64,000 nt of DNA from an uncultured Spirochaetota bacterium (GTDB taxonomy: Bacteria; Spirochaetota; Spirochaetia; SZUA-6; Fen-1364): assembly GCA_963734545.1 (NCBI GenBank), contig CAVTHO010000006.1, forward strand, positions 384,001 to 448,000, written 5' to 3'. A program made the translations under genes and the position numbers. The notes under the pieces are model-generated. The model had not been told where the DNA came from and did no database searches. It saw nothing but the letters and a program-made list of their open reading frames with translations. Positions 1 to 64,000 of this stretch are shown here, piece by piece (positions within the stretch are counted from its first letter, which is position 1; the number at the start of each line of letters is the position of its first letter).

Positions 1-2176
1 GCGGGGACTGGACCACCACCTTGTTCCGCGGCAGGTCGAGCAGCTCCGCCACGATAATCTGAATCTCAGAGGGGTGCTGCGTGGAGGAGTTGATGAATAT
101 AGTGCCGGACTCGCCCATCTCCGCCATGGCCGCGTGCGTCTCCAGGTAGAAATGCTCCTGGCTGCCGGAGAAGAACTCCCCTTCGAGCCGATGCGGAGAT
201 TCGGCCAGGGCCTTGTCGCAGTCTCCCCGCTTCAATACATGGGGATCCGTGTGGTAGCTGTTCTGGGAGACCGCCTCCTTGATGCCGAGGATCGGGGGCA
301 GCGGCTCGTAGTCCACTTCCACGAGCGCCGCTGCCGCGCGGCACTCCTTGACGGAATTGCCGACCACGAGCGCGATGAGCTGGCCGTGATACAGCACCTC
401 CTGGGAGGCGAGGAGCGGCTCGTCGTGCCGCGCGGTGCCCACGTTGTTGTGCCCGGGGATGTCTTCAGCGAGCAGGACCGCGACGACACCGGGAGCGCCC
501 CGCGCCTTGTCCGCGTCGCGCCGCGTGATGCGCGCCCGGGTCCGGGACGCGCAGACCGGCCAGGCTTCGAGCATGGGCCGGCGCTGGGACGTATCGTCCA
601 CGTACAGGGCGCCGCCCGTCACGTGCCCCCGGGCGCTCTCGTGCGCGAGCGCGCGTGAAGCGTCCGTCACGGGAAACTTTTCCCCGAGCGCAAAGTCCAG
701 CGCGCCGTCCTGTGCCGAGCTCTGCTCGCCGCTCACGAACTTTTCCCACAGGCTGACGATGAGCCCTTTCCGATACGCGGCGCTTCCCCGGGCGTCATCG
801 ATGGGCTGAAACTCGGCCTGGAGCGCCTTGCTCACCGCCTCCCGCGCGTCCTCGAGGCGCCGGCCTTCCGCCGCGGCCTCTGCCCGGCGGGCACGGTGCG
901 GCGTGAGCGCCACTCCGCCGTAGGCAATACGCGCCGCGCGCACTATGCCGCCTGCGTCCACGTCGGCCCTGAATGCGCCTGCCACGATGCTGATGTCCAG
1001 CTCGCGGCGCTTCGACACCTTGAGGAAGTCCACCTTCCGCGTGAGCCCCGAGGCAGGACCGGCGCGCGGAACCACGATTGCCAGGATTATTTCACCGGGC
1101 CGCAGCGCCGTCTTGCGATACCCCAGGAAGAAGTCCGCAAGGGGCAGCGTGCGCCGGGCCCTGGAGGTTCCGAGCACCAGCGTGGCATCCAGCGTGAGGA
1201 GCACCGGCGCGCTGTCTCCGATTGGAGATGCCGTGGCGATATTGCCGCCCATGGTCGCGCGATTGCGGATGCCGCGGGAGGCGAACACACGCAGCATCTT
1301 TGCCAGTGACGGGTATTCGGCCGCAACCGTCTCTTCCACCGCGGTGAGCGTGGCCGCGCTGCCGATGCGCCACGCGGAGTTGGTGCGCGTGATGCGCGTG
1401 AGCTCCGGCACGCCCTCGGTGGAGATGAGGAGCGGAAAGGAAGCGAGCTTTTTGTTGATGTCGACGCCGATCTCCGTGGCGCCTGCAACGAGACGCGCCT
1501 TCGGATGCTTTTCCAGCAGGGAGAAAAGCTCGGGCAGCGAGGTGGGGCGGAAGAACTGTTCCCCTTGCGCCGCATAGGAGAGCGCCCGCGCCGGCTCCAC
1601 CGGCGCGTCGAGCCGGCGTCTGAATGGATCCTCCACGCCGACGGAATTGTCCCTCTGCGCGAGCGCTCCCAGCGCGGCGTCCCGTATGGGCCGGTAGCCC
1701 GTGCAGCGGCAGAGGTTGCCGCTGAGCTGATCACTGAGCTGCCACGGGTCCCGACAGTCGTCCCGGTAGTATGCCTCGAACAGTGATACGACAAAGCCCG
1801 GCGTGCAGTACCCGCACTGGGAGCCGTACTGCTCCACCATGTGCGCCTGCACGGGGTGCAGCGTCTGCCCGGCAGCAAGACCTTCCACCGTCACGATCTC
1901 CCGGCCTGCGAACATGGGAAGCAGGGCGATGCAGCTGTTGAAGGCACGATAGGTCGGCGCGCCCGCGGCGTTCCGGTCCACGAGCGCCACGGTGCAGGCG
2001 CCGCAGTCCCCCTCCGCGCAGCCGCACTTGGTGCCGGTGTAGCCGTGTGTGCGCAGGTAGTCCAGCAGGGTGGTCGTCGGCGCCGCGTCCTGCACGAGAA
2101 CGGGCAGTCCGTTGATGATCATTGTGAAGCTGCCGGCGGCCGGGTGCGGTTTCACGTGAGGTTCCCTTTTCATCAT
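1..2176 (-). CDS. xdhA-xdhB: Xanthine dehydrogenase, single-chain fusion of XdhA (2x[2Fe-2S] + FAD) and XdhB (Mo-cofactor) domains; 3' end runs off the window
   Basis: Not in the ORF track because there is no stop inside the window. Manual translation from ATG 2176 (alternative starts GTG 2155, ATG 2122) gives GTKCGCAEGDCGACTV, GSQCGYCTPGF and GNLCRCTGYRPI (Fe-S motifs), then AGATE and IRNRATMGGN (FAD). It continues in frame into HESARGHVTGGALYVDD, QEHFYLET and STQHPSEIQ (XdhB). Confidence 0.9.
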   Translation of the reverse strand, partial: MMKREPHVKPHPAAGSFTMIINGLPVLVQDAAPTTTLLDYLRTHGYTGTKCGCAEGDCGACTVALVDRNAAGAPTYRAFNSCIALLPMFAGREIVTVEGLAAGQTLHPVQAHMVEQYGSQCGYCTPGFVVSLFEAYYRDDCRDPWQLSDQLSGNLCRCTGYRPIRDAALGALAQRDNSVGVEDPFRRRLDAPVEPARALSYAAQGEQFFRPTSLPELFSLLEKHPKARLVAGATEIGVDINKKLASFPLLISTEGVPELTRITRTNSAWRIGSAATLTAVEETVAAEYPSLAKMLRVFASRGIRNRATMGGNIATASPIGDSAPVLLTLDATLVLGTSRARRTLPLADFFLGYRKTALRPGEIILAIVVPRAGPASGLTRKVDFLKVSKRRELDISIVAGAFRADVDAGGIVRAARIAYGGVALTPHRARRAEAAAEGRRLEDAREAVSKALQAEFQPIDDARGSAAYRKGLIVSLWEKFVSGEQSSAQDGALDFALGEKFPVTDASRALAHESARGHVTGGALYVDDTSQRRPMLEAWPVCASRTRARITRRDADKARGAPGVVAVLLAEDIPGHNNVGTARHDEPLLASQEVLYHGQLIALVVGNSVKECRAAAALVEVDYEPLPPILGIKEAVSQNSYHTDPHVLKRGDCDKALAESPHRLEGEFFSGSQEHFYLETHAAMAEMGESGTIFINSSTQHPSEIQIIVAELLDLPRNKVVVQSP

Positions 2177-2178
2177 CG

Positions 2179-2994
2179 TCAGAGCCGGAATATCTGGAGG
2201 AGTTTTTTCTCCGTCTCTCCTTCTATCGTGGCCTCCACCTCGACGTACTGCTCCAGGCCGGAGCCGTTGAGCTTCTCCTTGAGAAGCTCGTCGAGCTGGA
2301 AGACGCCTGCGGAATTATTCATTTCCACATTGATGTGGATGGGCTTCTCGTCTCCGCTCAGGATCTCGATCTTCTCGATCGAGGCCGCGGAGAGAGAATG
2401 TATGTTGACTGCCCCTGCCTCGAAGGGGATGCGCGATCTGCCCTTGGTCATGTCCAGGGCGTCCGCAACCCGCACGATTCCCGCCTCCACGGTCATGGGC
2501 CTTCCCTCGCTGCGGTGGGAGATGATGGCGTGCAGGGTCTCGGACCGGACGATCGTGCGCGGTCCGACCTCGTACAGGCCGTCGAGGAGCCGGTCAATGA
2601 TGGGCTGCGCCACGAAGAGGCTGTACAGCTCGTGATCCGCACGCTGGATGGACATGCCCAGGTCGTGCAGGAGCGAGCCCAGCACCACCACGACCTCGGC
2701 GTCGTCATTCGCCATGCTGTAGTCCTTCACGATGCTGGGCACGATGCCGCGCTCCATGAGCTGCCGGAGCATTTTCAGCGCGATGTTCGACACGATCTGG
2801 AAATGGATGGGACCGTGATCCGTCATTCCCAGCCGGGTCACCGCGTTGACGTTCATGGCGGTCCAGAGAGCATAGAGCTCTTCATCCGCGTTGACCCGCT
2901 CGATGACCTTCTGCAGTGTCGGATTGTGCCTGACGGGAAGGCGGATCTCGACGCGCTGCCCGGACTCCTGTGCGTCTCCGCTGTTCTGCTCCAT
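2179..2994 (-). CDS. HD-superfamily metal-dependent phosphohydrolase (COG3294-like)
   Basis: DHGPIH...LLHDLG...ISH...VADALDMTKGRSRIP motifs. The stop lies 2 nt before the XDH ATG. Confidence 0.85.
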   Translation of the reverse strand: MEQNSGDAQESGQRVEIRLPVRHNPTLQKVIERVNADEELYALWTAMNVNAVTRLGMTDHGPIHFQIVSNIALKMLRQLMERGIVPSIVKDYSMANDDAEVVVVLGSLLHDLGMSIQRADHELYSLFVAQPIIDRLLDGLYEVGPRTIVRSETLHAIISHRSEGRPMTVEAGIVRVADALDMTKGRSRIPFEAGAVNIHSLSAASIEKIEILSGDEKPIHINVEMNNSAGVFQLDELLKEKLNGSGLEQYVEVEATIEGETEKKLLQIFRL

Positions 2995-3045
2995 GTCCTC
3001 GAATGTATCCTTTCGGCCCGGCCTGGTACAGGGTGCCCGCGCCCG

Positions 3046-6000
3046 TTAATTGCCGAGCGCGGTCAGGCGCCGCTGGGCAAGCTCCCAGGTGCTGTTGGGC
3101 TCCCTGTTTCCGGGCTTCTCCACCTTCGCATATGCCTGCCGGGCCGACTGGATGAAGCCATACCCCTCGGCGATCCGGCCGAACACATACCAGTCCTCGT
3201 TTCTCGGCGTGGATTCCCCGCTCAGCTCCAGGCATTTCTGCATGAGCTTCCGCGCGTCCTCGTAGCGGCCGTTCTGCGCGTACAGCGTTGCCATTGTCTG
3301 GAGAATGGCCCGGTCCTGGGAGTTGGACATGGTGACGGCTCTTCGCGCGTATTCGAGGGCCTGATCGCTCAATGCGGGCTGGAAAAGGTCCAGCCAGGCA
3401 AGGCTGTTGTAGTCATAAGCGGAGAGACGGAGCCCGGGAGTCTGCAGCAGGCTCTGGATCTTTGCAGAATCACGTTTGGCGATGGAGAGGCTCAACAGCA
3501 TGCTCATGACGACGTCACGCTGGGCCGAGGCTTTGATCCGTTCGTTCAGGAGCATCTCCATGCGGTCCCAGTTGTGCGTCTTGTACAGGGCGTCGATGTA
3601 CACCGCGAAGTTCTCGTCCTTGCCGGGATCCAGCTCCACCAGCTCTCCGGCAGCGCTCAGCATGCCCGCCCAGTCCAGGGTGTTTCGCGAGCCCCCGATG
3701 ATCGCCGTCAGGAGATCGGTCCGGGCAGCTCCTTTCGTGGCGCTCACTCGTTTCCAGGCCGGCTCGATGTCCCCGTTCTGCCGGGCAAACATGGCAGAGA
3801 GAAAGTCCACCGCGGGCTGGATGTCGGCAGGACCGCGCGTCCCGGCGCCCGGCCAGAAATCCTTGAAGCCATCCAGGTCCTTGTCGTGCGCGTTCTCCAC
3901 GTCGGACCGTATCCAGTCCAGCCACGTTGCCGCGGATGCCCAGTCCTGCCGCGCACACAGGCCGCGAAGGGCAACCGGCACCGATGCCGGCACGCCGAAC
4001 AGGGCCGCTACCTTCAGTGCGCCGCCCTCCCTGACGATGAAGAAGGTATTGAGCGTCGCGTTCTGCGCAAGTGTGCTCCTCATCACCAGGTGGTACCCCG
4101 TGCTGTCCGTTCCCTTGATGTCGTACACGCAGTGGCTCAGGATGATGTCGATGAGGCTTTCCATGGTGGTGGCCTGGTTGCGGACCACATTTGCCAGGGA
4201 GGCCCATTCGGATTTCAGATTGAGACCCTGGCTCTTCTGCATGAGAATCTCATAGAGACCCGCAGTGAGCCCTGGTTTCAGCAGGGAGAAGTCCGCGCCG
4301 TCCGCGGCGACCAGGCCTCGATAGTAGAAGTTGGCGAGCGCCGTCGGATCTTTTGGCGCGCCGTTATCCAGCTCGAAGTGCCGTGTCGATGCCATGAGGT
4401 CGGCCTGATAGTCGAGGTTCACCGCGTTGGCGGATCCGCGCGCCGCCATCCGGTACAGCTCCGAGGATTCCGCGTATTTGCCGATGGTGGCAAGCAGCGC
4501 CGCCGCGCGCGCCAGGTAGTCCTGGCGCTTTTCCCGGGAGAGCTGCGGATTCATGGCCTTGACTCCGGCGCCGGTTCCTCCTGCCGCGCTGCGCGCGGCA
4601 AGCTGGTATGTTTCCCTGTCATCCGCATTCGCGAGACCGGCTGCCATGCTCTGCACATCGCTGAACCTGCCCAGGTACCAGAGATCGACCACGGGATTCA
4701 GGTCGAGATTGTGGTCCTTGAGAGAGTCCTTGACGAGGTCATATTGAGCAGCGGAAACCGCGAGGTCGGCCTTGTTTCCATAGCGTATTCCGTTCTTGTC
4801 GTATTCGAGAAGAATCGCGTAGTCGGCGCGGGCGTACCAGACGTCGGGCGCTAGCTCCAGCGATTTACGGTACGCGGCAAGGGCGGCCTCACGGTCATAC
4901 CCCAGCCCGAAGCGCTGGCCGATCCCGTCATGCTGCAGGGTCCAGGCAAGATTGGTCCAGGCTTCGCTGTCGGCGGGCGCGAGATCCACCGCGCGGCGCG
5001 CCGCGAAGGCGGCCTCGTCACCCAGCCCGGACTTCAGGAGCGCCCGGGAAAGCCTGATCTCGTGCATGGGCTTTGCCGGTTCCCGGGCTATCAGCTCGCG
5101 GAACTTCTTGAATGCGTTCAGATAATCGCCGGCCGCGTAGAGCTGCTCCGCCTCGTGGTCGAGGATGATCTTGACGGTGCCCAGCGCATCCCGATAGTCG
5201 ATGAGGGCTTTGCGCGTGGCGTCGAACTCCGAAGGGCCGAGGCGCGCCTTGGTGGTTTCGATGGTCATGCGCACGACGACCGTTCCATCCGGGAGCCTCT
5301 CGGCCCGGGATCGGTAGGAGACGGCGCCGAGGTCCTTCTGCACCGGGTCCGGCAGGCCGCGCGGGATGAATCCCGACGGGGGATGGATGCGGTTTTCCCA
5401 GTGCACGATGAACGTCATGTTCATCCGGTAATCCTGCCGGCGCGGCTGGGCCTTCTTGTCCAGGAGCACGTTGGGCAGCCAGCTGAACAGCTCATCGGTC
5501 TTGATCGCGACCTCGGCGTATTCGGCATAGGTCGCGCCGATGGGCGTGTCATTCACGCGAAGCGTCAGCGCGAACGGCGTATCCAGGTCGTGCGCGTCCG
5601 AGTATTCGAAGGATTCCAGCTTCTTCTGACCGTAGTAGCGCTCGGCATAGGATTCGAGGTCCTTCTTGATCTCTGCCGGGTCGCCAAAGGCGTGGGTGCT
5701 GCGTTGATAGAGATCCAGGCCGCCGCCGTACGTGGTCGTCTCCGTGACGCTGCAGTTGCCGCTATCTTGTAGAAAGTAGTCGTTGACCTGCGTCGTGTCC
5801 TGATATGCGGCAGGGTAGACCGGTGTCTTTATGAGGCCGGTGGCTTCCGGCCGGGCCGGCAGCGCCCAGCGTTCCTGGTCCCAGTAGGGCAGCCTTTCAT
5901 CCCTGCTGAAATCCGACGTGGGATCCAGCCAGAGCGGCTGCGGGCCGTCCACGTACACGATGGCATGATTGAAGATGTCCATGCCGGGCATGTCCGGGAG

Positions 6001-7101
6001 GATGTCCTCTTCCGAGTCGTTCCAGAGCAGGGCGATACTGGCCCTGTACCCGGCCTGGCGGAGAAAAGAGACGAGCAGGGTCGCCTTGTCCTTGCAGTCT
6101 CCATAGCCGCGATCCAGTATTTCCCGGGGCGTGTAGGGCACGATGGAATTCGAGCCCAGCTCGAGACCCACGTAGCGGACGCGCGTGTTGATCCAGCGCA
6201 TGAGCCCGATGGAGGTCTTCACCGGATTACCGGCAACGACCGCTTCTTTCGGGACATCCACTCTCTGCGCGCTGATTTTCTGGTCGACCAGCCGCGAGTA
6301 TCCGGCGGCAAGCGCGTTCCATGAAGGGGCAGTCGTGAAGCACACGTACGGCCCGGAGGGAACGTCCCGGGGGAACCACTTCTCGGTCTTGTCGGCCGGG
6401 AATTGCCGGGTACGCAGGTATTCCCACCGTGTGGTTCCCGCCGCAACGCTGATCTGGAAAGAGGGAACGTCCTGCCCCAGGCTTTTCATCTTCACCTTGA
6501 CGGAGCCGGGGGTCTCGATGACCAGCCGGTTGACGAGCGTCGGGATACTGGAATAGAAGTTCCAGCTCCGGATGAATCCGCCGCCCTCCAGTATCGGCCG
6601 TGAGATGTTCCGTACCTCTTCCTCGACGACGGAGCCGATGTGCACCTGGGGAAAGGGGGCCTCGAGGGTCTTTCTGTCGGAATAGATATTGTCGCTGTCT
6701 CCGGTGGATTTCCCTTCCGCCAGGGTTTTTGGATCCAGGTACCAATCCCTGCCGTCGGCGTTTATCACCCGCACACGGATGTCCGGCCTGTCCTGATGCC
6801 AGGGGCTCCAGGAAACCTGGACGCCCCCCCAGCCTTTCAGCCCGTCCTCGGTGAGGATCTGGTACACGAGCTGGGTGGTCTGCTCGAGGGTGCCGTTCTC
6901 CCTGAAGCGGAATCGCCCCTGCCTGTAGAGGATGACGACATCGTTTTCACCCGGGTAGCTGCTGTTCTTTGCGGCCGCAATGACTTCCGCCGCATTCACC
7001 TGGAACAATCCCTTGCTCCAGAGGGCGTCCGCCGGTTCCTGGGCGCCGAGGCAGACCGCGGCCAGAAAAAAGAGGCACGTGGCAATCGGGATTTTCACCA
7101 T
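3046..7101 (-). CDS. Exported DUF3857 + transglutaminase-like + TPR protein (~1350 aa)
   Basis: Signal peptide from ATG 7101 (MVKIPIATCLFFLAAVCLGAQE). Transglutaminase-like triad GDCKDKA / FNHAIV / WLDPT. Helical TPR-like repeats in the C-terminal half. Confidence 0.85.
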   Translation of the reverse strand: MVKIPIATCLFFLAAVCLGAQEPADALWSKGLFQVNAAEVIAAAKNSSYPGENDVVILYRQGRFRFRENGTLEQTTQLVYQILTEDGLKGWGGVQVSWSPWHQDRPDIRVRVINADGRDWYLDPKTLAEGKSTGDSDNIYSDRKTLEAPFPQVHIGSVVEEEVRNISRPILEGGGFIRSWNFYSSIPTLVNRLVIETPGSVKVKMKSLGQDVPSFQISVAAGTTRWEYLRTRQFPADKTEKWFPRDVPSGPYVCFTTAPSWNALAAGYSRLVDQKISAQRVDVPKEAVVAGNPVKTSIGLMRWINTRVRYVGLELGSNSIVPYTPREILDRGYGDCKDKATLLVSFLRQAGYRASIALLWNDSEEDILPDMPGMDIFNHAIVYVDGPQPLWLDPTSDFSRDERLPYWDQERWALPARPEATGLIKTPVYPAAYQDTTQVNDYFLQDSGNCSVTETTTYGGGLDLYQRSTHAFGDPAEIKKDLESYAERYYGQKKLESFEYSDAHDLDTPFALTLRVNDTPIGATYAEYAEVAIKTDELFSWLPNVLLDKKAQPRRQDYRMNMTFIVHWENRIHPPSGFIPRGLPDPVQKDLGAVSYRSRAERLPDGTVVVRMTIETTKARLGPSEFDATRKALIDYRDALGTVKIILDHEAEQLYAAGDYLNAFKKFRELIAREPAKPMHEIRLSRALLKSGLGDEAAFAARRAVDLAPADSEAWTNLAWTLQHDGIGQRFGLGYDREAALAAYRKSLELAPDVWYARADYAILLEYDKNGIRYGNKADLAVSAAQYDLVKDSLKDHNLDLNPVVDLWYLGRFSDVQSMAAGLANADDRETYQLAARSAAGGTGAGVKAMNPQLSREKRQDYLARAAALLATIGKYAESSELYRMAARGSANAVNLDYQADLMASTRHFELDNGAPKDPTALANFYYRGLVAADGADFSLLKPGLTAGLYEILMQKSQGLNLKSEWASLANVVRNQATTMESLIDIILSHCVYDIKGTDSTGYHLVMRSTLAQNATLNTFFIVREGGALKVAALFGVPASVPVALRGLCARQDWASAATWLDWIRSDVENAHDKDLDGFKDFWPGAGTRGPADIQPAVDFLSAMFARQNGDIEPAWKRVSATKGAARTDLLTAIIGGSRNTLDWAGMLSAAGELVELDPGKDENFAVYIDALYKTHNWDRMEMLLNERIKASAQRDVVMSMLLSLSIAKRDSAKIQSLLQTPGLRLSAYDYNSLAWLDLFQPALSDQALEYARRAVTMSNSQDRAILQTMATLYAQNGRYEDARKLMQKCLELSGESTPRNEDWYVFGRIAEGYGFIQSARQAYAKVEKPGNREPNSTWELAQRRLTALGN

Positions 7102-7138
7102 GGATCCATTGTAGCACGGGGGCAAAATCGCGCAAATA

Positions 7139-8506
7139 TCAGCGGGATGAATCCGGCCGCAGAAATCTTCCCGACGGCTCCCCCACCACTGATCCGTCCC
7201 GGGCAACCGTGCGTCCGCGTACCAGCGTGCGCCGGACCGCCCCCTTCAGCGTGCGGCCGATATACGGGCTCAGGGCGTGCCGGTACAGGAGCTCGCTGTC
7301 CTGCAGAACGGACGCGCGTGACAGATCCACGAGCGCGAGGTCGGCGTCGGCGCCGACACGGATTCCGCCCTTGCCTGGCAGCCTGAACCGGTCCGCCACG
7401 TTCGAGGAGAGCAGCCCGGCGATCAGGGACGGAGGCAGGCCGAGTGTCAGCAGGACCCGGAGCGTCGTCTGGATCCCGCTGATCCCGCCCCAGGCTGCGA
7501 AAAAGTCCGGGGACGCGCCGCCGTTCGCGGTGGATTTGTTTTTCAGCTCCGGCGACGAGGGGGAATGATCCGAGCCGATCGTATCCACCCTGCCCGCGGC
7601 CACTTCGGCAAGGAGTTTTTCGCGCTCGTCGCTGCTGCGAAGCGGAGGAGAGCATTTCGCCGCCGCGCCCAGCCGCTCGACGTCTTCCTCTGACAGGAGC
7701 AGGTAGTGGGGGCAGGTCTCACAGGTCGCATCGCACTGTCCCGTGTCCGCGGCCTGCCTCACGAGCTCCACTCCGCGCGACGAGCTGGTGTGCACGACGT
7801 GCAGCGCGCACCCCGTCTCCTCCGCGAAGAGAAGGGCCCGGGATATGGCCTCGGCTTCAGCGATGACCGGTCGGGAGTCGAGATAGTCCCGCACGGACGT
7901 GCGGCCTTCCGACCGCGCGATCCCGGCGCGCGCGCGTGTCATTCCCTCGTTCTCCGCGTGCACCGCCACCGGCAGTCCCAGGCGCGCCGCGATCCGCATG
8001 CCCCGGTAAAGAGACTCGTCGTCACAGGCGCGGAAATCCTGGATGCCGCTGGAGGACATGAACGCCTTGAACCCGACCACACCGCACTCCGCCAGGGCTT
8101 CGAGCTGGTCGAGGTTGTCGGGGGTCAGCCCTCCCCACAGGGCAAAATCCGTTCGTGACGCGGCCCGGCAGGCGGCGAGCTTCAGCTCGAAGGAGGGAGC
8201 ATCGAGGGTGGGCGGCGAGGAGTTGAGCGGCATGTCGATGAAGCAGGTGCCGCCGCCTGCCGCGAGCGCCGCGGACCCTGTCGCGATGCCCTCCCAGTCC
8301 GTGCGGCCGGGCTCATTGAAATGGACATGGGCGTCGATCACGCCGGGGAAAGCGTGCAGACCGCGCGCGTCCATCGTCTCCTTCGCGCCTTCTGAGATCT
8401 CGGGGGCGAGGGCGGCGATTCTTCCCTCCCGTATGCCGATCCAGAGAGGAACCGGGCCCGAGGCGCCCACGACGAGCGCATCGCGGATCACGAGGTCGAG
8501 CGCCAC
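7139..8506 (-). CDS. allB: Allantoinase (amidohydrolase superfamily)
   Basis: PGVIDAHVHFNEPGRTDWEG, DMPLNSSP, GFKAF, HAEN, ETCPHYL, SDHSP, WGGISG. Start is GTG 8506; the ORF-track extension to 8899 overlaps uraH. Confidence 0.93.
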   Translation of the reverse strand: MALDLVIRDALVVGASGPVPLWIGIREGRIAALAPEISEGAKETMDARGLHAFPGVIDAHVHFNEPGRTDWEGIATGSAALAAGGGTCFIDMPLNSSPPTLDAPSFELKLAACRAASRTDFALWGGLTPDNLDQLEALAECGVVGFKAFMSSSGIQDFRACDDESLYRGMRIAARLGLPVAVHAENEGMTRARAGIARSEGRTSVRDYLDSRPVIAEAEAISRALLFAEETGCALHVVHTSSSRGVELVRQAADTGQCDATCETCPHYLLLSEEDVERLGAAAKCSPPLRSSDEREKLLAEVAAGRVDTIGSDHSPSSPELKNKSTANGGASPDFFAAWGGISGIQTTLRVLLTLGLPPSLIAGLLSSNVADRFRLPGKGGIRVGADADLALVDLSRASVLQDSELLYRHALSPYIGRTLKGAVRRTLVRGRTVARDGSVVGEPSGRFLRPDSSR

Positions 8507-8510
8507 TGCT

Positions 8511-8861
8511 TCAGCTTCCTCTATAGGTCGCGTACGACCAGGGAGAGACCAGCAGGGGGACGTGGTATTTCCCTCCCGGCTCGCTGACGATGAAGACAAC
8601 CGGCACGAGATCCAGGAACCTTCCCGCGTCAGGGTGACCGCGGCGCATGAAATAGGCCCCCACGTGGAACACGAGCTGGTAGGTCCCCGGGGACAGCGCG
8701 GGCCCTTCCAGCAGCGGGGCGTCCGTGCGTCCGTCCGCGTTCGCGACCAGCGTCTTGAGCAGGACCGCGGCCTCCGCGGTGACGCGCTCCAGGTCGATGC
8801 GCATGCCGGCCGCCGGTATGCCGCTCGCCGTGTCCAGGACATGCGTGCTGAGTCTGCCCAT
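8511..8861 (-). CDS. uraH: 5-hydroxyisourate hydrolase (transthyretin-like)
   Basis: N-terminal [17 protein letters not shown] and the C-terminal YRGS signature. Confidence 0.97.
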
Positions 8862-8864
8862 TGC

Positions 8865-9710
8865 TCACTCCCTTGCGACGGTCCCTTTGATGAGGCCATA
8901 AGGCTCGCTCGTGGCCGTGAAGATCTCGTTCTCGTTCGTCATCCCGAATGGCTGGAGGTTGACCAGGAGCCGATGCTGGTTGGGCATCGTGAAGCTGACG
9001 GAGCTTATCTCGGGAATACGCGCGAGCAGCGCTTCCCCCATTGCGTACAGGGTCTGCTGGACGCTCAGGCTGTCATGCGTGGCGAATGCCTCCAGGATCG
9101 TCTCTCGCGCCGTTTCGAAAACCGCGTTGAAGTCTGCCGGGCGCGCGCCATAGTCCCACGTGGCGTCGACGATGGTGGCGAAGATCCGGTCGGTGGTCTC
9201 CGGCAGCGTCGTGTACCTGTCCTTCAGGAACCCGGCGAATCGCGATCTCGTCGTCTTGATCACATCCAGTCCGGCAAGCCCGGCCCGGATGAGCGTGGCG
9301 CTTCCGCGCTTTCCGCGCACAAAGGCCGTGCGGACTGCGGATCCTTCTTTCTGGAACGCGTGCGCGTGCGGCGTGCCGTCCACCTCGATGCGCGACCACA
9401 GGGTCTGCTCCATGGAGATCTCGACCCAGTCCACGTGGCCGAAGCTTTCCAGGAAGTGGGACGCGAGGATCCGGCCGAACTCCTCCGCGGAATCGAAATC
9501 CGTGGCCTTTGCCAGCGCATACACCGTGTTCTTCATGGTGTCCGTCGGAATGCACGAAGAATTGTCGCCGTCGGTGTAAATTCGTTCGAAGGCGCCGCCC
9601 AGCGTGATCTGGACCGTGAGCTCGAAGAGGCTGTGCGTCTCCCCCTCGCGGACCACCTTGGTCAACCTCACCCTGCTCTTGCCGTAGCTGTTCTCCGTGA
9701 GCCGCGCCAC
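8865..9710 (-). CDS. pucL: Factor-independent urate oxidase (uricase)
   Basis: YGKSRVRL, DNS..IPTDTMKNTV, SVQQTLY, MPNQH and EPYGLI uricase motifs. Confidence 0.96.
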   Translation of the reverse strand: MARLTENSYGKSRVRLTKVVREGETHSLFELTVQITLGGAFERIYTDGDNSSCIPTDTMKNTVYALAKATDFDSAEEFGRILASHFLESFGHVDWVEISMEQTLWSRIEVDGTPHAHAFQKEGSAVRTAFVRGKRGSATLIRAGLAGLDVIKTTRSRFAGFLKDRYTTLPETTDRIFATIVDATWDYGARPADFNAVFETARETILEAFATHDSLSVQQTLYAMGEALLARIPEISSVSFTMPNQHRLLVNLQPFGMTNENEIFTATSEPYGLIKGTVARE

Positions 9711-9713
9711 CGC

Positions 9714-10235
9714 TCAGGTCTCCGCTACCGCATCCCGCAGCCGCAGCCGGGCAATCTTCCCGATCTCTGCAAGGGCCGTGGCGATTTCCTGCTCCCGCGT
9801 GTGAGCCAGGCGGGCGGGGAATGCCGCGAGGATCGCCTCTTTCCTGTTTTCCCGCGCGCAGATGACAAACGGCATTTCGAACTTCTCCCTGTACTCCCGG
9901 TTGTAGCGATCGAACAGATCGATGTCGATGTCGGAGAGGCTGCCCAGGCCGGCGGCTGCCTGCTCCGCTGCGGAATCCCGGGAGAGTTTTCCCTCCCGGG
10001 CCAGCCGGCCCACCAGGTCCGGGTGCGCGGAGATGAGCGCAAGCTGCTCCTCCCGTGTCGCCTTCCGCACGGTGGCCACAAGCTCCTCGTGGAGGGCCGC
10101 CAGCGTCGGAAAGGGCCGGCGCGGCCACGTCCGCGCGGCGATCCAGGGCGAGTGCTCGAACAGCGGCCCGCAGACAGCCACGAAACCGGCCTCGTCCCGG
10201 GCATTGAGGTCCGCCAGGGACGCTTTCACCTGCAT
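9714..10235 (-). CDS. uraD: OHCU decarboxylase
   Basis: FEHSPWIA, AHPDL, EQAAAGL, YREKFEMPFVIC, EIGKIARLRL. ATG at 10235 follows GGAGG. Confidence 0.95.
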   Translation of the reverse strand: MQVKASLADLNARDEAGFVAVCGPLFEHSPWIAARTWPRRPFPTLAALHEELVATVRKATREEQLALISAHPDLVGRLAREGKLSRDSAAEQAAAGLGSLSDIDIDLFDRYNREYREKFEMPFVICARENRKEAILAAFPARLAHTREQEIATALAEIGKIARLRLRDAVAET

Positions 10236-11467
10236 ACCGCCTCCGCGACGATGCGCGCCGCGCACGCAATGTCGTCGATCCGGCTGAACTCGCCCGGGTT
10301 ATGGCTTATGCCGCCGCGGCTGGCCACGAAGAGCATGGCGGCAGGGAGCAGGGGAGCCAGTATCGCGGTATCGTGAAGGGCGCCGCTCGCTGTTTCCGGC
10401 AGCTCCAGCTCGAGACGCCAGGCAGCCTCCTGCAGGCGCTCGCACACTCCGGGGTCGAGCGGGACAGCCGGCAGGTCTTCCGTGCACGAGAGCTCGAGCG
10501 TGAGCCCCCGTGAGCGCGCGATTTCCTGCACGAGCTTCCGCACCTGCAGGTCGCCGTGTGCCAGTCCCTCGTTCGATCTTGCGCGAAAGTCGATGGTGAA
10601 GGCGACCCGGCCGGGGATCACGTTCACCGCGTTGGGCTGCACGTCCAGCCGGCCCACGGTGACAACCGTGTGCCCTTCGGTCTTGTCCTGGGCCCGGCCC
10701 AGGCCTTCCAGGGCAGTCACCACTTGCGCGGCCCCTGCCAGCGCGTCACGCCTGTCCACCATGGCGGTGGCACCCGCGTGATTCGCCTCCCCGGTGAGCG
10801 CGCACGAGTACTGGCGGCGCCCGGCGATGGCCGTCACCACTGCCACCGGTATTCCGGCGTTCCAGAGCGCGGGCCCCTGCTCCACGTGAGTCTCGATCAG
10901 CCCGTGGTAGGCAGCCGGATCGAGACGCTCCGCGTCCAGCCTCTTCGGGTCCACGCCGTGCGCCGCGCCTGCCGTGAGGTAGTCCCTGCCCTCGCGGTTG
11001 CGAAGCGTGCGGAGCTGATCGGCATTGGTCAGGCCGGCCCACGCGCGGCTGCCCAGCATGCCGAGATCGAACGTGGTCCCTTCTTCCTCTGCAAAAACGA
11101 TCAGCTCCATCGGCGCGTCCGGCGCGGCGCGGAGGATCTCCAGCGCCACCACCACTCCCGTCACTCCGTCGAACCTGCCGCCGGTGGGCACCGAGTCCAC
11201 GTGAGACCCGCACAGCCATGCCTTCTCCTGCCATCCGAGCCCCGCGGGCCGCGCATGCAGGTTGCCTGCCGCGTCGATGCGCACGACGCATCCGGCTTTC
11301 TGCGCTTCCTCCGCGACGTAGTCCCGGGCCCGGCGCCACGAGGGCGAGAATGTCGGACGGCTGAAACCGACCTGCGGGTCTGCCTCGGAGAATGCGGCGA
11401 TCTGCTCGATGTCCCGGGCCAGCCGATGGCCCGCCACCTGGATGCCGCTCACCCGGGAGGGCTTCAC
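10226..11467 (-). CDS. allC: Allantoate amidohydrolase-type M20 Zn/Mn hydrolase
   Basis: GSHVDSVPTGGRFDG, EEEG, ETHVEQG, NHAG, NVIPG, SGALHD, GISHNP. GTG 11467 overlaps the upstream stop (GTGA). The specific substrate is inferred from context. Confidence 0.8.
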   Translation of the reverse strand: MKPSRVSGIQVAGHRLARDIEQIAAFSEADPQVGFSRPTFSPSWRRARDYVAEEAQKAGCVVRIDAAGNLHARPAGLGWQEKAWLCGSHVDSVPTGGRFDGVTGVVVALEILRAAPDAPMELIVFAEEEGTTFDLGMLGSRAWAGLTNADQLRTLRNREGRDYLTAGAAHGVDPKRLDAERLDPAAYHGLIETHVEQGPALWNAGIPVAVVTAIAGRRQYSCALTGEANHAGATAMVDRRDALAGAAQVVTALEGLGRAQDKTEGHTVVTVGRLDVQPNAVNVIPGRVAFTIDFRARSNEGLAHGDLQVRKLVQEIARSRGLTLELSCTEDLPAVPLDPGVCERLQEAAWRLELELPETASGALHDTAILAPLLPAAMLFVASRGGISHNPGEFSRIDDIACAARIVAEAVCR

Positions 11468-12454
11468 TTTCCGAAATCCTTCCGCCACGCCGCCCCTGTC
11501 TTTTCGAACGCGCTCTCGGCGGCCGTGCGCCGCAGCCGGTGAAGCTGGGGGGTGCCCAGCTCCCACTCCTGCATCCAGTCGCGCGCAAAGGCCCCCTGCT
11601 CCGTTTCCTTGAAAATCTGGCGGACAGCATCCTCATTGATCACGCGCGGCCCGCGCGTGCGCACGGCGAACTCGCAGGTACGGCTGCAGCGGGTAGTGAG
11701 GTAGTTCTCGACTCCGTTTTCGTCCATCACGTCCAGCACGCTTCTGATGGAGCGCACTGCTTTTGCATATGCAAAGCTCGGCGGATAGCCGTTGTCCACC
11801 ATCACCTGGAAGCAGAGCCGCATGAGCTGGATTGCCCCGCCGTAGAGGATCTGCTCCTCGAAGTTGTCCCCCTCTGTTTCGTGCTGGAAGGAAAGCTCCA
11901 CCACGCCTGCCCTCGTGGAGCCCACTGCCTTGGCAATGGCAAGAGCGATCTCTCTGGCGCTGCCCGGTGGCGTCGTGCTCGACGCTCACGCAGCCGTAGA
12001 CCCCTTCCCCCTTCTTGTACTTTTCCCGCACGAGCGCGCCGGGGGCATTGGGGACGAACAACACCGTGTTGACGGTCTCCGGCGGACGGATGGCGCCGTA
12101 GAGCACGTTGAAGCCGTGACAGAAGCAGAGCGTCTGGCCCGGCCGCAGGTGCGGGGCGATCTCTTTCCTGTAGACGGACGGCTGCGCGGGATCGGCCAGC
12201 TCGATCAGGAGAATGTCCCCTTTTTTTGTCGCCTCCGAGACGCTCATCACGGGAAACCCGTCCGCCTGCGCCTGGCCGCGGGAAGGACTCTCCTCCGCCG
12301 GCCGGGACCCGACGATCACGGTGCAGCCGCTGTCCCGGGCGTTCGCGGCCTGCGCTTTGCCCTGGATGCCGTACCCGATGACGGCGATTGTCCGGCCCTT
12401 GAGAATCGACATGTCCACGTCGGCATCGCGGTAGATCTTCTCGGTGTTTTCCAT
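11464..12454 (-). CDS. Divergent class I ketol-acid reductoisomerase (IlvC-like) fold oxidoreductase; one +1 frameshift near 11964
   Basis: N-terminal half IYRDADVD..IAVIGYGIQG..RDSG..HGFN and C-terminal half RAGV..ETEGDNFEEQ..GAFARDWM. Removing one G from ACCGGGC (11963-11965) joins the two ORFs as DATGSAREIALAIAKAVGSTRAGV. Confidence 0.85.
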
Positions 12455-12463
12455 TCGTTTACC

Positions 12464-13218
12464 TCACAGGGCGATCTCTCGATTGACGTTCTTATAATAG
12501 ATGTATCTGGACGCGAACAGGGCCCGTGGCATAGTAGCTCTGCGGACAGAAGGGGCCCATCCAGATGAAGTCGGTGGCTTCGACCTCCATCCAGGTGTCA
12601 TCGAGGAAGTACGTGCCTTTGCCTTGCAGCACGTACAACCCGTGCTCCATGACGTGCGTCTCCGTGATTGGCAGGCTGTGTCCCACGTCGAATGTGAAGA
12701 TATTCATGGCCATGTCGAATGCGTTGTCATCCGGGATAAGTACCTGCAGGAGCGCGCCTGGGTCTTCGTAGTACACCTGGCCTTTGGCATTCTTCTCGTT
12801 TCCCACCACCGCGGAGAACATGGGGAACGCCCGTTGCCGGCTCGTAACGCTTGCGCAGCATCAGCAGAGAAGTCTGCGCGCTGGCAGCGGCGCTGAAACT
12901 TTTGTCCGGTGGAATGAGCGCGTAGCCGCCGCTCACCAGGGCATGGCTCTTCCCGTCGATGGTGAGGCCCAGGGCACCGGAGAGCACGTAAATGAAGAAC
13001 TCGATCTGTCCGTCCGCAGGATGCGCTCCGGCCTGGCCAGGCGCCAGGTCCAGCAGGTATTCCGCGAACCCCGCCCCCAGCGCCGGCCCGGCGAGCACGC
13101 GTACCTGCGCCTGCGGCCACTCGGGCAGCCGCGAGTAGGGGATCCCCTCGAGGGGAAGAAGGGCATAGCGGGGTTTCACGCGCGTCCGGCTGTGCAGGAG
13201 CTGACTCTGAGTTCTCAT
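12464..13218 (-). CDS. allE: (S)-ureidoglycine aminohydrolase (bicupin); two apparent +1 frameshifts (~12823, ~12516)
   Basis: EFFIYVLSG in the first cupin. DMAMNIFTF, ETHVMEHGLYVLQGKG and FIWMGPFCPQ in the second. The canonical C-terminus RYIYYKNVNREIAL* lies in a shifted frame ending at 12464. Confidence 0.9.
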
Positions 13219-13311
13219 CGAGGACGAATATACTCATGGCAGAGTCGAATCGGGCAAGCGAACGATGGATGTTCGGCGGGGGCGGTCTACCGCGCGCGAG
13301 TCGAGCCGGCG

Positions 13312-14474
13312 CTACCGCGCTGAAATGTAGCTTATCGGAGCCCGCTCGATCTTCTCCACCGGCAGCACGTCCACCAGCTCGTACTTCCGCGTGCCCAGTC
13401 CCAGCTTCTCCCCGTACTCCACCACCAGGTAGGGGTCCTTGTAGGGGCCGTGCAGCCAGCGGAACGGGTGCCCCTCGCGCGTGTGGACTTCCATCGAGGT
13501 GGGGATGTTCTCCTCGATCAGGCGCAGTTCGCCGATTGCGTCCAGCACGGCCTGCTCCACGGCAACGATATCGTCCGAGCCGAAGATTCCCGCGTCCGGC
13601 AGGATGGGCATGCTGGTGAACCCGAAGCAGTCGCAGACCGGCGTCATCTGGTTGGCAAGGATGATGTGCACGGCCTTGCCCGGCGCAAAGGTGCCCAGAG
13701 AGAGGCTCGTGCTGATTGCCAGGCCTCCTGGAAGGCATGGAAGTTCACCTTGTCGATCTTCAGGCTGCCGGGGGGCGCCACTTTCAGGCAGCGCCCGCAC
13801 TGGTTGCACTCCTCGGGGTGCAGGTGAAGCTCCCGGGGGTTGTCCTTGTCCTCCACGAGCGCCGCGTGCGGACAGGAGGCGAGGACGCTTTTTCTGGCGG
13901 CCTCGTCGGGGCACTTGTCGGCGAACCAGTAGCGATCGAACTGCATTGCGTCGTGCATGGCGCTGCGCGTAGGACCGGCCATGCAGCCCAGGGCCAGGTT
14001 CTTGAACACCCCGCCGTAGCCGCAGCTCGGATGCCCCTTTGCATGCGCCAGGTTGACCAGGAATGTTGCGTCCTGGATCAGTCCGGCGACCTGCCACTTC
14101 TTGATGTTCTTGAAGGGGCGCTCATGCTCGTAGAAATACTTGTCATCCGGCCCGGCCGCGGCGTACACGGGGCAGCCCAGGGTCTCAGATGAGTAGCCGC
14201 GCTCCTCGGCGCCCTTGGCGTCCCAGGTCACATCGGCGATGTACGGCCGGCCGCCGCCGTCCTTGATGGCCTGCACGACCTTGCGCACGAAGACCGGGTG
14301 CACGGTCGAATAGCCGATCTTGTTTCCCGTGTGCATCTTGATCACCACAGTCTCGTCCTTGACGCGCTCGCGCAGCTTGAGGCGCTCGAGGATCAGATCG
14401 AGCTTGGCCGGCAGGGTTTCCCTGGCCTCGAGCCGGGCCTGACGGGGGGAGCCGAAATACACGGTGCTGGACAT
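13312..14474 (-). CDS. DUF362-family Fe-S protein with 4Fe-4S ferredoxin insert; frameshift near 13720
   Basis: IKMHTG, AHAKGHPSCGYGGVFKNLALGC, CP...CNQCGRC, and PVCDC...GIFGSDDIVAVEQA in the downstream frame. ATG at 14474 follows GGAGG. Confidence 0.8.
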
Positions 14475-14574
14475 TTGCAGACCTCCCATTGGCATAGGGC
14501 AGTAGCTTATCATAGATGCGTTCTCGTGATAATGGGCGAATTCTGGTCGCCCAAACATCTTTGCGAGTTGTTTT

Positions 14575-14637
14575 ATAACGTTATTTTCTAATAATCTATT
14601 CTAACATGTGGACAAATCAAGATAACGCGTATATAAT
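14575..14637 (+). promoter_or_regulatory. Sigma70-type promoter of the sugar operon with candidate LacI-like operator
   Basis: TGGACA (14609-14614), 17-nt spacer, TATAAT (14632-14637). Perfect palindrome ATAACGTTAT at 14575-14584 and a related GATAACGCGTAT in the spacer. The region is AT-rich and divergent intergenic. Confidence 0.65.
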
Positions 14638-14669
14638 TCAAGGCCGATTGATAGGAAGGGAGTAGGCAC

Positions 14670-15713
14670 ATGATTGCAATTGCAGTTATTGCGCCCGGAC
14701 ACGTCGAACCGGTCGATATCCCGAAACCCAAGCCTGCGCCGTACGAAGCTTTGATAAAAAACAAGGCAGCCTACATCTGCAACGCCACCGACAGGAAGCT
14801 CGTGGCTGGTCATTTTCCCGGCATCGGAATCGAGAAGTATCCCCTCCTGCTCGGTCATGAGAGCGTCGGCGTCGTGGAAGAGGTGGGCTCCCGGGTGAAG
14901 AGCTTCAAGCCCGGTGACCGGGTGATCGGAGGGCTTCTCCTTTCGCCGACCAGCCCGCGCTTTTCTTCCGGCTGGGGCGGGAATTGCGAGTACGTGATTG
15001 CCACGGATCACGCGGCCATGCTCGCCGACGGCGTGGCGGACAAGGCGCACGGCTGGGACGAAATCTTCCAGATCATGAAAAAGCTTCCCGATGACATCCC
15101 GCTGGAGGCAGCCGCGCTCCTGTGCACGTGGCGCGAGGTGTACGCGGGCTTCAGCGACTTCCAGTTGAAGAAGGGCGACGACATACTCATTTTCGGCGCC
15201 GGGCCGGTCGGGCTCAGCTTCTGCCGCATGGCGAAGCTCCTCGGCCTGGGATGGGTCGGAGTGGTGGACCCCCTTCCCCAGAAGCGGGATCGGGCAAAGG
15301 CAATCGGGGCGGATGAGACATTCGCTCCTGATTCGGCCGAGCTGGCGGACCTGACCCGTCGCCGGGGCGCTCCGCTGGACGCGGTCATCGACGCGGTGGG
15401 AAGCGAACGCATCATCAACGCCGGCCTGCCGCTCATCAGGATGGCCGGCTCGCTGTGCGTGTACGGGGTGGTGGGGAGCGCGCAGATCACCGTTGCCAAG
15501 GACACGGGGCCCTACAACTTCAACCTGTTCATGCACCAGTGGCCGACACGGCCGGCGGAGGCGGCGGCACAGGAGCCGCTGATCGAGTGGATCAGGGCGG
15601 GCAAGCTCTCCCACAAGGATTTCCTGACAGCGGAGTACCCGGTGCGGGAGGCTGCGAAGGCCCTGCATGCAACCGAAGAGCCGGACGCGATCAAGACCCT
15701 GCTTCGTTTCTGA
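14670..15713 (+). CDS. Zinc-binding (MDR-family) sugar/alcohol dehydrogenase
   Basis: ICNATD, LLGHESVG, GDRV, Rossmann GAGPVG. No 4-Cys structural-zinc lobe is visible. RBS AGGAAGGGAG. Confidence 0.85.
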   Translation: MIAIAVIAPGHVEPVDIPKPKPAPYEALIKNKAAYICNATDRKLVAGHFPGIGIEKYPLLLGHESVGVVEEVGSRVKSFKPGDRVIGGLLLSPTSPRFSSGWGGNCEYVIATDHAAMLADGVADKAHGWDEIFQIMKKLPDDIPLEAAALLCTWREVYAGFSDFQLKKGDDILIFGAGPVGLSFCRMAKLLGLGWVGVVDPLPQKRDRAKAIGADETFAPDSAELADLTRRRGAPLDAVIDAVGSERIINAGLPLIRMAGSLCVYGVVGSAQITVAKDTGPYNFNLFMHQWPTRPAEAAAQEPLIEWIRAGKLSHKDFLTAEYPVREAAKALHATEEPDAIKTLLRF

Positions 15714-15727
15714 GGAGCCGTAGTGAC

Positions 15728-17252
15728 ATGAACCGCTACATACTCGCGCACGATCTGGGGACATCGGGGAACAAGGCGACCCTTTTCACGACCGAGGGGA
15801 AGCTGGTGGGAAGCGTCACTGTTCCGTATGACACGCACTACTTCAACACCAACTGGGCCGAGCAGGAGCCCGAGGATTGGTGGAAAGCCGTGTGCTCCTC
15901 CACGCAATCCCTCGTGCGGGACGTGGATGCGCGCGAGATCGCCGTCATTGCATTCAGCGGCCAGATGATGGGCTGCCTCTGCGTGGACAGGGACGGACGG
16001 GCCCTGCGGCCCGCCATCCTGTACAGCGACCAGCGCGCGGTGAAGGAATGCGATTCGATCCTCCGGCAGATCGACGCACAAGAGTTCTACAAGACGACCG
16101 GCCATCGCGCCAGCGCCTCCTACTCGGTGGAGAAGCTCATGTGGGTGAAGGACCACGAGCCGCAGGTATATGCAAAGACATTCAAGATGCTCCACGCCAA
16201 GGACTACCTGAACTTCCGCCTCACCGGGGTCATGGCCACGGAGTATTCCGACGCGTCAGGCACGAACGTGCTCGACCTGAACAGCCTGCGCTGGTCGGAA
16301 AAAATCGTGCGCATCACCGGCATCGACGGCGAGAAGCTGCCCCCGCTCAAGGCATCCACCGACGTGGTCGGCACGCTCACGTCGGCCGCCGCCAGGGCGC
16401 TGGGGCTGCCCGCCGGAATTCCCGTGGTCGCCGGAGGAGGGGACGGGGTCTGCGCGGGGGTGGGCGTCGGATCGGTGAAACCGGGGATCACGTACAACTA
16501 CCTGGGTTCCTCATCGTGGATCGCGACCACGACAAAACAGCCGATTTACGACGAGCAAGATGCGCACCTTTGTCTGGGCGCATGCCGTTCCGGGGTACGT
16601 GCATCCCTGCGGCACCATGCAGACGGCGGGGGGCGCGTACGCGTGGCTGAAGAACGAGATCTGCACGATGGAAAAGGCAGCCGCGTCGGAGAGCGGCGGA
16701 AATCCCTACGAGCTCATCAACAGGGAGATAGAGAAATCTCCACCAGGAGCCAACGGCATCATTTTCCTTCCGTACCTGCTGGGGGAGCGCACGCCGCGAT
16801 GGAATCCGGATGCCAAGGGCGCCCTGATGGGCCTCACCCTGGAACATACGCGGGCGGACGTCCTGCGGGCCGTCATGGAAGGCGTGACGGTGAACCTGAG
16901 CATCATCCTGGACATTTTCCGGGAACAGATCCCCATCAGAGAGATCACCGTGATCGGCGGCGGAGCCAAGGGTGACGTGTGGCGAAGGATCATGGCGGAT
17001 GTCTACCAGGCGGATATCCTGCGGCCCAACTACCTCGAGGAAGCCACCTCCATGGGCGCCGCGATCATCGGCGGTGTCGGATGCGGGGTTTTCAAGGACT
17101 TCGACGTGGCAGACAGATTCATCACGATCACCGACCGGACGCGCCCGGACGCCGGCCTGCAGTCCGTCTACCAGGCAACAAAAGACCTGCTGAATGACAG
17201 CTACGATGCACTCGCCCCCCTCTTTCCGAGATACGGGAAGAGGACACGATAA
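15728..17252 (+). CDS. FGGY-family carbohydrate kinase (xylulokinase-like); +1 frameshift near 16558
   Basis: HDLGTSGNKA, FSGQMMG, SDASGT, GGGDG, then FLPYLLGERTP and IGGGAK in the second frame. Confidence 0.88.
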
Positions 17253-17269
17253 GCGCAAGGGAGATCTCC

Positions 17270-18256
17270 ATGCAGCAGCCCAGGCTCTTCGCAACGCTTC
17301 CCGACTACGTGAGCACGCCTGACGGCATGGCGATCGATCGGGAGGGCAATCTCATCCTTGCCTGCCCGAACTACGCGGACCCTTCGATGCCCGGGTGCAT
17401 CCTGAAAATCGACCCCCAGAAAAAGATCCGGAAATGGGTCGATGTTCCCGTGTCGGAGGAAACCGGACATGCGTTCCCCATGGGGATCGCATTCGGGCCT
17501 GACGGAGACCTGTATATATGCGACAACCAGGGCTGGTCAGGGGCTCCCGAGCTCGTCTTCAAGGGCCGCATACTCCGGCTGCGCATCAGGGACGACCGGG
17601 TCGTCAAGACCACGGTGGTTGCCAGCGGCATGGAGCATCCCAATGGGATGCGCATCAACAGGGACCACGTGTATGTCACGCACAGCATGCTCTCCCGGGT
17701 CAAGGACCCTTCCGGGCTCCTGGTGAGCTGCGTGTATCGATTCGGGCTGGATGAGGAAAACATCAGGATCACCAACACGCGGGAGGACGAGTCGATCCTC
17801 GCCACGTTCCTGACGCACAACAAGGACATCCAGTACGGCATGGACGGCATTGAGTTCGACAAGGCCGGCAATCTCTACGTGGGAAACTTCGGGGACGGGG
17901 CGGTCTACAAGGTCACGTTCAGGAACGATGGATGCGTCAAGGAAAGCAGGGTCTGGGCCCAGGATCAGACGCAGCTCAAGTCCACGGACGGCATGATCAT
18001 CGACTCAGAGGGGAACATATTCATCGCCGATTTCTGCGCAAACGCGGTGGCAAAGGTTGCGCCCGACGGAAAGGTGACCCGCATCGCCCAGAGCCCTGAC
18101 ACGGACGGCCTGCACGGGGAGCTGGACCAGCCCGGAGAGCCGATCATCTGGAGAGGCAAGCTGATCCTCACCTGCTTCGACCTGGTGACAGGGCCGCAGC
18201 AGGTGAACACGAAGCACGAGATGCCGGCCACACTGTCGGAGCTGGATCCCTGGTAA
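17270..18256 (+). CDS. SMP-30/gluconolactonase-like beta-propeller protein
   Basis: Repeated PDGMAID, PMGIAFGPDG, PNGM, DGIEFD..GNLYV and DGMIIDSEGNIF blades. Confidence 0.8.
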   Translation: MQQPRLFATLPDYVSTPDGMAIDREGNLILACPNYADPSMPGCILKIDPQKKIRKWVDVPVSEETGHAFPMGIAFGPDGDLYICDNQGWSGAPELVFKGRILRLRIRDDRVVKTTVVASGMEHPNGMRINRDHVYVTHSMLSRVKDPSGLLVSCVYRFGLDEENIRITNTREDESILATFLTHNKDIQYGMDGIEFDKAGNLYVGNFGDGAVYKVTFRNDGCVKESRVWAQDQTQLKSTDGMIIDSEGNIFIADFCANAVAKVAPDGKVTRIAQSPDTDGLHGELDQPGEPIIWRGKLILTCFDLVTGPQQVNTKHEMPATLSELDPW

Positions 18257-18423
18257 CCCGGCAACGCGGCGCCAGCATGCGTCATTTGAAGGATACCTGG
18301 CAGCCGGTATAGCGTTTGTTCCATTCTTATTAATGGTTGGAACACTTTGTCGTTAATATGGACGTGAAATGGTCCACGTGGCGAGCGCGCGCGGCGTGAA
18401 ATACGACCCGGCCCTCGCCTTCC

Positions 18424-19509
18424 CTACTTGCCGCCAGGCTTTTCCACGATCGTGGCGGCCCACAGGACCGATCCGACCGCTTCCTTTGCGTTCAGCGTTT
18501 TCGGATAGTTGATGTAATCCGCGTAGCTGCGCTGGACGCCCAGGCCGTCGCATGCGTCGTGAATGTCGACCAGGCCGTCCTTTGCCAGCGCGGCTTTTGT
18601 GCGAATCCCCTCGTATCCCTTCTTCACCACCGGTCCGTACTGTTCCGCGCCCGCGCATCCCAGCTCGATTGCGCGCTGAATCGCGTAGACGAACATGGCG
18701 CTGCCGGACGTGTCGTGCCAGTTGTCCGGCCTGTCTCCCTTGTCCACGACCTGGTACCAGAGACCTGTTTCAAGGTCCTGCACGCGCGCCAGTCCCTCCA
18801 CGAGGTCACGCAGGATTGTGCGCACCTTCTCCCTTCCCGCGTGCCCGGCCGGGAGAAGGGACAGGGTTTCCGCGAGTATCAGGGCATACCAGCCCAGTCC
18901 CTCTGACCACACCTCGGGTGAAAGTCCGGTCTTCCTGTCCGCCCACGCGGCATGCCTGGCCTCGTCCCAGCCGTGGAGGAACAATCCCGTCTTTCCCTTC
19001 CGGCAGTGAGTGTCCAGCGAGGTGATCTGCCGGACCGCCTCGTCGAAGCAATAGGCGGCGTCACCGACCGCGGCGCCGTAGCGCGTGAGGAACATCTGCC
19101 CCATGAAGACGCCGTCGATCCACATCTCGTGGGGGAGGTCGCGCGCATGCCAGAATCCGCCGTCGGAATTGCGCGGGTAGTCGTCGAAGCGCTCGCGGAT
19201 CTTTCGCGCCGCGCGCAGATACCGGGCGTCCCCCGTCTTCTGGTACAGCGCGACGATGATCGTGCCGCTCATCATGTCGTCGAGGCTTTCCCCCGTGAAA
19301 GCGGGAATGCTCCCGTCCACGGCCACCTGCCCGTCCACGTACTTCCTGATGTAGGCGAGGTACCGGGGGTCGCCGGTACATGCGTGCAGCTTCTCGAAAC
19401 CGGCCAGGACATACCCATGGACGTAGCACCACCTCTTGTAGGGAATTGTCCAGGGGTCGGGATACCGCGTGAGGATCGTGTCCGCCAGGGCAATGGAAAT
19501 GGGCTTCAT
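18424..19509 (-). CDS. GH105 (GH88/105 clan) unsaturated glucuronyl/rhamnogalacturonyl hydrolase
   Basis: SLDD, GGFWH, MWIDGVFMG, HGWDE, WSEGLGW, DTSGSAMF. Confidence 0.9.
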   Translation of the reverse strand: MKPISIALADTILTRYPDPWTIPYKRWCYVHGYVLAGFEKLHACTGDPRYLAYIRKYVDGQVAVDGSIPAFTGESLDDMMSGTIIVALYQKTGDARYLRAARKIRERFDDYPRNSDGGFWHARDLPHEMWIDGVFMGQMFLTRYGAAVGDAAYCFDEAVRQITSLDTHCRKGKTGLFLHGWDEARHAAWADRKTGLSPEVWSEGLGWYALILAETLSLLPAGHAGREKVRTILRDLVEGLARVQDLETGLWYQVVDKGDRPDNWHDTSGSAMFVYAIQRAIELGCAGAEQYGPVVKKGYEGIRTKAALAKDGLVDIHDACDGLGVQRSYADYINYPKTLNAKEAVGSVLWAATIVEKPGGK

Positions 19510-22500
19510 GATCTCCCCTCGCGGGCGGAGGCGAGCAGGAGCTTGAGCCGGTTGAGCTGATTCACCTCGCTCGCACCCGGGTCGTAGTCGATCGCCGCGA
19601 TGGTGGCTTCCGGGTGGCGCTTGCGCAGCTCCCGGATCATGCCTTTGCCCGTCACGTGGTTGGGGAGGCAGGCGAATGGCTGGATGCAGGCGATTGCGGT
19701 CACCCCTTCTTCCATCAGCTCCACCATCTCCGCGGTAAGAAACCAGCCCTCCCCGGTGACGTTACCCAGCTGCACGATGCCGTCCACCCCGCGCGCGAGC
19801 TTGTAGATCGAGTGCGGCGGATTGAAGCGCCGGGACCGGGCCAGCGCGCGCTTCTGCGGCACGCGGAGGAGCTCCAGCCCGGCGATGGCTGCCCGTGACA
19901 GAAGCGCGCCGCCCAGGCTTCCGGCCAGCTTTCGGTGCCGGAACTGGCCGCCATGCGAAGCGTAGAGAAGAAAATCCGCGAGGTCGGGCACGACGGCTTC
20001 CGCTGCCTTCGGACTCGATCATCTCCACTATCCCGTTGTTTGCCGTGGGATGGAATTTCACCAGGATCTCACCGACCACTCCGACCCGAGGTTTTCGCTC
20101 GCCGCTCAGGGGGAGCGCATCGAAATCCCGGACCATGTCCCGTATCGTGCGGCCGTAGCGTCGGAATCCGGGACGCGCAAGGGCCTCCCGACACCGCGCG
20201 GTCCACTCATGGCACAGCTTCCGGGCAGCGCCCGGCGTGGTCTCGTACGGCCGCACCCTGTAGAGCATCCTCATCAGGAGATCGCCGTAGATCACGGCCA
20301 TGAGCCCTCGGCAAAGAAGTCCCCAGGACAATCGGAAGCCGGGATTGCGCTCCAGGCCCATGGCGTTCATGGAGATCACCGGCACATGCCCCATGCCGGC
20401 ATCGGCCAGCGCCTTGCGTATGAAGGCGATGTAATTGGTGGCACGGCATCCCCCGCCTGTCTGCGACATGAGCAGCGCCGTGCGCGACAGGTCGTAGCGG
20501 CCCGAGCGGAGCGCGGCCATCATCTGTCCGACCACGAGAATCGAGGGGAAGCACGCGTCATTGTTGACGGACGTGAGGCCCTCGTTGATCGCGTCCCGAT
20601 CCACGTCCGGCAGGATTTCCAGTCGATAGCCCGACAGCCGAAAGGCCTCTTCCAGGATCCGGAAGTGTATCGGGGACATCTGGGGGGCGAGGATCGTGTA
20701 GCTCTTCCGCATTTCCCTGGTGAACACGGGCCGCGGCTTCGGCGCGGGGCTTTCCCGGGGGAACGCGCGGCTGCTTTTCCGCGCATCCAGCGCGGCCCTG
20801 AGCGAGCGCAGGCGTATGCGCACGGCGCCCAGGTTGGACTGCTCGTCCACCTTGATGACCGTGTGGATCTTCCCGCGCCTCTCGAGGATCTCCTGGACCT
20901 GGTCCGCGGTGACCGCGTCCAGCCCGCAGCCGAAGGAGTTGATCTGCACCAGGGCAAGGTCGTCCCGCTCCGCCGCGAGGCTGGCCGCGGCGTACAGCCG
21001 CGTGTGGTAGACCCACTGGTCCACGACGCGAAGCGGCCTCTCGATCCTGCCCAGGTGCGCAACGGAGTCCTCTGTCAGCACCGCCATGCCCAGGGAAACG
21101 GCAAGCTCCGCGATTCCGTGATTGATCTCAGGGTCAAGGTGGTAGGGCCGGCCCGCCAGGATGACGCCCCGGAGGCCGCGGCGGCGGATCTCGCGCAGCG
21201 TCTCCTCTCCCTTTGCGCGCACCTCCGCCTTGAACCGCGCCTGTTCGGCCCGGCCCTTGTCCACCGCAGACCCGATCTCCGCCTTCGTCACGCCGGCCCA
21301 GGCAAGCTCTTCCACGAGCCGCTTCTTCAGCCGCCCGGGGTCCTGGAGCGGGAGAAAGGGATTGGCATAACGGACCGTCCCGTGCCTGACGCCGTCGATG
21401 TTGTTGAGCACCACCTCGGGGTAGGAGGCCACGATCGGGCAGTTGAAATGATTGCGCGCCCCGGGGTCTTCCTTGGTGCCGTGCGGCACGCAGGGATAGA
21501 ACAGGAACGGAACGCCCTCCTTCAACAAGCGCATGACGTGGCCGTGCACGAGCTTCCCCGGGTAGCACACCGATTCGGAGGGTATGGTCTCGATGCCCGC
21601 CTCATAGACGGACTTGCTGGACCGGGGGGAGAGCTTCACCGAGAACCCCAGCGACGTGAAAACGGTGAACCAGAACGGGTAGTCCTCGTAGAGGTTGAGC
21701 ACCCGGGGAATTCCGACTATGCCGCGGGGCGCTTTTCCGGGGTCCAGGGAGGAATAGCGGAACACGCGGTCGTACTTCCATGCGAACAGGTTGGGCAGCG
21801 GAAGCGGCGCGGCGGCCTGGGACGGGGCCGTGCCGCGGGGTACAGACGCCGCGCCGCGCTCGCACCGGTTGCCGGACGCGTAGGCGCGCGTGTCTGAAAA
21901 GCGCGTGATCGTGACGAGGCAGTTGTTCGCGCATCTGCCGCAGCGCTCCAGGAGCGTGGCGGTCCGCAGCCCTTCCAGCTCATTCAGCTCGAGCAGCGTG
22001 CTGCATGCGCCGTGCGCGCCCCGGGCCGCCCTGTCCCGGGCAATCAGCGCGGCGCCGAACGCGCCCATGAGACCGGCGATGTCCGGGCGGACCGCCTCGC
22101 GTCCTGAAACCAGCTCGAAGGCGCGCAGCACCGCGTCGTTCGCGAACGTGCCCCCCTGGACGATCACGCGCTCTCCGAGCTGCCCGGGATCATGCAGACG
22201 AATCACCTTCTGCAGGGCGTTCCTGATCACCGAGTAGGAGAGCCCCGCGGAGATGTCCCCGATCGATGCGCCCTCCTTCTGGGCCTGCTTCACGCGAGAG
22301 TTCATGAACACCGTGCAGCGCGATCCAAGGTCCACGGGCGCCTTTGCGCCGAGCGCCTCCCGGGAGAACTCCTCGATCGTCAGCCCGAGGGAGCGGGCAA
22401 AGGTCTCCAGGAAGGAGCCGCAGCCGGAGGAGCAGGCCTCGTTGAGGAGCACGGAGGAGATTGCCCCGTCGCGCAGGCGGAGGAATTTCATGTCCTGTCC

Positions 22501-23788
22501 GCCGATGTCGAGGATGGCATCCACTCCGGGCAGAAACTGTGAAGCCGCGGTGTAATGGGCGATGGTCTCCACCTCTCCCTCGTCCAGGGCCAGGGCCTCC
22601 TTGACCAGCGCTTCTCCATAGCCGGTGGAGCAGGAGCGCGCGATCCACGCGCCTGCCGGCAGGGCGCGGCGCAGCTCCGTCACCATCCGGACCGCCACGG
22701 AGAGAGGGCTGCCGCCATTTCCCTCGTACGCGGACCACGCGATTGCGCCCGCGGAGTCCACGAGCACGGCCTTTGTCGTGGTGGACCCCGCGTCGATGCC
22801 GAGAAAGCAGGGCCCCCGCGCGCGGGAAAGCTCGATCCTGCGGGCGCGCGCCCGGCCGTGTCTTTCCCGGAAGTCGGCAATCTCCGCGCTGCCGAGGAAG
22901 AGGGCGCGCAGCCGGCCGACGTCACGCGTCTCCGCGCGGCACAGGCTCTGCGCCCTGTCCCGCAGTTCCCGCAGGGACAGGGCCGCGTGACCGTGCGAGG
23001 CGATGGCCGCTCCCATTGCGACGAAGAGCTGCGCCTGCTCAGGCACGCGCACCTCGCTCGGCTTCAGGCCGAGGGTGGCCATGAACAGCCTCCGCGTTTC
23101 CGGCAGGAAGTGAAGCGGGCCGCCGAGGAAGGCAACCGTGCCCCGGATGGGCTTGCCGCAGGCCAGGCCGGAAATGGTCTGGTTGACGACCGCCTGCAGG
23201 ATGCTTGCCGCGATATCCTCCCGCCGCGCCCCCTCGTTGATGAGAGGCTGCACGTCGGTCTTTGCGAACACTCCGCAGCGCGCCGCGATCGGGTAGATCG
23301 TTTCGTGGCCGCGCGCGAGCTCGTTCAGGCCTGCCGCGTCGGTGGAAAGGAGGGTCGCCATCTGGTCGATGAAGGCTCCCGTGCCTCCCGCGCAGGTCCC
23401 GTTCATGCGCTGCTCCAGGCCGCCGGCAAAATACGTGATCTTTGCGTCCTCCCCGCCGAGCTCTATGGCAACATCCGTGTCGGGGAGAAACCGGCGCACG
23501 GCCCGGGAGCCCGCGATGACCTCCTGAACGAACGGCAGCTCCAGCCACTGCGAAACGGAAAGCCCGCCTGAGCCTGTTACCGCCACTCTCACGTCGAGGT
23601 CCTGGCCGGGGGCGGCAAGAGCATCATGCGCCGCCTCGATCACCGCAAAGAGCGTGCCCCGGATATCGGCCTTGTGGCGCTCGTAGCTGCCATAGAGGAG
23701 CCGGTCGATCCGCGTCCAGGATCGCGAGCTTCACGGTGGTCGAGCCGACATCGATGCCGGCGCGCAGCGCCCCGGCGGAGCGTGTCAC
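19506..23788 (-). CDS. Acyl-CoA dehydratase activase fusion (2x BadF/BcrAD ATPase + DUF2229 + dehydratase-like region, ~1420 aa); frameshifts near 23708 and 20004
   Basis: GIDVGSTTVK in an upstream frame (GTG 23788 overlaps the ArsR stop). Then ELGGED, MNGTCAGGTG, RCGVFAK, GIDAGSTT, DIGGQD, NEACSSGCGS, CYPGK, SFGCGLD, QTGGGCRATNY, and C-terminal GEGWFL/QPFACLPNHV in the third frame. Confidence 0.9.
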
Positions 23789-24393
23789 GATTCGACAGCC
23801 TCCCGACGCCAGTAATCCCTGCCCCCGCCTTCCCGGTTCATGAGCCGGAGCTCCACGAGGCAGCGGCGCAGCGTGGCAGTGTCGTCGCTGTAGCGCGAAA
23901 GTATCTCATTCACTTTTTTCTCGCTGTAACGGATACCGGGTTTGAAGTCCCGCAGCACGTGCCGCAGGAGCACGAGGAGTTTCTTCTCCTGCGAGGGAAA
24001 CGCGGTAAACCTGCCGTCAGGCCCGGTAAAAGCGGCCAGGACCTTCCTGTCGAAGGTGCTCCGGTCGATGCCCTCCGCGAGCTCAGGCAGCCGCTCCGTC
24101 TTCAGCAGACGGCGGGCCATGTCGGAAAGCGCGTCCGGCTTCAGCGAATACACGCTGTAGTGACCTTCTGCCCGGGCGCTGACCAGGCCCGCGTCGGCGA
24201 GCCGGGACAGGTGGTGGGAGACCGTGGACTCCCCGAGACTGAGGAGCGCGGAAAGCTGTTCCACCGGGTAGGCCTGCTGGGCAAGAAGGCCGACGATCTT
24301 CAGCCTGCTCGGATCGGCGAGCGCGCGGAAGAAGCCGAGAAGCTCCCCGGCGCTTCCTTCCTGCGCAAGCAGGGGAGATGATTCTATGTGCAT
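23785..24393 (-). CDS. ArsR/SmtB wHTH + DUF2087 transcriptional regulator
   Basis: FRALADPSRLKIV..STVSHHLSRLADAGLV (ArsR) and FPSQEKK..YSEKKVN..DDTATLRRCLVE (DUF2087). Confidence 0.9.
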   Translation of the reverse strand: MHIESSPLLAQEGSAGELLGFFRALADPSRLKIVGLLAQQAYPVEQLSALLSLGESTVSHHLSRLADAGLVSARAEGHYSVYSLKPDALSDMARRLLKTERLPELAEGIDRSTFDRKVLAAFTGPDGRFTAFPSQEKKLLVLLRHVLRDFKPGIRYSEKKVNEILSRYSDDTATLRRCLVELRLMNREGGGRDYWRREAVES

Positions 24394-24419
24394 AGAATTG
24401 ATTCTACATGCATCGAAAT
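24381..24419. promoter_or_regulatory. Tandem palindromic operator overlapping the ArsR-DUF2087 start and -10 box
   Basis: ATTCTATG-TG-CATAGAAT (24381-24398, perfect 8-bp arms) plus a degenerate copy ATTCTACATGCATCGAAAT exactly 20 nt downstream. Confidence 0.65.
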
Positions 24420-24457
24420 GGTTGTCAAGCACGCTCAATCAGGCTAATGTGCCTTCC

Positions 24458-25456
24458 GTGAATTGCCTCGTCATGGGCGGAGCCGGCATGCTGGGCTACG
24501 AGATCGTGCGCCAGCTCTGCGCCGCGGGCAGGCACGTGCGCGTCCTGGACCTGGCGCCAATCCCCGAGCCTCGCTGCGAGGGCTTCCTGGAGACGCGCAT
24601 CGGGGACATCCGCAGCCTCCGCGACGTCGAGGAAGCATGCGCCGGGATGGATGTCGTGTTCCAGACTGCTGCCGCGGTCTGGGACGTGCGGACACCGCCG
24701 CGTTTGTACGAGGAGGTCAATGTCGGGGGCAATCGCCTGGTCATCGAGACCTGCCGGCGGCTGGGCGTGCCCCGGCTCATCTACACGAGCTCGATGGACG
24801 TCGTGGTCGACGGGAGGAAACCGATCGTCGATGGGGACGAGTCACTGCCGTACCCCGCGCGCATGCCACGTGACCCCTACAGCCGGACCAAGATTCTTGC
24901 TGAGCGGATGGTGCTCGAGGCGAACAGCCCGGGCCTTGCCACGTGCGCCCTGCGACCCGTGGGCATGTACGGCCCCCGGGACAAGTACCACCTGGGCAAC
25001 ATCATCGGCATGGCGAGGAAGGGAGTCTCGCTCAGGCTCGGCGATGGATCGGCGCGGTTCAGCCACGCATACTCGGAAAACGTGGCGCACGCGCACCTGC
25101 TTGCCGCGGCGAGCCTGCGACCGGGGTCGGTATCGGCGGGGCAGAGCTACTTCATCTGCGACCATTTTCCCGCGGACAACCTCTTCGATTTCATGGAGCC
25201 CTTCCTGCGCGAGCTGGGCCTGCCGGTACCCCGGCGCGCCATCCCGTATCGGCTGGCATATGCGCTTGCCGCGGTGGCCGAGATCGTGGCGCCGCGCTCC
25301 CGCTTCAACAGGTTTGCCGTGATCCAGACCTGCATCGACCACACGTTCGTGCACGCAAAAGCAGAGCGGGACCTGGGCTATCGGCCCATCGTGTCCCGCG
25401 AGGAGGCTTTCAGGCGCAGCCTTGCGTGGCTGAGGGACGGGGGAAGCGCGCCGTAG
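24458..25456 (+). CDS. 3-beta-HSD-like extended SDR (NAD-dependent epimerase/dehydratase family)
   Basis: GGAGMLG, NVGG, YTSS, YSRTK (YxxxK), LRPVGMYGPRD, NVAHAH. Confidence 0.85.
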   Translation: MNCLVMGGAGMLGYEIVRQLCAAGRHVRVLDLAPIPEPRCEGFLETRIGDIRSLRDVEEACAGMDVVFQTAAAVWDVRTPPRLYEEVNVGGNRLVIETCRRLGVPRLIYTSSMDVVVDGRKPIVDGDESLPYPARMPRDPYSRTKILAERMVLEANSPGLATCALRPVGMYGPRDKYHLGNIIGMARKGVSLRLGDGSARFSHAYSENVAHAHLLAAASLRPGSVSAGQSYFICDHFPADNLFDFMEPFLRELGLPVPRRAIPYRLAYALAAVAEIVAPRSRFNRFAVIQTCIDHTFVHAKAERDLGYRPIVSREEAFRRSLAWLRDGGSAP

Positions 25457-26372
25457 CCCTCCGCAGAAGATAAACCTTGTCGATTTCCGGCAGCACGCAT
25501 TTCACGTCCAAACCGGCGATTCTTCGAACGGCATCTTCGCGGTCAACCGTGTTGAAGGCGAACATTCCGAAGTGATGGCACATGAGGAGCGGTATCCCCG
25601 CGCCCCGGCAAAGCCCCGCTGCTTCCTCCAGCGTGAAATTGCCGGCAATACCGCGCTCGCTCAAGAACGCGCTGCGCCCGTTGATCGGCAGAAGGGCCAG
25701 GTCGATGGCGCGCTTTCGAAGCGCCTCCTCCAGCCCGTCGTAGGGAATGCAGTCTCCCGAGTGATACAGGCGCACTCCGCCCAGGGTCAGGATGTAGCCG
25801 AGGTGAAGATGGTCTCCGCTCTCATTCACTGCCAGCGTTTCATGCGCGGAGGCAAGCGCTTCCACTTCAGCGCCGCCGGGAAGAGGCAGCGATTGCCCCG
25901 CGGCGAGTCCCTCCAGCCTCTCCTTCCGGATGCCCAGGCTCATCGCGTGCTTCAGCTCGGCACGCGGCACTATCATGCGGCAGTCCGGGCAGGCGGCCGC
26001 AATCGGGGGAAGCGTACCCGGGTCCATGTGATCTCCGTGCCGGTGGGTACAGAAAACCGCGTCAACGCCTCGAAGCTCTTCCGGCAGGATCGGCGGGGAC
26101 ATCATGCGCGTATGCGGAAACTCTTTTCCCTCGTACTTTTTTGCCAGCGAGTCGGAGAGGTAGGGATCGATGATGAAGAGCCGTTGGTTCCACCTCAGGG
26201 CGAACCCTGCCTGGCCCAGCCAGTGCAGCGCCACGGTCGAAGGCTCAGCCAGCGGACGCGCCAGCGCCTGCGCCAGCGGCTCTCCGAGCGGGAGGACTTC
26301 CACGAATCCGCCGGGTACGGGAATACCCGTTCGGGGAATACCCCGTACGTCGGCGCCCACGCCCCGTCTCAC
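25410..26372 (-). CDS. MBL-fold metallohydrolase (UlaG-like)
   Basis: WLGQAGF, IDPYLS, THRHGDH, YHSGD, LPING, HFGMF. The start is uncertain (GTG 26372, 26360 or further in). Confidence 0.8.
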   Translation of the reverse strand: MRRGVGADVRGIPRTGIPVPGGFVEVLPLGEPLAQALARPLAEPSTVALHWLGQAGFALRWNQRLFIIDPYLSDSLAKKYEGKEFPHTRMMSPPILPEELRGVDAVFCTHRHGDHMDPGTLPPIAAACPDCRMIVPRAELKHAMSLGIRKERLEGLAAGQSLPLPGGAEVEALASAHETLAVNESGDHLHLGYILTLGGVRLYHSGDCIPYDGLEEALRKRAIDLALLPINGRSAFLSERGIAGNFTLEEAAGLCRGAGIPLLMCHHFGMFAFNTVDREDAVRRIAGLDVKCVLPEIDKVYLLRRATARFPRPSATQGCA

Positions 26373-26779
26373 TCTCCCCGCCAGCGTCCGCGAAGGAGGA
26401 CAGGGCTCATGTCGAGATCGTTGACAACGTACCACGTGCGGCCCAGCGTGACCTCGGGATGGATCTCGTCGTGCTCGGGGGCGATAAAGACGTCGTCGTA
26501 CCGGGGAGGACGCTTCAACGTCAGCACGTGATGGTAGGTCTTTCCGTCCTTTCTGAACCACTCCTCCCAGATCAGCTCCTCCAGCAGGGACTTTCTCGGC
26601 ACCGCATGGACAATGCGGCCGAGCGGGGGGGCATCGCGCACGATCCACTCATGGTGATCATACACGCGGGCATTGCCGCGCGTGAAACGCTTCTCGAACA
26701 GCTCGGAGAAATCGAGCTGCAGGAGAGGGAAGGCCTGCGCCACTCCCCGCGCCTTCAGCGTGTCGATGAGATTCGCCAT
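26369..26779 (-). CDS. Hypothetical protein (136 aa)
   Basis: Non-shadow, aromatic-rich composition. TATACT lies 6 nt upstream of the ATG, and the stop overlaps the next start. No family recognised. Confidence 0.65.
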   Translation of the reverse strand: MANLIDTLKARGVAQAFPLLQLDFSELFEKRFTRGNARVYDHHEWIVRDAPPLGRIVHAVPRKSLLEELIWEEWFRKDGKTYHHVLTLKRPPRYDDVFIAPEHDEIHPEVTLGRTWYVVNDLDMSPVLLRGRWRGE

Positions 26780-26877
26780 GAGGCCAGTATAGCGCGGCCG
26801 TCTCGGCGACGTAAGCCGCCGCACAAGCGCCGCCGCGGACTACCGCGGCGCAGACTCGTCCTGTATACTGGACGCCT

Positions 26878-28083
26878 ATGACGCACACCAGCGAGAAGGT
26901 CCTCGATTCCGCCCGGAAGCTCCGCGACCACGCAGCGGAAACCCTTTCCACCATCGTCAGGATTCCCTCTTTCAGCGGGAAGGAGGAATCCGTGTGCCGG
27001 AAGATCGCCGCCCTGTGCACCGAGGCGGGCTTCGACGAGGTGAAATTCGACGGCCTGGGGAGCGTGATTGCGCGCGTGGGCCGGGGCCCCCGCAAGCTGG
27101 CCATCGACGCGCACGTGGACACGGTAGGAGTGGGGGACCCGGCGGGCTGGGAGACCGACCCGTTCTCCGGCCTGATCGGGGACGGCCTGGTGCGGGGCCG
27201 GGGAACCGCCGACCAGAAGGGCGGCGCCGCCGCCATGATAACGGCCGGCGCGATACTGAAGCAGCTGCACTACGACGGCGAGTTCAGCGTGTACTTCACC
27301 TTCACCGTGCTGGAGGAGGACTGCGACGGTCTCTGCTGGATGTACCTTATCGAGAAAGAGGGCCTGGTTCCCGAGTTCGCGGTGTCCACCGAGCCCACGA
27401 GCTGCCGGCTGTATCGAGGCCACAGGGGCAGAATGGAGATCGAAGCCACCGTGCGCGGCGTCTCGGCGCACGGCAGCGCCCCCGAGCGCGGGGTGAGCGC
27501 GGCGTACAAGGCGGCCCGCGCGGCGCTGGCCGTGGAGAAAATGAACACCCGGCTTGCCAGCGATGATTTCCTCGGCAAGGGCACGGTCGTCGTGTCGAGA
27601 ATCACCGTGCAGGGCCCCAGCCAATGCGCCGTCCCCGACCAGGGCTCACTCTATCTGGACCGACGGCTGACGTGGGGCGAGACTGCGGAAAGCGCGCTCG
27701 AACAGGTACGCCAGGCCATGGGAAAAGACGCGGAGAAGGTGACAATGCCGCAGTATGAGGGCAAGGGGTGGAATGGAGCCCGGTACACGCAGGACCTGTA
27801 CTTTCCCACATGGAAGATTCCGGAGGACCACCCCCTCTTCAAAGGCGGCAAGGAGGCCTGCCAGGCGCTTTTCGGCCGGCTTCCCGAAACCGGGAAATGG
27901 ACATTCAGCACGAACTGCGTGGCCATCTGCGGCGCGCATGGCATCCCGTGCATCGGCTTCGGTCCCGGCGACGAGGACAAGGCGCACGCGCCCAATGAGC
28001 ACACGAGGATCGAGGACCTCGTGACCTGCAGTGCTTTTTACGCGATGCTTCCTCTGGCGCTGGAGAAAAAAGAGAAGGCCTGA
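26878..28083 (+). CDS. ygeY: YgeY-family M20 hydrolase (anaerobic purine catabolism)
   Basis: DAHVDTVG, GRGTADQKGG, EEDCDGLCW, STEPT..YRGHRGRMEI, AHGSAPERG, FLGKG, DRRLTWGET, KWTFSTN, GFGPG..AHAPNE. Confidence 0.9.
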   Translation: MTHTSEKVLDSARKLRDHAAETLSTIVRIPSFSGKEESVCRKIAALCTEAGFDEVKFDGLGSVIARVGRGPRKLAIDAHVDTVGVGDPAGWETDPFSGLIGDGLVRGRGTADQKGGAAAMITAGAILKQLHYDGEFSVYFTFTVLEEDCDGLCWMYLIEKEGLVPEFAVSTEPTSCRLYRGHRGRMEIEATVRGVSAHGSAPERGVSAAYKAARAALAVEKMNTRLASDDFLGKGTVVVSRITVQGPSQCAVPDQGSLYLDRRLTWGETAESALEQVRQAMGKDAEKVTMPQYEGKGWNGARYTQDLYFPTWKIPEDHPLFKGGKEACQALFGRLPETGKWTFSTNCVAICGAHGIPCIGFGPGDEDKAHAPNEHTRIEDLVTCSAFYAMLPLALEKKEKA

Positions 28084-28113
28084 AAGCTCTGCGCCTGCGC
28101 GCCCCGGGACCGT

Positions 28114-29235
28114 CTATCGGGCGGCCTGGCGCGCCACGTCCTCCCAGACTGCCCGGGGAAGCGGGTGCAGCCCGGGCTTCTGCGCGCGCGCCTCATCCGA
28201 GAACACATACCGCAGACCTGCCAGCATGGCCGCCATGGTGATGTCGAACGAGTTCAATGTGTCACCCTGCCCGGCCGTGAGGTTGGCCATGGAGCCGCCG
28301 GCGAAAAGGTACACGGTCTTCCCTCCCCGCTGCGCTTCCTCCACAAAGGGAATCACTTCCCGCAGGCTGCCCAGGGCAGCCGTCTCGATCTCATCCGCCG
28401 TATGCCCCACGTTCATGAGAATGCAGCCGTCCGCGAGCCGTTCGAAATGCCGCGCGTTCAGCACGTGACGGGCGCCCGTGGCGGTGACGATCACGTCCGC
28501 TCCCGGCACCAGCTCCTCCAGCGGCCCGGTGGGAAAACCGTCATAGCGCGCGCTCAGGGCCCGGGCAGGATCCCTTTCCGTGACCCTCACCGTGCCGCCC
28601 AACCCGCGTGCGGTGAGCGCCACTCCCTGGCCGACCGGCCCGTACCCGACGACGAGGACGTTTTTCCTGTGCAGGCTGAGCTGGGTGCACTGGGTGAATG
28701 CCTGCCAGGCGCTTTGACCCACGAGGTACCTGTTGTGGAGCCCTTCCTTGATGGGCACATCGTCGCAGTTGAAGATCGGATAGCGCGGCACCTGCCCGGC
28801 CGCGGCCAGCCCGGCCAGCCGGGAAATCCCCGAGCCGGTGGATTCCATCCCCGCAGCTACCTGGACGTCGGCCCTGCCGGTCATCGCGGCCGCGGACAGG
28901 CTCGCGCCCATCTCGAACAGGTGGGTCGGCGCCCAGGCCAGGGCTCTCCGCTCTGCCTCTGCCATGTCCGTCCCGGACATGCCCCTCCACGCGGGGCACA
29001 CGGCGCCCCTGGCGCCGAGCCATTCGACCACCTCGTCCCGGACCGTGGAGGGATTGCAGGTGGTGAGGAAGACGGCCGCGCCGTGCTGGAGAATGGCCTC
29101 CAGCGCGGAGACCACTTTCGGCTCCAGGTGGATGGAGCAGGCCAGCCGCACGCCGTCCAGCCGGGGCAGAGCGTCGCACTGCGCGCGGGTGAGGGGCATG
29201 TGCCGGCGGATCCAGGAAAGATTCTGATCGGTCAT
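28114..29235 (-). CDS. Divergent adenosylhomocysteinase (AhcY-like) NAD-dependent hydrolase
   Basis: MP..HLEPK, CNPSTVRD, ESTGSG, K...HNRY.VG, GYGPVGQG, VTATG, NVGH, ANL..GQG. It is shorter than canonical AhcY. Confidence 0.8.
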   Translation of the reverse strand: MTDQNLSWIRRHMPLTRAQCDALPRLDGVRLACSIHLEPKVVSALEAILQHGAAVFLTTCNPSTVRDEVVEWLGARGAVCPAWRGMSGTDMAEAERRALAWAPTHLFEMGASLSAAAMTGRADVQVAAGMESTGSGISRLAGLAAAGQVPRYPIFNCDDVPIKEGLHNRYLVGQSAWQAFTQCTQLSLHRKNVLVVGYGPVGQGVALTARGLGGTVRVTERDPARALSARYDGFPTGPLEELVPGADVIVTATGARHVLNARHFERLADGCILMNVGHTADEIETAALGSLREVIPFVEEAQRGGKTVYLFAGGSMANLTAGQGDTLNSFDITMAAMLAGLRYVFSDEARAQKPGLHPLPRAVWEDVARQAAR

Positions 29236-29341
29236 GGTGCCGGGGATTCCGCGCCGACGTACCCGGCGGATTTTGTATCGATCATATGTAAGTCTTGTGA
29301 TAGTACTTTGATTTCAGGACGTCAATGAGGAGGAAAAGCGC

Positions 29342-30157
29342 ATGGAAGGCAGGAATGAGTTCCTTCGAAAGTACGGCCCCTGGGCCCTGGTGGCAGGCGG
29401 CTCCGAGGGTCTGGGAGCGGCTTTTTCGGAGGAGCTTGCCGGACGGGGCCTGAACCTCTTCATCCTGTCGCGGCGGCCCGGACCGTTGGAGGAAACCGCG
29501 GCCCGGCTGCGCGCGGCGCACGGCGTGCAGGTCCGCACGCTGAGTCTCGACATGGCGGATCCGGGGACGCTCGCCGCCGTGGAACGGGAAACGGCCGGGT
29601 ACGAGATCGGCCTTCTTGTCTGCAATGCGGCCATCGCCTACACGGGCCCGTTCCTCCGGCCGGAGTTCGACGAGTACCAGCGCATCCTGGACGTCAATTG
29701 CCGGTGCACCCTCGGGCTGATCCACGCGCAGGGAAGGATCATGGCGGCGCGCCACAGGGGCGGGATCGTCGTGATGTCCAGCCTGGCCGCGTTCCAGGGC
29801 TCGCCCATGGTGGCAGTCTACGGCGCGACAAAAGCATTCCTGGTCACATTGGCCGAAGCTCTTTCCGATGAGCTCAAGCCCGACGGCGTGGACGTGTGCG
29901 CGTGCTGTCCGGCGGTCGTGCTCACCCCCAATTTCCTTACCGACGGCCATGCGGCGGACGGACCCACGCCCCTGTCCCTCGAACCGGCGTACGTGGCCCG
30001 GGCAACGATCAGGGAGCTGGGCAGGAAGACCATCGTCATACCCAGCGCCATCAGCAAGCTGGCGCATTTCATGATGGGAAGACTCATGCCCCGCCGGACA
30101 ACCGTGCGGTTGCTGGGGCGCAGCACACGGGCCATGTATCGGGAGAAGGCAAAATGA
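29342..30157 (+). CDS. Classical short-chain dehydrogenase/reductase (17beta-HSD/DltE-like)
   Basis: YGPWALVAGGSEGLG, CNAA, MSSLA, YGATK. RBS GAGGAGG. Confidence 0.88.
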   Translation: MEGRNEFLRKYGPWALVAGGSEGLGAAFSEELAGRGLNLFILSRRPGPLEETAARLRAAHGVQVRTLSLDMADPGTLAAVERETAGYEIGLLVCNAAIAYTGPFLRPEFDEYQRILDVNCRCTLGLIHAQGRIMAARHRGGIVVMSSLAAFQGSPMVAVYGATKAFLVTLAEALSDELKPDGVDVCACCPAVVLTPNFLTDGHAADGPTPLSLEPAYVARATIRELGRKTIVIPSAISKLAHFMMGRLMPRRTTVRLLGRSTRAMYREKAK

Positions 30158-31512
30158 GCAGTCTCCTTTTGAAGAATTGCTTCCACATCCAGCCGTCCGC
30201 CGCGGAGGAGGGCGTGAGCGGCGCGGATATCCTCATCGAGGGGGAAACGATCAGCAGGATCGGCCGCGGCCTCACCGCGCCCGGCGGGCCCCGCGTGATC
30301 GACTGCTCCCATCACGTCGTGGTCCCGGGCTTCGTGAACACTCATCATCACTTCTTCCAGACACTCACGCGCAACCTCCCGGGCGCCCAGAACGCGAAGC
30401 TCTTCGACTGGCTGGTCTACCTCTACGAGATCTGGAAGAACATCGACGAGGAGGCGATATACTATTCATCCCTCCTGGCCATGGGAGAGCTCCTGAAGAC
30501 CGGCTGCACCTGCTCGACGGACCACCTGTACCTCTATCCGCGGGGTGTCGGCGGCAGCTTCATGGCGCGGCAGTTCGAGGCCGCGGATACGCTGGGCATG
30601 CGCTTCTCGCCGTCCCGGGGCTCGATGTCGCTCAGCAGGAAGGACGGCGGACTGCCGCCGGACACCGTCGTGCAGGACGAGGACGAGATACTCGCCGACA
30701 GCGAACGCGTGATCGGCAGGTTCCACGACCCGGCTCCCCGCGCAATGCGGAAAGTGGTCCTCGCTCCCTGCAGCCCGTTCTCGGTGAGCGAGAGCCTGAT
30801 GCGGGAGACCGCCCGGCTTGCCCGCAGGCACGGGGTGAGGCTGCACACGCACCTCGCCGAGACGGCCGACGAGGACGCGTACTGCCTGGCCACCTACGGG
30901 GTCAGGCCTGTCGAGCTGATGGAGCGGTGCGAGTTCATCGGCCCGGACGTTTTCTACGCGCACGGCATCTTCTTCAATGATAGAGAGCTGGAAAGCCTGC
31001 GCGCGCGCGGCGCCCAGGTGGCCCACTGCCCCTCCTCCAACATGCGGCTCGGATCCGGCATCTGCCGGGTGCGCGACATGCTGGACGCCGGCATCCCGGT
31101 GTCCCTTGCCGTGGACGGCTCGGCGTCCAACGATTCCTCGGACTTCCTCGGCGAGATGCGTCACGCCCTACTTCTCCAGCGCGTGTCCCGGGGAAGCGGC
31201 GCCCTGCACGCGCGGGAGGTCCTGCAGATGGCCACGGAGACCGGCGCCGCTGTTCTCGGATTCGAGGGCATCGGCAGGATCCAGGAGGGATACGCGGCCG
31301 ACATCGCCCTGTTCAACGTGGACAGGCTGGAGTACTGCGGGAGCCTCTCAGACCCGTTTGCCGCGCTCATCTTCGCCGGCTTCGACCACGGCACCGAGTA
31401 CACGATCTGCAACGGCAGGGTCGTGGTGGACAAGGGAAGGCTCACCGGTATCCAGGAAGAGACATTGATCAGGGAGGCCAATCGGATCGCCGCGCGTCTG
31501 GCTCGCGCCTGA
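30154..31512 (+). CDS. 8-oxoguanine deaminase-family amidohydrolase
   Basis: PGFVNTHHHFFQTLTR, DHLY, RGSMSL..DGGLPPD, APCSPFSV, HTHLAET, HCPSSNMRLGSG, VDGSASND. ATG 30154 overlaps the SDR stop (ATGA). Confidence 0.85.
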   Translation: MSSLLLKNCFHIQPSAAEEGVSGADILIEGETISRIGRGLTAPGGPRVIDCSHHVVVPGFVNTHHHFFQTLTRNLPGAQNAKLFDWLVYLYEIWKNIDEEAIYYSSLLAMGELLKTGCTCSTDHLYLYPRGVGGSFMARQFEAADTLGMRFSPSRGSMSLSRKDGGLPPDTVVQDEDEILADSERVIGRFHDPAPRAMRKVVLAPCSPFSVSESLMRETARLARRHGVRLHTHLAETADEDAYCLATYGVRPVELMERCEFIGPDVFYAHGIFFNDRELESLRARGAQVAHCPSSNMRLGSGICRVRDMLDAGIPVSLAVDGSASNDSSDFLGEMRHALLLQRVSRGSGALHAREVLQMATETGAAVLGFEGIGRIQEGYAADIALFNVDRLEYCGSLSDPFAALIFAGFDHGTEYTICNGRVVVDKGRLTGIQEETLIREANRIAARLARA

Positions 31513-31539
31513 TGCGCGGGTTGTGCTACAATCGAGAGC

Positions 31540-32472
31540 ATGAAAAAGCGAATCATTCCTGTTGTCCTCGCGTGCCTTCTCTGTTCCGTGCCTCTCTTTG
31601 CTGAAGCGAAGCTCGGCTCCGTGAAGTCCTTTTCCGGCGATGTCACGATCGACGCGTTCGGCAAGGGCACGTTCATCAGGGTCATCGTGGGCGATGCGCT
31701 CTACGCATCCACCGTGCTCAAGTCAGGGCCCGATGGACGTGCCACCCTCGAGGTGCAGGGCACGAGGAAAGAGATCCCGCCGGGCGCCCGGGTGCGAATC
31801 TCGGACCTCCTCTCAGCGAGCGCGAAGAAGGGCGGGCTGGCGTGGTTCGCCGCTGTCGGAAAGCTGATCAAGTCCTTCTCCGAAGCATCGCAGGCAAAGG
31901 AAGAGGACCTTGTCATGGGCAGCAGGGCCGCGGAGGCAGCCCCCAAAGACAGAGAGACAGGCATGGAATGGGAGGGAGACACCGATGCGTCGTCGATCCT
32001 TCCGGACGTCCGGAAGACCATCGATGCCGGGGACTTCAATGCAGCCCTTCAGAAGCTCGGCAAGGCGGAGGCGCCGTCTGATCCCGCGCTCGCTTTCGAG
32101 CTCCTGTACTGGAAGGGATTCTGCTACTTCCAGCTCGAGGATTACCCCGACGCGACAGCGTGCTTTTCCGACGCCTACGCGCGCATGGGCGCCTCGCGCA
32201 GTGCGGTGAGCCCGGACCAGCGGAGCTTCCTCCTCTTTCAGCTTGGTTCCTCGTACTTCTTCCTTGGAAAGGAAAAGGAGGCTGTTCCCGTCCTGTCCGA
32301 GTACCTGGCGGACAATGCCGACGCGCCGCTTGCCCCGTACGCGACACTCCTGCTCGCCCAGTCACTGGCCGCCTCCGGAGACGGAAGCCGCGCCCGGTCC
32401 CTGGCGAGCGCCGCGGCAAAGAAGTACAAGGGAACCGATCTCGAGAGCGAGTTCGCTTCCCTTCAGAAATGA
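31540..32472 (+). CDS. Exported FecR-like + TPR protein
   Basis: Signal peptide, beta-rich N-terminal region (GDVTI..GDALY..KSGPDGRATL) and a TPR-like C-terminus. Confidence 0.65.
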   Translation: MKKRIIPVVLACLLCSVPLFAEAKLGSVKSFSGDVTIDAFGKGTFIRVIVGDALYASTVLKSGPDGRATLEVQGTRKEIPPGARVRISDLLSASAKKGGLAWFAAVGKLIKSFSEASQAKEEDLVMGSRAAEAAPKDRETGMEWEGDTDASSILPDVRKTIDAGDFNAALQKLGKAEAPSDPALAFELLYWKGFCYFQLEDYPDATACFSDAYARMGASRSAVSPDQRSFLLFQLGSSYFFLGKEKEAVPVLSEYLADNADAPLAPYATLLLAQSLAASGDGSRARSLASAAAKKYKGTDLESEFASLQK

Positions 32473-34212
32473 GTCCGCGCCGCATCGGCAGGTACGCTCT
32501 TCTGCTCCTTGCCGGACTGGGACTGGGCGCTCTTGTCTTCGGCGGGGAGAATTTCCTGGAGCGCTTCTTCATCGATCTGCGCTTTTTCATCGTCTCGTCG
32601 CTCAACGTGCAGGAGACGGCTTCGAACCAGATCGCCGTCATCAGGATCGACCTCCGCTCTGAGAGCGCGCTCGCGCTTCCGTTCGGCCCGAAGTGGCGCT
32701 CACAGTATCCCGCGTTCCTCCAGAAGGTGAACGAGGCGGGGGCTTCCCTCGTCGTTTTCGATTCGATGTTCCTCGACAGTGAGCCCCGGTGGGACCCGCC
32801 GCTCGCGGCCGCGCTCGCCCGCGCGGGCAATGCCATTGCGGGAGAGGACGGCTCCCGGCCCACGCAGGAGGCCCTCCGCGGCTCATTCCTCGCCCTCGGC
32901 AATCTCAATATCAAGCCGCTGGGCGGCAAGCCGCGGTTCGTCCGCGCCGGCGCTGCCGGGGGCGCTGGCGCCCCTCTCCGTGCTCGCCGCGGAGGAATAC
33001 GTGAAACGCACCGGCGCCGCGTTCGAGGAGGTCGGACAGAGCGGGGCAGGTTTCTGGATCAACTACCGGGAGCCGCCCGGGTATTTTCCCTCCTTCTCCT
33101 TTGTCGATGTCATGAATGCGCAGGGGGGAAGGCTCGCGGACGCCGCGCAGACTCCGCTCTCGGTCCTGACAGGCAGGATCGTTTTCATCGGGCTGGACGA
33201 CACGACGAGCAAGAGCGACCGTTTCAGGTTCCCGAATACGTGGGGCCGTGACTACCCGGGCGTGCTGGCCCACGCGTATGCAACGGACACGATCCTGCGT
33301 GACAGACCCGTGCTGAGAGCGTCGCCCTGGGTCGATGCCGGCATCACTCTCGGTTTCCTCGTTGTCCTGCTCTTTCTGCTCGAGATGCGCGCGAGAAAAA
33401 CGCGGGCGTTCCTTCTCATCATCCTGCCGCTCGCCGTGTTTCTTCTCTACGTCGTGCTGCTCTCCGGGCTCAACCTCTGGCCCGGTTATGCTCCGATCTT
33501 TGCCGCCTTCTGGTCGGTTCTTCTCCTGCACTGGGCGCTGCTCCGCATCTCCCTCGTTTCCAGCCTGAGCCGGGCCATGGGATTCGACGCGCGCCTGATG
33601 GACGCTTTCCGCAGGGAGAGCGCCCGCGCGGGCGGGCCTGTCCGCAAGGAGGTGGCAATCCTGATTGCCGATGTCCGCGACTATACGCGCTATGTCTCGG
33701 GCACGGATCCCGTGGCTGTGTCCCATGTCATGGCGGAATACATGGAAGCGATGGAGCGTTGCATCACGGCGCGCGGCGGGTACATCAACAAGTACGTGGG
33801 GGACGAAATAATCGCGGTGTTCGGGTTCCCGCTTGCGGCGGAGCAGTGCGTCCAGCGGGCGGCACAAGCCGCCATCGCCATGCAGGACGATCTTTCCCGG
33901 CTCGTCGTCTCATGGAAGGAGCGGGGTCTGCCCAGCATAGAGCGGATCGGCATCGGCATCGACACGGGAGTAGTGGTGTTCGCCGAAGTGGGGGGAAGAA
34001 CCAAGAGTCAGTTCGACATCATCGGGGACTGCATAAACGGCGCATCGCGCATCGAGCATCTCACCAAGGAGCTCCGCAGGGCCCTGCTCATCTCGGAAGA
34101 AGCCTACGATGCCCTGGAAAGCGACGACAGTCTGTCCGGGTCGTTCGAGCTCGTGAAATCCGTCGTGGTGCGAGGGCAGGGAGAAAGGAAGATTTTCGGT
34201 CTCGTGCGCTGA
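32469..34212 (+). CDS. CHASE2-domain class III adenylate/guanylate cyclase; frameshift near 32960
   Basis: IAVIRID, KWRSQY, VFDSMF, then INY, GRIVFIG and PGVLAHA (CHASE2). Three TM helices follow, then ADVRDYT, KYVGDEI and IGDCINGASRIE (cyclase). Confidence 0.85.
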
Positions 34213-34224
34213 ACCGGCCGGACT

Positions 34225-34716
34225 TCAGGACCTGTCCACCTTCAACGTCAGGGTCGCCCGCTCCGATTCGACGAAACCCAGCTTGCGCCAGGACCCCATG
34301 GCCTTCCGGCCGGCGTGACTCACCTCCAGTCGAAGGGCGACGCACTCCTGGGGCGCCACCTTTTTCAGGAGCGTGATGAAATCTTCCGCAATGCCCTGCT
34401 CCCGATGATCAGGGGAAACGTACAGCTCGTCGATCACGACCAGCACGCCGCCGTACGTGTTGCTCCAGCGCGGGATCAGAATGCAGTACCCGACCAGGCA
34501 TTCTTCCCTCTCGAAGACGAGGATGGTGCCCTTGTCCTTGTGATGCTGGAGCTCCCGCACCGTGGACAGGAGCTGCGCGGGGCTGATTTCCATTCCCGGC
34601 AGCTCCTCCCGGTGGCGGCGCGCCGCGAGGTGAAGGAAACCGGGGACATCGGGAGGGGTGATTGCACGATAGGTCGCCTTGGGCGTGACCAGGGTATAGT
34701 CGAGCACTTCCGTCAC
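34225..34716 (-). CDS. GNAT-family N-acetyltransferase
   Basis: IDELYVSPDHREQGIA, LEV..WRKLGF. GTG 34716 overlaps the upstream stop. Confidence 0.8.
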   Translation of the reverse strand: MTEVLDYTLVTPKATYRAITPPDVPGFLHLAARRHREELPGMEISPAQLLSTVRELQHHKDKGTILVFEREECLVGYCILIPRWSNTYGGVLVVIDELYVSPDHREQGIAEDFITLLKKVAPQECVALRLEVSHAGRKAMGSWRKLGFVESERATLTLKVDRS

Positions 34717-36425
34717 GTCTCCGCCGGGGCGGGCGGTTCCTGCTCTTCCAGGGAGCGATAGGCTACTTTTCCCACCAGGGTCAGGGGCAAACGCTCGCGG
34801 AACTCGATGCAGCGCGGGCAGGAGTGGGGCATCAGCTCTTTCCGGCAGAGCTCGATCAGCTCCTTTTCCAGATCCGGGCCGGCCTGCCATCCCTCATTCA
34901 GCGTCACGAACCCCTTGGGCACCTGGACCTTGGTGGGGTGGGAAACGCCGACGACGCAGGAGAGACGCACCGCGGGATGCTTGTTCAGGACGTCTTCGAT
35001 CTGGGTGGGGTACACGCTGATACCGGATGACTTGATGATCCTCTTCATGCGCAGCTTGAAATAGAAGAATCCATCCGGGTCCATGTATCCCAGGTCCCCG
35101 GTGTGCAGCCAGAGACGACCATCCTCGTGCAGGCGGAGGGACGCCGCCGTCTCCTGCGGATCGTCGAGGTAGCCCAGCATCAGCGTGGGGCCGCTCACGC
35201 AGATCTCCCCTTCCTGGTTCGGGTCCGCCTCCACGGTGGTGTCAAGGCGCACCACTTTTCCCAGCATGTCCGGGTAGGGGACCCCCATACTCCCCTCCCG
35301 ATAGTGGTCACGCGGCATCAGGATATTGGCAGTAACGGACTCGGTGAGCCCGTATCCTTCCCGCAGCGGTGTCGTTCCCCCGTTCTTCCGCACCACCGCT
35401 TCGAATCGATCCTTTGTCTGCCGGCTGAGGGTGTCCCCGCCGCAGAACAGACCCTTGAAGCTTGCCAGGCGTGTGCGATTGAATGCCCGGTTTGCCGAAA
35501 GGGCATCGAACAGGGTCGGGACGCCCGCCAGGTACGCGGGTTTGAACTTGTTCACCAGCCCTGCAAGTGCGTTCGCATTGAAACGCGGGACCAGGATGCA
35601 GGTCCCCCCGTGGATCAGCATGGCGTGGATGCCGACCGCCAGGCCGAATCCATGAAACATCGGCAGGATGGAAAGCATCGAATCACCGGGGAGGATGGGT
35701 CCCCCTGCCGCGTTGGTCTGGATGGCCAGGGCGTTGCAGTTGCGGCTGGTCAGCATGATGGCTTTGGAAGCGCCCGTGGTGCCTCCGCTGAAAAGGAAAA
35801 GGGCCAGCTCCGTCTGTGACAACGGGTCCGGACGATCGAGCTCGGGCGCCGCGGCGGCTTTTTTCTCGAGGTCCTTCCAGGTCAGGAGGCCGGGGTCCGG
35901 CGCGATCTTCGCGGTCTTGCGGCCTTCAGTCAGTGAATAGCCGAACGAGAGCAGCGGTCCCATGAATTCATTGGCCCTGCACAGAACGGTCCGCCTGATC
36001 GGGCTCTGTCCCTTCACCTCGGCAAAACGGGGGTAGAACGAATCCAGTGTGACCGCCCAGGTGCACGAAGTCTGCCGGGCGTGGGCGCGGATCTCCGCGG
36101 GGGCGGAAAGCGGGTGGATCATTGCCGGGACAGCCCCCAGACGATTCAGCGCGTAGAACACGATCACCGCCTGGGGAATATTCGGCATGCACACAAGGAC
36201 ATGGTCTCCCGGGCGAAGTCCTTCCGCGCCGAGCCCGCGGCTGATCCGGCAGATATGGCGATCCAGCTCGGCATAGGTCATGCGCCGGCCCATGAACACC
36301 AGGGCGGTCACCGTGGGGACGGTGGAGGCCATGCGGCGGCAGGCGCCGTACATCGAGAGCTCCGGATAGCTGAGGGTGGCCGGGATGTCCCCATAGAACC
36401 GGAGCCAGGGTTTTGTCTCGTACAT
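34713..36425 (-). CDS. Long-chain acyl-CoA synthetase (AMP-binding)
   Basis: FSGGTTGASK, LPMFHGFG, EGYGLTE, LHTGDLG, RMKRIIKSSG, LPLTLVGK. Confidence 0.92.
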   Translation of the reverse strand: MYETKPWLRFYGDIPATLSYPELSMYGACRRMASTVPTVTALVFMGRRMTYAELDRHICRISRGLGAEGLRPGDHVLVCMPNIPQAVIVFYALNRLGAVPAMIHPLSAPAEIRAHARQTSCTWAVTLDSFYPRFAEVKGQSPIRRTVLCRANEFMGPLLSFGYSLTEGRKTAKIAPDPGLLTWKDLEKKAAAAPELDRPDPLSQTELALFLFSGGTTGASKAIMLTSRNCNALAIQTNAAGGPILPGDSMLSILPMFHGFGLAVGIHAMLIHGGTCILVPRFNANALAGLVNKFKPAYLAGVPTLFDALSANRAFNRTRLASFKGLFCGGDTLSRQTKDRFEAVVRKNGGTTPLREGYGLTESVTANILMPRDHYREGSMGVPYPDMLGKVVRLDTTVEADPNQEGEICVSGPTLMLGYLDDPQETAASLRLHEDGRLWLHTGDLGYMDPDGFFYFKLRMKRIIKSSGISVYPTQIEDVLNKHPAVRLSCVVGVSHPTKVQVPKGFVTLNEGWQAGPDLEKELIELCRKELMPHSCPRCIEFRERLPLTLVGKVAYRSLEEQEPPAPAET

Positions 36426-36428
36426 GCG

Positions 36429-37316
36429 CTATTCCTTCAACATCAATTCCCCGAGGAGCGCGGGGCTGATCTCCGGCATTCTCTCCAGCTGCTCGGGGTT
36501 CTCCACGAAACCGCGGAACAGGTCGATTGCCCGGCCGCAGTAGATCCCGTCTGCCATGCGATCGTCGTATGTGAAGGTCACTTTCACACGGTCCCGCTTC
36601 TGTACGGACCCGTCCTCCGCAGGAACGTATTCCCTGCGGATCTTTCCCAGGGCAATGAAGAGGCCGCAGGTACCGATGTTGAAGTTGTGGTGAAGAGGCG
36701 CGTCGATGCCGACGCTTCCCACGTTGGTAAAGAAAATGGTGGCATAGAACGGCAATGACTTGATGAAAGAGCCGGAGAGCATGTTGTGGTAGTCCAGGAA
36801 CCGGATGCCCCAGATCACCAGGCGGATCATCCATCGCGGCAGCTTCATCAGGAGGGCATTGATGTCGTCTCCCTCGTTCCCCTCGTCACTTTTGCCTCGG
36901 CTGACATGCGCCGTCACCTTTGCGGAAAGCGTCTCCAGGGTTTCGTTCGGGGCGAACGGGATGGTGATGTTGATCTCCCCGCCCTCATCGGTGAGCTGCT
37001 TCTTGGCAACGAAATTGAACACGATCTGGTTCCGCTGGTAATAGTTCAACCCGGAGATGAAGCGGTTCATCTTCGGCCGGAGCGCCACGGTCCTGACTGC
37101 CGCGCAGAGAAACAGGTGGAAGAAACTGATCCTTCCGCCGCTGCGGCCGTTTTCTCCGTTATGCTTCCTCACGTACTCCAGGGCACGTGTCACGTCGAAA
37201 TCCTGCTCGAAATAGATGCTTGCATCGGTTCGGACAGGCATCAGGTAGGGCAGGATGCGGGTAAAATGCGACAGGTTTCCCAGGTACGTTCCATCGGGGC
37301 GTGATTTCTTCAGCAT
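36429..37316 (-). CDS. Stand-alone 2-oxoacid dehydrogenase E2-like acyltransferase catalytic domain
   Basis: RPDG..PYLM, RPKMNRFISG, TNVGSVG, TYDDRMADG (a DHRxxDG variant). No lipoyl domain. Confidence 0.75.
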   Translation of the reverse strand: MLKKSRPDGTYLGNLSHFTRILPYLMPVRTDASIYFEQDFDVTRALEYVRKHNGENGRSGGRISFFHLFLCAAVRTVALRPKMNRFISGLNYYQRNQIVFNFVAKKQLTDEGGEINITIPFAPNETLETLSAKVTAHVSRGKSDEGNEGDDINALLMKLPRWMIRLVIWGIRFLDYHNMLSGSFIKSLPFYATIFFTNVGSVGIDAPLHHNFNIGTCGLFIALGKIRREYVPAEDGSVQKRDRVKVTFTYDDRMADGIYCGRAIDLFRGFVENPEQLERMPEISPALLGELMLKE

Positions 37317-37363
37317 AGGGTGCCTCAGTATACACGGGTTCTCTGAAAATCGGAATCGATTTT

Positions 37364-37660
37364 TCAGCCAAAGAATTGCTCCCATTCCAGGCTTCTGGCC
37401 ATGGCCAGGCCGACCTTCGATGGATCAGACGGCACCTGCTCCGACCGTATCTCGTCTCTGCGGCGCCGTATCCGCTCCAGCAGGATCAGGTCGTCAATCG
37501 AAACGATTGCCGCGATCTTTCTGCCTCGGCGCGTAATCAGCACCGGATTGCTTCCGAATGCCGCGCGATTGACAATCTGCGAGAGGCCGCGGCGAAGCTC
37601 CTCTGTGCTCACGACGGGTGGAGTACTGGGACGGATAAAGTCACCGAGCTGGGCTGCCAT
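37364..37660 (-). CDS. Phd/YefM-family antitoxin, no adjacent toxin
   Basis: STEELRRGLSQIVNRA..PVLITRRGRKIAAIVSIDD, the Phd fold signature. Confidence 0.75.
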   Translation of the reverse strand: MAAQLGDFIRPSTPPVVSTEELRRGLSQIVNRAAFGSNPVLITRRGRKIAAIVSIDDLILLERIRRRRDEIRSEQVPSDPSKVGLAMARSLEWEQFFG

Positions 37661-37850
37661 ATGACAAGGTACAGCCGGAAACTGCCGCGCACTTGCGCGA
37701 GGGAGGGGCGGAACGACTCACGCGAACCTCTGAAAACGTACAATACCACGGGTTCGCGCTCACATGATTCGCACACGCCGCGGCCGGTTCATGCCTGCGG
37801 CGCTGTCAACCCACTTGTCCTCTCGTTTGGAGAGCCCGTACAATCAGCCA

Positions 37851-38642
37851 ATGATCCAGGAAATCCTGCGCCCCCGTACCGTCCAGGAGGCGGTTCGGGC
37901 CAAATCAAGAGCGGGCGCCGCCTATCTGGGCGGGGGGACATGGCTCAATGCGATCCAATCCGACGAGCCTGCCACGCTGATTTCACTCGAGAACCTCGGA
38001 CTGGGCGCCATCGAGACCGCGCGGGATCGCTGTACCATCGGCGCGACGGCGAGCCTGCAGGAGATTGTCGATGCGGCGGCTGTGCCGCCGGCCGTGCGCG
38101 CGGCAGCTGCCCTGACCAGCTCGCGCCCGGTTCGGAATATGCGGACGATCGGCGGAGAGCTCGGACAGTGTGCGCCGGATTCCGCCCTTGTCCCTGTTCT
38201 GATAGCACTGAGCGCCGAGGTCGCCCTGGCCGGGAAGAGGAAGCCATATCCGATCGAGCAGTACTGCAAGGAGCGCCCCGCAGACCTGATTCTCTCCGTT
38301 TCGATGCCCCTGCTCCCGTGCGCAGTCAAGGCTGTCTCCCGGACCTCTCACAGCCCCAGGTCGCTCGTCGTGGCGGTGAGCTTCCGGGATTGCGCGCCCG
38401 CGTTCACTGGAGTCCGTGTCGTCGTGAGCGACTGCCGCGGGCAGCGCGTGCGGCTTCAGGAGGTGGAGCGCGCGCTGGAGGGAAGCGCGCTGCCCGCGAA
38501 GAGCCGGGTCGAGGAATGGGTCGGCACGGCCTTTGCGCCGGCGGCCGATATCCACGCCTCCTCCGCGTACAAGCGCTACATGGCCGGCATCCTGGTTGCG
38601 GACGCGCTCCACGCCATCGCATCCGGAAAGGACGCGCCATGA
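37851..38642 (+). CDS. ygfM: YgfM-like FAD-binding subunit of a molybdenum hydroxylase
   Basis: RPRTVQEA, YLGGGTWLN, IGATASL, RNMRTIGGE, DIHASSAYKRY. Confidence 0.8.
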   Translation: MIQEILRPRTVQEAVRAKSRAGAAYLGGGTWLNAIQSDEPATLISLENLGLGAIETARDRCTIGATASLQEIVDAAAVPPAVRAAAALTSSRPVRNMRTIGGELGQCAPDSALVPVLIALSAEVALAGKRKPYPIEQYCKERPADLILSVSMPLLPCAVKAVSRTSHSPRSLVVAVSFRDCAPAFTGVRVVVSDCRGQRVRLQEVERALEGSALPAKSRVEEWVGTAFAPAADIHASSAYKRYMAGILVADALHAIASGKDAP

Positions 38643-41470
38643 GGGTCTCCTTTGTCCTGAACGGCGTGCCGCGCGAGGTGACTGCGGAGCCCGGCGAGAC
38701 TCTGCAGGAGCTTCTCCAGCGTCTCGGTATCCACTCTGTGCGAAGGGCGGACGACCGCGAAGGTTTTGCCGGCAGCGATACGGTCCTGCTCGATGGCAGG
38801 GCGGTCCTGGCCGGTCTCATGCATCCCTGCCAGGCCGAGGGCCGCTCGATCGAAACCATCGAGAGCCTCATGCAGAACGGCCGTCTCTCCGCGCTGCAGG
38901 GGGCGATGCTGGACGCCGGCGTGGTGCAATCCGCGTTCAACAGCCCGGCGGCAGCGCTCCTCATCGAGGAGCTGCTCAGAAGGACGCCCGCGCCCACCGC
39001 GGACGACGTGCGGGACGCTCTCTCGGGTCTGTTCAGCCGCGCGACCGGCTACCAGCAGTTCTTTCTCGCCGTGGAGCTCGCCCGCGGGCGGAGGAACGAT
39101 CCTTCCTTCACCCTGCCCGTTGCCGAGCAATTCCGGGACGACCTTCGGGTCATCGGCAAGTCGCACAGGCGCGTGGACGGCGTGAAGCTCGTTGCGGGGA
39201 TGAAGGCCTACGTGGAAGACAGGGTCGAGCCGGGGAGCTGCGTGCTGGCCATGCTGCGCAGTCCCCACGCGCACGCGCGCATCGCGCACATCGACATCTC
39301 CGCGGCCGCGGCGATGCCGGGGGTGGTTGCCATCATTACCCATGAGAACTGCCCTGATTTTCTCTACACCCAGGCCGGCCAGGGATTCCCCGAGCCCTCA
39401 CCGTACGACTTCAGGATGTTCGGCAAGGTGGTGCGGCACGTGGGGGACAGGGTCGCCGCGGTCGTGGCAGAGGACGCGCGGACCGCCGCGGAGGCGGTGA
39501 AGCGCATCGTGGTGCGCTACGACGTGCTGCCCGCCGTGCTTTCACTGGACGAGGCGGCAGCGGCGAACGCTCCGGCCGTGCACGGCGACCAGCTCGAGCG
39601 GATCGTCTACCAGTTCCCCATCGGGGCTGACGCGCGGAGAAACCTGGCAGCGAGCGCGTCAGGCTCCATCGGAGACGTTGATCGTGGATTCGCGGAGGCG
39701 GATGCAGTGGTGGAGCGTACGTACACCACGAGCAGGGTGCAGTGCACTCCGCTCGAGCCGCACGTCGTGTACACGAAGATGGACGGAGATCGGCTGGTCA
39801 TCCACGCCTCGACGCAGGTCCCCTGGCACGTGCGCAGGATCGTTGCCCGGGTGCTGGGCATGAAAGAGAACCGGATCCGCGTGATCAAGGAGCGGATGGG
39901 GGGAGGGTACGGAACCAAGCAGGACGTTCTCCTGGAGGACGTCTGCGCATGGGCAACCCTTCAGACCGGTCGGGCCGTGTTCTACAAGTTCTCGCGTGAA
40001 GAGGAGTTCATCGCCTCGACCAACCGCCATCCCATGCGGTTCACCGTGAAGATGGGAGCAAAGAAGGACGGGAGGCTGACGGCCATCCGCATGACCGGGG
40101 ACGCCGATACGGGCGCCTTCGGAAATCACGCGCTCACCGTGCCCATGAACGCCTGCTCCAAGTCGCTGCCCCTGTTTCGATGCGACAATGTCTCATTCGA
40201 GGTCAGGGCCTGGTACACCAACCACGTGCAGTCGGGCGCGTATCAGGGCTACGGGGCGCCGCAGGGATCCTTTGCCGTGCAGATGGCCGCAGCCGAGCTG
40301 GCAGCAGAGCTCGGGATGGATCAGCTCGAGTTCCTGGAAAAGAACATGGTGAGGGAAGGGGACGCGCCGGAGATCCTGAAGAGCCTCGGGGAAGGCCGTC
40401 CCGGCGCCGCCACAAAAGTGCGAAGCTGCGGGCTGGAAAAGGCGATTGCCGAAGGCCGCGCGAGCATCGAGTGGGGGCGGCCTGCAGAGCATCCCGATCC
40501 GGAATCCGCGGAGTACCGCGGCAGTGACGTGAAGCTCGGCAAGGGGGCCGTGATCATCCAGCAGGGCTCCGGCCTTCCCGGGCTGGACCAGTCCGTTGTC
40601 AATGTGAAGCTTCTGTCCGACGGTACATTCATGGTGCACTCCGGCGGCGCGGACCTGGGCACGGGACTGGATACCGCGCTCGCCAAGATCGTTGCGGAAA
40701 CGCTCTGCTGCGACATGGGCAGCGTGGCGGTCATTACCGGGGACACGGATATCACGCCGTTCGACAAGGGTGCCTATGCATCCAGCGGCACGTACTTCAC
40801 AGGCAATGCGGCGCTCAAAGCGGCCGAGGCGCTTTCCGCGAAGCTGCTGGACGCTGCTGCCGGAATATTGAAGGAACCGCGGGAAGACCTGGCGCTCGCG
40901 CATCCAGGCAAGGTTGCGGGCAGGCGCGGCAGCGTGGACTACGCGGCCATCGCGCGTGAGCGCCAGACAGGGGAGGGCGGGGGCGAGCTCATGGGAAGCG
41001 CCACGTTCACCACGGATGACGCGGCGTTCCCCTACGCGGCGCATTTCTGCAGGGTGGGGGTCAACACCCGGACCGGCGCGATCGAGGTGCGGAGCTACCA
41101 TGCCGTGCACGACTGCGGGACGCCGATCAACCCCGAGCTCGCCGTCGGCCAGGTCTACGGCGGCATTCTCAAATCCATCGGCCACGCGCTCTACGAGGAG
41201 ATGATCTTCGACGCCGAAGGGCGCTGCCTCACTACGGGGCTTGCCGCCTACGGCGCCCCCATGATACAGGAGCTTCCGCGCGACCTGAGGGTCCGGCTCG
41301 TCCAGACCGACGATCCCTTCGGCCCCTTCGGAGGGAAAAGCGTCGCGGAGATCAGCGTCAACGGCGCGGCACCCGTTCTGGCAATCGCCATCCACGATGC
41401 CGTGGGCGTCTGGGTGCGCGACTGGCCCCTGACGCCGGAAAAGATATTGAAGCAGCTCGGGAGGTTCTGA
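38639..41470 (+). CDS. xdhD: XdhD-type Mo-hydroxylase (Cys-depleted Fe-S-like domain fused to Mo-binding subunit)
   Basis: SVRRADDREGFAGSD and GLFSRATGYQQF (XdhD-type, cysteines lost). Also YTQAGQGFPEPSPYD, STQVPWH, GGGYGTKQ, GAYQGYGAPQG, AYASSGT, GGKSVAEI. ATG 38639 overlaps the ygfM stop. Confidence 0.9.
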   Translation: MRVSFVLNGVPREVTAEPGETLQELLQRLGIHSVRRADDREGFAGSDTVLLDGRAVLAGLMHPCQAEGRSIETIESLMQNGRLSALQGAMLDAGVVQSAFNSPAAALLIEELLRRTPAPTADDVRDALSGLFSRATGYQQFFLAVELARGRRNDPSFTLPVAEQFRDDLRVIGKSHRRVDGVKLVAGMKAYVEDRVEPGSCVLAMLRSPHAHARIAHIDISAAAAMPGVVAIITHENCPDFLYTQAGQGFPEPSPYDFRMFGKVVRHVGDRVAAVVAEDARTAAEAVKRIVVRYDVLPAVLSLDEAAAANAPAVHGDQLERIVYQFPIGADARRNLAASASGSIGDVDRGFAEADAVVERTYTTSRVQCTPLEPHVVYTKMDGDRLVIHASTQVPWHVRRIVARVLGMKENRIRVIKERMGGGYGTKQDVLLEDVCAWATLQTGRAVFYKFSREEEFIASTNRHPMRFTVKMGAKKDGRLTAIRMTGDADTGAFGNHALTVPMNACSKSLPLFRCDNVSFEVRAWYTNHVQSGAYQGYGAPQGSFAVQMAAAELAAELGMDQLEFLEKNMVREGDAPEILKSLGEGRPGAATKVRSCGLEKAIAEGRASIEWGRPAEHPDPESAEYRGSDVKLGKGAVIIQQGSGLPGLDQSVVNVKLLSDGTFMVHSGGADLGTGLDTALAKIVAETLCCDMGSVAVITGDTDITPFDKGAYASSGTYFTGNAALKAAEALSAKLLDAAAGILKEPREDLALAHPGKVAGRRGSVDYAAIARERQTGEGGGELMGSATFTTDDAAFPYAAHFCRVGVNTRTGAIEVRSYHAVHDCGTPINPELAVGQVYGGILKSIGHALYEEMIFDAEGRCLTTGLAAYGAPMIQELPRDLRVRLVQTDDPFGPFGGKSVAEISVNGAAPVLAIAIHDAVGVWVRDWPLTPEKILKQLGRF

Positions 41471-42669
41471 TGCCGGTGATCACAGCGCACGACATCCAGC
41501 GGATGATCGACGGTCTGGCCCCCAAGGCGCTCGCCGCCCTGCGGGACAGGGACTTCCTGCTCACGTGGGACAAGGGCAGGGACGAGCTGGAGGCTGTTCT
41601 CCGGTGCGCCGAAATACTGAAAGCGCTGCGCACCGCGGGCATATCAGCCCGGGTCTGGGACTCGGGGCTGGCCGTGTCCCAGTTCCGGGACAATTCCACC
41701 CGCACCCGGTTCAGCTTCGCCTCCGCGTGCAACCTGCTGGGTCTTACCGTCTCCGACCTGGACGAGGGCAAGTCCCAGGTGGCGCACGGAGAAACGGTCC
41801 GTGAGACCTCGAACATGATCTCCTTCATGGCGGACGTCATCGGGATCAGGGACGACATGTACATCGGCAAGGGCCACACGTACATGAAGGCGGTTGCGGA
41901 GGCGGTTGACCAGGGCTTCCGGGACGGAGTCCTGGAACAGCGTCCCACCGTTGTCAACCTGCAGTGCGACATCGACCACCCCACGCAGAGCATGTCCGAC
42001 CTGCTTCACCTCGTCACTGAGCTCGGCGGCGTGGAGAAGCTCAAGGGGAAAAAGGTTGCCATGACCTGGGCCTACTCGCCCTCCTACGGAAAACCCCTCT
42101 CGGTCCCGCAGGGAGTGATCGGGCTGTTCACCCGGTTCGGCATGGATGTGAGCCTCGCGTATCCCGAGGGATACACTCTCATGCCCGAGGTCGTGGAAAA
42201 GGCGCACGCCTTTGCCCGGGAGTCGGGGGGAGGATTCCGCATCTGTGGTTCCATGGCCGAGGCATTCGAAGGAGCGCACGTGGTCTACCCCAAGAGCTGG
42301 GCGCCCTTTTCGGTGATGGAAGAGCGCACGGCCATCGTGGGGACAGGGGACAAGCGGAAGCTGGAAGAGCTGGAAAAGCGATGCCTGCAGAACAACGCGC
42401 AGTTCCAGGACTGGGAGTGCACGGAGAAGCTGATGGAGCGGACCAGTGACGCCCTCTACCTGCACTGCCTGCCCGCGGACATCACCGGCGTGAGCTGTGA
42501 CCACGGGGAAGTGGCGGCCGGCGTTTTCGATCGATTCAGGACCCCGCTCTATCGGCAGGCCGGCTGGAAACCGTACATCATTGCCGCCATGATATTTGTT
42601 TCCCGGATGGCTGATCCCCGCAAGACGCTCTCCGCGCTTCTCGACCGGGCGCAGAGCCGGATCATCTAG
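41470..42669 (+). CDS. ygeW: YgeW knotted carbamoyltransferase
   Basis: FRDNSTRTRFS, HGETVRET, IRDDMY, NLQCDIDHPTQ, WAYSPSYGKPLSVPQG, YPKSWAP, HCLPADI. Confidence 0.95.
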   Translation: MPVITAHDIQRMIDGLAPKALAALRDRDFLLTWDKGRDELEAVLRCAEILKALRTAGISARVWDSGLAVSQFRDNSTRTRFSFASACNLLGLTVSDLDEGKSQVAHGETVRETSNMISFMADVIGIRDDMYIGKGHTYMKAVAEAVDQGFRDGVLEQRPTVVNLQCDIDHPTQSMSDLLHLVTELGGVEKLKGKKVAMTWAYSPSYGKPLSVPQGVIGLFTRFGMDVSLAYPEGYTLMPEVVEKAHAFARESGGGFRICGSMAEAFEGAHVVYPKSWAPFSVMEERTAIVGTGDKRKLEELEKRCLQNNAQFQDWECTEKLMERTSDALYLHCLPADITGVSCDHGEVAAGVFDRFRTPLYRQAGWKPYIIAAMIFVSRMADPRKTLSALLDRAQSRII

Positions 42670-42680
42670 GATCCGGAGAT

Positions 42681-44555
42681 ATGCACCAGAAGGTGCTTTT
42701 TCTGGACGCGCAGACCGGTTTCTACAAGGTCCGCCGCTACGAGGTGGGACGCTTCTTCGGTCCGGTGGACCTGGGTCTCCACCTCTCCTCGAAGAGCCAG
42801 TCCATCAATATCGGTGTCGGCCTCCTGGCCGGTTCGATTTTCCCCGGCTCCAACAGGTTGTTCGTCACCGGGTTTTCCCCCTGCTGGCGCGGCTTCTACA
42901 TCTCTTCCATGGGCGGGGCAGGGCTGGTCTTCGACAACCTCGGCCTGAACATGGTGAGCATTCTCGGCAAGGCGCCCGTGCCCTCGATTCTCTATCTCAA
43001 CAGGTCACACGGGGAGGAGGTGGAGGTCGAGGTGGTCCCCGTGGACCTGGCGCGCATCTGGGAGCAGGGCAGGGGCGGCGCGTACGCGCTCATGGACCAT
43101 GTCTACCAGCTCTTTGCCGGCCGCTACGCCACGGACCCGCGCGTGCTCGCCGTCGGCCCCGCCGCCCTGGCCACCGACATGGGGGGCATCCTGTCCGTGC
43201 CGATCTCCCAGGGCAGGCTCAGCGACGTGGATACGTGGGCCGGGCGCGGCGGCATGGGGAGCAAGATGCTGAAGGAGCACGGCATCGCGGCGGTCATCTA
43301 CGGCGGCACCTATGTGGACGAGGATTTCCGGGACCGGAAGGTGGCGGACGAGTGGTTCGAAACCAAGTACAAGCAGAGGCTCCTCGCCAAGGACATGGAG
43401 GCGACAACCAAGTACCGGTTCGATCCCAAGTTCAACACCGGCGGCACCTTCGGCGTGAACTACGCGGGGATCGGCGGCCGGATCATGGCCTTCAACTATC
43501 GCACGATCTTCGACACCGAGCAGGGCAGGCAGGATCTGCGCGAGCGCCTGGTCGCCAACCACTACCTGAAGCAGTTCAACGAGGAAACCATCGTGCCGCG
43601 CCGGCAGCACACCTGCGGCGAGCCGTGCGCGGCGGTGTGCAAGAAGATGAAGGCCGAGTTCAAGAAGGACTACGAGCCCTACCAGGCGCTGGGACCGTTG
43701 TGCGGCATCTTCGACCAGCGCGCGGCCGAGCGGCTGTGTCACCACGCCGACATGCTCGGGTTCGACGCCATCTCGGTCGGCGGGGTGCTGGCCTGGATGA
43801 TGGACGTTCTCTCTGAGGGGCTCCTCACGAGGGAGGAGCTGGGAGTCACTGCCATGCCCCATTGGACGGTCGAAGGGTTCGACCCGGTGGCAGATTCGGC
43901 CCACAACGCGGAGCTCGGCGTCGAGCTTCTCGACTCCATCGTGCAGAAGCGGGGCCGGTGGACCTTTCCGACGGGCGCGCGGAAGTGGGGTCGGGGACTT
44001 TCCCGGGAGAAAGGGGTCCGGCTCCTGGACCGGTTCGTGTACGTGGCGTTCGGCCGGCAGGGATGGATGGTGCCCAACCAGTACTGGACGCCGGGATCGA
44101 TCGCGCCCATGGCGATCATGGGCAAGTACTACATGTACTACGGGAACGCCTTTGCGCCTCCGCGCACCCTGGGCAGGCTCTGCGCCGAGCGCTTCCAGAA
44201 GGAGCTCGTGATGGACACGGCGGGATTCTGCCGGTTTCACCGCGGGTGGGCGGAGGAGACGGTGCCGGATATCTTCGGCAGCCTCTACGGCATGAAGGAC
44301 CAGCTCCTTGCCGCCACCGCCGTCACCGCCAGCCGCATCAATTCGCGCAACGCCTCGGTGTACTGGGAGTCCGAGCGCGACATCGACTTCGTGCTGACGT
44401 TCCTGAAGCGCGCCCGTGACGTGGAGGGGGAAAAAGACCCGCAGCTCCCGGACTGGATCGCGCGGTTCGAGAAGGACAAGAAGGAAGCCGCGCTGGACTG
44501 GTGGTTCGAGATGCGCAAGGGAATAGACGAAAGCCTTCGGGAGTTCTCCACATGA
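42681..44555 (+). CDS. Tungsten/molybdopterin aldehyde:ferredoxin oxidoreductase family, GAPOR-like
   Basis: AGSIFPGSNRL, SSMGGAG, VGPAA, WAGRGG, KYRFDPKFNTGGTFG.NY, TCGEPCAAVCKK, YEPY, GFDAI, FCRFHRGW. The motif order matches archaeal GAPOR as I recall it. Confidence 0.82.
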   Translation: MHQKVLFLDAQTGFYKVRRYEVGRFFGPVDLGLHLSSKSQSINIGVGLLAGSIFPGSNRLFVTGFSPCWRGFYISSMGGAGLVFDNLGLNMVSILGKAPVPSILYLNRSHGEEVEVEVVPVDLARIWEQGRGGAYALMDHVYQLFAGRYATDPRVLAVGPAALATDMGGILSVPISQGRLSDVDTWAGRGGMGSKMLKEHGIAAVIYGGTYVDEDFRDRKVADEWFETKYKQRLLAKDMEATTKYRFDPKFNTGGTFGVNYAGIGGRIMAFNYRTIFDTEQGRQDLRERLVANHYLKQFNEETIVPRRQHTCGEPCAAVCKKMKAEFKKDYEPYQALGPLCGIFDQRAAERLCHHADMLGFDAISVGGVLAWMMDVLSEGLLTREELGVTAMPHWTVEGFDPVADSAHNAELGVELLDSIVQKRGRWTFPTGARKWGRGLSREKGVRLLDRFVYVAFGRQGWMVPNQYWTPGSIAPMAIMGKYYMYYGNAFAPPRTLGRLCAERFQKELVMDTAGFCRFHRGWAEETVPDIFGSLYGMKDQLLAATAVTASRINSRNASVYWESERDIDFVLTFLKRARDVEGEKDPQLPDWIARFEKDKKEAALDWWFEMRKGIDESLREFST

Positions 44556-45848
44556 AAAGGAACGCGCTCGTGGCGCAGTCCGGCGGGCCGTCGCCGGTCA
44601 TCAACTCGTCCCTCCAGGGAGTGATCGAAGGCTGTCGTGCGTTCCCGGACCGGATCGGCACGCTCTATGCCGCGTGGCACGGCATCGAGGGTGTGCTCCT
44701 GGAGGAGCTCGTCGACCTGACACGCCAGCCGCGGGAGGAGAGTCTCCCTCCTGGCCACGACACCGGCCGCCGGGGCCGATCGGGACCTGCCGGTACAAGC
44801 TGACCGAGGAACAGCACGAGGACTTCGAGCGGATCGTCGAAGTGATCCGCGCCCACGACATCGGGTACTTCTTCTACATCGGCGGCAACGACTCCATGGA
44901 CACCGCGGCAAAGGTTTCGAAGCTCGCGCGCGAGCGCGGCGTGGAGCTGGTCGTGACGGGCGTGCCGAAGACCATCGACAACGACATCGGAGACGAGTCC
45001 TTCCGCATCATCGACCACACCCCGGGATACGGCAGCGCGGCCCGGTACTGGGCCTCGCTCATCCAGAACGTCAACGAGGAGAACCGCGGCATGTGCGTGT
45101 CCGAGCCCGTGGCGGTGCTCCAGGCCATGGGCAGAAAGTCGGGTTTCATCACGGCCGCCTCCCGGCTCGGGGACCCGCACCGTGAGATGCCGCTCCAGCT
45201 CTACATGGCCGAGACCCACCACACGCTGGAGAGCCTGCACGAGAACGTGAACCGCGAGCTGCGGCGCAGCGGCAGGTGCATCGTGGTCGTGAACGAGGGC
45301 TTCGACGTGGGCGGGGTCGGGGAAAGACACGACGGCTTCGGCCACATCGAGTACGGCGCCAGCCGCACCACCGCGGCGCAGGAGGTGGTCAACTACCTCA
45401 ACGAAAAAGGGCTGGCGGTGCGGGGCCAGGCCACCGGCCAGCTGCCCGGGAGTCATCCAGAGGTCGGTCTCGATGGAGGCCTCGACGGTGGACATCGCCG
45501 AGGCGCGTGAGGTGGCCGGCGAGGCCGTGCGCATCGCGGTCCGCGACGGCACCGGCTGGATGGCCACGATCCTCCGGAAGCCCGGGCGCCGACTATCGCG
45601 CTGCCTACGACAAGGTGCCGCTGGAGAAAGTGGCCAACTCCTCCCGGTTCATGCCCCGGGCCTGGATCACGAAGGACGGCCTGGACGTCACGGACGATTT
45701 CATCCGGTATGCCGCCCCGCTCATCGGCAACGGCTGCCCGCCGATTCCCATGGAAGCCGGCCTGCAGAGATTCGCGCGCTTCGACATCAGATTCATCGAC
45801 AGGAAGTGCCCGTCCTACACGCCGGTGAGGTTCAGGAAAAAAGGCTAG
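44552..45848 (+). CDS. pfp: Pyrophosphate-dependent phosphofructokinase; about four +1 frameshifts (~44741, ~44778, ~45449, ~45585)
   Basis: QSGGPSPVIN, GTCRYKL, IGGNDSMDT (Asp = PPi type), PKTIDND, TPGYGS, AMGR, DGFGH. ATG overlaps the GAPOR stop. Confidence 0.85.
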
Positions 45849-47701
45849 TACGTCAGGCCGAAACCATAAGGGAAGAGGGGGTCGGCGCGGGCTGCGGCAG
45901 TTCCGGTGCGCGGCCAGGTGAGGGGAAGCTTTCCGACAGGCTCGAAGTCTCCGAAAAGGACATCGGCAACGCCCGCGCCCTCCGTGCCCGGAAGCCAGGC
46001 TGCGAGAAGGGCCTTCCATCCTGGCAGCCGGTCCGTGACAACCAGCGGCCGTCCGGAGATGAGGACGGCGACAGTGGGAATGCCTGCGGCGGCCACACGG
46101 TCCAGCACCCTGAGGTCCTCATCGTCCAGGCCGGGATTCTCCGACCGATCCCCGCGGCCCTCGGCGTAAGGCTTCTCCCCGATCACGGCGATGGCCACGT
46201 CGAAGAAGGGCCGCGGCTGTGGCGCGGATTCGCGCGCGCGAATCGGAGTCCGCGGCGACACATCTGCGGCCCTTGCCTGCCTGTCGAACACTACCACCGT
46301 GTCCGGTGAGACCGCGTTCCTTATTGCAGCCAGGATCGTCGTGCCGGCAGTGATCTTCCCGCTCACCCCCTGCCAGGTGATGGACCAGCCGCCGAGCTGC
46401 GAGCCGAGGTTGTCCGCGTTCTTTCCCACCACGAGAACTCTTTTCAGGGTCTTCGGCAGCGGGAGGATGCCTCCCTCGTTCTTCAGCAGGACGACCGATT
46501 CGCGGACAGCCCGACGGGCAAGCCCGCGGTTCTGCGGTGATCCTGCCTGCGCAAGGTACCGGCGCGCGGCAAAGGGATGCTCGAACAGGCCCATGCGGAG
46601 CTTTGTGCGCAGGATGCGGCGTACCGCATCGTCGATGCGCTCCATGGGGACGGACCCTGCCCGCGCCTCGCTGAGAAGCGTTGCGGCGAACGCGCGGTAG
46701 TCGTCGGCGGCCATGAACACGTCGATGCCCGCGTTGACACCCGCGCGTACCTGCTCCGCGTACGCGCCGTTCAACTGGTTGATCCCCTTCCAGTCCGAGA
46801 CCACGATGCCGTCGAATCCCATCTTCTCCTTCAACAGGGTGGTGACGAGCCTCCGGTTCCCGTGCATCTTCTGTCCGTTCCAGGACGAGAAGGAGATCAT
46901 GACGGACCCGACGCCCTGATCCAGCGCCGCCTTGAACGGGGGGAGATGGACGGCCAGGAGCGTCTCTTCACTGCCCGCCGTGTCTCCCTGGTCCCGTCCG
47001 CCCTCTGTGCCGCCGTCCCCCAGGAAATGCTTGGCAGTGGCGAGCAGTGATGTCGGCAGGCCGGACGCGTCGCCCTGGTATCCCGCGATGAGGGAGGCCA
47101 TGCTGCTGACAAGCTCCGTGTTCTCCCCGAATGACTCGTAGGTCCTTCCCCACCTCTCGTCCTGGACCACGGCCAGGCAGGGAGAGAAAGTCCAGCGGAT
47201 CCCGGTTCCCGCCATTTCGAGCGCCGTGGCCCTGCCGATTTCCCGAACCAGGGCCGGGTCACGCGTGGCGCCGAGGCCGATATTGTGCGGGAAGATCGTT
47301 GTGCCGGTGGAGTGGCTGAAGCCGTGTACGGAGTCCACGCCATAGAGCAGGGGAATTGCCAGGCGCGTGGTGAGAGCGATCCGCTGATATCTGTCGAACG
47401 CGTCCGCCCACCCCTCGGGGGTGTTCGGTGAGGGCAGATCGTCCCCCCCGCTGAGGAGAGAACCGAGGGCGAGCGTTGCGACGTCCGCGGAATCCACGAG
47501 ACTGCCCGCATTGGCCTGCGTCATCTGGCCGATTTTCTCCTCCAGGGTCATCCGCGCCAGGAGGTCCTCGACCCGGGCTTCCACCTGCAGCCGGGAGTCG
47601 AGGGAGAGACTTTTCGCGGTGACACAGGAACCGAGAAACGCGGCGGCGCTGATCGCGGCGAGCGCGAACACGGCGCGGGCCGCGGCGGACCTGAGGCGCA
47701 T
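45845..47701 (-). CDS. GH3 beta-glucosidase/exo-glucanase, predicted lipoprotein
   Basis: Lipobox-like FLGSC, MTLEEKIGQ, DSVHG, RWGRTYE, KHFLGDG, VSDW (nucleophile), EKPYAEG, PLFPYGFGL. Confidence 0.92.
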   Translation of the reverse strand: MRLRSAAARAVFALAAISAAAFLGSCVTAKSLSLDSRLQVEARVEDLLARMTLEEKIGQMTQANAGSLVDSADVATLALGSLLSGGDDLPSPNTPEGWADAFDRYQRIALTTRLAIPLLYGVDSVHGFSHSTGTTIFPHNIGLGATRDPALVREIGRATALEMAGTGIRWTFSPCLAVVQDERWGRTYESFGENTELVSSMASLIAGYQGDASGLPTSLLATAKHFLGDGGTEGGRDQGDTAGSEETLLAVHLPPFKAALDQGVGSVMISFSSWNGQKMHGNRRLVTTLLKEKMGFDGIVVSDWKGINQLNGAYAEQVRAGVNAGIDVFMAADDYRAFAATLLSEARAGSVPMERIDDAVRRILRTKLRMGLFEHPFAARRYLAQAGSPQNRGLARRAVRESVVLLKNEGGILPLPKTLKRVLVVGKNADNLGSQLGGWSITWQGVSGKITAGTTILAAIRNAVSPDTVVVFDRQARAADVSPRTPIRARESAPQPRPFFDVAIAVIGEKPYAEGRGDRSENPGLDDEDLRVLDRVAAAGIPTVAVLISGRPLVVTDRLPGWKALLAAWLPGTEGAGVADVLFGDFEPVGKLPLTWPRTGTAAARADPLFPYGFGLTY

Positions 47702-47705
47702 GCCG

Positions 47706-48848
47706 TCAGTCCTCGGCAATGGTCGCTTCCCCGATCTCGGGAAGCGCAAACAGGCGGTCAAGGAACATGGCCGCCGCGCCGTACGCGACCACGAGCTCGC
47801 CCAGCTCGGAGAGCTCGATGGTGAGGTTTTTTTCTCCGTACGGCCAGTTTTTTTGTATCTCCCGCTCGAGGATCGGAATCAGGAGTCCCCGGTACTTCTC
47901 TATGCTGCCGCCGATGAACACGTGGGAGAGATCGAGCGTATTGACCAGCAGCGCCACGTTTCGTCCGAGCTCGGTCGCCACTTCCCTGAACGCCGCTTCG
48001 TCGTCGGCTGCCCTGCCCATCGTGTCGGAGGGGAGGGAGAACTGGCTCCTGGTCTCCGCCGTGCGAAACACGCTGCGGAATTCCCCCGCGGAGCTGCTTG
48101 CCCCGAGGTGGACCCGCCCGCTGATGACGAGCCCCATGCCTACCGAAACGCCGCCGCCGTTGATGTCATCCACGCGTTCCTTGCGGAACTCCCCGAGGAG
48201 GAACAGAAAATCCCGCGGCCGCGCCTTGCGATTGCGGATGAGCTCCGCCCAGCAGCAGCAGTTTGCGTCATTGTCTATCCGCAGAGGAACCCCGAGAAGC
48301 CTTGCGCTGGATGAATAGAAGTCAACAGGCGAAATAACGCCGAGCGGCAGGGACTGGCGGATGATGCCGCGCGCGGAGTCGATGATCCCTGACAGTCCCA
48401 CCCCCACGCAGAGCAGCTCCAGGCCCCGCGCCTCGAGGTCGCGCGTGACCTCGCTCACGACATCCAGGAACACCGAGGGGACCAGCTTCCCTGCCGATGA
48501 AAGCGGCGCCGAGCGCGAGTAGACGATCGTCCCGTCCAGATCGATTGCCACCGCGGTATAGCGCTCAGTCTGGATTTCCAGCCCGAGAACGCACCCGTAG
48601 GCTCGATTCACGGTCAGGAAGACGGGTTTCCGGCCTCCTTTCTGGCCGGCGTCCCCCTCCGCGGACTCCTCGATGATGCCGCGTTGAATGAGCTCGGCAA
48701 CGATCTTTGTCACGGTTGATTTGTCCAGGCCAAGGGCGCTGGAAATGCCGCTTCTGCTCGCCCCGGGATTGGACCAGACAGCCCTCAACACTCGATGCAG
48801 ATTGACAGGATCCTGATCTTTATTCAAAAGGAAGTCGATATTACTCAT
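47706..48848 (-). CDS. ROK-family (XylR/NagC-like) transcriptional repressor
   Basis: N-terminal HTH SRSGIS..LDKSTVTKIV..GGRKP. ROK domain motifs GLSG, DNDAN, GMG, AGEF, YGAA. Confidence 0.9.
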   Translation of the reverse strand: MSNIDFLLNKDQDPVNLHRVLRAVWSNPGASRSGISSALGLDKSTVTKIVAELIQRGIIEESAEGDAGQKGGRKPVFLTVNRAYGCVLGLEIQTERYTAVAIDLDGTIVYSRSAPLSSAGKLVPSVFLDVVSEVTRDLEARGLELLCVGVGLSGIIDSARGIIRQSLPLGVISPVDFYSSSARLLGVPLRIDNDANCCCWAELIRNRKARPRDFLFLLGEFRKERVDDINGGGVSVGMGLVISGRVHLGASSSAGEFRSVFRTAETRSQFSLPSDTMGRAADDEAAFREVATELGRNVALLVNTLDLSHVFIGGSIEKYRGLLIPILEREIQKNWPYGEKNLTIELSELGELVVAYGAAAMFLDRLFALPEIGEATIAED

Positions 48849-48849
48849 A

Positions 48850-48975
48850 GTAGATTTCTTCTATCAACCAATCTATACGATGCCTGAGATAATAGCAATC
48901 CATAAAAAAGCAATATTTTTCTTGACAAATCTTACTTCACGTGGTTTAATACGTTGGTTTAGAGAATCAATCAAC
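48850..48975. promoter_or_regulatory. Sigma70 promoter of the ABC operon and two ROK-type operators
   Basis: TTGACA (48922-48927), 17 nt, TGn-TTTAAT (48945-48950). Imperfect 8-7-8 inverted repeats GTTGGTTT-N7-CAATCAAC (48953-48975) and GTAGATTT-N7-CAACCAAT (48850-48872). Confidence 0.72.
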
Positions 48976-48997
48976 TTTATTCGGTCAGGGGTGGAAA

Positions 48998-49948
48998 ATG
49001 GCAGATGCCCTTACGGGGGCCAGGATCCTCGGCAGGCCAGGTAAAATAAGGCGCCGCATCAATCTCCCTCTCCTTAGCATGCTCCTGCCGGGAACGCTGG
49101 CGCTGCTGCTGTTCAGCTACGTGCCCATGGCCGGAATCGTAATTGCATTCAAGGACATCAACTACGTAAAGGGCATTCTCGGAAGCCCCTGGATCGGCTT
49201 CAAGAACTTCGAGTTCTTCATGAAGACCCCGGATGCATGGCTGATTACGCGGAATGCCATTCTCTACAATGCGGCGTTTATTGTCCTGGGCACAATCGCA
49301 GCGGTGGGGGTGGCGGTGCTCCTGGACGGGCTCCGGACCAAGAAGACGTCCCGGTTCTACCAGGGGGTCATGTTTCTCCCGTACTTCTTTTCCTGGATCG
49401 TCATCAGCACCCTGGTATTCTCCTTCCTCTCCACGGACCTTGGATTCTTCAACAAGGTGCTTTTTCCCGCGCTCGGCATCCCCACGGTCAACTGGTACAT
49501 CGAGCCGGTGTACTGGCCTTTCATCATCGTCTTTACCAACCTGTGGAAGTATACGGGCTACGGCAGCGTGGTATACCTTGCCGCCATTGCGGGCATAGAT
49601 CAAAACTGCTTCGAGGCCGCTGCGCTGGACGGGGCGAGCCGCTGGCAGACCGTCCGTCATGTGATGATCCCCCTGATCTCCTACCTCATCATCATACAGG
49701 TCATGCTCCAGATCGGCCGCCTGTTCTACTCGGATTTCGGGCTTTTCTACCAGGTGCCGCAGAACATGGGGCCCCTGTTCCCGGCAACGAACGTCATCGA
49801 CACGTACGTGTACCGCACGCTCGTCAATGTGGGCGACATAGGCATGTCGGCGGCCGCGGGTCTCTACCAGTCCGCGGTCGGCTTTGTCCTGGTCCTGGCG
49901 TCGAACCTCGTGGTCCGCAGGATCGATCCGGAGAAGAGTCTCTTTTAG
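48998..49948 (+). CDS. Oligosaccharide ABC transporter permease (LplB-like)
   Basis: SPWIGFKNF, PYFFSW, YLAAIAGID..FEAAALDGASRW (EAA loop), AAGLYQS. Confidence 0.93.
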   Translation: MADALTGARILGRPGKIRRRINLPLLSMLLPGTLALLLFSYVPMAGIVIAFKDINYVKGILGSPWIGFKNFEFFMKTPDAWLITRNAILYNAAFIVLGTIAAVGVAVLLDGLRTKKTSRFYQGVMFLPYFFSWIVISTLVFSFLSTDLGFFNKVLFPALGIPTVNWYIEPVYWPFIIVFTNLWKYTGYGSVVYLAAIAGIDQNCFEAAALDGASRWQTVRHVMIPLISYLIIIQVMLQIGRLFYSDFGLFYQVPQNMGPLFPATNVIDTYVYRTLVNVGDIGMSAAAGLYQSAVGFVLVLASNLVVRRIDPEKSLF

Positions 49949-49955
49949 CGAGGAT

Positions 49956-50882
49956 ATGAACAGCATGGAGCGCATGACGCTGACCCGCAAATTGATGAAG
50001 TTCGGCTCGACAGGGCAGATCGTCACTCACCTTCTCTTCATCTTCATAGTCGTGCTCTGCCTCTACCCGCTCGCTCTGGTCATCGGGATATCGTTCTCCG
50101 ACGAGACCTCCCTCGCCATCAACGGATTCAAGCTCGTGCCGCTGAAGACGAGCCTCAACGCGTACACCTTTGTGCTGAAGGAAAGCGACGCAATCCTCAG
50201 GGCCTACGGTGTGACCCTCCTCGTGACGCTCATGGGCACCGTGGCGAGTACGCTCGTGATCGCCCTGTATGCCTACGCATTGTCCCGCAAGGACTTCCGC
50301 GGCCGGAAATTCTTCTCCTTCCTGGCATTCTTCACTCTCCTGTTTTCCGGCGGCCTCGTGCCCTGGTACGTGCTGTGCGTGAACGTCCTCCATTTGAGAA
50401 ACAATATCTGGGCGCTGTTCCTTCCGTACCTGATGAACGCCTGGTACGTGCTCATCATGCGGACATTCTACAAGACGAATGTTCCCGACTCGATCGTCGA
50501 GTCCGCCAAGATGGACGGCGCCGGCGAGTACACGATCTTCTTCAGAATCGTGGTGCACCTGGCAAAGCCCGGGCTGGCCACGATAGCCCTGTTCAACACG
50601 ATCGTGTTCTGGAACGACTGGTGGCTCCCGCTCATGCTGGTGAACGACCCGAAGTGGTTCAACCTGCAGTTCCTCATGTACAGGGTCCAGAGCAATATCC
50701 AGTACCTCTCGAGCATGGCGGGAAACATCAGCGGAGTATCGGCGGACATCCTCAAGAGGCTCCCGTCGCGCTCCGCCCAGATGGCCATGTGCATCCTGTC
50801 CATCGGCCCCATCATCCTGGCGTATCCGTTCTTCCAGAAGTATTTCGTCAAGGGCATCACGATCGGTTCTTTAAAGGAGTAG
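49956..50882 (+). CDS. Oligosaccharide ABC transporter permease (LplC-like)
   Basis: FSGGLVPWY, ESAKMDGAGE, WNDW, YPFFQKYFVKG. Confidence 0.93.
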   Translation: MNSMERMTLTRKLMKFGSTGQIVTHLLFIFIVVLCLYPLALVIGISFSDETSLAINGFKLVPLKTSLNAYTFVLKESDAILRAYGVTLLVTLMGTVASTLVIALYAYALSRKDFRGRKFFSFLAFFTLLFSGGLVPWYVLCVNVLHLRNNIWALFLPYLMNAWYVLIMRTFYKTNVPDSIVESAKMDGAGEYTIFFRIVVHLAKPGLATIALFNTIVFWNDWWLPLMLVNDPKWFNLQFLMYRVQSNIQYLSSMAGNISGVSADILKRLPSRSAQMAMCILSIGPIILAYPFFQKYFVKGITIGSLKE

Positions 50883-50939
50883 GCAAAGCCGGCCCGGTCG
50901 GCGGGCCGGATGCCATATATCACAAGAGGAGGTCTTGAG

Positions 50940-52418
50940 ATGAACAAAGGGATCCGATACCTGCTCGTGGCGCTTTTCGCCATCGCAGCAGCGGGCCTTG
51001 CCTTCGGGTCAGGCGGGGGTGAACAGGGCGCCGTGACGGGCAAAACGCCCATTACGCTCACCTGGTACTACGTCGGCGGTGGACCGCAGAAGGACAACGC
51101 GCTGGTCGAGGCTGCAGCAACCAAGTACGTCCAGAGCAAGGGCCTGAATGCGAACATCAAGCTCGTGTGCTTCGACTGGGGCACCTACAACCAGAAGCTG
51201 CAGACGATCATCGCCGGGCAGGAAGAGTTCGACATCTGCTTCACGGCGACCTGGATCAACAACTACAGGAACAACGTGGCCCGCGGCGCATTCCTGCCCT
51301 TGAATGATCTGCTTGCCAAGTACGCCCCCAAGACAAAGGCACTGCTGGGAGATTCCTTCCTCGCGGGCTCCGCGATCGAAGGGGTGAACTACGCCATCCC
51401 GGCGAACAAGGAAAAGGCCCACAACTGGGGCTTCCTCCTTCGCAAGGACCTTGTGGCCAAGTACAACATGGACACGAGCAAGATCAAGAAGCTTGAGGAC
51501 CTCGAGCCCCTGCTGAAGGTCATCAAGGACAAAGAGCCGGGCATGTATCCCCTCGAGGCCATCGTGGGCGAATCCCCCCGGTTCCTCCTGGACTGGGACA
51601 AGATGGTGGATGACGACATCCCCGTCTCCCTGTACCCGGACAACAGGTCCACCAAGGTCGTCTTCGAGCTGGAGGCGCCCGAGACCAAGGCCCTGTTCAA
51701 GACAATCAACAAGTTCTACAACGCCGGCTTCATCCGCAAGGACGCAGCGGCAATCACGGACTACCTGGCCGACGAGAAGGCGGGCCTCATCTTCGCCGCC
51801 ACCAAGTCCCTGAAGCCGGGCAAGGACGCCGAGATGGCCAGCTCCACCGGCCAGCAGTGGATGCAGATCGACATCACTCCCCCCGTCATGTCCAACCGCG
51901 AGACGGTCGGCTCGCTGCAGGCGATCTCCCATACGTCGAAGAACCCCGCGGCAGCAATGGCCTTCCTCGAGCTCTTCAACACGGACAAGTACCTCAACAA
52001 CCTGATCAACTACGGTATCGAGGGCACCCACTACGTGAAGGTGAGCGACAACATGATCAAGGCGGGACCGTCAATCGACCAGTACAACCTCGGCATGGGC
52101 TGGATGTTCGGGAACCAGTTCCTGAACTACCTCAACTCCAACGAGGATCCCAAGAAGTGGGAGAAGTTCGTTGCCTACAACAAGGCGGCTATTCCCCTGA
52201 AGAGCCTCGGCTTCTCCTTCGATCCCACCCCTGTGAAGACCGAAGTCGCCACCGCCAAGGGCGTGTGGACAGAGTACATGCCTGCCCTGGAGACCGGCAC
52301 CGTGGATCCGGACAAGGGCATGGTAGATGCAATCGCCAAGTACAAGGCGGTCGGAATCGACAGGATCATGGCCGAAGTCCAGAAGCAGTACGACGCCTGG
52401 CTCGCAAAGAAAAAGTAA
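50940..52418 (+). CDS. ABC transporter solute-binding protein (SBP family 1, DUF3502 C-terminus)
   Basis: Signal peptide ending AFGSGGGE, RBS GAGGAGG, YGIEGTHY, LGFSFDPTPVKTE, GIDRIMAEVQKQYDAW. Confidence 0.93.
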   Translation: MNKGIRYLLVALFAIAAAGLAFGSGGGEQGAVTGKTPITLTWYYVGGGPQKDNALVEAAATKYVQSKGLNANIKLVCFDWGTYNQKLQTIIAGQEEFDICFTATWINNYRNNVARGAFLPLNDLLAKYAPKTKALLGDSFLAGSAIEGVNYAIPANKEKAHNWGFLLRKDLVAKYNMDTSKIKKLEDLEPLLKVIKDKEPGMYPLEAIVGESPRFLLDWDKMVDDDIPVSLYPDNRSTKVVFELEAPETKALFKTINKFYNAGFIRKDAAAITDYLADEKAGLIFAATKSLKPGKDAEMASSTGQQWMQIDITPPVMSNRETVGSLQAISHTSKNPAAAMAFLELFNTDKYLNNLINYGIEGTHYVKVSDNMIKAGPSIDQYNLGMGWMFGNQFLNYLNSNEDPKKWEKFVAYNKAAIPLKSLGFSFDPTPVKTEVATAKGVWTEYMPALETGTVDPDKGMVDAIAKYKAVGIDRIMAEVQKQYDAWLAKKK

Positions 52419-52432
52419 CGAGTGACTCGAGA

Positions 52433-52482
52433 CGCGTTCCCTCGGGAACGCGCCAGACCCGCGCCCCCGCAGGGGGCGCGGG
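52433..52482 (+). terminator. Two tandem GC-rich hairpins between the SBP and GH94 genes (stabiliser/attenuator)
   Basis: CGCGTTCC-CTCG-GGAACGCG (52433-52452) and CCCGCGCCCCC-GCA-GGGGGCGCGGG (52458-52482). No U-tract follows. Confidence 0.55.
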
Positions 52483-52517
52483 ATCCTTATCCCCCCGCCG
52501 ATTCTTTGGAGGCTGTG

Positions 52518-54977
52518 ATGAGCTATGGGCATTTCGATGACGCGGTGCGAGAATACGTCATCACGCGGCCGGACACTCCCTGGCCGTGGATCAACTATCT
52601 GGGAAGCGAGGATTTCTTCTCCCTCATCTCCAATGCCGGAGGCGGGTATTCGTTCCATAAAGATGCGCGCCTGCGCAGGCTCACGCGCTACCGCTACAAT
52701 GACGTGCCGCTGGACGCGAACGGCCGGCTGTTCTACATCAAGGACGGCGCGACCGCCTGGAACCCCGGATGGCGCCCCACGCGCACGGACCTGGAATCCT
52801 ACGAGTGCCGGCACGGCATGGGATACACGCGGATCCAGTCCCGACGGGAGGGCATAGAGGCCGGGCTTCTCTTTTTTGTGCCCCGGGGCGCGGACTGCGA
52901 GGTACAACGCCTCGTGCTGAAGAACGTGTCGAAGACCAGGCGGAAGATGGCGGTCTTCGCTCTCACCGAGTTCTGCCTCTGGAACGCGCTCGACGACATG
53001 ACCAACTTCCAGCGCAACCTCTCCACGGGCGAGGTTGAGGTGGAGGGGAGCGCGATCTATCACATCACGGAATACCGCGAGAGGCGCAACCACTACGCGT
53101 TCTATGCGGTGAACGCTCCCGTGGCAGGATTCGATACCGACAGAGAAAGCTTCACGGGGCGCTACGACGGATTCGAGAATCCCGCCGCCGTTGCGCGCGG
53201 CCGCCTCTCCAATACGAAGGCGGCCGGATGGTCTCCCGTCGCCGCGTTTCATCTGGATGTCGACCTCGCGCCCGGTGAGGAACGAAGCTTCGTGTTCGTC
53301 CTGGGGTACATTGAAAATCCTGACGAGGAGAAATGGGCCGGTCCGGGGGTCGTCAACAAGAGCCGGGCCCGCGCGCTTGCGGCCCGTTTCGATACGGATG
53401 CGAAGGTGGACAGCGAGCTCGGCGCGCTGCGGGACTATTGGACCGATCTGCTGTCCCGCTTCTCCGTTGCCTCCGGTGATGAGCGGCTCGACCGGATGGT
53501 GAACATCTGGAACCAGTACCAGTGCATGACCACGTGCAACATGGCGCGCAGCGCGAGCTATTTCGAAAGCGGCATTGGAAGAGGCATCGGATTCCGCGAT
53601 ACGAGCCAGGACCTTCTGGGCTGCATGCACCAGGTGCCTGCGCGGGCGCGTCAGCGTCTCTTCGACGTTGCCTCCACTCAGCGCGAGGATGGCGGCGCCT
53701 GGCACCAGTACCAGCCGCTCACCAAGCGCGGAAACGCCGATGTCGGAGACGGCTTCAACGACGACCCGCTATGGCTGATCCTCGGCGTGGCGGGATACCT
53801 CAAGGAAACCGGTGACTGGGCATTTCTGGACGAGCAGGTTCCCTTCGACAACAACCCGTCCTGCATGGGATCCCTGTTCGAGCATCTGGCCAGGTCATTC
53901 TCGCATGTGCTGAACAACCTGGGGCCCCATGGCCTGCCGCTCATCGGGCACGCCGACTGGAATGACTGTCTCAACCTCAATTCCTTCTCTACGGACCCCA
54001 ATGAGTCGTTTCAGACTGCCACCTCGCGGGACGGACGCACCGCCGAGTCGACAATGATTGCGGGCATGTTCGTGCTGATCGGGCGGGATTTCGTGGAGAT
54101 CTGCCGACGCACGGGCCGGGAGGCGGAGGCCCGGGCCGCGGAGGAGCAGATCGCGCGCATGCGCCGGACGATCCTCACGCACGCATGGGACGGCGAGTGG
54201 TTCCTCCGCGCGTATGACGACGGCGGCGGCAAGGTCGGCTCCCGCGCGTGCGAGGACGGGCGCATCTTCATCGAATCTAATGCGTTCTGCTCTATGGCGG
54301 AGATCGGAAGCGAAACCGGTTACCCCATCCAGGCGCTCGATTCAGTCAGGAAACACCTGGACACCCGGTACGGCATCGTCATTCATGATCCCCCGTATCG
54401 CGGCTATCACGTCGAGCTGGGAGAAGTCTCCTCGTATCCGCCGGGGTACAAGGAGAACGGGGGCGTGTTCTGCCACAACAACCCCTGGATCATGATCGCC
54501 GAATGCATTGCGGGGAGACCCGAGCGGGCTTTCGAATACTATCGGAAGATCAGTCCCGCCTACCTGGACGACATCCAGGAGCTGCACCGCATGGAACCGT
54601 ACGTCTATTCCCAGATGATAGCGGGAAAGGCGGCGCAGCGTCCGGGGGAGGCGAAGAACTCGTGGCTGACGGGGACCGCGGCCTGGAGTTTCATTGCCGT
54701 CACGCAGTGGATCCTCGGCGTCCGTGCCGAGTTCGACGGTCTTCGGTTCGAGCCCAGCCTGCCGAAGGCGCTGCAGAAAATCGAGATCACCCGGCTGTTC
54801 CGGGGCTGCCGCTACCGGATCAGCATCCACAACAGGGGACGCGCGCGGGCGGACCAGAAGGTCAGCGTGGACGGGGTGGAAATTCCGACTCGGGTGGTCC
54901 CGCCGGGAAGTACCGGGCGCCGAGATCCGCGTGCGCGTGGAGGCCTGAAGCGGATCAGTCGCCGACGGACTGATTGA
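52518..54977 (+). CDS. GH94 cellobiose phosphorylase-like glycoside phosphorylase
   Basis: [71 protein letters not shown]. The extreme C-terminus may be frameshifted. Confidence 0.9.
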
Positions 54978-55617
54978 TGAAGATCAGGGTGAGCGTGCGG
55001 TTCAGGAAAGCCGCTTCCTGCTGAATGATGAGAAGCTTGCCGATGCCGCTGCCCATGCGGCCCCCGGTCGACTCTCTCATCCGCTTGTCCTCGTGCGGCA
55101 GCACGTATTCCCGCACGCGCCGGATGCCGTCTTCCAGGGTGGGGGTGATTTTCTGGGCCCCCACGATCCATATGACGTGGGAGCTTGTGAACGCATAGGG
55201 GCCCAATTGGCTGCCGGTCAGGCTTGCAATGACCAGCTCCCCTGTCTGAGACACGGCGTGGACGCTTCCCAGGAAATAGTCCGCCAGGACCCCCTGCTTG
55301 CGCAAAAGGGCCTGCTTCACGGGATCCTTTTCCGCTACGATCGCGGCTTTCAGATTTCGCCACGGGTGATTGTTCGAGACAAGCAGTTCCTCGAATCCGA
55401 TTTCTTTGAGCGAGAGGGATGCTCCGGTCATGACCGAGGAGCCCGCCGGAATGAGGTTCTGCACCCGGGCGAGCGCCTGCTCTTTCGTATCGACGAGCAG
55501 AGCGGTGATCCCGTGCGCCAGAAGGGCGTCCATGGTTTTCCGGATCTGGTCGGCCGTGGCGAGGGTAGAGAACTGCAAGAGAGGTGCCTCCTTGACGGCG
55601 CGGTGCGCCGCATCCAC
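54955..55617 (-). CDS. LUD-domain (LutC/YkgG-like) protein
   Basis: [33 protein letters not shown]. Confidence 0.75.
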
Positions 55618-55675
55618 TTAAAAGGATATATCGATCAATTTGATTAAGCAAGTCTTCTGCCGATACAATGAGAGG

Positions 55676-55993
55676 ATGAGAGAATCAGGCGCAAGGGAGC
55701 CGCATGACGGTCACTGCCAGGCGGCCGTGCTCCGGCTGCTGGGGGACTACACGACCCTGCGCATCATCGATTTCCTGCGGTTCGGCGAGATGCGCTTCAC
55801 GGAGCTCCAGCGGGCCATCGGCGACGTCAATCCTGTCACTCTTACCAGCCGCCTGAAGCGGCTCGAGGCGATGAAGATTGTCGAACGCGCCGAGGCGACC
55901 TTGAACAGGCAGTCCGTCACGTACAAGCTGAGCGCGCGGGGGGGGAGGCTGCTGCCGGTCCTGCGGGAAATTCAGAACTTTTCGAACGGATAA
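55676..55993 (+). CDS. HxlR-family winged-helix regulator
   Basis: C..LRLLGD..RFTELQRAI..LTSRLKRLE..VTYKLSARG. Divergent from the LUD gene. Confidence 0.85.
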   Translation: MRESGAREPHDGHCQAAVLRLLGDYTTLRIIDFLRFGEMRFTELQRAIGDVNPVTLTSRLKRLEAMKIVERAEATLNRQSVTYKLSARGGRLLPVLREIQNFSNG

Positions 55994-56114
55994 ACCGTTC
56001 GCCCGGCGGCATGCGCCTCTGGATGTTTTCCTTGCGTTTTAATATCCTCTGGGTGGCGAACGGGAGGGCGGCCAAAATCTATGGACAGGGAAAGAATAGT
56101 CTAGGCAAGAGAAA

Positions 56115-57173
56115 ATGGAACGCGTCCTGGTTACCGGTGCAAACGGATTTATCGGTTCGAATGTCTGCGCGTACTTCCTCGAGCGCTCCTACGAGGTCTA
56201 CGGGCTCGTGCGGGAGACATCCGACCTGCACTTTCTCGAAGGTCTCCCCGTGAAACTGATCCGCGGTGACCTGACGCGCGCGGCCTCCATCCCCTTTCCC
56301 GCCGGTCTCGATTTCATCATTCACGCGGCGTCTCTCGTGTCGGACACTCTTCCCAGCGACGTGATCGAGCGGAACATCTTCGACACCACGCGGAACCTGG
56401 TCAATGCCCTCGAGGAGAGGGGAATCCGGCTCAAGCGGTTCGTCCAGATCTCCACCTCTCTCGTGCTCGGCTACAAGGCCCTCAACATCTCCGAGGAGAG
56501 GCCGGGAAGATCCGCCCGGCACCTGCCCTATGCCCGGGCAAAGGAGATGACCGAGGAGTTCCTGCGGGACCATCATCGGAAGACCGGGTTCCCGGTCGTT
56601 ATTCTCCGGCCTGCCGACGTGTTCGGGCCGAATGACCGGACCTCAAGCCTGCGCGTGCTGGACGCCATTGAAAGGGGCTGGCCCGCCATCGCGGGGACCG
56701 GGAACCGGATCTTCGGATACTGCTATGTCGCCAATCTCGCCTCGGTGTGCCACCTCGTGTGCCAGATGCGGGGCACCGACGGCAGCGCGTACACGGTCAC
56801 CAATGGCCAGGACGTCACGTGGCGGGAGTTCCTCGGGATGTTCCAGGTTGCGCTGGACAAGAAACAGCGCATTTACGTCCCCGTCGTCGTGGCGTACGCC
56901 ATCGCGCTGTGCATGCAGCTCCTGCACGCGGTCATCCCTTCATTCGACGCGCTGCTCACTTTCTACCGGATCAGCCGGGTCGCCAACAACTCCAGCTACG
57001 ACATCACGAGGACCGTCAACGAGCTGGGGTATCAACCGGATGTCGATATCGAAGCGCAGGCACGGTCCATCGTCGCCTGGTACCTCAGGGAAAAAGCCTC
57101 CGGGTACGTGGACGACGTTCTTCACAGTCGCTCCTGGCGGGATTCTTTCGTGAAGCGGCGGATCGAAAGGTAG
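56115..57173 (+). CDS. NAD-dependent epimerase/dehydratase (extended SDR)
   Basis: TGANGFIG, HAAS, YARAK, LRPADVFGPND. Confidence 0.88.
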   Translation: MERVLVTGANGFIGSNVCAYFLERSYEVYGLVRETSDLHFLEGLPVKLIRGDLTRAASIPFPAGLDFIIHAASLVSDTLPSDVIERNIFDTTRNLVNALEERGIRLKRFVQISTSLVLGYKALNISEERPGRSARHLPYARAKEMTEEFLRDHHRKTGFPVVILRPADVFGPNDRTSSLRVLDAIERGWPAIAGTGNRIFGYCYVANLASVCHLVCQMRGTDGSAYTVTNGQDVTWREFLGMFQVALDKKQRIYVPVVVAYAIALCMQLLHAVIPSFDALLTFYRISRVANNSSYDITRTVNELGYQPDVDIEAQARSIVAWYLREKASGYVDDVLHSRSWRDSFVKRRIER

Positions 57174-57180
57174 CGAAGGG

Positions 57181-57915
57181 ATGGAGTGGCTCCTTTCGCC
57201 GTTCAAGCCGCTTTCTGTCCTCGTGAGCAATCCCTCTGCTTCCCTGTTCGCTGCCCTGTGCGTGTCATTCACATTGTTGTCATCCGCCCTGGGCATCCGA
57301 AGCTGGAAGCGGCGCTTCCCGAGCGATTTCAGCGCGGTCATGCTCTACTTCGTCAGCTTTTTCCTTCTTCTTCTGGCGCTCCCTCTGGCCATCATCCTGC
57401 TCCACGGGATGGCACCCTCGCGCTTCGGGATGGGAATCGGCGACTGGAGGCTGGGGATCATCCTCGGCCTCGCCGGGCTCCTGCCCACGCTGGCGGGCCT
57501 TTTCACGGGATGGCGGGATCCTGCCATGCAGGAATACTACCCCTTCTCCAAGGAAGCATTGGCAAGCCCGGGGCGCTTCGTCTTCTACGAAACCGCGTAT
57601 CTGGTCCTCTACTACCTCGCCTGGGAGTTCACTTTCCGGGGGGTGATGCTGTTCGGGCTTCTCGCCCTGCTCCCTCCGACCCTCCCCGGCGTCCTGATTG
57701 CCATTCTGATCCAGACCATCGTGTCGACCGTCTTTCATATAGGGCATCCGGATTCAGAAATAACGGGGGCGCTCATTTTCGGCCTTCTTGCCGGCCTGGT
57801 CACGGCGGCCGCGGGCTCTTTCCTGTATGCGCTCGTTCTTCACGCTTTGGCCGGCATTGTGAACGACAGCGTCATGTACGGACGGTCTCGGCGCGCGCGG
57901 CGGCTCGCAAGATAG
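57181..57915 (+). CDS. CPBP (Abi/CAAX type II) intramembrane metalloprotease
   Basis: Multi-TM protein with WEFTFRG, FHIGHP and HALAG motifs. Confidence 0.8.
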   Translation: MEWLLSPFKPLSVLVSNPSASLFAALCVSFTLLSSALGIRSWKRRFPSDFSAVMLYFVSFFLLLLALPLAIILLHGMAPSRFGMGIGDWRLGIILGLAGLLPTLAGLFTGWRDPAMQEYYPFSKEALASPGRFVFYETAYLVLYYLAWEFTFRGVMLFGLLALLPPTLPGVLIAILIQTIVSTVFHIGHPDSEITGALIFGLLAGLVTAAAGSFLYALVLHALAGIVNDSVMYGRSRRARRLAR

Positions 57916-57945
57916 CTGCCTGATCAAACGTTCGGAGACGAATTG

Positions 57946-59061
57946 ATGAGCAAGAGGATCCTCTTTCCCTATCTGTCCGCGGGGCTCGGTCACCTGATCA
58001 ACGCGCAATCCATTGCGCACTATGTGAGCCGGATGCGCCCCGGGTGGGACATACGCATCATGGACGCCGCGCGTGAGCTGGATGACGCCCGGTTGAAGAA
58101 GACATTCGAGGATTTGTGGAGGACGCTGCTCCGTATGCCGGCGTTCCTCTCGCGGTTCTTCTTCGCCCTCGAGCGCCTGGTCCCCGCATTGTTCGTCGCC
58201 GTGAACCGGAGCTCGTTCCGCACCGCGGTGCCGAAGGCAGCCGCTTTTCTTGCCTCGTACAGGCCTGACCTGATCATGGCGACGCACTGGGCGTGCGCGC
58301 ACCTGTTCTCCATGGCCCGCGGAGAGCAGTCGATTCCGCTCTACCTGATCTATGGGGAGCTCGGCGCCACCTACAGCGTGATCAACAGCGGGGCGGACGT
58401 CTACTTCGCTCCCACGCCGCGCATCGAGGAGGGGCTCAGGAGGATCGGCGTGAAACCGGACTGCATCAGGCCGGTCCCCTTCCTCGTGGAGCCGCGCCTC
58501 ATGGAGAACACCATCCCGCGGGAGGAGCACAAACGCAGGCTCGGTATCGCGGCAGACCGCCTGTGCGTCGTTCTCAGTCTGGGGGGGGAGGGGATCGGCC
58601 TTTCGATGCGGTTCATCGAGGGCTTCGTCCGCGGTGTTGAAAGAGCGAGCCTGATCGTGCTCACGGGCCGCAACACGCAGCTCCTGGGCGAGCTGGGGGG
58701 CAGATTCAAATCGGAGGCGGTGATCCCCGTCGGCTTCCAGGAAGACATCAGCGGCATCCTTTCCGCCGCGGACGTCCTGGCCGGGAAGTGCGGCACCAGC
58801 TACGCGATGCTGGCGGTCAAGAAAGGCATCCCGCTGCTTGTCACGCACGTCGGGGCGCCGAACGAGGGGGAGAACATGCGCTACATCGTGGAAAACGGAT
58901 ACGGATGGTTCTGCCCGCGTCCGCGCCAGTTCGTCCAGCGCCTGTCCCTGATGGCTCGGGACCCCGGGAGCTGGGAGGACGTGCGCACGCGGCTGGCGCG
59001 CGTGGACCGGCGGAACGGCGCGGAGACCATCGCCGCCGCCATAGTGGAAGCCCTCGCATGA
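57946..59061 (+). CDS. MGDG-synthase/GT28-like glycosyltransferase
   Basis: SAGLGH..AQSI, PDLIMATH, GGEGIG, GRN, ADVLAGKCG, PNEGEN. Confidence 0.82.
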   Translation: MSKRILFPYLSAGLGHLINAQSIAHYVSRMRPGWDIRIMDAARELDDARLKKTFEDLWRTLLRMPAFLSRFFFALERLVPALFVAVNRSSFRTAVPKAAAFLASYRPDLIMATHWACAHLFSMARGEQSIPLYLIYGELGATYSVINSGADVYFAPTPRIEEGLRRIGVKPDCIRPVPFLVEPRLMENTIPREEHKRRLGIAADRLCVVLSLGGEGIGLSMRFIEGFVRGVERASLIVLTGRNTQLLGELGGRFKSEAVIPVGFQEDISGILSAADVLAGKCGTSYAMLAVKKGIPLLVTHVGAPNEGENMRYIVENGYGWFCPRPRQFVQRLSLMARDPGSWEDVRTRLARVDRRNGAETIAAAIVEALA

Positions 59062-60125
59062 AGGAGAGCTACGATCTTCACGACCGCTCCAGCGTCCGCC
59101 GCGTCCTCAAGTTCGTCCTCCTTGCGGTGATCATTGGATTCGGGGTGAACATCGTTCTTTCCCTGCTCATGGACAGGGCCCAGATCCTCGGCTCCCTGCG
59201 CCGCGTCCGGGTGATCTATTTCGTGGTGCCGCTTCTGCTCTTCGTCGCCTCCCACGTCGTGGACACGGTGCGCCTGATGCTCGTGGTGTCGCAGTTCAAG
59301 ATCAGGGTGAACTTCGTCCAGGCGTTCTACAACAGCTGCGTGGGGAATTTCTTCACCAATATCACTCCTCTGACCGCGGGAGGGCAGCCGTTCCAGATCT
59401 ATCACCTGAACGCCCGGGGCGTGCCTCCGGAAATCGCCACGAACGTGATCATGTCCCGTTTCGTGGAACAGGCAATGACCTCCCTGCTCATCTCGATCGT
59501 GTTCCTGACGCAGATATCGTGGATCGCTTCCACGCTCGGCTTCGGACGGAACCTGATCTATATCGCCCTGGGCATCTCCCTCACCGTGACTCTGCTCCTG
59601 CTCGCGCTGCTGATCTGGCCTCACTTCATCGGCCGGCTGGCCATCATGCTCGAGCGCACCCTCCTGGGCCGGCTCATCGGCCGGATCAGCGGCAAGCACA
59701 ACTGGGCCCCCAGCCTGCACCGCTACTCGCATCGCCTGCGGGAGAACGTGCGCATCCTGTGGTCCACGAAGACGCCGGTCATGATCGTCGACATCCTGCT
59801 GGGGCTGGGGAACATCCTCCTGCATGCGTATTCCCTCCTGTACGTGCTGGAAGGGGTCGTGGGCACGAGACTTTCCTTCCTCGCCGTTGCCATCAGTTAT
59901 GTGATCCTGTGGCAGATCGTCTTCTACGTCCCCACGCCGGGGGCCAGCGGAAGCGTGGAAGGGGCCTTCGCCCTCGTGTACTCCGGCATGACCTCCGACC
60001 TGGGCGCCACCGTCATCGCCGTCTTCGTCTGGAGGATCTCGACCTATTACCTGCTGCTCCTCTTCGACGCGCTGGTCTACGTCGTTCTGGGCAGGTTCGC
60101 GAACACCAGCGTGCGGAAGTCATGA
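59058..60125 (+). CDS. Lysylphosphatidylglycerol-synthase TM-domain (flippase-like) membrane protein
   Basis: NITPLTAGGQPFQ, PTPGASGSVEG, VWRISTYY. ATGA overlap with the GT gene. Confidence 0.85.
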   Translation: MKESYDLHDRSSVRRVLKFVLLAVIIGFGVNIVLSLLMDRAQILGSLRRVRVIYFVVPLLLFVASHVVDTVRLMLVVSQFKIRVNFVQAFYNSCVGNFFTNITPLTAGGQPFQIYHLNARGVPPEIATNVIMSRFVEQAMTSLLISIVFLTQISWIASTLGFGRNLIYIALGISLTVTLLLLALLIWPHFIGRLAIMLERTLLGRLIGRISGKHNWAPSLHRYSHRLRENVRILWSTKTPVMIVDILLGLGNILLHAYSLLYVLEGVVGTRLSFLAVAISYVILWQIVFYVPTPGASGSVEGAFALVYSGMTSDLGATVIAVFVWRISTYYLLLLFDALVYVVLGRFANTSVRKS

Positions 60126-61238
60126 GAGCACAGCGGGCATCCCGAGGAAGTCCCCATAGCGCGTGACAGCGGCCGCGACACCGCGCGCTTCGGTCCTGCT
60201 GAGCGGGCTGAACGGGCTCGCCGAGACCACGACCTCGGTTCGCCTGATTGTGCGCTTCCATGTGCCAGCTATCCGGCCGTTCACTGCGATCGTGGGATGC
60301 AGGAGGCCGTTGCCCGATCTGGCCATGTGCCGGGCGTCCAGTATGGCGCTTCGATCCTTGTAGCCGACGACATATTCGTCAAAACACGGGAGGAGCCAGG
60401 CACCGGCAGGGTTTCCCTGCTCCGCCCGGCCGCGCCGCGCCGCGGGCGGCGCCTGCTCGCGTCCGCCCGGCCCCGTCCGCCCGCGCGGCGCCTGCCAGAA
60501 TGTTTCTCCGTCAACGACGCTCGGCTGCAGCTTCCCTCTCACCGATTCGAGCCCCCTCCGCGCATCCGCTGCCGGCAGGCCCGACCACCAGGTGTAGTCC
60601 TGCAGGGTGGCCGGTCCGTGACTCGCGAAGTATCTCTCCGCCAGCTCGGCGAGCGCCTGATCAGGCTCCCGGCTGCCGGCCGCGGGCGCCCACTCATCCA
60701 GCAGGGTGTGCGTGAACTCCCTGCCGCGCCGCTCACCGAAGCAGATCAGCCGGTCCAGGCTTGCTCTCTGCAGCATGTACACCATGCGCTGTCCGGCCGT
60801 AGAGATGCCGGCCCGCTGGAGGGAGGCAGCCAATTCCCCGCGGATGAGCTGCCTGCCGTCGCGCAGGGACCGGACGAATATGGTCTCTGCCGCGGCCATT
60901 GTCGGTTCGTCCAGCTCGAGCTCCCGGTAGCGCCGTGCATTGCCCCTGATGATCTCGGGAGCCGCAAGAGTCAGAATCCACCGTATGTCCTCCGCGGTGA
61001 CGAAATGGAGCGTGCCGCGCAGGGCCCAGGTGCGGATGATGGCCTTGTCTGCAATCCCCTTTTCCACCCCCTCATCCGTCGCGCGGCGCATCCTCATGCC
61101 GATTGCCCAGAGCGATCCGGCATAGTCCTGCGCCTGGACTGCTCCCATGAGTCTCACCACATCGGCCGGATTCTTCACGCCGTCCCCCGAGATGTGCTGG
61201 TGATGAAGCCGTACAGACGCGAGATCCCGATTCGTCAT
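60120..61238 (-). CDS. HTH_42 (AlkZ/YcaQ superfamily) DNA glycosylase-like protein
   Basis: GAVQAQD (QxQ), RTWALRGTLH, HGPATLQDY.WWSGL, LPCFDEY..GY. Confidence 0.85.
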   Translation of the reverse strand: MTNRDLASVRLHHQHISGDGVKNPADVVRLMGAVQAQDYAGSLWAIGMRMRRATDEGVEKGIADKAIIRTWALRGTLHFVTAEDIRWILTLAAPEIIRGNARRYRELELDEPTMAAAETIFVRSLRDGRQLIRGELAASLQRAGISTAGQRMVYMLQRASLDRLICFGERRGREFTHTLLDEWAPAAGSREPDQALAELAERYFASHGPATLQDYTWWSGLPAADARRGLESVRGKLQPSVVDGETFWQAPRGRTGPGGREQAPPAARRGRAEQGNPAGAWLLPCFDEYVVGYKDRSAILDARHMARSGNGLLHPTIAVNGRIAGTWKRTIRRTEVVVSASPFSPLSRTEARGVAAAVTRYGDFLGMPAVLS

Positions 61239-61316
61239 GGCGTTCCCGCGGGGTCGAGGTGCCGCGCGTGCAGAGTTCTCATTTGTTGAACATAGCGGTT
61301 TTTCTTATATTTGCGT

Positions 61317-61901
61317 ATGAAGAAAAAAATCGGGATCATCGGAAAAGGACACGTGGGCAGCGCGCTTCAAAAGGGTCTGGAGCGTGCCGGGTACGAGGTG
61401 AAGATGACCGGTAAAGGCGATGCCGTGCGCGCCACGGCGGCCTGGGGGGAGATCATCATCCTTGCAGTCCCCTACACAGCTCTCGATGCCGCCCTGGGGG
61501 CAATGGGGAAGGCGATAGACGGAAAGACACTCGTGGACGTGTCAAACGTGCTGGGCGCGGATGGAAAGCTGGCGCTCGGCTTTACCACGAGCGGAGCCGA
61601 GCAGCTCCAGAGGAAGGCACCCTCGGCTAAAGTAGTGAAGGCCTTCAACACCATATTCGCGCAGAACATGAGCACGGGAAAGGTGAGGGACTCGCGGCTG
61701 GCCTGCCTGGCAGCGGCGGATGATGAGAAGGCAAAAGCCGATGTGCTGGAAATGGCGAACGCCATCGGGTTCGATGCGATAGACGCCGGACCCCTGGCCA
61801 ATTCCCGGTGGCTGGAATCACTCGGATTCCTCAACATCCAGCTCGGATACGTGATCAACAAGGGGTTGGGAGCCGGGATAGGGTTCGCGCTCGTCCGCTG
61901 A
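61317..61901 (+). CDS. NADP oxidoreductase, F420-dependent/PF03807 family
   Basis: GKGHVG, ILAVP, VDVSN, SGAE, VVKAFN, DAGPL. Confidence 0.85.
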   Translation: MKKKIGIIGKGHVGSALQKGLERAGYEVKMTGKGDAVRATAAWGEIIILAVPYTALDAALGAMGKAIDGKTLVDVSNVLGADGKLALGFTTSGAEQLQRKAPSAKVVKAFNTIFAQNMSTGKVRDSRLACLAAADDEKAKADVLEMANAIGFDAIDAGPLANSRWLESLGFLNIQLGYVINKGLGAGIGFALVR

Positions 61902-61925
61902 TTGTCCGGGCATCGGCGGGCGATC

Positions 61926-63341
61926 CTATTCAGGCTGTCTGCCCGGACGCCTCTTCACGCGCGCGGAAGCCCGCTCGCGCGCCTTCCTCTTCAACACCGG
62001 CGTCACAAGCAGAGTGTACAGCAGGCACACAAGGAAGAATCCCGCCATGGCCACCGCCACCCAGTAGTTCTGGAAGAGCACTGCCCCGGTGGAATCCCTG
62101 CTGGCGTCCAGGAAAATTCCGACCAGCAATGCCGTGAAGACAACCACGACGGCGACCGGGATGACAGGGCCCAGGGGAATCTTGAAGTCCCGAGGATTGT
62201 CAGGCCGCCTCTTTCGAAGCCTGAGCACGCAGAGCGCCATCACGACATAGATGAAGCACTCCAGGCCGGCCGCCATGACGATGATGAAGAGGTATTTTTG
62301 CGTCGCCAGGATGAGGAAGCTGATTGCCAGGGCAAAGATCGTCAGCGCGAGTATGGAGAACCACGGCGTGGCACGGTCGGGATGCAGCTTTGAAAACGAT
62401 CGCGGGAGAACATTGTCCCGGGCCATTGCATAGGCGAACCGTGAAGTGTTGAGCAGCCCGGAGTTGAATGAGGTAGCCGAGGCGAGGATGCTCATGAGAA
62501 CGAACAGGAGCATGCCCGGTATGCCGAGAAGATTCCTCCCGAAAAGGATGTGAGGGATGGGCGTCCCACTGGCACGCTGCAGGGGAGTGAGACCCGTCCA
62601 CATGGCAACCGTGAACAGGGAGTACGTGACGGACAGGATCCCTATCGCGATGAGCATTCCTTTTCCGATGAGGCGATAATCGGTGGTTTCCTCCGCCAGG
62701 GGAGTCACCCACTCGAATCCCACGTACAGGAAGACTCCCACCGCGGCCGCCTGCAGGACGTTGCTGAAGGTGAATCGCGGGCTGGCGAGGGCCGGGCGGA
62801 GGTCGATGCCGGTCCGCGCCAGGGAATAGACCGACACGAGCACGAGAAAGCCGATCATGACATAGGTCATGATGTCCTGGACGAGCCCGGTGAGCTTCAC
62901 GCCGCGATAGTTGATGAATGCCACAAGGAGGATGAAAAGCGTCATCCAGAACACCCGGTCAATCGTCGGGCTGACAAGCGGGATCGTCCCGACCAGGACG
63001 CTGGAGAGCAGATAGCTTTCCGCGCCCACCATCGAGACGCCGAGGATGACATAGAATGTGCCGATGACGACGGCGGCCTTTTCGTTGAATGCATTCTGGA
63101 TGAAGAGCTTGATACCGGCAGCCGTCGGGTATTGGGAGATGAGCTCCGAGAAGCACAACGAGGCAAGGAGGCAGAAGACGCCCGCCACCAGAATGGAGAT
63201 CCATGCAAGCTCACCCACGAGGATCAAGGCCACCTGCAGACCGGCCAGGTAGCACGAGGTGGCGAGCGCCATGCCCGCGGAGGTCGACGTGACGGTCCGC
63301 AGGGTGAGCACCTTTTTCAGCGTGGTCATCGTGTCAGGCAT
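61926..63341 (-). CDS. APC-family amino acid/polyamine permease
   Basis: About 12 hydrophobic segments with ELISQYPTAAG, GFEW..LAEE, SRFAYAMARD..LP and TPW. Confidence 0.9.
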   Translation of the reverse strand: MPDTMTTLKKVLTLRTVTSTSAGMALATSCYLAGLQVALILVGELAWISILVAGVFCLLASLCFSELISQYPTAAGIKLFIQNAFNEKAAVVIGTFYVILGVSMVGAESYLLSSVLVGTIPLVSPTIDRVFWMTLFILLVAFINYRGVKLTGLVQDIMTYVMIGFLVLVSVYSLARTGIDLRPALASPRFTFSNVLQAAAVGVFLYVGFEWVTPLAEETTDYRLIGKGMLIAIGILSVTYSLFTVAMWTGLTPLQRASGTPIPHILFGRNLLGIPGMLLFVLMSILASATSFNSGLLNTSRFAYAMARDNVLPRSFSKLHPDRATPWFSILALTIFALAISFLILATQKYLFIIVMAAGLECFIYVVMALCVLRLRKRRPDNPRDFKIPLGPVIPVAVVVVFTALLVGIFLDASRDSTGAVLFQNYWVAVAMAGFFLVCLLYTLLVTPVLKRKARERASARVKRRPGRQPE

Positions 63342-63693
63342 CCGGCCAGATGATCATGGTGATGGCGTCCAGCCGCACGATGTCCTCCTGGCTCGCCTTC
63401 ACACGGATTTCACCCTGGAGATACTTCTGGGAAGGATTCAGGTCTCCCCAGAACATGTCGCAGAGATGCTCGCTCCGCGCCGTCACCACGATGTCCGGGG
63501 TACCGGAGGCGCCGGCTTCGAAGGAGACGATTTCCCCATTGACAACGCGCATCGTAAACGCGTCACCGCTGTCCTCGGCATTGAAATGGAGAAGCTTCGA
63601 CCAGTCGCGCTGCATGCGGCGCAGCCGCACATTGTCGTTGCACTGGACCTGATAGTCGGCCAGTGCATCCAGGATTTCCTGGCTCGTTGCCAT
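63334..63693 (-). CDS. SCP2 sterol/lipid-binding domain protein
   Basis: PDIVVT..MFWGDLNP..YLQGEIRV SCP2 pattern. ATG 63693 follows AAGGGGGA. Confidence 0.75.
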   Translation of the reverse strand: MATSQEILDALADYQVQCNDNVRLRRMQRDWSKLLHFNAEDSGDAFTMRVVNGEIVSFEAGASGTPDIVVTARSEHLCDMFWGDLNPSQKYLQGEIRVKASQEDIVRLDAITMIIWPDA

Positions 63694-63713
63694 GAGGGTA
63701 TCCCCCTTTCCGT

Positions 63714-64000
63714 TCACCCCTCGTCCTTTCCGATTCCCTTCTCGGTGGAAAGCTCCTGCATCGCGCCCCCGAGGGCAGCGAGCACTTCATCCACTTCTTC
63801 CGCCGTGATGACCAGCGGCGGCATGAGGCGGCAAATGCTGGGGTCGTTGCCCGTATAGACGGCGAGCACCCCCCGTGCCGCGAGCTTTCGCGTCATCCGC
63901 GGCCCGATCGACTCGTTCGTGTACTGCAGACCCATCATCAGGCCCTTCTGCCGGACCTCGAGCAGCAGCGAGGGATACCTCTCTAGTAGCCGCTCGAAGC
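63714..64000 (-). CDS. Class III PLP aminotransferase, C-terminal part (5' end outside the window)
   Basis: EVRQKGLMMGLQY...RLMPPLVIT.EEVD, a class III C-terminal signature. Confidence 0.8.
   Translation of the reverse strand, partial: FERLLERYPSLLLEVRQKGLMMGLQYTNESIGPRMTRKLAARGVLAVYTGNDPSICRLMPPLVITAEEVDEVLAALGGAMQELSTEKGIGKDEG

Follow-up and report, generated by a model that had tools for sequence, protein, structure and literature searches.

The window, a 64-kb stretch of DNA (C6:384001-448000 of the genome that we refer to as G000), contains genes of the oxidative purine pathway, the textbook route from urate to ureidoglycolate (Table 1). Embedded among them is a gene whose product adopts the fold of ketol-acid reductoisomerase (KARI). 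The original prediction had placed this KARI-like gene between allE and allC, and the coordinates bear out both junctions: the AllE stop codon (TGA, 12466-12464) leaves a 9-nt gap before the KARI-like start, while the KARI-like stop (TGA, 11466-11464) shares bases with a GTG at 11467-11465, a GTGA overlap with the gene of an M20-family amidohydrolase. In profile searches the N-terminal frame (start ATG 12454) matches KARI_N (PF07991) at 7.8e-50 and the C-terminal frame (stop 11464) matches KARI_C (PF01450) at 3.4e-29, and the protein gave no match to PF02615 or TIGR03175, the models of the Ldh_2 family and of the ureidoglycolate dehydrogenase AllD within it. With NF004017 (cut-off 336) the window copy reaches 186 bits for one half and 133 bits for the other, and it is 93% identical to P0004, an intact orthologue of 329 aa. 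All of the motifs that had been read from the letters (GYGIQG, HGF, ETEGDNFEEQ, VPNAPG, LYGG and AYAKAVRS) are present. Neither ilvB nor ilvD lies in the 64-kb window, as had been claimed; a whole-genome search locates them on other contigs (C8, C7, C3 and C5).

Table 1. Coordinates of the KARI-like gene, its frameshift and the purine genes in the window
Feature	Coordinates	Strand	Match or remark
KARI-fold paralogue	11464..12454	-	329 aa read through; Rossmann N-domain and knotted C-domain; one frameshift
Frameshift site	11962..11970	.	One extra base in the window relative to relatives
(S)-ureidoglycine aminohydrolase AllE (bicupin)	12464..13218	-	TIGR03214: 3.2e-27 (N part), 4.8e-41 (C part); two frameshifts
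M20 hydantoinase/carbamoylase-family amidohydrolase	10226..11467	-	TIGR01879, 321 bits (cut-off 204)
OHCU decarboxylase	9714..10265	-	PF09349, 3.8e-47
Uricase	8865..9710	-	PF01014, 6.7e-62
5-hydroxyisourate (HIU) hydrolase (transthyretin family)	8511..8861	-	PF00576, 5.5e-34
Allantoinase	7139..8503	-	TIGR03178, 517 bits (cut-off 358)
Xanthine dehydrogenase (XDH)-type molybdoenzyme (2Fe-2S, FAD and MoCo domains)	2..2176	-	Continues past the window edge

The M20 protein is read as an allantoate amidohydrolase from its operon context. Its top named model is allantoate amidohydrolase (NF006771), at 350 bits under the cut-off of 399, and its matches in the PDB are N-carbamoyl-L-amino-acid hydrolase (226 bits), E. 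coli AllC (199 bits) and ureidoglycolate hydrolase (176 bits). The allantoinase ORF as listed extends to 8899, and the family match starts at residue 133. A YgeW carbamoyltransferase that is also encoded in the window was considered as an enzyme of oxalurate; it is not counted as support because it belongs to a separate, reductive uric-acid gene set.

The frameshift that had been reported within the KARI-like gene is a single +1 shift: the two frames meet at VEHDATG and SAREIALAI, where orthologues carry an unbroken VEHDATGNAREIALAI. It probably represents an assembly indel, since many genes of G000 are broken, all 120 relatives listed have full-length ORFs (326-334 aa), and the extra base at 11966 or 11969 is missing in all four contigs that cross the site (sequencing runs X2, X3 and X4; these contigs are 90-99% alike and may derive from other strains). 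AllE is likewise disrupted in this assembly, being distributed over three frames by two frameshifts; single-base omissions within it, at window positions 12821 and 12826, occur in one X1 contig each, and the orthologue at locus L005 is intact (250 aa) with the identical 9-nt gap. Genes for a DUF362 protein, the canonical IlvC, an Ldh_2-family protein and a second M20 protein are also broken in the G000 assembly. Were the shift real, the copy in this genome would be a true pseudogene, to which the lesion itself and the two in the adjoining AllE would lend some colour; we regard this as very improbable, given that broken genes are scattered over the assembly and include the housekeeping ilvC, that no further lesions are found and both halves are still ~93% identical to P0004, and that the other three runs lack the base. 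As the frameshift is most probably an assembly error, the KARI-like gene of the window is taken to be functional. Among public sequencing runs, none contained at least half of the sampled words of the 64-kb stretch.

The AlphaFold2 model of P0004 (pLDDT 95.9) superimposes on class I KARI structures with TM-scores of 0.92-0.94 at 34-44% identity. The family has kept the Rossmann motif for NAD(P) binding, the HGF motif, the Asp/Glu metal pair and the carboxylate-binding serine, and its NAD(P) site is strictly conserved. The active-site replacements that were noted in the window copy turn out to be near-invariant signatures among the 120 listed members, the loss of the second-site glutamates included. 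VPNAPG, ETEGDN[FY]EEQ, ILYGG and AYAK[AS][IV]RS co-occur in 106 of the 120, each of the remaining 14 lacking one pattern; SRTCEFA is likewise present in 106 of the 120, and VPNAPG alone in 119. Residues N136, N197, E199, Y204, K231, A230, R258 and A263 are each found in at least 95% of the family and in at most 5% of 99 other KARI-type representatives. Position 136 corresponds to the lysine of the KARI motif APKGPG, which we take to be a catalytic residue; it is asparagine in 99% of the family, and lysine (58%) or arginine (17%) in the other representatives. AYAK[AS][IV]RS occupies the place of AYFExxHE in KARI, so that Glu226, presumably a second-site glutamate of the KARI active site, and Glu230 are replaced by lysine and serine with an arginine beside them; K231 is present in 100% of the family, whereas 80% of the other representatives have glutamate there. 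D196 and E200 of P0004, which align with Asp190 and Glu194 of SaKARI, are nearly invariant in the family alignment. In SaKARI, according to PMC13753588, Asp190 and Glu194 ligate both Mg ions and Glu230 ligates Mg(II).

The family is sizeable, with 1396 proteins at E <= 1e-10, and all 120 of those listed look like members. It is a KARI-fold paralogue distinct from the housekeeping IlvC. A tree with KARIs resolves the family as a separate, tight clade (SH-aLRT 100, stem 0.42) apart from eight ilvC sequences of the same genomes, and its identity to representatives of KARI sequences is 36-46%. A second KARI is present in all 50 genomes examined: a canonical copy at 325-468 bits in 44, a split one in G000 and a long form (515-755 aa) in five. 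The KARI-like copies score lower than the canonical ones of the same genomes (269-300 versus 325-468 bits). That the gene simply specifies a second, ordinary reductoisomerase travelling with the purine operon is scarcely credible: 49 intact orthologues do exceed the TIGR00465 cut-off (269-300 versus 226 bits), databases name the relatives ketol-acid reductoisomerase and they share the class I fold, but the catalytic lysine and both second-site glutamates are replaced in essentially every member, every genome examined has another KARI, there is no ilv context, and the gene keeps its slot between AllE and M20 in all three phyla. A sister family, P0124 (50% identical; VPEAPG and AYLKVVNG), yielded a single weak and unrelated locus (L104) in the metagenome scan. 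When P0004 was run phylum-wide against 401 genomes at E <= 1e-120, a threshold that was too strict, no match came back, not even the split copy of G000, and the sample contained no known positive. In the published literature searched, which left subscription journals and supplementary files outside, no paper turned up that links ureidoglycolate, oxalurate or allantoin with a protein of the KARI type.

Relatives of the gene are encoded by 198 genome stretches, one source of which is a Planctomicrobium piriforme MAG. The analysis of context used the best 80 loci (46 from Planctomycetota, 27 from Spirochaetota, six from Verrucomicrobiota and one unplaced). AllE lies upstream on the same strand and within 300 bp of the KARI-like gene in 67 of the 69 loci with enough flank, an M20 gene lies downstream within 700 bp in 70 of 71, and both flank it in 58 of 61. 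Where at least 5 kb is available on each side, OHCU decarboxylase (34/34), uricase (33/34) and allantoinase (32/34) are nearly always encoded; HIU hydrolase, adenine deaminase, XdhC, an amidohydrolase and XDH recur as well. The homologues are thus clearly linked to purine genes, as the original prediction expected, and co-location and co-orientation with AllE, M20, uricase, OHCU decarboxylase and allantoinase identify the gene as a member of a ureide operon. It is the sole recurring member without an assigned step. Other downstream genes vary (ABC transporter, AhpC, FMN-dependent dehydrogenase, BtpA and a symporter at loci L037, L083, L033 and L053) and none of them recurs. Fused forms were sought among proteins of 577-2000 aa and none was found at E <= 1e-60; the long ORFs at L046 and L065 arise from read-through of upstream sequence in a frame other than that of AllE, and are not fusions. 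A predicted complex of the KARI-like protein with AllE scored 0.00 in two runs, for which controls were not folded.

Enzymes that could take over from AllE were sought in 50 genomes, namely G000 and those of 49 of the 80 loci, picked for their longer contigs. Completeness is 89% for G000, and the other 49 are metagenome-assembled genomes (MAGs) or records for which no completeness figures were at hand, so the gene absences that follow are soft. No bona fide AllA was found: matches to the family occur in ten of the 50 genomes at just 27-51 bits, and the two that were checked fail the NCBIfam AllA cut-offs. No bona fide AllD was found either; Ldh_2-family proteins are encoded in 35 of the 50, and none of eight sampled from as many genomes scores above 237 bits, where the AllD cut-off is 496. 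The claim that neither AllA, AllD nor an amidohydrolase for ureidoglycolate is recognisable holds for the window, the AllA-family and Ldh_2-family matches of the genome falling outside it, but not genome-wide, because an Ldh_2-family gene lies ~25 kb before the window in G000, which also has a second hydantoinase-family M20 gene. Such a second M20 is present in 23 of the 50 genomes, G000 included, and could be a ureidoglycolate amidohydrolase; the other 27 have a single one. Allantoicase gave no match in any of the 50 genomes and none in the control genomes. Gcl is above cut-off in none of the 50 (G027 is a near miss, 659 versus 711 bits), malate synthase is present in just two, urease is above cut-off in just five and urea carboxylase in none, for which generic biotin-carboxylase parts matched, with one fragmented fuller match in G014. 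The absence of Gcl above cut-off led us to reject a role as the tartronate-semialdehyde or hydroxypyruvate reductase of the glycerate pathway. AllG (OXTCase), the known oxalurate-consuming system, has family members in 14 of the 50 genomes, all from loci titled spirochaetes and not including G000. The one AllG neighbourhood that was opened (G025) contains genes of the malonyl transferase and malonate or methylmalonyl-CoA decarboxylase types, and no carbamate kinase was seen there.

The KARI-like enzyme probably performs the missing last step of the uric-acid and allantoin pathway, and the reading that we favour, though tentatively, is a dehydrogenase of (S)-ureidoglycolate that depends on NAD(P) and does not isomerise. 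The gene would encode a neofunctionalised oxidoreductase of the class I KARI fold dedicated to the oxidative purine and ureide pathway. The machinery of the alkyl-migration step would have been lost through the substitution of the APKGPG lysine by asparagine and of Glu226 and Glu230 by lysine and serine, so that a single metal site would remain to position a 2-hydroxy or 2-oxo acid over the nicotinamide. The most likely substrate would be (S)-ureidoglycolate, which AllE, encoded 9 nt upstream, produces; its oxidation with NAD(P)+ would give oxalurate, and the enzyme would thereby act as a non-homologous substitute for AllD where AllA and AllD are absent. Substrate, direction, cofactor and product are all inferred. 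The spatial arrangement at C2 would be alike in (S)-ureidoglycolate and (2R)-2,3-dihydroxyisovalerate, with nitrogen replacing C3, and oxalurate may be viewed as an N-acyl oxamate; according to the title of entry 6bul, KARI has been crystallised with a hydroxyoxamate inhibitor.

Several observations speak against a dehydrogenase. Oxalurate needs a consumer, yet AllG occurs in so few of the genomes (14/50). A conserved loop arginine and an S-x-S-R motif, which we take to signal a preference for NADP(H), are found in the family, and NADP(H) is more usual for reductases. The 23 genomes with a second M20 may possess an amidohydrolase for ureidoglycolate, and the M20 of the cluster could be bifunctional, which would make glyoxylate the substrate.

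A second reading is an NAD(P)H-dependent reductase of glyoxylate or another small 2-oxo acid, converting toxic glyoxylate to glycolate after ureidoglycolate has been cleaved by spontaneous decay, by a bifunctional M20 or by the second M20 as amidohydrolase. KARI itself reduces 2-oxo acids in its reductase half-reaction, the usual glyoxylate sinks are absent (Gcl above cut-off in 0/50 genomes, malate synthase in 2/50), the loop arginine and serine residues would fit NADPH, and the second M20 could supply the substrate. We consider it unlikely all the same: in the 27 single-M20 genomes no conserved enzyme would lead from ureidoglycolate to glyoxylate, a two-carbon acid has no obvious need for the new polar residues N136, N197, Y204, K231, R234 and R258, and glycolate would lead nowhere without re-oxidation to glyoxylate. 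Alternatively, the enzyme might cleave and reduce in one active site, the metal-bound C2 alkoxide collapsing to the carbonyl with departure of urea and NAD(P)H reducing the bound glyoxylate to glycolate. The KARI scaffold would then have become a one-metal enzyme for a reaction without a current EC entry, in which a urea leaving group replaces the alkyl shift ahead of hydride transfer, and this, too, we would rate a long shot. The C2 chemistry would run as it does in KARI (OH to C=O to OH), one enzyme would account for both the missing lyase and the missing glyoxylate sinks, and the NAD(P) site is strictly conserved. However, the residues of the first KARI step (Lys130, Glu226 and Glu230) are exactly those that were lost, urea would be unusable in most of the organisms with the gene (urease above cut-off in 5/50 and urea carboxylase in 0/50, with one fragmented near-full match), and reductant would be spent with no carbon or extra nitrogen gained; a reductive lyase of this kind is accordingly improbable in our view.

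Whichever reaction applies, known enzymes for the step after ureidoglycolate were not found in three phyla in which the only conserved operon gene without a role is KARI-like. Annotation pipelines name the family ketol-acid reductoisomerase because it passes the TIGR00465 cut-off; this name is probably wrong, and metabolic reconstructions from MAGs of wetlands, peat and lakes are distorted by it. The family would be a clear-cut example of a two-metal isomeroreductase reduced to a one-metal redox enzyme, with lysine, serine and an adjacent arginine at the places of the second-site glutamates. If instead the enzyme were the lyase-reductase, it would add to aerobic purine catabolism, in Planctomycetota, Verrucomicrobiota and Spirochaetota, a terminal branch that has so far gone unrecognised.

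Among known systems, class I KARI (IlvC, EC 1.1.1.86) shares with the family its fold, length, Rossmann motif, HGF, Asp/Glu pair and carboxylate serine. Compared with SaKARI (numbering by alignment offset), the family carries Lys130 to Asn, Glu226 to Lys, Glu230 to Ser, Leu191 to Asn and Cys199 to Tyr replacements and is one residue shorter after EEQ; moreover, it forms a clade of its own, always co-exists with another KARI in the genomes examined and resides in a ureide operon rather than an ilv context. AllD (Ldh_2 family, TIGR03175) would be a functional analogue without homology; it catalyses the terminal reaction of the AllC/AllE branch, in which (S)-ureidoglycolate is oxidised to oxalurate (PMC12535856 and PMC11326118). 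The D-apionate oxidoisomerase ApnO (EC 1.1.1.421) has a KARI-like fold and catalyses the catabolic oxidation of the C2-OH of a 2-hydroxy acid, and the surroundings of its metal site I are conserved with KARI while the second metal site has been rebuilt with His ligands (PMC13753588). The original prediction named ApnO among the KARI-like enzymes to be placed in the tree; being only ~15% identical to KARI according to the same source, it is an analogue and not a neighbour in the tree, whereas the KARI-like family is a close offshoot of KARI in which site II has apparently been lost. The cyclopropanol synthase BurG, like the KARI-like family, is derived from KARI and was recruited to a new pathway, and the fold search lists it at ranks 49-50 (TM 0.91, 33% identity). 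BurG retains most KARI active-site residues, among them Glu232 as a base (PMC13753588), whereas in the KARI-like family the equivalent glutamate is replaced.

The KARI-like gene lies in a purine cluster (see table), and it is well supported both that its product is distinct from the housekeeping ketol-acid reductoisomerase (KARI) and that it belongs to the ureide pathway. Together the genes of the cluster cover the whole oxidative route leading from xanthine to (S)-ureidoglycolate, with the KARI-like gene placed between the enzymes for the last two steps: AllE, the (S)-ureidoglycine aminohydrolase, and an M20 protein that, among named models, fits allantoate amidohydrolase best, though under that model's cut-off. 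The AllE stop and the KARI-like start codon are 9 nt apart and the M20 GTG start overlaps the KARI-like stop (GTGA); both junctions are as the original prediction described them, and all of the motifs that it quoted are found in the window protein. The 387-aa protein upstream has no Pfam or NCBIfam match; in tblastn searches it recurs in locus L004 only, and DUF362 in the closest relatives only (L004, L005).

Coordinates of features in and beyond the window
Feature	Position (window unless stated)	Strand	Remarks
1386-aa ORF	3046-7206	minus	matches to DUF3857, TPR and transglutaminase-like; between allantoinase and XDH/HD-domain genes of the purine cluster
Xanthine dehydrogenase-type enzyme (XDH)		same as KARI-like gene	farther downstream, past TPR/transglutaminase-like ORF and HD-domain gene
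OHCU decarboxylase, uricase, HIU hydrolase, allantoinase		same as KARI-like gene	downstream of KARI-like gene
M20 hydantoinase/carbamoylase-family amidohydrolase		same as KARI-like gene	downstream of KARI-like gene
KARI-like gene	11464-12454	minus	split over two frames
AllE	12464-13218		upstream of KARI-like gene; TIGR03214; broken
DUF362 protein with 4Fe-4S motif	13312-14600	minus	directly upstream of AllE; broken
387-aa protein	14601-15764	minus	upstream of AllE, beside DUF362 gene
Second purine-related set	26878-28083, 29896-31512, 37376-41470, 41470-42669, 42681-44555		15-30 kb from KARI-like gene
Broken-gene site elsewhere in assembly	G000:C3:56945-57882		
Neighbourhood L105	G025:C1:2794000-2810000		

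The second purine-related set includes a YgeY-type M20 (478 bits, cut-off 321), a knotted carbamoyltransferase YgeW (672 bits, cut-off 453), an SsnA/8-oxoguanine-deaminase-like amidohydrolase, an XdhD-like molybdoenzyme and an AFOR-like protein. According to two preprints, these families are part of the reductive uric-acid route that anaerobes use (10.1101/2025.05.19.654654; 10.1101/2025.04.24.650524). With both sets in the window, a single organism may therefore carry oxidative and reductive uric-acid routes.

The frame from ATG 12454 matches the KARI NADPH-binding domain (PF07991, 7.8e-50) and the frame ending at TGA 11464 the C-terminal domain (PF01450, 3.4e-29); they join at about 11962-11970, between VEHDATG and SAREIALAI. 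Bridged by a four-letter step, they give a 329-aa read-through protein (P0003) that is 93% identical to an intact database protein of the same length (P0004). The frameshift is probably an artefact. AllE is spread over three frames in the same assembly (10 contigs, 89% complete), and the DUF362 gene, the canonical ilvC, an Ldh_2 gene and a second M20 elsewhere are also split. None of the 120 listed relatives is truncated (326-334 aa). The nearest relative from short-read data, L005, has unbroken genes for AllE (250 aa), the KARI-like protein (329 aa) and M20, and its 9-nt gap is unchanged. When Logan contigs from four public runs were aligned to window 11300-13300, all four contigs crossing the site (runs X2, X3 and X4) omitted one letter, at 11966 or 11969; these are 90-99% alike and may be other strains. 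On these contigs the gene is intact in related populations, the reads of the source sample being a separate matter. The assembly is rich in single-base frameshifts, two of them in AllE, and its gene calls will be fragmented; its second hydantoinase-family M20 is broken, with three in-frame TGA.

A word-indexed search returned 1396 proteins at E <= 1e-10 to the KARI-like protein, and the 120 listed are 76-93% identical to it, named 'ketol-acid reductoisomerase' wherever the source gives a name. The nearest outside protein in a 50%-identity library, P0124, is 50% identical, and beyond it stand KARI-type representatives at 33-46%. A maximum-likelihood tree with class I KARIs, as the original prediction had proposed, comprised 133 rows: 25 family members (including the bridged window copy), P0124, 99 representatives, excluding those outside 305-360 aa, and eight ilvC from the same genomes. 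The family forms one distinct clade (SH-aLRT 100, stem 0.42) with very short internal branches, P0124 is its sister (support 99) and the eight ilvC fall elsewhere. P0124 has some family signatures (Asn after the metal Asp, Lys at the Glu226 position, ARTRGPR) but departs at VPEAPG and AYLKVVNG; a search for its genomic context found none. Another KARI gene is present in 50 of the 50 genomes searched, namely that of the window and those behind 49 of the 80 loci surveyed below, picked for longer contigs. On TIGR00465 this second KARI is canonical in 44 (325-468 bits), split in the window's genome and of a long 515-755-aa form in five. The KARI-like paralogue scores 269-300 bits, and because this exceeds the cut-off of 226 it is named ketol-acid reductoisomerase in databases. 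Full-text searches of the literature outside subscription journals and supplements turned up no paper that connects any KARI-type protein with ureidoglycolate, with oxalurate or with allantoin. We regard the family as a neofunctionalised KARI subfamily whose database name is probably wrong.

When one genome per species was scanned, relatives turned out to be encoded in 198 stretches; the best 80 loci (74-100% identity) belong to Planctomycetota (46), Spirochaetota (27) and Verrucomicrobiota (6), with one unplaced. Neighbours were located by tblastn with the window's own proteins, and the linkage to purine genes anticipated by the original prediction recurs. Of the 69 loci whose flank reaches 900 bp or more, 67 have a co-oriented AllE no more than 300 bp upstream (exceptions L043 and L055). 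M20 lies at most 700 bp downstream in 70 of the 71 with at least 1400 bp (exception L046), and both flank the gene in 58/61. Where at least 5 kb is available on both sides (n=34), OHCU decarboxylase is always present (34), uricase is missing from one locus (33 have it) and allantoinase from two (32 have it). HIU hydrolase, adenine deaminase, XdhC, an amidohydrolase and XDH subunits also recur. Across these phyla, sequence identity is far higher for the KARI-like protein (74-100%) than for AllE (42-93%), M20 (50-90%) or uricase (44-90%). Together with the short branches, this indicates that constraint is unusually strong, that the operon has spread recently, or both.

The original prediction recognised neither the ureidoglycolate lyase AllA nor the dehydrogenase AllD in the window, and in the 50 genomes no tested candidate reaches the curated cut-off for either; absences from MAGs are soft evidence. 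AllA-family matches are weak (27-51 bits), in ten genomes only and never in the purine cluster. Of two that were tested, the best in G032 scores 42 bits where the NCBIfam cut-offs are 160-275, and the other, in the window's genome, matched no family. The Ldh_2 family to which AllD belongs is present in 35/50, but none of eight sampled members, drawn from eight genomes, exceeds 237 bits on the AllD equivalog, whose cut-off is 496; one of the eight reaches the broad 'malate/lactate/ureidoglycolate dehydrogenase' model (341 bits versus 336). Allantoicase was found in none of the 50, which carries no weight because control genomes gave no match either.

Alignment with KARIs of solved structure and representatives shows that the family keeps GxGxxG, the loop Arg, HGF, the Asp/Glu pair of ETExD..EQ and the SxT serine. 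It differs from KARI in Asn for the Lys of APKGPG, Asn for the Leu after the metal Asp, Tyr for the Cys of LCGG, Lys and Ser (with Arg between) for the two Glu of AYFExxHE, and several residues around SxTAEYG (SRTCEFA). These changes, noticed at first in the window copy, are near-invariant: 106 of the 120 listed members have all four tested motif patterns and the remaining 14 each miss one as written. Between the 120 and 99 other representatives, 32 positions are family-specific (at least 95% fixed, at most 5% shared), among them N136, N197, E199, Y204, A230, K231, R258 and A263. Lys130 and Glu226 of the class I enzyme SaKARI, a catalytic Lys and a second-site Glu, are both replaced. The AlphaFold2 model of P0004 (pLDDT 95.9) superposes on class I KARIs with TM 0.92-0.94. 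According to PMC13753588, SaKARI Asp190 and Glu194 bind both Mg ions, Glu230 ligates Mg(II), and the KARI-fold oxidoisomerase ApnO has only site-I residues in common with KARI. On these ligand roles, the family's sequences read as having lost the second-site glutamates and kept the Asp/Glu pair and the carboxylate-binding Ser.

From the operon position, and with no other conserved candidate in sight, the substrate is likely to be ureidoglycolate or the compound formed directly from it, and the subfamily makes the missing terminal step of the ureide pathway directly testable. A bifunctional or second M20 could make glyoxylate (27 genomes have a single hydantoinase-family M20 gene, 22 have two and one has three), which the KARI-like protein would then reduce; we regard this as unlikely. 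The NADP-like look of the cofactor loop likewise speaks against a dehydrogenase. The organisms seem unable to assimilate glyoxylate: glyoxylate carboligase is above cut-off in 0/50 genomes and malate synthase occurs in 2/50. A reductive lyase following the two-step logic of KARI is chemically attractive yet improbable: the residues of the first step are gone, and urease is generally lacking (alpha subunit above cut-off in 5/50; urea carboxylase in 0/50), both of which are at odds with it. Our tentative preference, at somewhat less than an even chance, is that the protein uses NAD(P)+ to oxidise (S)-ureidoglycolate, giving oxalurate, and against it stands the absence of a consistent oxalurate consumer in the 50 genomes. 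AllG, the oxamic transcarbamylase subunit family, occurs in 14, all via loci titled as spirochaetes and not in the window's genome. In L105, FdrA/AllG-family genes adjoin an FabD/MdcH-like malonyl transferase, with a methylmalonyl-CoA decarboxylase alpha-type carboxyltransferase and a Na+-decarboxylase beta subunit, and the role of this AllFGH-like set may be unrelated to oxalurate.

Oxidation to oxalurate is favoured because the retained parts are those needed for a one-metal 2-hydroxy acid, and because it avoids glyoxylate. The substrate would be held on one metal over the nicotinamide, and the new Lys, Arg, Asn and Tyr would suit the ureido carbonyl in the former place of the second metal. 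Three comparisons argue in the same direction: by our reading of CIP priorities, the C2 arrangement of (S)-ureidoglycolate is that of (2R)-2,3-dihydroxyisovalerate, the KARI product, with N for C3; oxalurate is an N-acyl oxamate, and a hydroxyoxamate inhibitor has been co-crystallised with KARI (entry title 6bul); and ApnO, the D-apionate oxidoisomerase, is a KARI fold that oxidises a C2 hydroxyl in catabolism.
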